Positions 1 through 44,552 of a stretch of DNA of 44,552 nucleotides are shown piece after piece (positions within the stretch are counted from its first letter, which is position 1; each line of letters begins with the position of its first letter). The notes under the pieces were generated by a model. It was not told where the DNA came from and did no database searches. It worked only from the letters and a program-made list of their open reading frames with translations. Source of the DNA: Catajapyx aquilonaris (Eukaryota); NCBI GenBank assembly GCA_000934665.2, contig KZ538850.1, positions 1 to 44,552 of the forward strand, written 5' to 3'. Both the position numbers and the translations under genes were made by a program.

Positions 1-184
1 AATCTTAATGGAAACTTTTTATCACATCCTGTGTATAACCCCACCACTCCATTTTTTGGGGGTGTCCCAATATTTTCAGATCAGAGCAAGTACTATCGGG
101 TTCAAATACTTTTGGCCACATTATCCTGGTCTTGAAGCAACCCTTTGCACAGACCCCACGTTAAGGAGGTGTGTGTGGGTGTGT

Positions 185-562
185 ACAGGTCTTGCATTAG
201 CTCAGGGGACGGAAGTTTGTGTGTTTTTGTGATTTTACTATAGCTGTGGGGACGTGTGTCCCCACAATTTAATTGTGGGGACATTTTCAGGTCCCCACTA
301 AAAAGACACGCGCTGTGTACTATTTCAGTGGGGACGTGAAAAAAATAGTGGGGACATGTCCCCACTATTTTCATTCGTAGGGTTTCACAAAAGTCCATTT
401 TTCTCAGCCTAGGTGAGTGAGGGTAGGGTAGTTTAGGTAGGGTAGGGTAGGGTAGGGTAGGGTAGGTTAGGTTAGGGTAGGTTAGGTTAGGTTAGGTTAG
501 TTTACACTAGCTTCGAAAAGTGGAATTTTCACGTCCCCACAGCTAATTCAGAACAGACCTGT
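185..562. mobile_element. Nested non-autonomous element inserted in a (TG)n tract, with GTGGGGAC subrepeats and a GTAGG/TTAGG array
   Basis: Imperfect terminal inverted repeats ACAGGTCT..ATTAGCT..GGGGACG and CGTCCCC..AGCTAAT..AGACCTGT. Several internal GTGGGGAC/GTCCCCAC motifs. TG repeats on both flanks. Confidence 0.6.
421..500 (+). repeat. (GTAGG)n/(TTAGG)n pentanucleotide array
   Basis: GGGTA and GGTTA units are directly visible. TTAGG is the common arthropod telomeric unit, but here the array is internal to a transposon. Confidence 0.9.
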
Positions 563-743
563 GTGTGTGTGACAGTGTGTGTGTGTGTGAAGGGTTGCTT
601 CAAGACCAGGATAAAGTGCCTAAAAGTATTTGAACCCGATAGTACGTATGCCTATATAACTGATCATGTTTCGGCGATTAGAAATACAAGAAAATAGGTA
701 AAAATTAATTATCAAACGAACCATGACGGGATGCTCGACATGA

Positions 744-1057
744 CAGGGGCGGATCCAGGGGGGGGGGGGGGGNNNNNNNNNNNNNNNNNNNNNNNNNNNN
801 NNNNNNNNNNNNNNNNNNNNNNNNCAGAAGGCGTCCTTCCTTCAAATTGGCCTGCAAAGAGAACGAGCCCGAATAAAAATCCCCGGCGAAACAATTGCGA
901 AGAGTGCATAGTGGATGGAACCTGATTCTACACAAACCCTGGCCGAAAAAAAGACGTTTTCCCCGGAGTGCAATCATCATCGCCGCCGTCTGAGTGCGCA
1001 AACAGCCTACCTCCCCATCCCTCCCCCCCCAAAATCGAAAGTCTGGATCCGCCCCTG
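744..1057. mobile_element. MITE with 15-bp perfect TIRs and 5-bp TSD (hAT-like); spans an assembly gap
   Basis: CAGGGGCGGATCCAG (744-758) and CTGGATCCGCCCCTG (1043-1057). CATGA is duplicated at 739-743 and 1058-1062. N gap at 773-823 follows poly-G. Confidence 0.85.
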
Positions 1058-2741
1058 CATGATCACTCATTGCTGCTGTGCAGCCGAGAAAAATAGAGTT
1101 TAGGTACGTTAGGAAAGGTTGGTGATGAGTTTAGGTTCGGTTATTGTATAACTTACCCGCGATAAAATTACAATATTTTTTTAATGATCGACCTAATGTG
1201 GCCTTAACAATATAAAAGATATCGATACTCACATCCGTGCTTGTACAGAGGACAATAGGCAAATGACGGCGAAAGGAGGCAAATGGAGGCTCCAGGGTAC
1301 AAGTTCTACCTGTCCGCTCTCAAATTCGATCCCCTGGTCGGGAAGAAGATTTTGTCACGTGGCAAAAGCTTAAGTGTATGTCTCTGTTCCAGTGAATTTT
1401 CTCGGGGTTAACCCGTCACAAATTTAATGCTACCGATGAAAAATGCCATTTATGTTAGCGCGTGTGCCTATTGATCTTCATCGAGCTCACTTGTTGGCAC
1501 CATTGATCTGCCCCCGGAGGTAAATCGAACGATGCAATCGAACTTGAAATCGAAACTAACAGGAGAGCGGCAACCAATCACAGTCGTCAAGGATGATCAT
1601 GTGCGGCACGTCCCCTCCCTCACCCTACCCCCTAGTACCCCCCCAATACCCCCACCCTCGACACGGAAAGAGTCGTTGGAAAAAGATGGCGACCAAAATG
1701 TAACAGCCAACGGCCAACGCCAACGTGGCACACGGGTATGAAATCGCACATGCAAAATGACCGGTGCTGCGGATTTGCCAATCTGCATCGTTATTAATGT
1801 GTAGCCATGGCACCAGAACAGGGGACTGGGGACCCAGCAAAAATCATCGTGTTTTTTGAATATTCCAACGGCCATGGGAGAAAATGGCGGAAGAACCGAC
1901 CCATGATACTGCTAAAATAACATTTCGTTACTGGTTTTCACCCAGAAATAATGAAATATGCATACACGGCAAACCATTCGGGGTCTGCTACGTTGGAGAG
2001 GGGGTATTTTCTAGTAAAATATGAAGTTTTTCGGTAGTTATTGCTAGACAGCGCAAACCAGTCGCCATTTTTTTTTTTTTTTTTTACTATCCATCTAGCC
2101 TGGACTTACCCACAAGAGAAACGCTATAGTCGCTGACCAGTAGTGCTTGTGCAGATGGTGAAGATGGTGCAGATGATGCAGATGGTATTACCAAAAGCGA
2201 TGGGCACAGTCTGCGACACCAGGGCGACACCCACTACACACTTTTCTGTCAACTGGATCTGACCTTCGAAGGATCTAGAACAAAAGGCTTGGGCAGCGTC
2301 CTCCTAGGTAGCAGCACCGTCGAAGTGACACCAGCGTCTCACCACGAGCGCGATCCACAACGATTCACCCTGCCCTCTATCAACTTCAGGGAGTAATTAC
2401 ATTTAAATAACTTATATAAACATTGATTACCGGTACTCTATAAGACGAGTTTAATGAGTACCCATGGCAAGTGCTTCAGTGGATTACACAATGCAAACTA
2501 CACTAGAATAAACTAGAGATATCGAAGAAAAGCCTTCCCTGATAGCTGGGCAAGGTTGTCAGGCGAATGACATACCGTCAATATCGTATTTCAGTGACAG
2601 TCCGCAATTCACGGATTCTTCAACTGAAGTGCAAGTAGAATTCGCCACTCATTACAACTTGTATATTGAAACACGCTGTATAAGATGGTCCTCAAACTTG
2701 GCCATATAAATCCCTTGAAATTTCGTATATCTCTGCATAAA

Positions 2742-3039
2742 ATGTGGGCGGCATGGTGGTCTACGGTTACCGGTACGCCGCTGACCAGCCAAGCGGGAGG
2801 CCAGGGTTCAAATCCCGTCCGTCCCCGTCACCTCTGCTTGGCCGGGTCTTTTTTTGCTTTTCTCCCGACATTCCGGAGCAGAATTGCACTCCCTTCTCTG
2901 CTCGGAGCCAGGAGAAAAGGCCTGGTGCTAAAGAATGTCAGAAATGGCTATCGCACGGCGCGGCGCCCTCCCTTGGGAACTTCCCCTTCCCCCCTAACAG
3001 GGCCACGAGCTCTATCACGGGGTTTTTTAAAAAAAACAA
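2742..3039 (+). mobile_element. Full-length tRNA-derived SINE
   Basis: Pol III A-box-like TGGTCTACGGT (2757-2767), B box GGTTCAAATCC (2805-2815) and an A-rich tail. 11-bp TSD CTCTGCATAAA at 2731-2741 and 3040-3050. Confidence 0.85.
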
Positions 3040-3979
3040 CTCTGCATAAATCCTATAAATCTGGTGTAGCCTACACAAAAATTGCAAATTGTAACCCCCT
3101 CGCGCAAATCTTATACTTTATGGCGGTCAACGGGTCAAGTCAGTTTTCTGATAGGGAACAATACACTGTTGCAGTCCAATATAGTATTAAAAAGTTATAA
3201 AAGATTGTATTTTATAAAGGATAATGCAATTCTCCAACCTAGAACTTTCATACGTAAGTTATTTCAAAAGCACTAGATTGTGACTCTGATAATAATCAAA
3301 ATCCATTGCTCCTTGGTGGACGAATCGTGATTTAATTATTTCCTAATCGACATACACAAACGTTAATCGACTTCAGTATTAGATTACCGAAATATGTAGC
3401 AGCGTGTAAAAATATGTGTGTTATTTGTTATCAATAAACCATTATGTCTGAACTATCACTTTTAACTGGGACCATAGCTTTATTAGCTTATCCTGGGTGT
3501 ATACATCAGGACAACTCGTATACAGAAAGCAAATGCATCACTGATACCAGGGGATTGAAATCTCAACAAATATGGCCTATTGCTGTTAGTGTACGGTAAT
3601 ATACTGTAGTTGATAAATTCTACAAGAAAGCCAAGTGGCACTGTACTTTGGTTATACAACTATATTATTATGACCACTGTAGTGATCCGCTTCTCCAACT
3701 TGTCATATGTATGTATATACCAGTAGCTCAAATAATGATATAACTGTTTCCAGTAATTTTTAATTTTTAACATCCTTCCTAATTTACATCCATACACGTG
3801 TGCCCAATGCTTGTGTTTTATAGGGCTCTTGATTTCATGAGAATCGACTGCAAATAATAGACCTATTAGCAAAACATGAAGCCGTCATCATTTGCAGAAC
3901 GATTCAAGCCACATTTTGATCAAGGCACTGCGTACAAAACGTATTCCAATTGAGGTGTCTGTCTTAGATATTTTTCCTC

Positions 3980-4033
3980 CCTATAAAGGTGATTATACTT
4001 TAAGCAGCTTAAAAGTATAATCACCTTTATAGG
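3980..4033. repeat. Near-perfect 54-bp palindrome/hairpin
   Basis: CCTATAAAGGTGATTATACTTT / AAAGTATAATCACCTTTATAGG form 22-bp perfect arms around AAGCAGCTTA, which is itself self-complementary. Confidence 0.9.
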
Positions 4034-5833
4034 CTTTGGAACAATTATTGCGTTTGATATCAATAATATTTGATGCTAAAATCAACTACGTTGGCCTGCA
4101 GGGATATAGTTTGTAAAAAAGGAGACGATCGAAGACAATAATTTATTGTTCCAATTGACCAATTATTAGTTGATTGCAATTCATAGCTTCAATGGATGAT
4201 TAAAATCGGCCAAATCAGTATTAGAGGCCAATATTTTTGATAACTGATATAAGTAGAATGATGTTCCAAAGCAACTTTTAACAATAAACAGCTTAGGGCA
4301 AAGTAGTTGCTCACTCAAGTGGACACTTCAATTGGAACATGCTGTATATAATAAGGTATGCATCAAAGCATAATCATTTACAGTTCAATAGAAAAGTGAT
4401 TTTAAAATCTGATCTCATACAATATATTGCAACCTTCCAACTTCAAACCATCATACTGTATCTAGAAATCATTTGATTGTGACCCTGATCGTTCTGCATT
4501 TCAGGTATTCAAGCTATAAAGGTGGCACATGTTCTCATTCACCTTCCTAAGTTATGTTCCCCCTCATTCGCCCCAAGCTTGCCTAAGGATTTTAAACTTA
4601 CAACCCTGGTTCACGTGTGAGCAGCAAATAAATATTCAGTATATTATGTGGCAAATTCGGGTATATAGGCCTATTGTACTACATTAATGCGGGCATCTCG
4701 GCGGGCATGCTCCATATTATATTGTTCATTATTACAAATTCCATCCCAGCAGGCATGAAAAACTAACACCCAAACTAAAATCAGTCATTATTAGAACAAA
4801 ATGATGTCAGGTTCCGCCTTAACTAAATTGTTAGACTACATCAACTCCGCAAGTAATAATGCATCAGCCTATATGTCATTGCGTAAATTCTGCTTGCAAG
4901 TACGGAATGTGTGACAGAGGTTCTTGCATGGTATTGTGTTCCACAGATTGCATTGCTTTTCTTACTTTCGTTGGTTTGGGCATATTATACGTCCAGTAAC
5001 AATTCGTACGTAAATATCTTCTCTATAGCATTGACCATAATTAAGAAATGGGCACATTAGAATTTTTTTGAAAACCTCTAAAGTGGCTAAGCATCGTTTT
5101 GAAATGCGACAGTACCGCAGTTGTAAATTCTGACTAGTAGCACTCTCTGCGAGCTCTTAAAGTAAACAAGGTTGGCTATAAACGTCCCTACGAGTTGCGT
5201 ATAACCAGAATGATAAATGTACTGTCGCCCCTCGGTGTCAATGTCTACGGGCAGTATTCTGAACTCAGCAAAAATGCTTACATCTCGTGGCGGCTTACTT
5301 CCAGTCAAACTGCACATGTGCGCTGGGAGTGTCAGGGTGAACGGGTATCTGCAGACGACAAAAATACTAGTGCCGGCAAAATAAGGATAAATTTATTGTT
5401 ACCGTGGAAATATGTGGCTACGTTTCCCACCTTTAAATGCACAGGCTTCCATCAAGGCCGATACCCGCTCGATCAGCGGCCGAGTGACTAAATACCTTGT
5501 TGACGTATCCGGAAGTTCACGGGACTTACACAAGGACTCGCAGCTTCCTTATGCCCATCATCATGAGGATGCAGCATCGAACCTAGCGTTTTTAATCCCT
5601 CATTTGAATTTGTCTCGCACTCCAGGAGGTGTAACTAAGGGTTACATTCTGACATTCATCATGTGCATTTATCAAATTGTCTTTGCAGAATAGATCATTA
5701 TTTACAATTTTGGTTTTGCTTGACGTGTGCTGTTGGGTATGCAGCCTATAAGTTCTGCCCTACATACAGTATGTGATGTGTGAAGAGCATAGACCTAGTT
5801 CATCAGTATAGACATCAGTCTGCTATAGGAAAA

Positions 5834-5905
5834 GGGATTATAACCCGGACCTCCCTTTTGACTCCTGGAGGGCAATGACATTACCACTAGACCACGGTGT
5901 CCCCC
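5834..5905 (-). mobile_element. Degenerate tRNA-like SINE head
   Basis: Minus strand reads GGGGACACCGTGGTCTAGTGGTAATG...GGGAGGTCCGGGTTATAATCCC, with an A box and a degenerate B box. No intact cloverleaf. Confidence 0.55.
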
Positions 5906-6364
5906 ATACTATCGGTAAATTACATGTGGTGTAAAGTAAACACCAACAGAATCTCTATTGTTATTCGTAAGACTGAGGCGCCAGATTCGAATCTCTGAGT
6001 CGGCAATAGAGCAAGGCTTTCTGTGGTTTAACCGCAGCATAGTTTCGTGCAATTTCTGAGATAGTTCCTATTTTAAAATTAATACATCAGGAGAGTAAAT
6101 ATTGCAAATAAGCGCGATTTATGTGTAGGGTGATAGTTTATGGATCTATACTACCGAGTATTACAGAACGAAAACCTTTTCTGACAGTCTCACATTGTTG
6201 GTTCGATAGAGTTCAGAAGATAGTTTAGAGAATGTAACAAGTGAGGTGTAAATCACTTCGTGTGTGTAATTTTATCCATTTCCTCACAGTACAGGTTATT
6301 GCCGCCACCTTAAGCATCGTTTTCATGTGCAAGTTAGTAATGTTACTAATGTACCACGATTATG

Positions 6365-6376
6365 GATGACGTCATC
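6365..6376. promoter_or_regulatory. Perfect palindromic CRE/ATF site
   Basis: GATGACGTCATC contains the full TGACGTCA. It lies about 8.3 kb upstream of the putative ATF3 TSS; function is untested. Confidence 0.35.
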
Positions 6377-8519
6377 GTATCTGCAAAAAGATGTAAAAAC
6401 TGTTCACGATAACTGGATTCCTCGAAAGGAATTGATAGGACTTTCAACACCCTTGGTTACGCATGTCCATGAATAAAGGCTCCCGTAATGCGGAAGCATG
6501 TCCGGGTTTTTAAAGCATCTTGTAAGTGTCGCGAGCCTTACAGATACTTAAATTCGCATTGATAAGATAATATTTATCCCGCAGTGCCTAATATTAACTC
6601 ACCCACATGAAAAGTCCGGGTCACTAAACTTTGGCTATTACATTTAAGCAATGCATTTGTTGTTATTAAATAATAAATTCCCAGAGTTACAAGTGCCGTG
6701 AAGTAATGACCTAAAAAAAACGTTACATTACATAAATATTAGTCACTACATGTAAAAATCAATAAATTAGTCGTGACACAGGATCTATCGTCTAATCTCC
6801 GCAAAGTAGAAAGTACGTTCGTGAATCGGAAGTAACTCAGCACACCTGGCCGTAACATCCTGGTCCGTGAAACACGTCGGAAGACCAGTCAGGAATACAA
6901 AGAAGTGCCCTCTGGTGGTGGGTATGTGAAATGCGTGGGTGGTTCTGTCCACCCACCCACCCACCGACCTCGCATGAGTGTGTGTTGTGGGTATGTAGTT
7001 GGGGAGGGAGGGACGTAAAGGGCTGGAAGGGAAGTTTGCCTCCTCCCCCACCCCCTTTCCCCTACATTTTTTTATTATTTTTTTTTCTCTCTTCGCAAAA
7101 TCTTCCTTCAAGTCACGCCGCCACCAGCAGGCTCTCTTCTCTCGCGTCCATAATGATGCACTTCATTACAGTTCGTGGGAATAACGTCCAGCGTGAATAA
7201 CAACCATAGGTGCAAAGATGTGTATAATTTTTAGCCCCATCCAACTCGGGGCTATTTTCAAACCACCCCCCAGAGTGCGCAGCTATACTTCTTTGGACCA
7301 GTACTTTTGCCTTCTTTTAAAGGCGCGGCGGCAACTGCATCATGATCACTCACATCCTGGACAAACCGTGCACAATTAGGGCTGCCTTATTGCAGCCCTA
7401 CGGGGTTCTGGGCGTGACGACACACCTACGGTCGAAAGGTTTGGGGCCAGAGGGAGGCTGGGGGGTATATAAAAAAAATCTCGTGAAAATTGGTCAAACG
7501 TAACTGTTTTGTGGGTTAAGACATAGCAATGCATTGGTATGCCGTTTGGTATTCGCGATTTTTCGTAAACAAAATGATTGCAATTTCATATGATAGCCAA
7601 CGATCTATAGGGTTGGGTTATAGACTGGGCCAGATGGTGGTAGTGTTATTTTGTATAGGGCTGCCGGCATCATTTAGCTGATTGGACCCACTCTCCTGGC
7701 ACTTTACTGCTGCTTTTATACATGCTTAGTTTGTACCGTGAAGTTGTGCTGCCCAAGGCTCAATGTTGTACAGGACATACAACTCATTCATCCTGGGTCT
7801 GACAATTTCTTTCAGGGAGGTCACCAACCGTATCTAAAATATTGCTAACACTTAGAACGTCTTTCCTCCCCTGACTGAATGAATTGTTTCCACTCCGTCA
7901 GTCCTCCTGGACGATATCTTTTCCGACGCATTAGAGAAAATAATGGAAGGCTTTCAAGGTGGGATAGATCATTGAGAACACACACTGCGGCGTAGTTCAA
8001 CTTCATATAAATAGTTTAAGTCATTTAAAGTTCAAATCGTACGCGCCGTTTTGATTTGAGAATGTCATAATATTTCTATCATTATCAATACTCTTATGAT
8101 AATTATGATCTCTGCCACGCTAGACATCCTTGTCCAAGTTCAATGTTCGCTTCCTGATCGGGAAATAAACAAATATCGGGTTTATTTTTACATCACTCGT
8201 CAGAATGATGCTTACGGAGAAGTTGGTTGGAAATCTAGGGTGCAGGCTGTAGCATACGAGGTATCCCTAGATCTATTTATCAGATCGAGCATATTAGAGC
8301 TAGTAGCTACAAAGTACTAATTAAGCGACATGGGCCGACACGCGCAAAGGGTCGGGAGAGGAACGGAGCTAAAATGCTATACTTGAGCCAGGGTTTTACA
8401 TCGAAATGATATACTTGGGGAACCTTTTGGGATCTGTTCTACGTTTGCGATTCTGTCTTTTTAGGGAGACATTCAGGCTCTTGGTAATTACACTATCATG
8501 CAAAATTTAATAAATGATA

Positions 8520-9115
8520 CCGTATTACCTCTCATATTGCGGCACGTCGATATAAAACGAGGTTGACCAGCATGCCGGTATAACCCGGGGGTGGCCGGCA
8601 TGCCGCAATAACCGAGGTAGATTTCCGTAATTTTGACCCTTGCCAAATATTTTGGAATTCTTCTGGTACCATACTAAAATAATGTTACAATGAAAATGGG
8701 CATGCCGGTGTACAGGCTGTGAGAATATGTCAGTTCTGTTGCACAGTGCATTTAAAAAATGTAGAGTGTATGACCAATCCCATCGTCAGCCAGCTTTGAC
8801 AGGGGAACCCCCTGCCCTAACATATACTGTTGAAATAGAGATTATTGCTAAACACTGCAATTGAAAACAATATATGGTACGGGTACCCTATTTGGAAAAT
8901 GTGCCTTTTCGATGGCCTTTACGTGAATTTCGATTTTCAGGCAAATGCCAAATTCAGAAAGGATAATGTAACTTATATGTGAAAACCTCGCCTTATACCG
9001 GCATACCTAGCCCTATACCGGCATGCCGGTATAGCCACCAGATCGTGCATTTCTAAAAACTGGTCGACCTCGCCTACACCGGCATGGCGCAATATGAGAG
9101 GTAGGCCTAATACGG
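8520..9115. mobile_element. pogo/Tc2-like MITE (Tc1/mariner superfamily)
   Basis: TA|CCGTATTACCTCTCATATTGCG ... CGCAATATGAGAGGT(AGGCCT)AATACGG|TA, with a 6-nt insertion in the right TIR. Subterminal GCATGCCGGTATA repeats occur near both ends. Confidence 0.8.
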
Positions 9116-12100
9116 TAATCTGCAGCACTGGATTTTATGGGCTACATAACCTAACCCGAGGGCGCTGATTTCATTTTTGTATAATTATCACGTATCGTTT
9201 TATTGCAATGATAAGGTGAAAATTTGATTATACTGTATACTACAATCGCATGCAATAAAATTACAGAGTAATAAATAAAGCAATTAGTCTAATCATTCAA
9301 ACTATTGCATACCTAAAGTGGTGATAAAACACAGAAAAACATATGTCTAGTATATGCATACTATAGGGGCATCAATATTTCTCAAATAAATAATCACAAC
9401 TAACTAAGGGAACTTTTTGGCTAACATACCCAAAATTAGTCATCATGAAGTTTCCCCCTTAGAATCAAATAAAACCCAGAGAATTATTTGCGTTTGTGAT
9501 CTCTCATCTCTGAGGGTAATTTATTAGGCTCAGGACCAATAATAATCGGCCATCATTCGAACATCCCAACTGTCCTGCTGGTACGTATCTTCTTTCTGCC
9601 CGTCTTTGTTATCCCAAGGTACCTAATAATATCTAATTATTTATGCTCCCCTCTTTGCAGACCCATAAGTTGTATGGATTTGTTTGGGTGAAGGGTATAT
9701 ATTTTGTATGAGTTTGGCCTCTGCGCGATATGTTTCTTTCGAATAATTTGGGCCATTTATCTCATGGACCACACAGATAGAATTAATTACTGCATTATTC
9801 TAATTGAAGCTGGTGATAATGACATGCCGCGATATGCACCTTAGTGCAATAAAGTACTGTCAACAGTGGATCCTCCTGCACGATTGATAATCCATTTGGG
9901 GGTGTAATTATTTAATTAATTAATAATTAAACAATGATATGCCGTGAACGAATCAAACACGAGTTCACTATATAGTAGTCACTACGCCACAACATCCGAC
10001 CAATTCTGAAAATATCAGTACAAACCTATTTTTTAGCCTCAGATTGCGGTAATATATGATATTTTCCCCTCTTCTGTGGTTTCCTTCAAAACATTAGTCC
10101 TCAGTACAGTTGTACTATACTATTCTTACTTGGAAAAACCAGTGAAAATTAATGCCAGGGTTCAGAGTTTTGAAAGAGGAAGTTTGGGGGCAGTTGCATT
10201 TCCTATATGAGAATCACTATATGCTCACTACGAATTGTTACACGATTCCTGGAGCTGTATTTTCGACTGTTGAGGTACACTATAATTATGAAATACAGCC
10301 ACTTGAGTTGTAGGGCCTATTTGGCCGGGCTAACCCGTAATTATCTCTTATTCAGTATAATTATGAAATACAGATTGCGACATTTTCCAACTCCCAAAGC
10401 GCGGGTCGAGTCGGATGCAGATAGGTTAGAATTATTTTATTAAATATGGATCGTCTGCGGAAAGTCATATCTGCACAAAACATATGCAATTAGATATTTA
10501 AAAGAAAGTGATTTCAACTAAGTTAAATGAATCTTTCCGCCAAAAAAGAGACCTTTTACCTTTAAAAATTCCAGTGCATGTGTCTACAGGATGTGAAAGG
10601 CTTACTAATGCAGAATAATTCCATTAATGGGCAGCATCTTAATCAGTTTAGTTATTAATAAATATGCTATCAAGCAGATAACGCTCTGAATTTAATTTAT
10701 GCGCTACTTTTGCTCCAGATTATATGCCAACACTTGCATAAAATTTATTATCATTCACCTCGAGGTGGACTAATTACAAACAACACCTAATTCGATTTTT
10801 TACAGTATAATTTCGTACACTCGTGACGCTTTTTTCGGACGATCCACAAAGGTGCTGGGTCGTCACACCCCGTTGCCGTGTGAATTGATTGTACTAATTG
10901 TATGGGTTTAGGTAGATTCGTATTTGTAACATCAATGTTCATCTGTTGACTGAAGTGCTAAATCCTGTAACTGAATTAACGCGGATAGTAAGAAATCTGT
11001 TTTTTTTGTTGTTGTTTTTTCGAAATGTGGGATGCATAATCGGATATTTTCCCTAATTTGCGATTATGCAAGTCATTAGAGTCTTAGAGTCTTTCCACGC
11101 ACATGAAAATTAGACCCTCATGAATGCATTTTCTTACAAATTGCCTTTGGGTTCCTCCGCAAATTGAATCCTCTTTGCACCTTCAGCAGAAGCACTCATG
11201 CCTTATATTTCACTTGGTTCGTATCTTCATTTCGTATCTGGTATGCTGTGCTTATATAGCCCATGCGAAAATCGCCAGAGTGGTTAATCGCAAACCGGAT
11301 TATAATGGCGGAACGGCTGATTCAATAAACTACGATCGCGTGAATTGTATCAGATTGAATACACGTGAGCCGCTTAATGCACACTGTACTTTTGTTCACG
11401 TCACCCGTTAAGTGTGAGAGAGTAGAATAATGCGATAAATGAAGCGATACCAAGATGTAAAGGTGGAGGAGCCATAAAGATACGGCATATACAGTGGGGT
11501 GCGATGTAGTCAGCCATATGTTTTTTCAGTCTTTTTTTTTTTTGCGACGTGGGACAAGCAAGGTCTCTGCAGCCATGACACGATCCATCCGGAATGGCCT
11601 TCCACAAGTCTTCTGAGGCCCCGTGAAATATGTGCGGTTTGTATCGTCCCAGCGATTAACTCTGCACTAAGATGACGCTATGGTGCATCAAGGTGAGTCC
11701 ATTGTTTTTTTTATCAAGAAAATGCAATTTTAAGGAAAAATCCAGGCAGAGTGTGACATGTGAAGTTGCTGACTTCCGGAAAGTCACATGCCCGGAGTGT
11801 CGTCTTGATCGTGACACAAAAAGAAATGATTATCTGGCATGAACTTTACTGTGGATTATCCTCCCACACTCAAATAACCAATTCCAAGTGTGGGTGCCAA
11901 GATCACAAAAAAGAGATTATTCAATCACCAATTGTGACAGCGTGAAGGTTCCTTGACGGCAGAATCTATATATCATTGGAGATGTGATGTGATGACTATG
12001 GTAGGCATAAATAATGTTGCCAACATGGGCAGTATTCGCCATTTTTAATCATTTAAAGCAGGACATGTCCTCAAGAGAAGTGAAATGCTCTTCTATTCGG

Positions 12101-14412
12101 CCTGACCTCGCAGGGATCATGGCCTTATACTCTACATTCATCCTAAAATACCACTAACGAAGGTTGGCTGATCGATAGTAAATCCAGAACAAGTGGTTGA
12201 TCCCTCTATTGTTCGGAATATTGTTACCAACAATGAACCACTGGAGATTTACTGTCAATTGCTCAGCCCCGCCAAATGGTTTTAAAACGCGATTATCATT
12301 TATTGTATTTTGAGGTTTCCTGATGTATCATGTCAGTTAGGTCCTGAACTAACTGGTAACATACATAATACTTCTGCAACTTGTTTGTTCCTTGGATAGG
12401 CGCATCATACATTCAGGAATAGCGTAAAAGGCGCATTGTTATTTTAATGTGAAATGACAAACTGGTGTAATATTGTAATATAATTATTTTCCCTGCAAAT
12501 ACTGCAACACTTTCAATTTGCCATATGCTGTGCTGAGTTTACAACGAAAACAAAAGTGACGGCAGTGGCATATAGCAAACCTTCTTTAAAAAAGTGAATA
12601 GACTGATGGCTTTCCAAGACTATATTATTGCCGTCTTTTGCGAGCACACTGTAACGACGCGCAAAAGCTCGTATTAATATTTTAACCAAACGTCAACTTA
12701 CGTAATAACTCGGCGTGTTTTTGAGCCTCACAAAATGCCCTTCACGCTTCAGAGATATATCGTACAGTAAATTCCAATGGTCTCTTCCACGTTCACTTTC
12801 TTCTTACTCGAGAGCAGTTGCAATAGGACGCCAAAGAGACATTTATTTTCGTCCCAAATTTGAAGACTATACTTGACGGAACATGCCAATAAAAACCATC
12901 TAAATCAAGAGCGCTGACAGAAAAGTGGTTATGGCTATAGTGTTTGCCCCACAAATTACGAAGAAAATTTTTTTCCACTTGACTGTTATTGCCAGAAACA
13001 GCAGGAACTACTGGAAGAACTCAAAGGCACAGGACGTAAAATACAGCTGCACATATCCACTGCTTCGCTAGAGAGGACATTTTGTTTCTATACAATTATT
13101 CCTGTTCCAAGTGTCATGTTGGCGAGACAAAGATGGAGCCTCAGAATGCACTTTATAGAAGAGGCGGCGCCGGGAGCCTCCTGCGTGCAAATTGGCGCGA
13201 ATAGGCCAACTTAATATACAATGCAGAGTAAGCACTGTCTGTCTAGTTTAGGCATTGTGTGAAATTTGTTTAATCTTCAAGGCTGTTCCAATGCATCTAT
13301 TTTGAAGCAAGTCAACACTGGTACGGTCCACACCCTCGTTGTATGCATGATGTTTGTTAGGCAAGGTTTTATTACAGTTGGACGACTGACCGACAGCTAA
13401 TGTCTCACGACTATTTTGCCTGCGTAATAATAGTTTATTTAACAATCTGCAATCAATTTTTAGCTAAGCCAAATTGACATTTTTGTAAAATATTAATCGA
13501 AAAGTAGACACCTTGGCATGGTGTCAAAAAATGAGTGCCTGTGTGTGGCACGATGTTTTTAAAAACAAAAGCCTGTTATGAATAGCTATTTGAAGTTTGG
13601 AAATAAACTACTTCAATTATTTACGCAAATGTTGACCGTCACCTGCGATGAAAATAATAGGGTGGAAATTAGGACCGCCAACAAATTCAAAACTGAGTTG
13701 AGCCCGTGAAAAGTAAGTGCCAAGGCCAATACTCGACCAATACTACCGGTATATCAAAAAGGGCCAAAATGTGGAAAAGAAATCCGTTTACAGTAAATAA
13801 TGGAAGTCCCCATTAGCCAGTCATGCAACAGTACAATTAAATGTTGACTATATCTCAAAAAGTCAGTTTTTGGCACTCACAGTCAGACCCTTTGTAATTT
13901 CCACCCATCAAATATTGCAAAACATTATTGTGCCCTGGAAAATTAATCCACTTATTCATTTTTGGACACGAATGTTCCTGTTTTACGACATCCCTCTTCT
14001 TTTCTTTTCTTTTTTTTTTTTGCGAGGAACGCCCAGTTTTCGCAGTCCATCTTTTCCAATAATACCACTTCCTTGATTTGATTTCCGACATGTGGGCCCC
14101 AATGTCTCGTGTCTACGCATACAAAAATGCAAACCCTACATGAATAATACATCCCCTTCTCAAATAATATCCCCCATATGCACAAGAACACATACCAGAA
14201 TCACAAAAATCGCACATTTGTGTCCACACTCTTCATATTCCCTCCCATCCCCTCCCCTTCGCATATATATTTTTGTTATTATTATTTTCTCACAAACGCC
14301 CTTGAGAGCGGGCGTAGAGCACGGTGAGCGGGCTTTTTACCCGTAGCCGTACAAACCGAATTGGCCTCCTGCCAAGCAGCCGCGTTTTACGGGGCGGCCA
14401 ATGTACGTGCCT

Positions 14413-14533
14413 GAGTGTGTGTGTGTGTACATGTGTGAGTGTGTGGATGTGTTTCAAGGGGGGGGGGGGGGGNNNNNNNNNNNNNNNNNNNNNNNNNNNN
14501 NNNNNNNNNNNNGGGGGGGGAGAGAGAGAGAGA
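14413..14533 (+). repeat. (TG)n, poly-G with assembly gap (14473-14511) and (GA)n upstream of the promoter
   Basis: Simple repeats are directly visible. Confidence 0.9.
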
Positions 14534-14602
14534 AGTGGAGGTTAGTGCGAGGGCTCGGAAGCGGCAGCTTATTCGGTGCTTTTTGCCGCCCGGGCTTGAT
14601 AG

Positions 14603-14718
14603 CCAATCAGAGTAGAGCCATGACGTCGAGGAGAGCCAATAGGAAAGCTAGAAAGTGACATCAGGGAGTATTTTTAGCCGCGAATATAAGCGGGTGTGTG
14701 GCGCAGGATCTCAGCAGT
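14603..14718 (+). promoter_or_regulatory. Probable Pol II promoter of the ATF3-like gene
   Basis: CCAAT 14603-14607; CRE-like TGACGTCG 14621-14628; CCAAT 14636-14640; TGACATCA 14656-14663; MEF2-like GTATTTTTAG 14668-14677; TATAAG 14685-14690; Inr-like TCAGCAGT 14711-14718, about 30 nt after TATA. Confidence 0.75.
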
Positions 14719-14921
14719 GGGCGAGTGTGCCTGAGATGTGTGACGGGGAGCCAGTGCGAAACCAGCCGGAGTTGCTATTCACCATCCTGCCAATATATAC
14801 TGATATCTTGACCGATTTGCTATCCGACTACGAGCCGCTTCCGGACAGCGTATCGCGCGAGGTGTCGTACCAGAACCGATTTGGGGTGGTGTTTGGCACG
14901 TGGATTCGTTCCGACAGAAAG
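14716..14921 (+). other. ATF3: Putative exon 1 (5' leader) of the ATF3-like gene
   Basis: GC/CpG-rich segment after TATA/Inr, ending at donor AAG|GTAAAT (GT at 14922), with an abrupt switch to A/T and G runs. Linkage to exon 2 is inferred. Confidence 0.6.
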
Positions 14922-15136
14922 GTAAATAATTTGCAAAAAAAAAAAAAAATTAACAAAAAATTGGGGGGGGCTAATATTTTATTTGGGGGTGGCTATATTA
15001 ATTAAATTTGGGTGGAAAATTGTAAATTTGGGGTTTGAAATTGGCGGGAAATTGAGGCACGTGTTTGAGCACCGGTACGGGGATCGATTGAGAGCACGTG
15101 TAGTACGGTGTTTATTATCGGATACCGGATACAATA

Positions 15137-16384
15137 TGAGCTGAAGGATTTGGTCGTATAGGATTATGGGGCGAGTTGGGTTAGGTCAAGGCGTAATAGT
15201 ATTTATTGGCTAACCCTGTTTTGTATTCATGATATCCTTAGTGATTTAATTCGAGACGTACCGACCGGTCTAATTATACGGAAGGAATCGTTATCAGTCG
15301 GGCTGTCGTCTGAGCTACAAAAATGCGGCGCCTTTCTCCATCACATATGTATACAGGGCACACATGCATATTCGATTTTGCTCTTAGGAAAGCAAAACTT
15401 GAACCCAAACCTTGGAAGTTCAGTGCCTTCTAACAGGCCAACCTCAAAATAATAGAGGTGACATTTTCAAAATGAATATTATATGACGCAAACGTAGCTG
15501 TCGTCGTCGTCTTTGTTTATTTGTTGTTGTTATTATTAAATTATTTAAAGTTGTTGTGGTTGGATATTTAATTTTTATTGCATCCCTAACCAAAGGATTT
15601 TAATAGTGATTTTTCTTTTCAATAATAAATTATAACCATGTTCGTAAGTGTCGACAAAAAATGTAAGATAGCCTACCGAATGTGATGTCACTGTATAAAA
15701 CTCGTATGCTGTCGATAGATCCTGGTTCTTAACTATATCGTTTGTGTCATATAATAACCTCAACACTACACGCCACTGCTTTACTATTAAAATGTTTAAA
15801 ATGAAGCTACTTGGCATCGCATATTTTATTTAGTATAGACCTGTTAACAATCTAAAGTCTTTTTGATAGTTAAAAAATCGGATAGTATAGTCCTCTGAAT
15901 GTGTGTCTGCACAAGAACCGGAATACTCACAGAAAACCTCAAAAATATGCTCGAAATGTTTGCTGAATATGCTATTGCTCTATACGGTATACTGTATGCG
16001 ACATGCGGCGTAAAAATCCAGTGGTTTAAAAAAGGTCGTCGTATAAATGCTTCAATATCAACTCCAGGTAAGCTGCATCGTAAACTGCTTTATAACTTTT
16101 TTATTCGTCATTTATTGACAAAAAATCAGTATGTTCATCGGTCAAGTTTAGTCTATACTGAGGTAAGTTTATATACAGTATAGGTTACAATGGATGACAA
16201 TTTTGTAGCTCAGACGACAGCTCGACTGATAACGATTCCTTCCGTATAATTAGACTGGTCGGTGCGTCTCGAATTAAATCACTAAGGATATCATGAATAC
16301 AAAACAGGGTTAGCCAATAAATACTATTGAGCCTGACCTAACCCAACTCGCCCCTAATCGCATACGACCAAATCCTTCAGATCA
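15137..16384. repeat. Long inverted repeat (~185-bp arms 15137-15322 and 16201-16384), probably a foldback/long-TIR element
   Basis: TGAGCTGAAGGATTTGGTCGTAT...GTCGTCTGAGCTACAAAA is matched by TTTTGTAGCTCAGACGAC...ATACGACCAAATCCTTCAGATCA with scattered mismatches. The spacer is about 880 bp. Confidence 0.9.
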
Positions 16385-19300
16385 CACATACAATGAAATT
16401 ATTTCATAATTCACATAACAAGAAATTTAAAAATAACCTTATGGTCTACCTGTAAGGAAATAACATAATTTCTTCAAATTAATGCCAAAGTATACTGGTC
16501 GCCTGGCTCGAAATAATTACCTATCTTTAACGAACAAAGGACCACATTTTATAGGCTTAGGAAACCTTGAATTGCTTGTGAATCTTTAAGAGTGTCGAAG
16601 ATATAATAATATTCCATCCTATACTCTGAATTAAAACTTTTTGGACCAGTACTGCCGATTTTTATTAAAGTTATACGATAAATTCAGGCACAATCATTAA
16701 ACCAGATGACTCAATTCATAATTATTTCCGAGGCCTTCGTCCCTGTTTTAGCCTCTTGATCAGTGCATATTTTTCATAAATTGTGGACAGTCACGCATTA
16801 GTGTAATTTAGTTCAAAACTTGATGGTATGAATATGGTAATACTTGTTGCGCTGTTCCAAGAGGTCCTTGATAAACTCATTCGTTATATGAAACCTCCAG
16901 AAAGTCATTGGCATTAATTACTTCTGGTCATACGACACTCCTTGATCTTTATGAATTTTACATTCGATTGGATTTATCTAAATGCGATCAGTGGAAAGCT
17001 CAAGCAATAGGCCATTTGTATTTCACTAAGGATTTCGAATCAACCGTACATAACATGATGTGTGGAGGGTTTGCGTGGACTACAGCATGGAATAAGCTAA
17101 TAATACGGTGATATAATGATATCGTTTCATAATACTGTACTATTATAGTCTATAATTTAGGCGCCATCGTGACGCCCACATTATGGGAATATGTATCAGT
17201 TTTAGAGAACATAACAACTGAACTATTTTATTGACATTCAGCAGTTGGTCTTGATGTTTCTTTACCAGACATATGTACAGTAGTATGCAAAGAGCCTAAT
17301 TATTCATATAGAAATGCGGAGTCACGATTTATACCAGAACTTTTTCCCTCTCCCCACAGTGAATAAGCAGCAACAACCGAAAGTACCATTTAATTGATAA
17401 AATATTGTACGGTAATTACCTTTCAGCAAATAAAACGTGAAATTAAGGCGTTTTAAAATTAACTACAGTATATCTCTGCCTACTATAGTTAAGAAACTCA
17501 AAGAAATCCTGATACATGCGGACGTTGTGCCGTGTAATGCATTGCTCCTGCTCCAGCATTTGCTACCCAAGTCACAGGATCGCTTCCTGAATACAAAAAT
17601 ATGTAATATTTGTACCAAATCGGGGCGAAGGTCGCTCCTTATATAGCAGGTATTCGGTCGATGGAGACTATAGCACAGTTTCAGCCAATTGAAAATTCAG
17701 GGACGAATTTAATTGTGTAAAGTAAATCAAGCCCATTGCTGTCGTTTGCACGTGCCGCATTATTTTCGGCACCATTTGTTTACTTCCGCGGAAAATTCAA
17801 ATGATGTGATCTAATAGACCATGTCCACAAGATATTACCATCAGACTTAAGTGTGATAATAAATTCTCAATATTAGATGTCACTTATATTCTGCTTCGCT
17901 TTCTGAAAAAGTTACTAGACAAGGCTCGTTAACTGTCTATAATATTATTCACTATATAACGTGAATTTCATACTTCTTTTTCCAGTAATTAATCACCACT
18001 CCCGTATAATATGTGCCTTTTGTCTTTGATTATTTTTTTCTCACTACGATGACACAGAGACGTAAACCTACCGTACCGGTCCACCCCAGTTGTATAAGTA
18101 TACTCGTACAATATATAATGTGGACCGTCTACTCCAAGATTGCATAGAAGTTTGGGCATTAAGGTATCATGGGAACATAACCATTATAACCAATCATGAA
18201 GGAGATTCTAATAAACCATGATCACTTAATTCCAAACTTCCTCTGATAGATTTGATAGAGAGCCCTTAGTCATGCAGGTGTTCAACGATGGACGAAACTA
18301 TGCAGAGGCGTATTGCAATGTACTCGTAATTTTATCCCAACATTTTGTCTAAGGTCCGGTTGCGTGACGGATAGTAAATCCAGAACAAGTGATTAATCCT
18401 ATATGGATACTGGATTTAACATCGATTACTCAACTTGCCCTAAGTCTTGGTTGTATAATATTGTTTGGAGAACCAAATACATCCGCTCCACATATTTTTA
18501 TACTTCTCGACGGGAATTTTTGCCTACATCCGGATGCTCGGCAAGCTATAATTAAGCTACTATAACTGAGTCTGAGACAGCACATATTCAAAGGACCAGA
18601 CCTCTCCAAACCCCGCAGTTTATTTTTTCCACCAACAACTCATCTGGATCCCATACAAGAATAAAGTCAAGGTTTTAATGCCAATTCGCAAAAAATTAAT
18701 GTTCTATATAACCAGTCATTAATTGCGATAATTTCAGTGCGTTGTATTACAATTAATGCACGTTAATGCACTTTCAATAACCTGGCCTTATATGTTGAAT
18801 ACATCTGAATAAAGGGCAGTTCATGCAAATACAAAAATGAATTTTGAACGCAGCAAGAGTGTGGTGTAGTGCCGCGTTGCATGAATTAGTCGCGCTTGTG
18901 CTTGACGGCGGAGGTGTACCGGACAACGGGTGGATGTATTCATGTGTAGGCTCTACACGTACTAAAAACCCCACACGTGCATACGCGGAGGTGGTTGTGG
19001 TCCGCCTACCAAATTAGGTTTCCAACCCCCTAGACTCCCATATGTCTTCCTTAGGCCCACTCATTGTGTAACTTGGCCGACCAACATAGCTCAACACTTG
19101 GCGGAAAACTAGAGATAAGAGAAAAGGAATCGCCACAATAAAACTACCGCATTGCCTTGTTGGCGAAGCGCAATTGTCGATTCGAGCTCACAGTGTATTT
19201 ACCAAGTATTTACAAAACATTTTGACCGTATCCTTGCTGATGTAAGTCGGTTCTGTTTGGCAATTAAGCCCTTTCAAACAGAAGAATATATTAATCCGGC

Positions 19301-21445
19301 TGACCCTAGAAATCGTTAATAACTATTACAAAGGAGCTCATTGTGACGTGGCTTAATCTGAGCGAGAAGTATGCCTAATCCATCATTCACACGTGACATG
19401 AGGCGTACCGGGGGCTGGAAAAAGGAGACATAAATTCGCACCGCGGCACGCATAAATACTCCATTCCAAAGGGTTTCTCCTTGAGACTTGATATTATGGC
19501 CGCACCCTTCCCCCTTGCATATTACTGCTTCGTCAGGATTTTCCTCCTTATAAGATCAAATGTCACATTGCTTCGGGCTTTGTATGCCATATATTGCATA
19601 TAGGTCGGCTCAAGCTCTAAGGCAGTTTATCCATTGTTTATGCATACGGGAATGGAAAGTGTACAGATATTAAAACGTTTGTTGTTTTCAGTATTTATGA
19701 AGTTATTGTAAGGCATGTAATGCATATGGTGGAATATGACCACTGATGTACCTTCCATTTTCTGACCAACTGAGGTCCGGCTCCAGCGGTCCTATTCATA
19801 AGGCAAAGTACATAGGTTTCTAAAGAACACAGACAAAGCCGCCAACGTTATCGCCCCTGTCGGAGTACCTACTCTGAGATAAGTTCTAAACAGGATTAGC
19901 TATCATTTTATGTCTTATCTTTTCATTCATGTTACCTTATCAAGCCGTCATAAATATATGTGACAGCTGGAAAATGGAGCACTAGGTGAAAAAGAATCAT
20001 CCATAGAATATTCTGTTTTCGACGAGAAATCCTGTTTAGGTTACAGTAGCCGATGTGAGACTTTAATTTTTATTGTCAAAATATTGAGAGGGGTACCCGT
20101 CTTCAAGGCGATTGGGAATTTGCAGGGTCGTAACTGCCACTAACAGTCCTTTGAGATCTCAAGGAACTATAGTAGCATGAACCTGTTTAGGCTCCCAAAC
20201 TAGTGAGAGATGAATTGGACGTCGGTGGCGTTAAAGGATCCGCGTTTTATGACTTTTTCTTAGGACTAATCCTTGGCATTCCTGCCGGCAACCGTAACGG
20301 CCACTTTGGGCATTTTTGGCACATGCATCGTTACTGATGTTTGCTATGCTAGGCCTACATTAAACGCTGGTAATTAGGACCCCACAGCGAGATGTCCTCC
20401 CCACTTCTGCCCGAATTAAACTGGGGTAATATATAGGTGTCACGAGCAAGGAGAGCTTATAGTAGACAGAAAATCGACTCACGCAAACAATGTTGGTTTA
20501 CACTACAATATGCATATATGAGGAGGAAATAAACACCGTGTTGATATAGATTTTGCAATGTGAGCTTATAGTGTCAAATTCTCAATCACTGACACTATAA
20601 TTTATTAATTTATTATACTCTTGGGTACAAAATTAGAAAATGAAACAATATTACAATGCGCAATTTCCATTGTGAGTAATGAATGTTTATGGGAGGCAGA
20701 ATGGATTGCAGCTAGAGCCACAACTGGCAAGAGATATTCGAAGGATAATTTCAGCGACGTGGAACAAATGTCTGGATGATCCTGATTGAATGATCTGAAA
20801 TGAGTAAATAGGGAGGCTGGGTGCTGGAGCAGAATGTGCAGTGAAAAGGGAGACGGATGGTTAGGGCGGAGTAGCTGTGAATATTTTTAGTTCGCGAAAA
20901 GCGGAAGTGGAAATTCTCTAGGCCAATCGATTGGCGCCAGTAATACTCTGGGTGTCGCTGTACCCGTACGATTAATAAACGCATTACGAACATGCTCTGA
21001 TTGTCAGCATTCCCGAGTTTTATTTTTACACCGAGATGTGTGACATATACAGAGCACGACGTGTAGATTGCTCCACGTAATTGGCATTGTGATTTGCCTA
21101 TTAGCATAGTAATGCCCCGCTCGTTTGTTTTGACGTGGGCGGAAATGTGCAATGGAATCTGAAGTCGACGGGTACAGATGCTGCATGCTAATCGGGCCAA
21201 AACTATGTGTAATCTATGCATTATTCAGAAGTCTGGTCCAGTCCCTCAACTGCTTCTTCCTTCGTTCTAGTTCTCTTACATTTTGTACCTTGGCCTCTTT
21301 GCATACCTGCATTGCTCGATTCATAATCAAGTACGCCATTTGCATGAAGAAATTGCAAAGCCAGGCTGGCATCAAATTTCCTGTCCCTCCAAACTTGATT
21401 CTCCTTGTTTCCGTATATATACTGTATAGTCGAGGTCCTTCCTAA

Positions 21446-21720
21446 GTGCTAGTCCCTGCGTCGTCGCTTATTGTGTTGTCATGCGTACGGACCGAGAAAC
21501 TTCCCGCTGTGTTTTTCTATATTTGGTATAGCACCCCGAGGAAATATTACCATTGGAGGCATAAGGACACATCGCAACGTCCCTCACAAATTGAATGCAG
21601 TCACGCTGAAGAGTTTCCTCTCCTGCTGAATAACATGTTTGGTCAGGCCGCAAGTGAGAAAAGGATTAAATGTGGGGCCTATTGCAAACATGGACATCAG
21701 ACATGAACGAGACAGATTCA
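21446..21720 (+). pseudogene. Decayed non-LTR retrotransposon ORF1 (gag-like zinc knuckles) relic
   Basis: The translation SLIVLS..TEKLP..YSTPRKYYHWRHKDTSQRPSQIECSHAEE..IKCGAYCKHGHQT resembles an eroded triple CCHC pattern of I/Jockey-type ORF1. Confidence 0.4.
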
Positions 21721-24700
21721 TCTCTGAAAATTCCGCTTCCGGGTACGAAAAGGACCGCCAAACTGTTTTTACACCTCCAACTGGAGGAGCCAGGATGGTC
21801 CTCGGCAACATAAAGAGCGAAACTAATATACAGAAAAAAAATATCTAGAAAATCCTTGGCCTCCTTCCTGCGCAAGTTGTGGCTCACGAAAGTCTCCTTC
21901 TTCGTGAAAGGAGCATTTGTGCGCAGGGGAAAAGATGAGCAGGAACAAGTTGCTTGGATGTACCTCGGTCCTGCGACCAATAAGTGAGTTGTCACGATTC
22001 GTGAGACATTCCGCAAGGACGTACCTAAGGTCGCAACAATCACAACTGTTATGTCTGCGATATTTCATTTGACATCACACGTGATTGCCATCGTAGTTGA
22101 GTCCGGGAAAAATTAAGGCCGAACCACCATTAGGGGATTTGACCACCAAAAGGACGCTGGTTATAAATTGTGCTTTTGTCGATGACGGTGGTGGAGTTCC
22201 ACTCTTCCGGACATTTACAGTCGTGGCCTACAATGAATGCCGAGGGGAGGAGGCTTCCATCCATCAGTGATCATATGTTCAATTACTTTGTGATTTATCA
22301 GGGAGTAAAAATCATTAATTTATCCAAGAAAGCCAGCCTTGGGGCTGACGGTGGATGATGTAATTGTTGGCCCATAAATAAGCACGTATAATTTTTAATT
22401 CGTTAGTGTGATTTATTTCGTATTGAACTATCAGGCTACCAGACAAGCCCATCGAGTTCAATGTCTTCTGAGTTTATCGCGTCATAAATTCCATGGCGAA
22501 ATTTTTCCAAATGTACACTATTGTTAATGATCACGTTTAGTTTGACTTCAGTGTTTTACTGCCGATTGGTTTAGTGTAGTCTGATTACGTTCTATCTCAC
22601 GCTTCTTATAGTATGAGCTCTTGGCGTGTTTTTTTACGAGTGGACTTTGCCATTAGTTCTGTTTGAATGAAAGGTCAACCATCACTGCGTTCACGCCCAG
22701 ATTATAAATGCTAGTCTAAATATAGGCTTTCGTTCAGTTCTAGACTTCCGTGCCACCTGCCGATAGTACACTTTTATAGTCTTCTTTACCATGAAAACAA
22801 GACATCTAAACTTCCATGTCATATTTTAACTAGGCTAGGTAGGCTAATTACAGTACTGCCACATGTAATATTCGAATATGCCGAATGTTCTTGAGTGATA
22901 ACTATTACTTTGAAAGTGCAAAATATGTGCTACTACAGCATTGCAGTCGTGTTCTTGTGCTCCATTGTGAAGCTCTATATCTGCCCTCATTTGTATACCA
23001 GGAAAGAGGACAGTGCCGATTAGAGGCCGGACTGCACATAATCACTAGCCGGGGAAAATCCAAACCACCATTACTCGCTTTTCCGTCGAAAAGACCAATC
23101 AGCTGATTCACTCTCCAAATACCATCAGTCATTTGAATTTTTCCTTATTCCCATACCCCTGCCCACCCCCGCCATCCTTACAACCTTCTTCCTGTTTGAG
23201 AAAGGGCGGATAATTGAGAATAAATTGCATTACTTCTTCTGTAACAGATGTGGGGAATTAGTCTGGCACCGCTCCCTTCAAACCATCTGGAAGCAGACGC
23301 AAAAAAGGTAATGGAGATGGGCAATGGGAAGGATTCAAAAAAACATTCTAAAACAAACAAAGAAAAAAAACCCCTTCTGCCCCAGGAAAATTAGGGTGAG
23401 CTTGGCAAAGAAAGTCTGGTCCACTCCACTACCTTATGAATTATTACCCACTCGTATTTATTTTTCTGCTTCATGGAAGATGAATCTGCATCTAGAGACG
23501 TGGATTTTTTTAAAGAGATAAAAAAAAGAAGGCCTGGAGGCATTATTCTCTCATGCAATGTGGTCTGACAAGGTGTTTCATGTGGAAGTCGTCCAGAGTT
23601 CCAATCTGAAGTGACCATTTAGCCTGTCCCCGCGGTGATAGCTGCGGGGCAAATGTTACCACGATTTGTTTTCCTGCGAGTTCGGCAACCTTCCCGACTC
23701 CCTTGCAGTGTGGGTGGACCTACTTTTAGGCAGGGCTCACCATCCCATCCCATTCATCACAACGTTTTACGTCATGTAAAAAAAATCCATGTCATCAGCG
23801 ATACCCTGCTCTGTTTCGATATGATTCCAATTGTTGCCTACTGATATCCCATATTTTGTCGGCCTTGATGGAACATTAATATCCGATAGCTATTCTGGCA
23901 GAATTACAGAAACCATGGAGCTGCCGCAGTGAACAGGTCCGTATCTTTACACTTCATATATCTTTTCGCATATCCTCCTGGTGACACAGCCTTCGATGAT
24001 GCTGGGAAGTGAATAACAAGCAAGGGGGTACAGAAATAACAAGTAGGGCTGTGTGCGTGACATGCAGCTGTTGTCGCACCCGGAGAATCCTGTCAAAACT
24101 GTTAATGCCGCACCTGTTGCTAGCAGTTCCTTTGGACCTCCTAGCCGCTTTTTTTTTTAAAGAAGAAGAAAAAGAACGCGTAGGCAGGCCCAATTTTGAC
24201 CGATGCAAAAGTCCACCCCCATCAATGTTTATGGAACCTGGTTTCCTGTGCAAGTTGCCAACTCTTAGGGACAGCCATGTTTTCCTTTGGCTCCATCACG
24301 TGTGTTTTTGGTGGGGTTGTGCGAATTTGCAAGTGTCGTGGGGAGGACACGCGGCTTGTTCAAAAACCTCGAAGCTGTACTGTCTAATTGGCTCCCTCCG
24401 CAAATAGAGGCTGCAGCACGGGCTGCCAACCCAAATGGTTTGGCAACAAGAAAGAGGAGGAAAAGTGGAAGAATGCGGCCGGTACTTCCGCTCTGGCTAC
24501 AAGATTGATAATGACAGGTCTCTTCCGCTTTAATTAATTGGCGCTTTACACAAAAAATAGTGGTGGGGGAGGAGGCAAGGTGAAAGGAAAGGGCGTGTTC
24601 CTCTTCCCATACCGTGGTCCAGGCCACAACTTTCAAGGTGATACAGGCAGACCTTGCGGAGGTTCAAAATTCTGGTGGATTTGGGTCGTGTGATTAATTT

Positions 24701-25069
24701 GCGTATAGGGCATACATTCCTGTTGAATTATTTCGGAAGCGGTCACTTGCAGTGTGGTGCAGCATGACTCGTAATATGGGAGTGGACTCCCTGCTTTTAC
24801 ACAATGGAATGTAAAACGCAAGCTGTGTGTGGCATAAAGTTTGCTTTAGGGCATGAAACTCGAAGCCGTAGCCTGAACTTCATTCTCCTGTACGAAGCAG
24901 TACCCCGAAGTTTACGAAAGCTGGCGACAGTTTGGGTTTCTGGTTAATTACTTGAGTGGGAGGTACAAGTTTTCGCGATATACGTTCAGTGCCATTGTTC
25001 TTGTCCAAGGGTATGGGGCTGAACAAGTTGGTGGAAGAAAAGGGTATTACCATGTACGACCCGTGGGCC

Positions 25070-25175
25070 AGATATCCCAAACCTGTCAGATGTGATCGGT
25101 GTCAATCAAAATATACGATGTTACAAGCAACAGTCGGAGAAATGCACGTTCAAACCTATATGCCAGAGTATAGCA
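25070..25175 (+). pseudogene. Second decayed LINE ORF1 zinc-knuckle relic
   Basis: YPKPVRCDRCQ followed, after a frameshift, by YDVTSNSRRNARSNLYA. This resembles Y-x-P-x-P-x-R-C-x2-C-Q-x-Y-G-H-x4-C-x4-R-C-x2-C. Confidence 0.5.
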
Positions 25176-28100
25176 TTTGTAAATCGAGCTGGACCGGTAG
25201 AGTAAGTTAGTGTATATTATAGTTCTATCGTGACCTTCAGTTACGTAACTACACTCCCTATATAGTTAGATGCTAAGACTGTGATATATTACCGGCATTG
25301 CATTGTATGATCTCTATCACAACCTGTAGCTTTCGGGAAGCGAGTGTATAAGCTAAGTTATAGACCTAATTCGGTTACTCATTATTTGAATAAGAGCCTC
25401 ATATAAATCAGTTACGCCAAATTAGCTACGTGCTTTTAGTAGTGGAATTACCATGTCAGGAATTTTTAATCACTCTTTTTAAACCCACACCCTGCAAACA
25501 ACCTGGTGGCCAACCCGAATTAAAATGCAATTTCACGTTTGAGAAAGCTGCACACGAAATTTCGTGGCTTTAATACTGGTCATAATTGCAGTACTAGTAT
25601 CAGCATCAGCTACATTATATAGTGGCATTTTGATAAACAAGAAAGTAAATATGTGTAAAGCACGTGGTAATTTAGGCCAATTATTTGGCATCACTGGGAA
25701 GATATCGCATTCGCTATTAATACGTCCCTCATCATCAGTGGCTCGTCACGGCCTGTACTTTTCATAGGTTGTGTTTCACCCACTATCTCATTACCATTAC
25801 TGGAAATGCAGCATACGCTAGAACTCAACACAGAACGTGGCCATCACATCAGATATTATCGACTAATAACATTCCAGTCAAGCCAAAGTACGTGGAGAAA
25901 TCGACACATTCAACAATTTATTCTTCTAGGAAGTATTTCCACACTCGATCCTACACAATGATCAGGCCCAATCATTGTCTCATATACTCACACGTCTTAG
26001 TAAAAAAAAAAAGGCCAGGTTGTTAGGAGCATCCCTAAGGTCAAAGGTATGCATGTTTCAACCGACCCAAACTCCCCTCTCACCGCTTCCGGTTGTAATT
26101 TTGCTGAATTATTATGTCCCATATTTTCTCCTGGCACAGGCTGAGAAAAAGACAGCGGGGTGTCCTGCCATTATTCCATCGTGAAGCATGTCCAGCCGAG
26201 AACAGGTTATGTGCGTGCATGAATCGCTCAACATCACGAGTTCTCCCCTATGGCCATAGTTACGTGAGCATCGGAAAAGAATGACAAGATTCATTCTCCC
26301 GCCCCCGCACATTTCCGATAGAATCTCCCGAGACATATTCTTCAAGAGAAACTCGAAAGGGCAAAGGGGTATTTCATTTGGAATCAACTCACGTCCAAAA
26401 GCGCGCGCATTCACTCACGATGCGTGCAAAAAATTTAAGTACAAAAAAAATATTGAGGAGAAAAAAAAGTAGTGTGAAGTAATCGTAAGGTTTGATGTAG
26501 GTGTTAGTGTGGGTGGCCCCCTGAAGCAAAATCCGGCTGGACTTCCGCTTTACATCCTTCCACCACAAGTATATGATTCAGCCCAACGACGGGCTTCTTT
26601 TGTGACCTCGCTAAATTAATTGTTTAGTGGGAGGCGTTGACAGTATATGCACCTACCTTTTTTCCTTCACCTCTCATTAAGTCATTAGATGGTTCAGGTA
26701 CACTTTGGGGCAAAAGTAAGTTGAATTTTTGTGGAAAGTTGAGATTTTACATTGTTATATGTATTGTGGGGGGGTGTTCACATATGGGTTGAGGATAGCA
26801 CGTATTGTATAGGAATGAATGAAACGCTTGAATGAGCCTTTGAAGGAGTGGACACGCAATCCTAAGGCAGGGTAGTGTACTGTATAGTACCACTCGACCT
26901 ATGCCAACATGAACCAATCATCCCGCGATAAGAGCCACACCTAATCATTAGCATTGCCGATTATGTCAGCGTGAGCAGGAAAGTTCCGAGCCTTTCAATC
27001 AAGGAGGCCGCCCAAGAGATGATCACCTGTTGCTTTGTCAACACTACATGCAGGGCTCTGGCAAAGAAAAGGCCCATCCTCGCGGAGATTACGTTTACAT
27101 TTCCCATATACAAATTGCATAGGAAAATCGGACGTGTGCTGTTGCACAACAGCAATTTATGTCATGGCTGTATTTATGTTCTTGCTCCTGATTCCATCGG
27201 TAAGGTGTGAAACGCACCGTCACGTAATTGGGGAAGGTAATTGGAAGCTTGCTTGTAGTGCGACGTGGCCATAATAATAAACTCCGGTTTATATTTTAAT
27301 AAGCGGTAGAAAAGGGCTTTGTGCAAGTTATTTCCGTGTGGTTGTTGCTGTACAAAGTCATAACAATATGTGGGATTTTCATGCTATCGAGCTGTACAGG
27401 AACATAATGCACAGGTATCTATTTTCTATAAGGGGTCATGAGGCAATATAATCATATTGAATAACTTGAGGGGCGTACCACTTGTTACACAGTCTCCGCG
27501 GTGATGTCTGGCACACGCCCATCATTTACTGTCCAATATAGATTCTAATAGTAAATCAATTCGCTAATCAAAGAAGCTGCGTCGAGAGCAATCAACCAAT
27601 GATATAAATGAATCATGCTATCGAAGATTATGGACGGATAATAAAAACAGGTTCTGTATTATATGGCCCTGTTCGTCCTTCCCCAGCGTATATCACGGAA
27701 TGAGATTGCAGCTACGATTCGTTAAGAAAGTGTATTTCATTTGCCTCCGACAAAGTCACACTTCAAAACTGTGTATACACATGCTTGACTTATGGTTTAT
27801 CATTATGCGGAGATATAGTCTACACCTTCACAGGGGTGCTTGTTCGGTGCTATCCGTGGGTGTGGTTGTATCTTTTAACCCGGTGTTTTGATAAGGGCGA
27901 TTACATGACATGGTGTTTAATTTTGGTCAGCTTTGTTTACAATCCATGGCAAACCCTGAAATTGAATTTTGTAAACTTCTTGCCCAAACACCGGGGAGGC
28001 CGTTATCTTCAGCACGTATCTTCATAAACAGACAGCAAACACGGCTTGTTTTTCCTGTCCTCACTTATTACCACAAGTTGATATGACTTTTCTTTCATTT

Positions 28101-30768
28101 CTAAGAAGCCGCATATCTGTCTCCGGTACTATCTAATGCTTCTTAGCGAGGCTACCACAACTCGGAGGTTACTGCAGAATAACCACATCCACCGACACGC
28201 ACTCATTCGTTACATATGCTGTGACGTTTGTGCTCTTTTCACGCGGGGGTGTTATTTTCGAGCTTTCCAAGTATGGAATGAAGTTGATAAGCTCAATAGT
28301 AGCCGCTATCTATTGATAAAGGCTATTCAAAACTGTTGCGAGGCATGACGCTGATGAATATAGAAGCTGCCATCCAATTAAAAATAATTATTGTGAAGGA
28401 TGGGAAATTGTTGGGGAAAAGGTACACCATGCTGCATATACTGTACAGTTATTGAGGCATGTTAGCGTCGCGTCCGTAATAGCGTGAAATAATTATGTCG
28501 AATAAAGTGATCTCAAGGGCTTCATGGCGACTGGTGAGCGTATTAATTACAAGAAAATCATCATGCAGTGTGTATCGTACTTATTACGTAAGAATGACTA
28601 TGGGTCTACATGTCACGTGCAATTGGGACCATTACTGATTTATAATTTTTCTCTCTCCTTGTTTTGAAATGACCATTGTGGAGGAGGCACACACGACAAG
28701 CGCAAGTGGGTCATACATTTGTCGTGCCATGAATTTATGATCTCTTGTACTTTGATGGGAACCACTTCTGAAGGATAGTTGTTAATGATGGATGGCTAAA
28801 ATGTGACATTTGACCATCACATCCATGGAAATTCCGATCATCTGATAGGCTACTCACAGCACAAAAGTGTACAGTATTTTCAAGTTTATGCCCCATCAAG
28901 TTTTGCAAATGCGTACACAGCGAAAAGTGCATCCTGCAGCCATGTATAACTTAATATGTACCAGGGGCAACCAGGAGCTTAAGTAGTGTGTCAATGAGAG
29001 TACAAATATAGGCGTAAGCCAAGTGCAGTTGTCTTACCGATGCGCCTAATGTATGCTAAGTAATGGATCATTAAAACAATGTACGGCCTACATATGGGGA
29101 AAGCAAGGTCTGCTGTAATGCCATTGTACTCGTCTCTGCATCTGAACAGAAAATTTGCCAAGAGCCAAAAATGGTCAACTCAAAATTTGGGACGCCAAAA
29201 AAAAGTGCATCGGATCTCTCTCACCCCATGAAAAATGAATGAAAAAAAGGGGGCACTTTGCCCACATACGAATACATGCATACATGTGCATGCATGGTGG
29301 TCGCCCACGCGTACCACTTATTGCCTTATTGAGGCTAATGGTTTCCAAGTGCAGTCCAAACGCCCTGATGGTCTGAATGGGCTCCGGCGCCCGATTTCCT
29401 TTCTCTGGGACTGCGACTGCCATGTGTGCACTGCGAATTTGGTCTGATCATATCTTCTACGTATTATGCAAATGGAGGGACTAATGAAGGGGAAGTTTTT
29501 AGAGGTCTTGTGTTTTTTTTATGCTTGGGTGACTCTTGTTATCTCTTAACACGATCGAAGTCTTCGTGCAAGATGGCATAAATGACGGGTGCTGGTATAT
29601 TGTAATTTAGGGCTCGTCTGACATATTACACTAGAGCACGACATGGCATTCACAGTCTTCCTGCTCGCTTATTATTCACAGCTTCGTGACCCAAGGGCTG
29701 TTGGGTTACCGGACCGCGAGACAAACTTGCCTTTGGTCGCTCAATTATCTTAATCTTCATTTCCATCTATGCACCTGTTCTCTAAATTATATGTTGCATG
29801 GGTCGTTTGATTCAATATTTTGGTGTGTGGTACGGCACATTATGGATAATTTCTAGGCTGGAAGGAAGCAAAGAAATTGATGGCAAAATCCATCCGAACA
29901 TATTAAACGGAGACATTATTACTGCTTATAAGCAAGTTATAAGTAATAAATTATTAAGCATAAGCCTGTTTTTACTCAAGGTTTCCTCACGATTTAATAA
30001 ATTCAATTGCAGGCTTACTTATGCGAGTGCTAACTCGGTTCTTCTTAATTATAGACATCTGCTTGACTGAGAATTACAGTGAGTGGATGCTACGGCAGAT
30101 TTATTACCTAGAAATTGAAGGCATGTGACAAAGGTTAAATGCTGCTTGTGACCTTGTTTGGCTGCGACGAGCACTGGTGTTCAGCGACAATAAGAGTCTA
30201 TTCACGGAACCATTATGTATCACGATAATCTGCTTCCTTCCTTGGGGAATACGCGTTGACGAACCACCGGAAGGCCTGGAAAGATCAGAGGTGGACACCT
30301 ACTAGACGTTTAGGATTCTGGGAACGTCTCGGAAGTATTTTGAGGTCACCACCGGTGATGACATAACCATTAATCACAGTGTGTGTGTGTTCTTTCTACG
30401 TTATTTAACCAATCCGGTGCAGTTGTGGTTGTGCCTGTGACCCAATCGTGTAGGAAATCCTGAGGCCTGTCGGCTATGGACCAAGGTTCTGAAGTCAGTC
30501 TAGGAAAAATTGCCGTGAGCTACGCTGCAGGATTATTCCAGGGGTTCGGAACAGCTAGAGGTGAGATTTTGCTGTGTCGAAGAAGCACGATCTTGACGTC
30601 CGCTTTGGAATATTTTGGCGGTTGTTTGTCAGCCATAAAATGATGTTGAAGTTGGCACAGGGGTTTACTCCGGAAACAATGAAACACAAGCTGACTGGTT
30701 TCTTGCATCCGTTAGGACTAACCATGGTCAACAGAAACTGACTAAGCCTTTTCTTTTGGTCCTTTCAG

Positions 30769-30924
30769 AACGAGAGAGACCCCAATCGGCGACAAGCTGG
30801 ACGATTCGCTGCATCACCTAGACAGAGGATAGTGATACCGACACCACTTGTCTCGAGCGATTTTGGAACAGTAGCTTCCTGAGGAAGCCGAGTTCATCGA
30901 GCTAGAAGGATCAAGTCAGTGTCT
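30769..30924 (+). other. ATF3: 5' leader part of exon 2
   Basis: Branch-like ACTAAG, polypyrimidine tract and acceptor CCTTTCAG| ending at 30768. No ATG before 30925. Confidence 0.7.
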
Positions 30925-31407
30925 ATGATGTACCTCAACGTGAACATGAACCCAGGCTCCTGCCTGCAGGACAGCGCCTGTACCACACCCAGGACACCCG
31001 AGATCCTGAACTCTCTAATGGCGCTAAGCAATCCCTTCGACACCTATCCGGCTGGCGAGCTAGTGGGGGGTTCTGGTGGGCCGCCCCTGGGTCTGGGCAG
31101 TCCGCCCTTGGCCACATCTCCATCTGATGCTGGCCATGCATCCTACCCTTCCCCGCCTTCCTCGGCGTCCTCCGCATCCTCGACGGCCTCGTCGCCATGC
31201 TCGTCTTCAGGTTCTTCCCCTGCACCTCAGGGGCGGCCCTCTAATCGCCCTCACTGCCGCATCCCCGTCCGCACTCGGGCGCACAGCATCCAGCATACGC
31301 GCTCACAGCTCATCAAGGAAGGACTCAAGCTAACCATTCAGACCAAGCGAATGGCCACAGGCCAGGAGCAAGTCTGCATTGAGCCCAAAATACCAAAGAG
31401 GGAAGAG
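30925..31407 (+). CDS. ATF3: ATF3-like bZIP transcription factor, first coding exon (161 codons)
   Basis: MMYLNVN..CTTPRTPEILNSLMALSNPF..Ser/Pro-rich..QHTRSQLIKEGLKLTIQTKR; I recognise these motifs from protostome ATF3. Donor GAG|GTATGT, phase 0. Confidence 0.9.
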
Positions 31408-34234
31408 GTATGTGATGTAAGTTATCCAACGACAGTTAGGTTCAGGTACCGGTAACCTTGTATCCTCAATAACCAAAAGTTCCTCGAGTCCATCCATTTC
31501 CCAATTATCTCGTGTCATATGGACTACACATCATAACCTAATTTATTGTTGGGCCTTTTTCACCTCATTGCACCTGGTATCCCTCACCTGAGATTAGCGG
31601 TATCAATTCATTTTTGTATCTGATTGTTCAAAATGAGGTTGGGAAAGGTTAGGGAGGTTGAGATAAGGTGGTATTGGAAAAAGCGTATTAAAAGGGTGCC
31701 GTGTGTCTCAGTCGAGATAAATGGATACAGGGTGATAGGGCGTGACACTTTGCAGTTCTGATATTCAAATGGCCATGGAGATTTGGGGTTGGCATGTAAG
31801 TGTCAATGCCGATAGTTATTTACTTGCTTGTCATTCAGTGAAAGTAAAATAGCGGGGACTCGCGACTTTAGCCTAACATTAGCCACAATACCAATGGCAT
31901 TGAGCGAAATGCGCGAAAAATGTCTACCAGGTTTTCTATAGTTGTTCTTATGCATTTGCAGTTCCGGATATACGACGATGGGGAGACGAGTCCGCCCGCG
32001 AGTCCATATGAGGAGGTTGTATAAATTATGTTACTTATTAGTTTTACTCTTTAAAATATTTTGGAAGGTCGTGCTACTATTAAATTTCGTGCAAATAATG
32101 CAGTTACACAATCGCTGTTGGCGTTTTTGCGGTGAATGTGTAGTCGGAAGGAAACCGCAGGCAGAAAGTTCTGGACCATCAAGCTCACAAAGGTACACAA
32201 ATAAAGATGTTATGAAAGACAATGGAATTCGTGACACCGTTTGTTATTGACAATGAAGCGACAGTGAAGCATTAGTTTTGTGGGGAGGGAAACGGGTTAA
32301 GCTAAGCGTGGAAGAGGTTTTATGCATACTATGTCGAGGACACGCAAGCACACTGTTTATAAGAGGAGACTATAGGAACTCGAAAAAAAGACACTTTCCA
32401 AGGCCTTTTGGCTTGCAGTGAAATCGTGCGAATGTACAGAATAGTTGCACACTTTTGAAAAAAGAAATCATCGTTGCACACAAATCCACTCATTCAGGGT
32501 AATTTCGCAGTCAATGGCAGAAACGTGCTTGAGTAGGGGAAAACAAAAGGATCAAAATTATGGAGTCGCTCGATACAGTTGCAAGATCAATAGCCCATTA
32601 TATGTGCAGCTCTTATTTAGGCTGGCTTTCTTTTCCCCCTTGTCTATGATAGTAGATCTCATACTTATGGCATACTATTTATGAAGAAGGAAGAAAAAAA
32701 CGCGTCCCTTTCTAGATGTAAATTGGCCCTTTTGCGTCTCGACCGCGTCTTGACTGTGTCTCCTTTCATCATGCAATCGCACTTATTGGGTGTAATAGAA
32801 TTCAGAATTATATTTTTCAGTACTCTCCTATACTTCGGCTTTTGTTAAAAGACAGATCACACCCACTGTCTTATCTGAATGCCACCCACTGTGAACAACA
32901 CAACGCAATAACTCAGAAGCTCTGCAAGACACGAAGTTGTCGTGCCTTGCGTATGATCATTTCCGAGTTATCTTATATCAAATGCACATAGCATATGACA
33001 ACTCCTGGCATTGCCGAGCTTCATATTGCTCACAGTCTGTGGGCCGTGGTTCAAAATGACTGAAAACCATTTCCATACATGCAGTTCATCGTGGTTGTCA
33101 ACGATCTGCGATTGTGGACACGACCTTGCTACGAGCATTGTCATTCACTTACATATCAAAGTGTGCCGTCATTCACGCCATATTCCACAATTCGTCACTA
33201 GCAAAGTGATATACTGTACCGAATGAGCACTGTATTATAATGCCTCTGCTCCATATACATCGTATGATACAAACACTGACAGCCTTGAGCCTCATACTGT
33301 AGTGTATACTATGAATTGATGTAATGGCCTAGAGAAACTATATCTGAAATTGTTATGCACCCTTGAAGAGACCAGAATATATGTCTGTTTTAAGCCAGCA
33401 AAACTGGGCGTCCGTTAAATAGTGCCCATGGTTCCCTTCTGTAATTAGGATATAACTTATATGCAATAGGGTAGTTACGATGATCGAGTCTCATATTTTG
33501 GTCATGTTCAGTAGCTCAATTTTGCTAACCTGCTGCCCACGACCTACGTCAAAAAGTACAAAAAATTTAAAATCAGTTTTTTTTGTCGTATGTACTTGAT
33601 ACTTGATACTTGGTACTAGTACAGTAGTACAGGCCTATTTGATAATAATCCGCGCTTGACATGCGTGCTTATCTAGTGACCTCGTATTGAGGAAGTTATC
33701 AAATGGCTTATTTGTTATGGGTTACGAAAAAGTTAAGCCCACAAGAGTAGGCAGCCTGCACTACACCGATATTTAATTAACAGCAGATATAGAAAATAAT
33801 ATTATTGTTTACTACAGTAAGCATTCGTTATTCATGGGCGCTCAAGAGAAACAAAGAACTTACGCTTTCACTAGAAATTTTTTGAAAATGCCGTCCCAGA
33901 TATTTACGCGTTCTTCACCACCAACTGCTGTCAGCTTTGTCAATCCTATTTTTGGCGAAGACTCATCGTGATAACGGTTTAAATCAGCATGTAAACGGAC
34001 TCCTTCATTACGTTTCATGCCCGGAAGAGTTTGCTAATATCATCGCGTCCAGAAAAGGTCGCAAAAATGATCACAGAACCCCCCGCCCCCCCACTCCCCC
34101 GAAACTACGACTTAGAGCATGATTGCAGAAATATGTCATATCTTGCTACTGCTGCACACAAAGAGCTGTATGAAGGATGATCAAAGACGCACTCACTTGA
34201 ACTGCTCGAGACTTTGAGTAATGTCCGTTGTAAG

Positions 34235-34470
34235 GACTGTCATGTGGAATCAGGAATTGTCGTGCGCTCTTTTTGCAAAACTCAAGGGGACATCTTGGAG
34301 TATCCTCCACACATTGTCCAGACCGAGTGATCTTTAACATGTTTCGTCACCTTATGAATATTTTCGGAAGATGACACCCTACAGACCTAGAGAGTGACCA
34401 CGAGACGAAGAAGTAGGCTTGGCGGCGAGAGTGCTGGACAAATAGCCTTACAAAATACGGTGCCATCTAC
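34235..34470 (+). pseudogene. Heavily decayed mariner transposase fragment
   Basis: Across frameshifts it reads LFAKLKGDILEYPPH..PD..FNMFRHLMN..W..LTKYG, resembling the mariner WEVLxHPPYSPDLAPSDFHLF and RWxKCxxxxGDY motifs. Confidence 0.5.
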
Positions 34471-37062
34471 TATCAAGTTAAAAAATGTACTGAACTCAAT
34501 TGGCACCAATTTCCCAAATACTATCGCATATAAAAATTCGTGCAGTACATTGTAAGAAAAGCCTGTGTTTCACACATGATTTGCTACTCCAGGCACACTA
34601 TATAGTCTCCACCATGTGTGCACAAAACAACTGCCACGAAAACTGACTCCTTGACTATGCCGGCAAATGGAGACTTCAGACTTGACACTGAAACATGGTG
34701 CCCTAATAGGTTTTTCAAATATATTTTTTTGTGCACGTTTTACCTTGCTTCAAAGGGATGAAAGCTAGGTTATGGCAGCAGAGATGTACTTGTAGTGCAT
34801 AACAAGCCGAAGTGTTAGTCTTGGCCCAAAGCAGTAGTTGACGTAGGCGAGAGAGAGGGAGAGAGGGAGAGAGAGAGAGAAGATGAACTATCTGATGGGT
34901 TAGGATCGTGATTGACGGTGAGGTAAATATTCGGCTGAGCTTCTAGGCTGCTTGTTCGTGGTCTGATGAATTTTCGGTGCCAAGGTCTTTCTGTTCTGTT
35001 CTTGACTTGAGTTGGGAAACCCATGAAAGCCACAACTAATGGTAGGCCATCTTGACTAGAGAAATCCTATCTCACCAAAGCGCGACCTTCACTTTTCCAT
35101 GGACGAGTCATCCCCACCAATTAGGAACTCTCTGGACCTCTCTAGCTAATGACCACGCGAGGAAGTCTCACTAATCAAACCTCTTGACTAAAAATAATGG
35201 ACACCGACTCAAATTAGTCTCGTGTTACCTCACATGTGCTAGGTGAAAGGGGTTATTTGGGAAATGGCGCCCCTGGCCAAGTTTTGGCCAATGACTTCAC
35301 CTTGCGCTGTCAATACACATTTCCAGTTATTTTCAGGAGAAAAGGCGGGGAGAAAAATAAGATGAATCGGGTATGATGCTAGAGATTTTCTTTTGATTTT
35401 GAGTCGCTTGGGAACGATGGACCACAAATGTAAAATGCGGAGATACTGAAAAGTCTTATCACATGAAAATGAGCTCACGGCTTACACTGGTCTTGCTTAC
35501 ATCTCCGGGGATTTTGCAATCTGCGATATTCTGCGGCCTTATCGAAGCTAGATGAATCACATGCTCTCCCTGTAGTATTCGTATATATAGTCTCGCACAA
35601 GGACAATAGTAATTTATTGACAGCAGGAACTTCCACTGCATTTGATTATGACATTTTTACTATATTCAACATGAAACAACGCCGGTCCTGTCAACTCTGC
35701 GCAGTATGAGTATCTAAATTATTTCTATACTTGTGATGGGTTTTTTTTTGTTCTTTGTTCGATGAAAAATCCCTGATTGGAACTATTAATTCACTGTACG
35801 ATTTTATATATGACGATTCACCTTGTCATATTAAACCTCGCTTATGTAACTCGTTCATCGAAACAAGTTGTAGGTTAGACTGTGACCCATTTTCACATAG
35901 CCTCTGTCCTACCTTAACGTCCATGCTATTCTGTCGACATTGCATAGCCTCCGATTTTGTTTCACTAATTCAAAGCGGCTCTATGACCTTGCCACATACT
36001 CCCACTGAAGGTCTCATAAAATACAGTAGGTTTTTGAAATCAGCATATTATTATTAACATTTCCCATTATGAGATTCTTTCTCTCTTTTTCATCAAGTTA
36101 TACAGTACCTACATTATTTTACATTACTGGGTTGACAGTTGTGTCAGCAAAACGAACTTTCTAAACTGCCTTCCACGTGAAAGAATACTATGAGCCTCAA
36201 AATATATCATACCGGTACACCATTCTTCGAATGCATTGTTGCGAATTTTGTCTCATATTTAATATCCAGAAGCATAAAATCAGGTCCTACCCACCACCTT
36301 ATCTGAATGCGATACAGGTTTCGGAAAGACGGGGAGATACCATATGTCTTATATTTGCCATCAAATAACGCGACTTATCGCACTCAGTTATCACGGTGGG
36401 TGATCCGGAGTGGGCCGCATTAATATAAGGCGGTGAGTGGGACCTACTTTATGCTTCGAGATAGAGAATACACGTAGGAGTGTGGGGGAGAAAGAACGTT
36501 CCAAGTTGGAATCAAATGCTCGTCAGGCAGTGAGTGGAAGAATAATGACTGTGGAATAAGCTTGGAAAAGGCCCGTCATTTGTCTGAGTGAGTAGCTCAC
36601 GAATGCGAATTCATGTGTGTGTCACCGCCCACACACGCAGCATATGATAGTCGTGCAGCAATCACTTTCCCCACGAATCTCCGAAAATTCTCAAGGCCGC
36701 CTATACTGTATGGTGTGTGTGGCATACGTACTACAACCATACACTATACTGTATGCGTGGGTCGAGTTTCCTGCCTGCTGATTATACACAAACCGATCCA
36801 CCGACCACCTGCTTGGATCACGATTTTACGTATATGTTCATTTACGCCTACGGCCCCTTCGCCTAGACCCAAGAGCCTTCGGCACTTTTACTTCCAATCC
36901 AGATAATCCTCAAGGACACCTTCCACATTAATTCCTCAACCCTTAGCTCACTTTTCGAGGAGGGGGGCCTTGTTCTTCCAGGATGAAACATTCTTGCCCT
37001 CGAGAGTCGTCGCGATTTCTCTTGTGGCCTGCTATCTCATTGTGTTGTCATTCCCTTTACAG

Positions 37063-37170
37063 CTGACCCAAGAAGACGAGGAGCGACGAAGACGACGACG
37101 CGAACGAAACAAAATTGCAGCAACGAAATGCCGAAATAAAAAGAAGGAAAAGACAATTATCCTCGTTCAG
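37063..37170 (+). CDS. ATF3: ATF3-like bZIP, basic-region exon (36 codons)
   Basis: LTQEDEERRRRRRERNKIAATKCRNKKKEKTIILVQ. Acceptor TTCCCTTTACAG|, donor CAG|GTGAGA. A 108-nt phase 0-0 exon, as in Fos/ATF3-family genes. Confidence 0.96.
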
Positions 37171-37348
37171 GTGAGAGGACGGGTGTCAAACGGGTTTTTG
37201 CAGTGAAATATGTGTAATAATTTCATTATTCAGTGTCGCTTTCTTTACTGCACATTTTGTGCCACATAAATTCCTAATTTTGCTAGATTATTACTGATTA
37301 TTATTATGTGTCGGGCGGTAACGAGCTGCTTGTTTCTTTTCTAATAAG

Positions 37349-37768
37349 GAATCGGAATGCCTGGAGGGTCAAAACGTGTCCCTAAAGACAGAGATCCAGA
37401 AGCTGGAAGCAGAGAAGCAGCGGTTAATGGATATTTTGTCCATGCACGCACCAGCCTGTGCGAAAAACACTACCCCAACCAGTGACAACAATAGCAGCAG
37501 CAGCAGTAGCGGTAGCAGCAGCAACACCGCCGCAACCACCCCCACATCTCACAATGGAGACAACAGCAGTTATGCCCACCCTAGCAGCTGCAGTTACCCT
37601 AATGAAGCAGTGAACGGCTACTGCACCACCCACATCTCCTCCACCTCATCCTCCACTTCTTGTGTCAATTCGTACCAGTACAGCTCCTGCAGCTTTGACC
37701 AAGGCAGTGGCAACACTAACCCTTTCTTGGGTTACAATGGACTTGAGAGCGGTTGTGTGGCCCTGTAG
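37349..37768 (+). CDS. ATF3: ATF3-like bZIP, leucine zipper and C-terminal exon (139 aa + stop)
   Basis: ESECLEGQNVSLKTEIQKLEAEKQRLMDILSMHAPAC completes five Leu heptads plus the HxxxC motif of the Fos/ATF3 family. Acceptor TTTTCTAATAAG|; AGC-repeat poly-Ser; ends SGCVAL*. Confidence 0.95.
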   Translation, partial: ESECLEGQNVSLKTEIQKLEAEKQRLMDILSMHAPACAKNTTPTSDNNSSSSSSGSSSNTAATTPTSHNGDNSSYAHPSSCSYPNEAVNGYCTTHISSTSSSTSCVNSYQYSSCSFDQGSGNTNPFLGYNGLESGCVAL

Positions 37769-39920
37769 TTGACGCTCTCTAAATGCCACCATCTTTCATT
37801 ATTTGGTTTGCAATCTCTCGAGTGCAGCTTCTATACACCCCCCTCCTCCCACCCCTCCAGTAGGTTGTAAGTGCCATAATGTTGTTTATGTAGAAGTGAC
37901 TTTTCTTGGTGGTCAACACTGAATTACTTGGCAAGCTTTCTACCGAGGGTACATTTTGACACTACCTGTGGGAACAACCTAATATTTAAAGCATTGTGAT
38001 TGATACTTTAAAAAAAAAAAAAAAAAGACTTGTTGGATCAGTCATAATATTGACAAAACTATGTCTTGATATGTTTGTAATGTGATGACTCTATGTACAT
38101 ACACGCGGTACATTCTTACTGGTTGCATTCGCAGTGTTGAGAAGTGGTATGGTAATGCCTTATACCGGGAAGATATGAAACGCGTTTTTGTTGAGCGTCT
38201 TTTCCTACCAATGACGCTGTAATTCTCTCCTGCTTAGACTATACAGTATTTTTCCCTTGTAAAGAGTTATATTTAGTGAAAGTTTTATTGTGCAGATATG
38301 GTGTAACTGCTGCAAACCCGACAGGTGCTGCTGCTAGATTTACTCTTGCATGTGGAGTCAAGGAGCTGGAGAACATTATAGTTAGTATTTTGTAGTCTAA
38401 TTATAAGTTTTTGTAACGGATAAGTCTTACCATTTCCTTGAGACTTCTATTGCCCCCTGCCTTATATCCCTTCCCATAAAAGAATTCTATAGACAGCTTA
38501 TCCATTCTTGTTGCATGCTTCATTTATATTTTTGGTTGGTAGTCATTTCAATACTATTGCATAGTATGTAGAATGTAGGGACCCAACTGTATTAGTCGAT
38601 TCTTGCCCTTGCATGAAAGTGCATGCCAATTAAGTGTGAAGACACTACGCAAGTTTATTGTCTGAAAGGTGCTACATATGCTTTTTTGATATATTGCCAA
38701 GTTGTTTCTGTACTTCTGTGGACCCAACATAATATCCAAAATGCATACATCCATGGCGCAGTCTTCCAGTACACGCATGTTTCTATACTAAAAGACTGCA
38801 TGAATCTTTGGAAGTTCATATCATTTTTTTGTTCCTCTATGATCTCTTCCAATGGTTTAAAGACATTCTCCCCAAGTAACATGGTTCATCTATGCATGCA
38901 AAAACTGACACAAGGTGTAATGGAATAGTCTTATGCAGAAGGCTAATGGCCGGCCATATATTCCACATGCATTGTTCAACTCTCATGAAGGCCACGTGAA
39001 AATACTTGCTGTTTTCACATATCGGCAGTAAGATTGTACATCAAAATGTGCCGTTCAAGCTGTGATATTAGAGGGACTCTTGTGTTCCAGTACCGCTATT
39101 TTAATTGTTAGTTAATTTTTCTTATGTAGCAGAGAACATTGGAACATTTATCAGAATTCAGTACAAGTTACATTGTAATGTTGTTCAATAATATGGGAAC
39201 ATTGGACATGCCAAAGTTACGTCAGTGTAATAAACAAGTGTCCCTCGTTTATAGCATAACCTCAAGATCCAAGTGCCACATCTCTGTGAACAGCTGAGAT
39301 GATAGGTTACCTGTTCAATGGAAGGTATACTTCCTGAAACATGCTGCAACAGATGCCAATTTTGCATTTTGTAAACTTCACTGTAAGGATCTGATCGCAC
39401 TCAAGCTTATTCTCATTTCCTAAGTAAAAATTGGCTGTCCTGGTATAATTGGCTGCTAGTGCAATGTGAAAAATACACTCTCCCTTCAATAATTCTGCTG
39501 CTGTTGGGAATAGATATGCAGCATGGCAGATCTCTGACAATAGGCAGTGCAAATAATATCCATTGGTGGAAGTAAAGAGTCATGTAAATTGTCATTGCAT
39601 AAATAATAAACTGCCATAAGAAGTGGGAGCATTGTTGCTGGCCATTTACTTCCACCACCCAGCCTCGAGAATACGGTGATGCCAGTTTCTTGCACTGCCC
39701 GAGGTCAGAAAACAGACAGCAGCAAGATTTACAATAATATATACAGAGATAAGTCGCCTTTGCTTTTATTTTTCAATACAAAGATTCTCATATATTCCCT
39801 ACAAAAGTGAAATGTGTATTTTTCATATGAAACAAATAAAAAAATAAACAACTTCCAACCCTGTTCTTTTATTATCTGAATGCTGCATCCTATACATGTA
39901 TAGGATGTTGCAAAATAAAT
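37769..39920 (+). other. ATF3: Probable 3' UTR with alternative poly(A) signals
   Basis: AT-rich region with no TE that I could recognise. AATAAA at 39229, 39605, 39835, 39843 and 39914. The true end is unknown. Confidence 0.55.
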
Positions 39921-40002
39921 TATACTGTACACTTCCTCTCAGACTGAGCTTCCTTACAATATTTCTAAGACTAAACTACTCAAGTTGATTTTGGTGTCAT
40001 TA

Positions 40003-41183
40003 ATTGATCCCCTCCCTTGAAGAAGGGTGTATCTCGCAATTATTATTGTTTGATATTAAGTAGTGAGCCTATCTGTGAAGGAGTTGTCCCAGGTGAATGG
40101 CATTTTATCACTTCTCTACGTAGTCCCCCTGGAGTGTGATGCACTTCTTCCAGCAGTGGTCCAGCTTTGCTTCCCTTCACGAAAAACATATTTATCTAAG
40201 TCATCATGGGTGTGGGTCATTTCACCGACACCCACCCGGCCGGCCGACAGGCCATTTCACCAACATACCCATTCCACCAACAAGCCATTTCACCGACAAG
40301 GAGGTTCCCCGACAGGGCATTTCACCGACAGTCATTTGATCGACAAATTAACCCACACAATTCCGATATGAAAACCATCCAGTCACTGGAGAGACGGGGT
40401 CCAGATCACACCTCATTTTCGCAGCGCCCCTTATGGAAGGAACCACCTGACAGATGTCTCCCATTTCTATAAAATATAAACGGAATATACATTTCCAATT
40501 ACATTGCATGAATGAAATACTTGTAGTCAGCCACCCAGACAACAACTGCTTACCGGGGAAGCTGCAGGTGATGACCTGATTCGCTAAAAGATATTCTCGT
40601 GGGAAACGTGAAAATGAGGTGTGATCTGGACCCCGTCTCTCCAGTGACTGGATGGTTTTCATATCGGAATTGTGTGGGTCAATTTGTCGATCAAATGACT
40701 GTCGGTGAAACGCCCTGTCAGGGAACCTCCTTGTCTGTGAAATGGCTTGTCGGTGGAATGGGTATGTTGGTGAAATGTCTGTCGGTGAAATGGCTTGTCG
40801 GCCAGGTGGTCATCACACCATCACGGACAGCATTCATGATGGCAGCGTCACTGTTGAACCACTATTCTTTCACGTGTCTTTGAGTTTGGGAACAGGTGAT
40901 AGTTGGATCCACCAAACGACACCCAAAAGAACTGCATTTCAACAGTGATGCCGCCATCATGAACGCTGTCCGTGATGGTGTGATGACCTAGATAAATTTG
41001 TCTTTCGTGAAGGCACGCAAAGCTGGACAACTGCTGGAAGAAGTTCATCACACTCCAGGGGGACTACTGTACGTAGAGCAGTGATAAAGTGCCATTCACC
41101 TGGGACAACTCCTTCACAGGTAGGCTCACTACTTATCAAACAATAATTGCAAGATACACCCTTCTTCGAGGGAGGGGCTCAAT
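40003..41183. mobile_element. Palindromic element made of two inverted copies of a mariner transposase 3' end
   Basis: Left arm (40003-40206 + 40811-40858) is the reverse complement of the right arm (40939-41183). The arms translate with frameshifts as FNSDAAIMNAVRD..DDLDKYVFREG.AKLDHCWKKCITLQGDYVEK*. The loop on the minus strand gives SNYHLFP. Confidence 0.85.
40207..40807. mobile_element. Foldback-like element inserted in the left arm of the mariner palindrome
   Basis: Arms ~40241-40420 and 40610-40803 are near-perfect inverted copies with tandem CATTTCACCGACA subrepeats. GTCATCA is duplicated at 40200-40206 and 40809-40815. Confidence 0.85.
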
Positions 41184-41775
41184 AATTACTGGAGGTAATA
41201 AAATGTTAAAGATTATTTTCAGGGGTCACCTTGTGTGTCAGCCTTCAGGCGATCCATGCTCCACTGATGTTGGGAGGGAGGGGTCTCAAAACCCAAGTCT
41301 GTAAGGAAGTGTGCCAATTTTGCACTATCATATACCCCTAGCTGTAAAGGGAATTTAAGAATATTGCAGCAGAATTTATTGCTGGTCGCCAACTGTCCAT
41401 TGGTTCCTTGTCAGTTGCATGATGATGCGGCAGCCTCTCTTTACTGGCATTGTACACAATTGCGCTCAGAAGAAGGTATGAAGGTTATGGGACATGACAG
41501 CAGCATTTTAAAAATAATAAGACTGGCATGTTTACATAACGTCCCTTTCTGATTTCTGATCAGTCCCGTCTTGAAGTCAGGACCCAAGAGGCTCCATGGC
41601 CCACCCTAAACTACCCTGCCACAGCACTTACTCTTCTCATCAACTCAACACTATCATATTTCAGTAATGACTTTTCCACCCATTTTTCAAGAAACCCACA
41701 AATGTTCCCAAAGTCTTTAGTTGCCCAATTGAATTTTTTCCATCAACATTGCCAATATTGTAAGATTATACTGAA

Positions 41776-42315
41776 GCAGGTTGGTGTAGGGGTTAAGGAG
41801 CCAGACTGCTAATCGGGAGGTCCTGGGATCAAATCCCGGGGCCGACAACTCTGAACGTGGTTTTCTGTGGTTTCCCACGGTCCTGCCAGGAAAATTCCGG
41901 AGTTGCTTCCGTAACTAATAGGCCACAGCCGCTTCCTTCCGCCCTTATCCTATCCCAAAGAGCACAGCAAAATGCAAGGGGTTAGTCACTCGGGGAACAC
42001 CGTGTACACTTCGAGTAGAGCACCACTACGGTGTTCCCCCGGTGTTCCAGAGGATTCTGTAGGCTACTAATTATTGTGGGACAACGGGGGTGCCGGCAAC
42101 ACATGGGAAATTACGATGGAAATTACCGAGGAGCACCTGCGGGAACACCGACAGAACACCTGAGAACACTGGGTAGTTGGAACAGCAGTGTACACTTTTT
42201 GGTCTAGTCTGATCTAGTGACTAACCCCTCGGCAAAATGAAAAGCAAAGAGTTCCAGGCAAAACAAACTTCCCCCTAAAGAGCCTATGGCTGATAACGGG
42301 GTATAAATGAATGAT
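41776..42315 (+). mobile_element. tRNA-derived SINE interrupted by a MITE
   Basis: A box TGGTGTAGGGG (41782-41792), GACTGCTAATC anticodon-arm-like segment, B-box-like GGATCAAATCC (41826-41836), core GGTTTTCTGTGGTTTCCC..AGGCCACAGCCGCTTCCTTCC. The tail resembles that of the SINE at 2742-3039. Confidence 0.75.
41975..42231. mobile_element. MITE with 16-bp TIRs and 8-bp TSD (P- or hAT-like)
   Basis: CAAGGGGTTAGTCACT / AGTGACTAACCCCTCG (15/16). TSD GCAAAATG at 41967-41974 and 42232-42239. Internal GGGAACACCG repeats. Confidence 0.85.
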
Positions 42316-43266
42316 ACCATAAGCATAGCCATCATTTGCGGATAGGCTACTTATTGTGTCACTAAAATGCTATCCCACATCTGGGAAGTTTCCTCATGTG
42401 TGCCATCATGTAAATGGCTTCCATTTACCCAATCTTAGTTTAAATAGCAGTGAACATAAATGAGAATACATTACAACTCCTGTAACTAATTAACAAATAA
42501 TAACTGTATTTACAATAGCTCTATACCTGCACCTGCACTGCAAGACATGACAAAAAGTGCCTGTTCCCCTTGCTCTTCCCGCACCCGGCCTGACGAAATT
42601 TTCCGATTGCAGTGCCTGACTGCCCGAGCGGCAGCACCGCAAAACGATGTTGGCCAAGAGCAAGGTTCTTCACTTGTCCGACAGAGTATCATCTGACATT
42701 CTGTCTTGTCTGCCAGGCTGCAGGCTGATCACCGCGTGGTTGCAGGTTGCAGCCTGCAGGATCAACTCAAGACTGGTTTTAGTTAGGCTTGTGTCTTCAC
42801 CACGGTCTTGGGTCTTCACTCTTGACTCTTCAGTACCGCATCCGCATGGCGTGATTGTTGATGCGGTGCCTCGGTGAATAGTGCTAGGGGATTGAAGAAG
42901 TCAGGAGAAAGGGGTCGCAGGTCGCACTACATAAGTCAGACTCCGCACTCGGTAGTACCTAGTGTGGACGTCGTTATCTGGGGATAATCGTCCTGAAGAC
43001 AGCCTCAACACATACAAAGGGCGGGCACAGGTGGATCCTAGGTAAGGCCCAGCGCTCTGAAAGTCAGAATGCACGTGTCGGTGGGAAGGTTGTGGCCTAT
43101 GATGTACCGTTATGGTTCATTTTGTCAATGTAGGATTTTGTGTATATTTTACCTGCAAAGAATGTCAAATGCAAACTATGATTTATTACAAGAAGGGGAA
43201 AAAAGCCCCACTGATGCTCCCCCATTAGTCAATGGCCATACCTGAGGACTTTGTGGCATCACTTAA

Positions 43267-43460
43267 CCTTTTCAGTCTGGGGCAACAAGGCGAGACTTTT
43301 CAAAGGTCGCAAGTTGTTTGCGATTCAATGCCTCATTTGGATGGTGGATAACATCTTTCAGCAGTGCAAGCAAAACAGCCAGTTAGGTGGGTCCAAGTGA
43401 CAACAACCCAATAGGAAACTAATGGAGACCGTCCAAATGGGCCTTCCCAGACAGAAAAGG
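43267..43460. mobile_element. piggyBac-like MITE
   Basis: TTAA|CCTTTTCAGTCTGGG ... CCCAGACAGAAAAGG|TTGA gives a 14/15 TIR and a TTAA target with one change. Confidence 0.65.
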
Positions 43461-43922
43461 TTGAGAACTTTAGGGAAAATGCAAATCATCTTCTTGCTTT
43501 CTGAGCAAGAATAAATTTCAATGAATAAGCTTTAGTTCACATTTGTACTTCTAACCTGCCAGTTGTTTCTTCCCTTCACGCAAGGCATTTTTGTAGACAC
43601 TCCGTAGCTATTAAAATTTAAATATGGAATCAGAATTAAATCTCAAAATTTGGCTACCTTTTTGCTGGCTGACTGCATCCCCAGGGTATACAAGCCCCCT
43701 TGTTTTAGACCTGCATGCAGCAATACAGGATGTGTCTTACTATCATGTAGCCTATGCTATGATGATTGTACTGCAAAAGAGGCAACGCTGCACAATCCCA
43801 TCAGCAATGATTATCATGCTCATATCCTGCTCCCTAGGCAACTGTTGCATGGTGAGAAGGTCCATCTGCCAGGCGATCTCCCCACAGAATGGTGTGGTGT
43901 ATGCTGCCACATGTGTCTAGGG

Positions 43923-44181
43923 CAGTGGTTTCCAACCGGTGGGTTGCGAGTCCCAGGGGGATCATGGGCAGGATCGCAGGGGGTAGCGAGCTTTGGTTCA
44001 ACTTTTTTTTTTCCAATTTCTTTCATTGCAATTGAAGCAATTTTTTGTAGCAGTACAGAGTGTATGTTTTCTGGAAAGGGGGCAGTTGTAGGAGGGGCCG
44101 GGGGAGGGGAGGAAGGGGAGCTGCACATTTATGGAAGCATGTTTTAGGGGGTCGCAGTTGGTAAAAGGTTGGAAACCACTG
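43923..44181. mobile_element. hAT-Charlie-like MITE
   Basis: Perfect TIRs CAGTGGTTTCCAACC / GGTTGGAAACCACTG. 8-bp TSD GTCTAGGG at 43915-43922 and 44182-44189 (NTCTAGNN-type target). Confidence 0.92.
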
Positions 44182-44383
44182 GTCTAGGGGCAAGCCATTG
44201 TGTCTGGTCATTAATCTTGTCACAAGTTGAACCTCAACATTTCTCCCCCGTACATTTTTGACTTCTTTTGGGCCAATGAACACACCACTGCACAGTGGGC
44301 AAAATCGCGAAATTCATGGTCAACAATAATTTATGTTTGGATTAGCGTGAATTTAGTGTTTGGGAGTTACTCAAGCACGCGGA

Positions 44384-44433
44384 CGATCGTAGTGACGAAA
44401 AAGTCGCTACGTTTACCTTAGTCACTACGATCG
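44384..44433. repeat. Short inverted repeat (13-bp perfect arms, 24-nt spacer)
   Basis: CGATCGTAGTGAC / GTCACTACGATCG. Confidence 0.75.
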
Positions 44434-44552
44434 CCGCGCTCGAGTCGGACACTCGCTTCTCTCCTCGTCTTTCAGTGACGTTCTTCCTATTTTAAATTAT
44501 TGAAACCACCGATAAATTGTTTCACGTGAAAGAGCAAGGTCCCCAAAAGCCA

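Follow-up and report, generated by a model that had tools for sequence, protein, structure and literature searches.

A putative NF-Y/bZIP/MEF2 promoter module at fixed distances upstream of an ATF3-like gene, with a layout resembling that of JUN

With a probability that we put at about 0.75, positions 14603-14690 of the window (the whole 44,552-base stretch of DNA analyzed here) are the proximal promoter of an ATF3-like bZIP gene from an arthropod-like genome, laid out as a putative NF-Y/bZIP/MEF2 platform of fixed distances whose grammar is shared with JUN. Promoters of other animals keep these fixed distances, which suggests, as far as the sequences can tell, a promoter design that is old or strongly constrained. 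Promoter sequence can seldom be aligned beyond close relatives, and cis-regulatory grammars of fixed distance that are known across phyla are few. The composite element of this window, known from a single mammalian gene, JUN, lies with matching distances before another stress-induced bZIP gene, that of an arthropod-like animal. At least two other animals have the module too, at numerous promoter-like loci, where the 15-nt spacer keeps its length and its sequence is wholly changed. If the factor assignments hold, this provides a simple and testable model in which stress kinases act on immediate-early genes through a pre-built NF-Y/bZIP/MEF2 platform, and a sequence signature by which unannotated invertebrate genomes could be searched for genes of this kind.

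Results

Layout of the promoter

The order of elements is CCAAT, 13 nt, a CRE-like 8-mer, 7 nt, CCAAT, 15 nt, TGACATCA, 4 nt, an A/T-rich 10-mer, 7 nt and a TATA box. The features are as follows.

14603-14690, + strand: probable proximal promoter region, upstream of the ATF3-like bZIP gene
14603..14607, + strand: distal CCAAT box, in the context AGCCAATCAG, read from the sequence
14621..14628, + strand: CRE-like 8-mer TGACGTCG, 13 nt past the distal CCAAT and 7 nt before the proximal CCAAT
14636..14640, + strand: proximal CCAAT box, 15 nt ahead of the TRE (GCCAAT is 14635-14640)
14641-14655, + strand: 15-nt spacer AGGAAAGCTAGAAAG, between the proximal CCAAT and TGACATCA
14656..14663, + strand: TGACATCA, a TRE/ATF-type putative bZIP site, the same 8-mer as in printed Jun primers
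14664-14667, + strand: 4-nt spacer GGGA, between TGACATCA and the A/T-rich 10-mer
14668..14677, + strand: A/T-rich MEF2-like 10-mer GTATTTTTAG, with G, not C or T, at position 1
14685..14690, + strand: TATA box TATAAG, 7 nt past the A/T-rich 10-mer
14711..14718, + strand: initiator-like TCAGCAGT, predicted only, read from the sequence

The start of the proximal CCAAT is 20 bp from the start of the bZIP site, or about two helical turns. The predicted start site at about 14713-14716 would be 28-31 nt past the first T of the TATA box. The initial annotation had described this string of motifs from 14634, the A preceding GCCAAT, and the window reads as it described, including a second CCAAT-13-bZIP-type pair just upstream (CCAAT at 14603-14607, TGACGTCG at 14621-14628). 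The one mismatch that it gave for the MEF2-like site is also there; with G at position 1 the 10-mer fails the MEF2 consensus, whether written CTAWWWWTAG or YTAWWWWTAR. The promoter farther upstream is unreadable because of an assembly gap (N) at 14473-14512, about 120 nt upstream of the module.

The composite CCAAT-N15-TGACATCA-N5-TATTTTTAG has a single occurrence in the window with up to three mismatches allowed. None of 100 dinucleotide-preserving shuffles of the window matched it at three mismatches, and about 2e-8 exact matches are expected from the base frequencies of the window over both strands. Common motifs might have come together by chance and do nothing as a unit. In favor of this, CCAAT (63 in the window) and A/T-rich 10-mers (22 sites for the relaxed NTAWWWWTAR) are both common, and the comparison with JUN was picked after the sequence had been seen. 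The 8-mer TGACATCA has four copies in the window, counting both orientations, and it is juxtaposed with an A/T-rich 10-mer at this one place only. The shuffles and the expected count contradict chance, as do the same layout in group A and the peak of spacer lengths that the prokaryote control lacks (both below). We therefore rejected it as wholly improbable.

Transcript and gene structure

The transcript evidence is a 1488-nt contig (record 1, depth 18.2) of public run X1, a run whose type is unrecorded (it is not on record as RNA) and which contains 0.25 of the words of 30880-39000; no RNA run was listed for that stretch. The contig begins at 14746, 56 nt past TATAAG, and places 14746-14919, 30767-31416 and 31962-32015 end to end, matching the window without a difference in all three pieces. 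Past 32015 its loose end corresponds to the beginning of the bZIP exon at 37063, and judged by its length the contig would end near 37850. The gene structure is as follows.

14746..14921, + strand: exon 1 (5' leader), as far as covered; contig letters 1-174 lie on 14746-14919
14736..14921, + strand: exon-1 part of an upstream ORF of 99 codons in total, which runs into exon 2
14922..30768, + strand: intron 1, 15,847 nt, GT..AG, from contiguous contig pieces
30769..31416, + strand: exon 2, with the main ATG at 30925, from the contig alignment
31962..32015, + strand: exon 3, 54 nt, coding; the joint 31416 to 31962 is GT..AG and matches the orthologue P0001
37063..37170, + strand: exon 4, bZIP basic region, from the contig loose end and Pfam
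37349..37768, + strand: exon 5, leucine zipper and C-terminus, stop codon at 37766-37768; the exon 4/5 join matches P0001

Each of the four introns begins with GT and ends in AG. The end of exon 1 was placed at the canonical AG|GTAAAT because the AG at 14920-14921 is the same as the AG at 30767-30768. The join of exons 1 and 2 was read from the contig pieces; the joint table omits one row beside the masked repeat 14924-14970, and rows of that kind are mostly false, which counts against the join. The upstream ORF stops 43 nt before the main ATG, and its own ATG lies upstream of the first base of the contig (14746), which makes its place in the mRNA only a possibility. Contigs cannot show true ends, so 14746 merely bounds the start site, and the true 5' end of exon 1 is at or upstream of it. 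The module thus lies just upstream of the 5' end of the transcript contig, with the exact start bounded only. A promoter directly 5' of exon 2 as the sole promoter was rejected because the X1 contig carries exon 1, though there may be an additional internal promoter.

Identity of the protein

The spliced ORF encodes a bZIP protein of 357 aa that is 83.8% identical to the independent 348-aa P0001, and the three exon joins checked (3/3) agree between them. Both a bZIP basic region and a leucine zipper are present. Against Pfam, exon 4 matched bZIP_2 above the cut-off (E=1.1e-5, 25.8 bits, cut-off 22.3) and bZIP_1 just under it (E=1.3e-5). Among solved structures, FosB and c-Fos come closest (E=1.3e-5). 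Of the 120 homologues listed for P0001, many from insects are named activating transcription factor 3, the first-listed of these with 40-48% identity over about 72%; automatic naming has made a minority c-Fos, fosB or kayak. In Atlas, the nearest cluster is "activating transcription factor 3-like", with a score of 0.96. Going by names as the sources give them, the closest named relatives are ATF3, not Fos or Jun. With a spliced contig linking the exon downstream of the module to the bZIP exons, and with many homologues named ATF3, the earlier reading of the module as the proximal promoter of an ATF3-like gene is supported.

Recurrence of the spacing

To determine how often this geometry recurs, metagenomes were scanned with CCAAT, the 8-mer and TATTTTTAG fixed and the spacers flexible (12-18 and 4-6). 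Because the three motifs are fixed in the pattern, the matches inform on spacing only and not on conservation of the letters. The scan found 46 loci. The CCAAT spacer is exactly 15 nt in 36 of them, and in these the 10-mer follows the 8-mer at 4 nt (20 loci), 5 nt (14) or 3 nt (2). The same scan of 596 Gb of prokaryote sequence gave five matches with CCAAT spacers of 17, 12, 18, 12 and 18 nt, none of the five (0/5) at 15 nt, and viral contigs gave none. A binomial p of 6e-6 for the 15-nt peak overstates the case because the 46 loci are not independent, forming 18 sequence groups. They probably derive from three to five lineages.

A TATA-like box lies 4-17 nt past the 10-mer in 25 of the 46 loci, and 24 of these 25 have the 15-nt spacer. 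Its distance from the 10-mer is 4-7 nt in the window and group A, 10-12 nt in family B and 17 nt in L011, a locus that reads CCAAT-15-TGACATCA-3-CTATTTTTAG. The core that recurs at many loci is CCAAT-15-TGAC[A/G]TCA-4-5-TATTTTTAG, often followed by a TATA box. The spacer sequences of these loci are unrelated and the spacer length is fixed, as in a composite element for NF-Y and a bZIP factor. Recurrence of the geometry is supported by the 15-nt spacer, present in 36 of the 46 loci and in none of the five prokaryote matches, and by the layout shared by group A.

Group A has 10 loci with five distinct sequences. An alignment of four of the five with the window spans 128 nt, contains three 1-nt gaps and has 65 invariant columns. 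In it the two CCAAT boxes coincide, as do the two bZIP sites, the 10-mer and the TATA box. The distal CCAAT is aligned with a CCAAT in all four. TGACATCA is invariant between the window and group A, and the counterpart of TGACGTCG is TTACGTAA, with 12 nt between the distal CCAAT and it and 7 nt from it to the proximal CCAAT. Where the window has the leading G, all 10 loci have a perfect CTATTTTTAG, and their TATA box is TATATAAG, 4 nt past the 10-mer. The group A contigs are conserved over about 600 nt.

Family B has 23 loci with 11 distinct spacers, all 15 nt long, that are identical at a median of 4 of 15 positions. Likeness between its groups is limited to about 60-85 nt around the module, and other repeats are shared nearby. 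In the 46 loci, tblastn with the window protein and P0001 found no match, and searches for a bZIP signature in all frames and for an ATF3-type N-terminal motif were likewise negative. As a candidate JUN promoter, L011 was compared with five printed Jun primers, with which it has just two words in common, of 11 and 10 letters; other loci do as well.

Downstream ORFs of at least 60 aa were scanned with Pfam (138 of 153, the 15 left out being mostly second ORFs of the near-identical L012, L025 and L032 and of L027). Only three matches rose above chance level: one to a truncated reverse transcriptase in L015, one to a TAZ zinc finger in L025 and a weak PP1c-binding one in L039. The three longest unexplained downstream ORFs look non-coding or of low complexity. 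L039 thus has the module upstream of a PPP1R15/GADD34-like gene, by a weak match; its ORF had no usable match in Atlas. The initial annotation had described the module as shared by AP-1 family immediate-early genes. As worded, that is not supported, this weakly matched gene being the sole other recognizable one downstream. The module may not be specific to AP-1 genes, because in L039 it sits upstream of this gene.

Discussion

A MEF2 site or part of the core promoter

The MEF2 consensus is CTAWWWWTAG, and CTATTTTTAG is a tested Drosophila Mef2 site in the binding-site text of PMC3250504. Also in the literature, GGGCTATTTTTAGGG is the core of a MEF2 gel-shift probe. The A/T-rich 10-mer of the window lies 4 nt past the TRE, the JUN-type position. 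It could belong to the core promoter because it ends only 7 nt from the TATA box. It would then not be a MEF2 site at all but a second, upstream TATA-like site for TBP, or a site for another A/T-binding factor, and the conserved unit would be CCAAT, 15 nt, the bZIP site and an A/T-rich core element. Consistent with this are the G at position 1 in the window, the mixture of bases before TATTTTTAG across the 46 loci (C 34, T 7, G 4, A 1) and the 21 of 46 loci that have no other TATA-like box within 35 nt. The distances from the 10-mer to the TATA box, 7 nt in the window and 4 nt to TATATAAG in group A, are also tight for two DNA-bending proteins. However, 34 of the 46 loci, including all 10 of group A, have the perfect CTATTTTTAG bound by Drosophila Mef2, and 25 of 46 have a separate TATA-like box downstream. 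The equivalent A/T-rich site of JUN was reportedly shown to be a MEF2 site, which also counts against a core-promoter element. We consider such an element rather unlikely and retain MEF2 as the candidate factor.

Proposed mechanism and origin

In the proposed mechanism NF-Y would occupy the CCAAT boxes, a bZIP dimer of Jun/ATF type, perhaps with ATF3 as a member, would bind TGACATCA, and a MEF2-type MADS factor would bind the A/T-rich site. The fixed distances would let the three sit together as a pre-assembled complex that stress kinases could then rapidly activate, as described for the mammalian JUN promoter. Direct interaction of NF-Y with ATF3, c-Jun and ATF2/6 is noted in the text of PMC4889920, and what PMC3730095, PMC4982600 and PMC7144946 say of NF-Y/CCAAT complexes with positioned partners points the same way.

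The initial annotation thus holds for the ATF3-like promoter, for part of the JUN geometry and for the recurrence of the module; its restriction to AP-1 genes is not supported. On the strength of the sequences, we take the likeness to JUN as a grammar common to stress and immediate-early genes and not private to AP-1 genes. A bolder proposal, which we offer tentatively and think rather doubtful, is that the rigid cassette CCAAT-15-TGAC[A/G]TCA-4-5-CTATTTTTAG-TATA is an old bilaterian stress/immediate-early grammar. It would predate the protostome/deuterostome split and have been kept in arthropod ATF3, in vertebrate JUN and in other stress genes, the PPP1R15/GADD34-like one among them, of a third animal lineage. 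If so, the spacer lengths would be frozen because NF-Y, the Jun/ATF dimer and MEF2 form one pre-assembled complex triggered by kinases.

The likeness to JUN may instead be convergent, with NF-Y, bZIP and MADS factors fitting together only at these distances and no common ancestral promoter. We regard this as a serious possibility, at somewhat less than even odds. It is consistent with spacers that are fixed in length and unrelated in sequence (a median of 4 of 15 positions identical among 11 spacers), with a module that stands before at least two kinds of gene, ATF3-like in the window and the weakly matched PPP1R15-like in L039, and with a distance from the 10-mer to the TATA-like box that varies by lineage (4-7, 10-12 and 17 nt). 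Precisely spaced sites for NF-Y and a partner are a known theme, on the evidence set out in PMC4889920. The alignment of the whole promoter between the window and group A shows descent, but within that lineage only.

Alternatively, a repeat or mobile element could have carried the module, its copies reflecting copying and not selection on geometry. The likeness in family B is confined to about 60-85 nt with repeats shared nearby, L039 has partial tandem copies, and in L015 a truncated reverse-transcriptase ORF lies directly past the module. CCAAT/AP-1 pairs are also precisely spaced in human LTR repeats, as described in PMC4889920. That reverse-transcriptase piece, though, is an insertion replacing the TATA box present in a relative, L045. 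Also, the module is single copy in the window, where it starts a spliced cellular mRNA, group A is conserved over about 600 nt as expected of an orthologous single-copy locus, and the spacers of family B differ from one another as random sequences do, unlike recent copies. Copying by such an element therefore seems improbable to us.

Comparison with known systems

Mouse and human Jun primers and a Jun-TRE probe, in the oligonucleotide sequences printed in PMC2441799, PMC3392945 and PMC5706420, read TGACATCA, TGGG, CTATTTT. The likeness to JUN claimed in the initial annotation is thus seen in print for the 8-mer, the 4-nt spacer and CTATTTT. The mammalian JUN promoter shares with the window the 8-mer TGACATCA, a gap of 4 nt from it to an A/T-rich 10-mer that ends in TATTTTTAG, and the order CCAAT, TRE, A/T-rich site and start site. 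Both genes encode stress-induced bZIP factors. In human JUN, the spacer from CCAAT to TRE is probably 15 nt. A literature search for a printed stretch of human JUN with the CCAAT spacer found none, and the text of PMC11508107, PMC6505634, PMC13182534 and PMC3260295 gave no site-level detail. The two promoters differ in that the 10-mer opens with C in the Jun primers as printed and with G in the window. Unlike JUN, the window has a second upstream site, TGACGTCG, beside another CCAAT, a canonical TATAAG only 7 nt past the 10-mer and a 15.8-kb first intron. The JUN module is about 14 nt farther from the start site than that of the window, and JUN is intronless.

The mammalian ATF3 promoter belongs to the same gene family as the window gene and, like it, precedes a non-coding first exon and a long first intron. 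In human ATF3, a TATA box is accompanied by an ATF/CRE site, which lies at about -92 to -85. TGACGTCG would fall at what we take to be the position of that site if transcription starts at 14713. A literature search for a site map of the mammalian ATF3 promoter found no site-level text.

The Mef2 site of Drosophila Actin57B is CTATTTTTAG, as in group A and most other loci, but Actin57B is a muscle structural gene and the PMC3250504 text on it reports no adjacent bZIP site or CCAAT. A search for the CCAAT/bZIP/MEF2 geometry across phyla found no paper, which is weak evidence as most subscription journals lay outside the search.

CCAAT and a partner site at a fixed distance, as in the window, are also found for NF-Y/USF and NF-Y/FOS in human LTR repeats and for the fungal CCAAT-binding complex with HapX, a bZIP protein. 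The MHC class II S-X-Y module likewise has CCAAT and a partner at a fixed distance. These modules have two parts and other distances, whereas the module of the window has three parts and a TATA box, a 15-nt gap and a place in invertebrate promoters.

A composite promoter upstream of an ATF3-like gene

The motif string proposed in the initial annotation is present letter for letter at 14635-14690, as is the second CCAAT-8-mer pair claimed to lie just upstream.

Elements of the promoter, read from the window sequence
14603, +, distal CCAAT, 13 nt before TGACGTCG
14621, +, TGACGTCG, upstream bZIP 8-mer, 7 nt before the proximal CCAAT
14635-14640, +, GCCAAT (proximal CCAAT)
Between GCCAAT and TGACATCA, +, 15-nt spacer
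14656-14663, +, TGACATCA, bZIP 8-mer (TRE)
Between TGACATCA and GTATTTTTAG, +, GGGA spacer
14668-14677, +, GTATTTTTAG, A/T-rich 10-mer
14685-14690, +, TATAAG

The composite CCAAT-N15-TGACATCA-N5-TATTTTTAG occurs only once in the window, even with up to three mismatches allowed. Base frequencies predict about 2e-8 exact matches, and the composite was matched in none of 100 dinucleotide-preserving shuffles of the window. The assembly has gaps (runs of N) at 773-824 and 14473-14512. The second, bordered by a G run and by (GA)n and (GT)n, lies some 120 nt ahead of the promoter; promoter elements beyond it are therefore missing from the assembly and unreadable.

The module is the promoter of a spliced ATF3-like mRNA whose bZIP exon lies 22 kb downstream. 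X1, the sole public sequencing run with part of 30880-39000 (0.25 of words; kind of run unrecorded), was compared with 14513-34512. A 1488-nt contig of this run (record 1, depth 18.2) matches three pieces of the window with no differences, and beyond letter 878 it continues with the opening letters of the exon at 37063.

Transcript pieces, splice boundaries and bZIP region
14746-14919, +, record 1 letters 1-174, 0 differences
14921/14922, +, exon 1/intron 1 boundary, AG/GTAAAT
30768, +, intron 1 acceptor, CAG/
30767-31416, +, record 1 letters 175-824, 0 differences
31417, +, donor after exon 2, GTAAGT
31961, +, acceptor before exon 3, CAG/
31962-32015, +, record 1 letters 825-878, 0 differences
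32016, +, donor after exon 3, GTTGTA
37062, +, acceptor before the bZIP exon, CAG/
37063-37170, +, exon 4, scoring as a bZIP basic region

The splice ends of the ATF3-like gene at these six boundaries are canonical, and record 1 is RNA-derived because four GT..AG introns have been removed from it. The automatic joint table holds only the 31416-to-31962 joint; one row beside the masked A-rich repeat at 14924-14970 was dropped, with the caution that rows of this kind are mostly false. The join of exons 1 and 2 was taken instead from the contiguous pieces of record 1.

The 5′ end of record 1 (14746) is 56 nt downstream of TATAAG; as contigs do not show true ends, this bounds the start only as no later than 14746. 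With an initiator-like TCAGCAGT (14711-14718), the start would fall 28-31 nt past the TATA box, a prediction close to the 14716 given in the initial annotation. A leader modelled to start at 14716 has a single upstream ATG, at 14736, 10 nt upstream of the first base of record 1. This ATG opens a predicted 99-codon upstream ORF that spans the exon 1/exon 2 splice, stops (~30880) 43 nt before the ATG at 30925 and has no Pfam match. A second X1 contig (259 nt, depth 3.8) matches 26074-26331 inside intron 1 with no differences and may stem from a repeat, from unspliced RNA or from an intronic transcript. Intron 1 also holds an inverted repeat (15189-15325 and 16198-16334; 137 nt, 96% complementary, 872 nt between arms) resembling the termini of a small mobile element. 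At 40003-41183, 2.2 kb past the stop codon, lies a near-palindrome of about 1.2 kb made up of nested inverted repeats whose arms are 45 to 168 nt long and 84-97% complementary.

Joined by coordinates, the exons give a single long ORF of 357 aa (ATG 30925, stop 37766-37768). An independent orthologue from another assembly, P0001 (348 aa), is 83.8% identical to this product over its whole length and matches across all three exon joins checked, including the 54-nt exon 3 that had not been predicted beforehand. The nearest solved structures to the exon 4 bZIP are FosB and c-Fos. Among the 120 P0001 homologues listed, many, in insects, are named 'activating transcription factor 3', and a minority carry the automatic names c-Fos, fosB or kayak; the first-listed named homologues, from stick insects and cockroaches, are 40-48% identical over about 72%. 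The Atlas cluster nearest to the gene product is 'activating transcription factor 3-like'. Given these source names and this cluster, 'invertebrate ATF3', as the gene had been called, is a fair name, one based on the naming of homologues and not on a tree. The genome is arthropod-like, with none of the named species among the listed homologues close to it.

A similar promoter in another lineage

We scanned a metagenome contig collection for CCAAT, 12-18 nt, TGAC[A/G]TCA, 4-6 nt and TATTTTTAG, leaving the spacers free. Group A, 10 of the loci found (5 distinct sequences), has the core of the window, 15 nt, TGACATCA and 4 nt, followed by a perfect CTATTTTTAG. An alignment of four of these five sequences with the window spans 128 nt; it has 65 invariant columns and needs three 1-nt gaps.

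Layout of the aligned promoters (window; group A)
Distal CCAAT to first bZIP site: 13 nt; 12 nt
First bZIP 8-mer: TGACGTCG; TTACGTAA
First bZIP 8-mer to proximal CCAAT: 7 nt; 7 nt
Proximal CCAAT to TGACATCA: 15 nt; 15 nt
TGACATCA to 10-mer: 4 nt; 4 nt
10-mer to TATA box: 7 nt; 4 nt

About 140 nt beyond the aligned promoter lies a GT donor, and no coding exon was found on the short group A contigs. Group A looks like the orthologous promoter from another animal lineage. About 200 nt upstream of the module (-250 to -40; 1690-1900 in L036, for example) are nearly invariant in the five distinct sequences, more strongly conserved than the exon downstream. Additional regulatory sites are thus probably conserved there, in a stretch where the window gap blocks comparison.

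Spacer length across metagenome loci

The scan returned 46 loci where about 3 were expected by chance, a rough figure from letter counting as the collection size is not known. The first spacer is exactly 15 nt in 36 of them.

Spacers in the 46 loci
First spacer 15, gap to 10-mer 4: 20 loci
First spacer 15, gap to 10-mer 5: 14 loci
First spacer 15, gap to 10-mer 3: 2 loci
First spacer other, any gap: 10 loci

In 596 Gb of prokaryote genomes the identical pattern was matched five times, the first spacer being 17, 12, 18, 12 and 18 nt, and viral contigs gave no match. A TATA-like box lies 4-17 nt past the 10-mer in 25 of the 46 loci, 24 of these having the 15-nt first spacer. The loci form 18 sequence groups, judged to be three to five lineages; as the loci are not independent, a binomial p of 6e-6 (18 groups) overstates the case. 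If about 4 of 11 independent units have 15 nt, the spacing statistic by itself would be only suggestive, and the group A alignment and the family B spacers are the stronger arguments.

One locus, L011, has CCAAT, 15 nt, TGACATCA, 3 nt and CTATTTTTAG, with ATAAGG 17 nt past CTATTTTTAG; a GT donor lies some 200 nt beyond the module, and the contig does not reach the gene. L011 may resemble vertebrate JUN or ATF3 promoters, but with five printed Jun primers it had in common just one word of 11 letters and one of 10, as other loci do. We count it only as another promoter-like case of the 15-nt spacer, and as evidence that the second gap can be 3. In L015 (1514-1789; also L016 and L023) a 5′-truncated reverse-transcriptase ORF (Pfam RVT_1, E=8e-6) lies about 35 nt past the module. 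It starts at the position of the TATA box in the related L045 and is an insertion into the promoter.

Family B comprises 23 loci (groups B, C and D, L008/L018, L007, L009 and L039). In every locus the first spacer is 15 nt and leads into TGACGTCA (TGACATCA in two loci); the 10-mer comes 4 nt after this 8-mer in 10 loci and 5 nt after it in 13. In most, such as L037, L009, L039 and L015, a further conserved element of the type TTATTTC-AAAT-TGAAAC stands immediately before the CCAAT box, 25-30 nt upstream. Likeness among the groups is limited to about 60-85 nt around the module. The 11 distinct 15-nt spacers are alike at a median of 4 of 15 positions, about the random expectation. Spacer length is thus kept while the letters vary, which fits a distance constraint and not recent copying. 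Even so, the module may be repeat-borne in origin here, as L039 holds partial tandem copies and other repeats are common to nearby sequence.

At L039 (2483-3410) the full module (2483-2525) is followed by a tandem copy lacking CCAAT, which has a second TGACGTCA and, 12 nt later, CTATTTTTAG. The small, compact gene about 200 nt downstream of the module has a coiled-coil-like ORF of about 100 codons, then a last ORF whose end is a putative PP1-binding region, then AATAAA signals. By eye, and from a weak Pfam match (PF10488, E=7e-4, below the curated cut-off), we take this region to be of PPP1R15/GADD34 type. If the identification holds, the cassette would not be confined to AP-1 family genes, although GADD34 is a stress gene too.

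A possible mechanism

The window has a TATA promoter, a spliced ATF3-like mRNA just downstream, and sites with conserved order and distances. NF-Y would occupy both CCAAT boxes, each in an AGCCAAT context, with a Jun/ATF-type dimer on TGACATCA, a CREB/ATF or PAR/C-EBP-type dimer on the upstream 8-mer and a MEF2 factor on the A/T-rich site. The 20 bp from CCAAT start to bZIP-site start, about two helical turns, would set NF-Y and the bZIP dimer on the same DNA face. By analogy with JUN, this platform may be occupied before stimulation and then activated when JNK, p38 or ERK5 phosphorylates the bound factors, and ATF3 could feed back on its own promoter. NF-Y is reported (PMC4889920) to contact ATF3, c-Jun and ATF2/6 and to sit at exact spacings from certain partners.

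The MEF2 assignment is the weakest link. The A/T-rich element could instead belong to the core promoter: the window 10-mer has G at position 1 and lies close to the TATA box, and a separate TATA-like box is lacking in 21 of the 46 loci. The MEF2 reading of the JUN element has two supports, a MEF2 gel-shift probe with the core GGGCTATTTTTAGGG (PMC4339472) and the tested Mef2 site of Drosophila Actin57B, CTATTTTTAG (consensus CTAWWWWTAG; PMC3250504).

Comparison with the JUN promoter

The JUN promoter module is already known, probably with 15 nt between CCAAT and TRE. The literature searched gave no printed sequence of the human JUN CCAAT-to-TRE stretch. Stereo-positioning of NF-Y and its partners is also established, as PMC4889920 describes. 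What is new is that an invertebrate ATF3-like promoter shows the same rigid layout, that it aligns with what looks like the promoter of another lineage, and that the layout recurs, spacer length frozen, at many other animal loci. A literature search with little coverage of subscription journals found no description of this geometry. That the layout is an inherited bilaterian stress-gene promoter grammar is a tentative reading, to which we give a probability of about 0.3.

The initial annotation had given for JUN the same 8-mer and 4-nt gap to the A/T-rich element. Three published Jun oligonucleotides agree on TGACATCA, TGGG and CTATTTT, and so verify both: a Jun-TRE gel-shift probe (PMC2441799), a mouse Jun ChIP primer (PMC3392945) and a human JUN primer (PMC5706420). 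JUN and the window therefore share TGACATCA and the 4 nt that separate it from an A/T-rich element.
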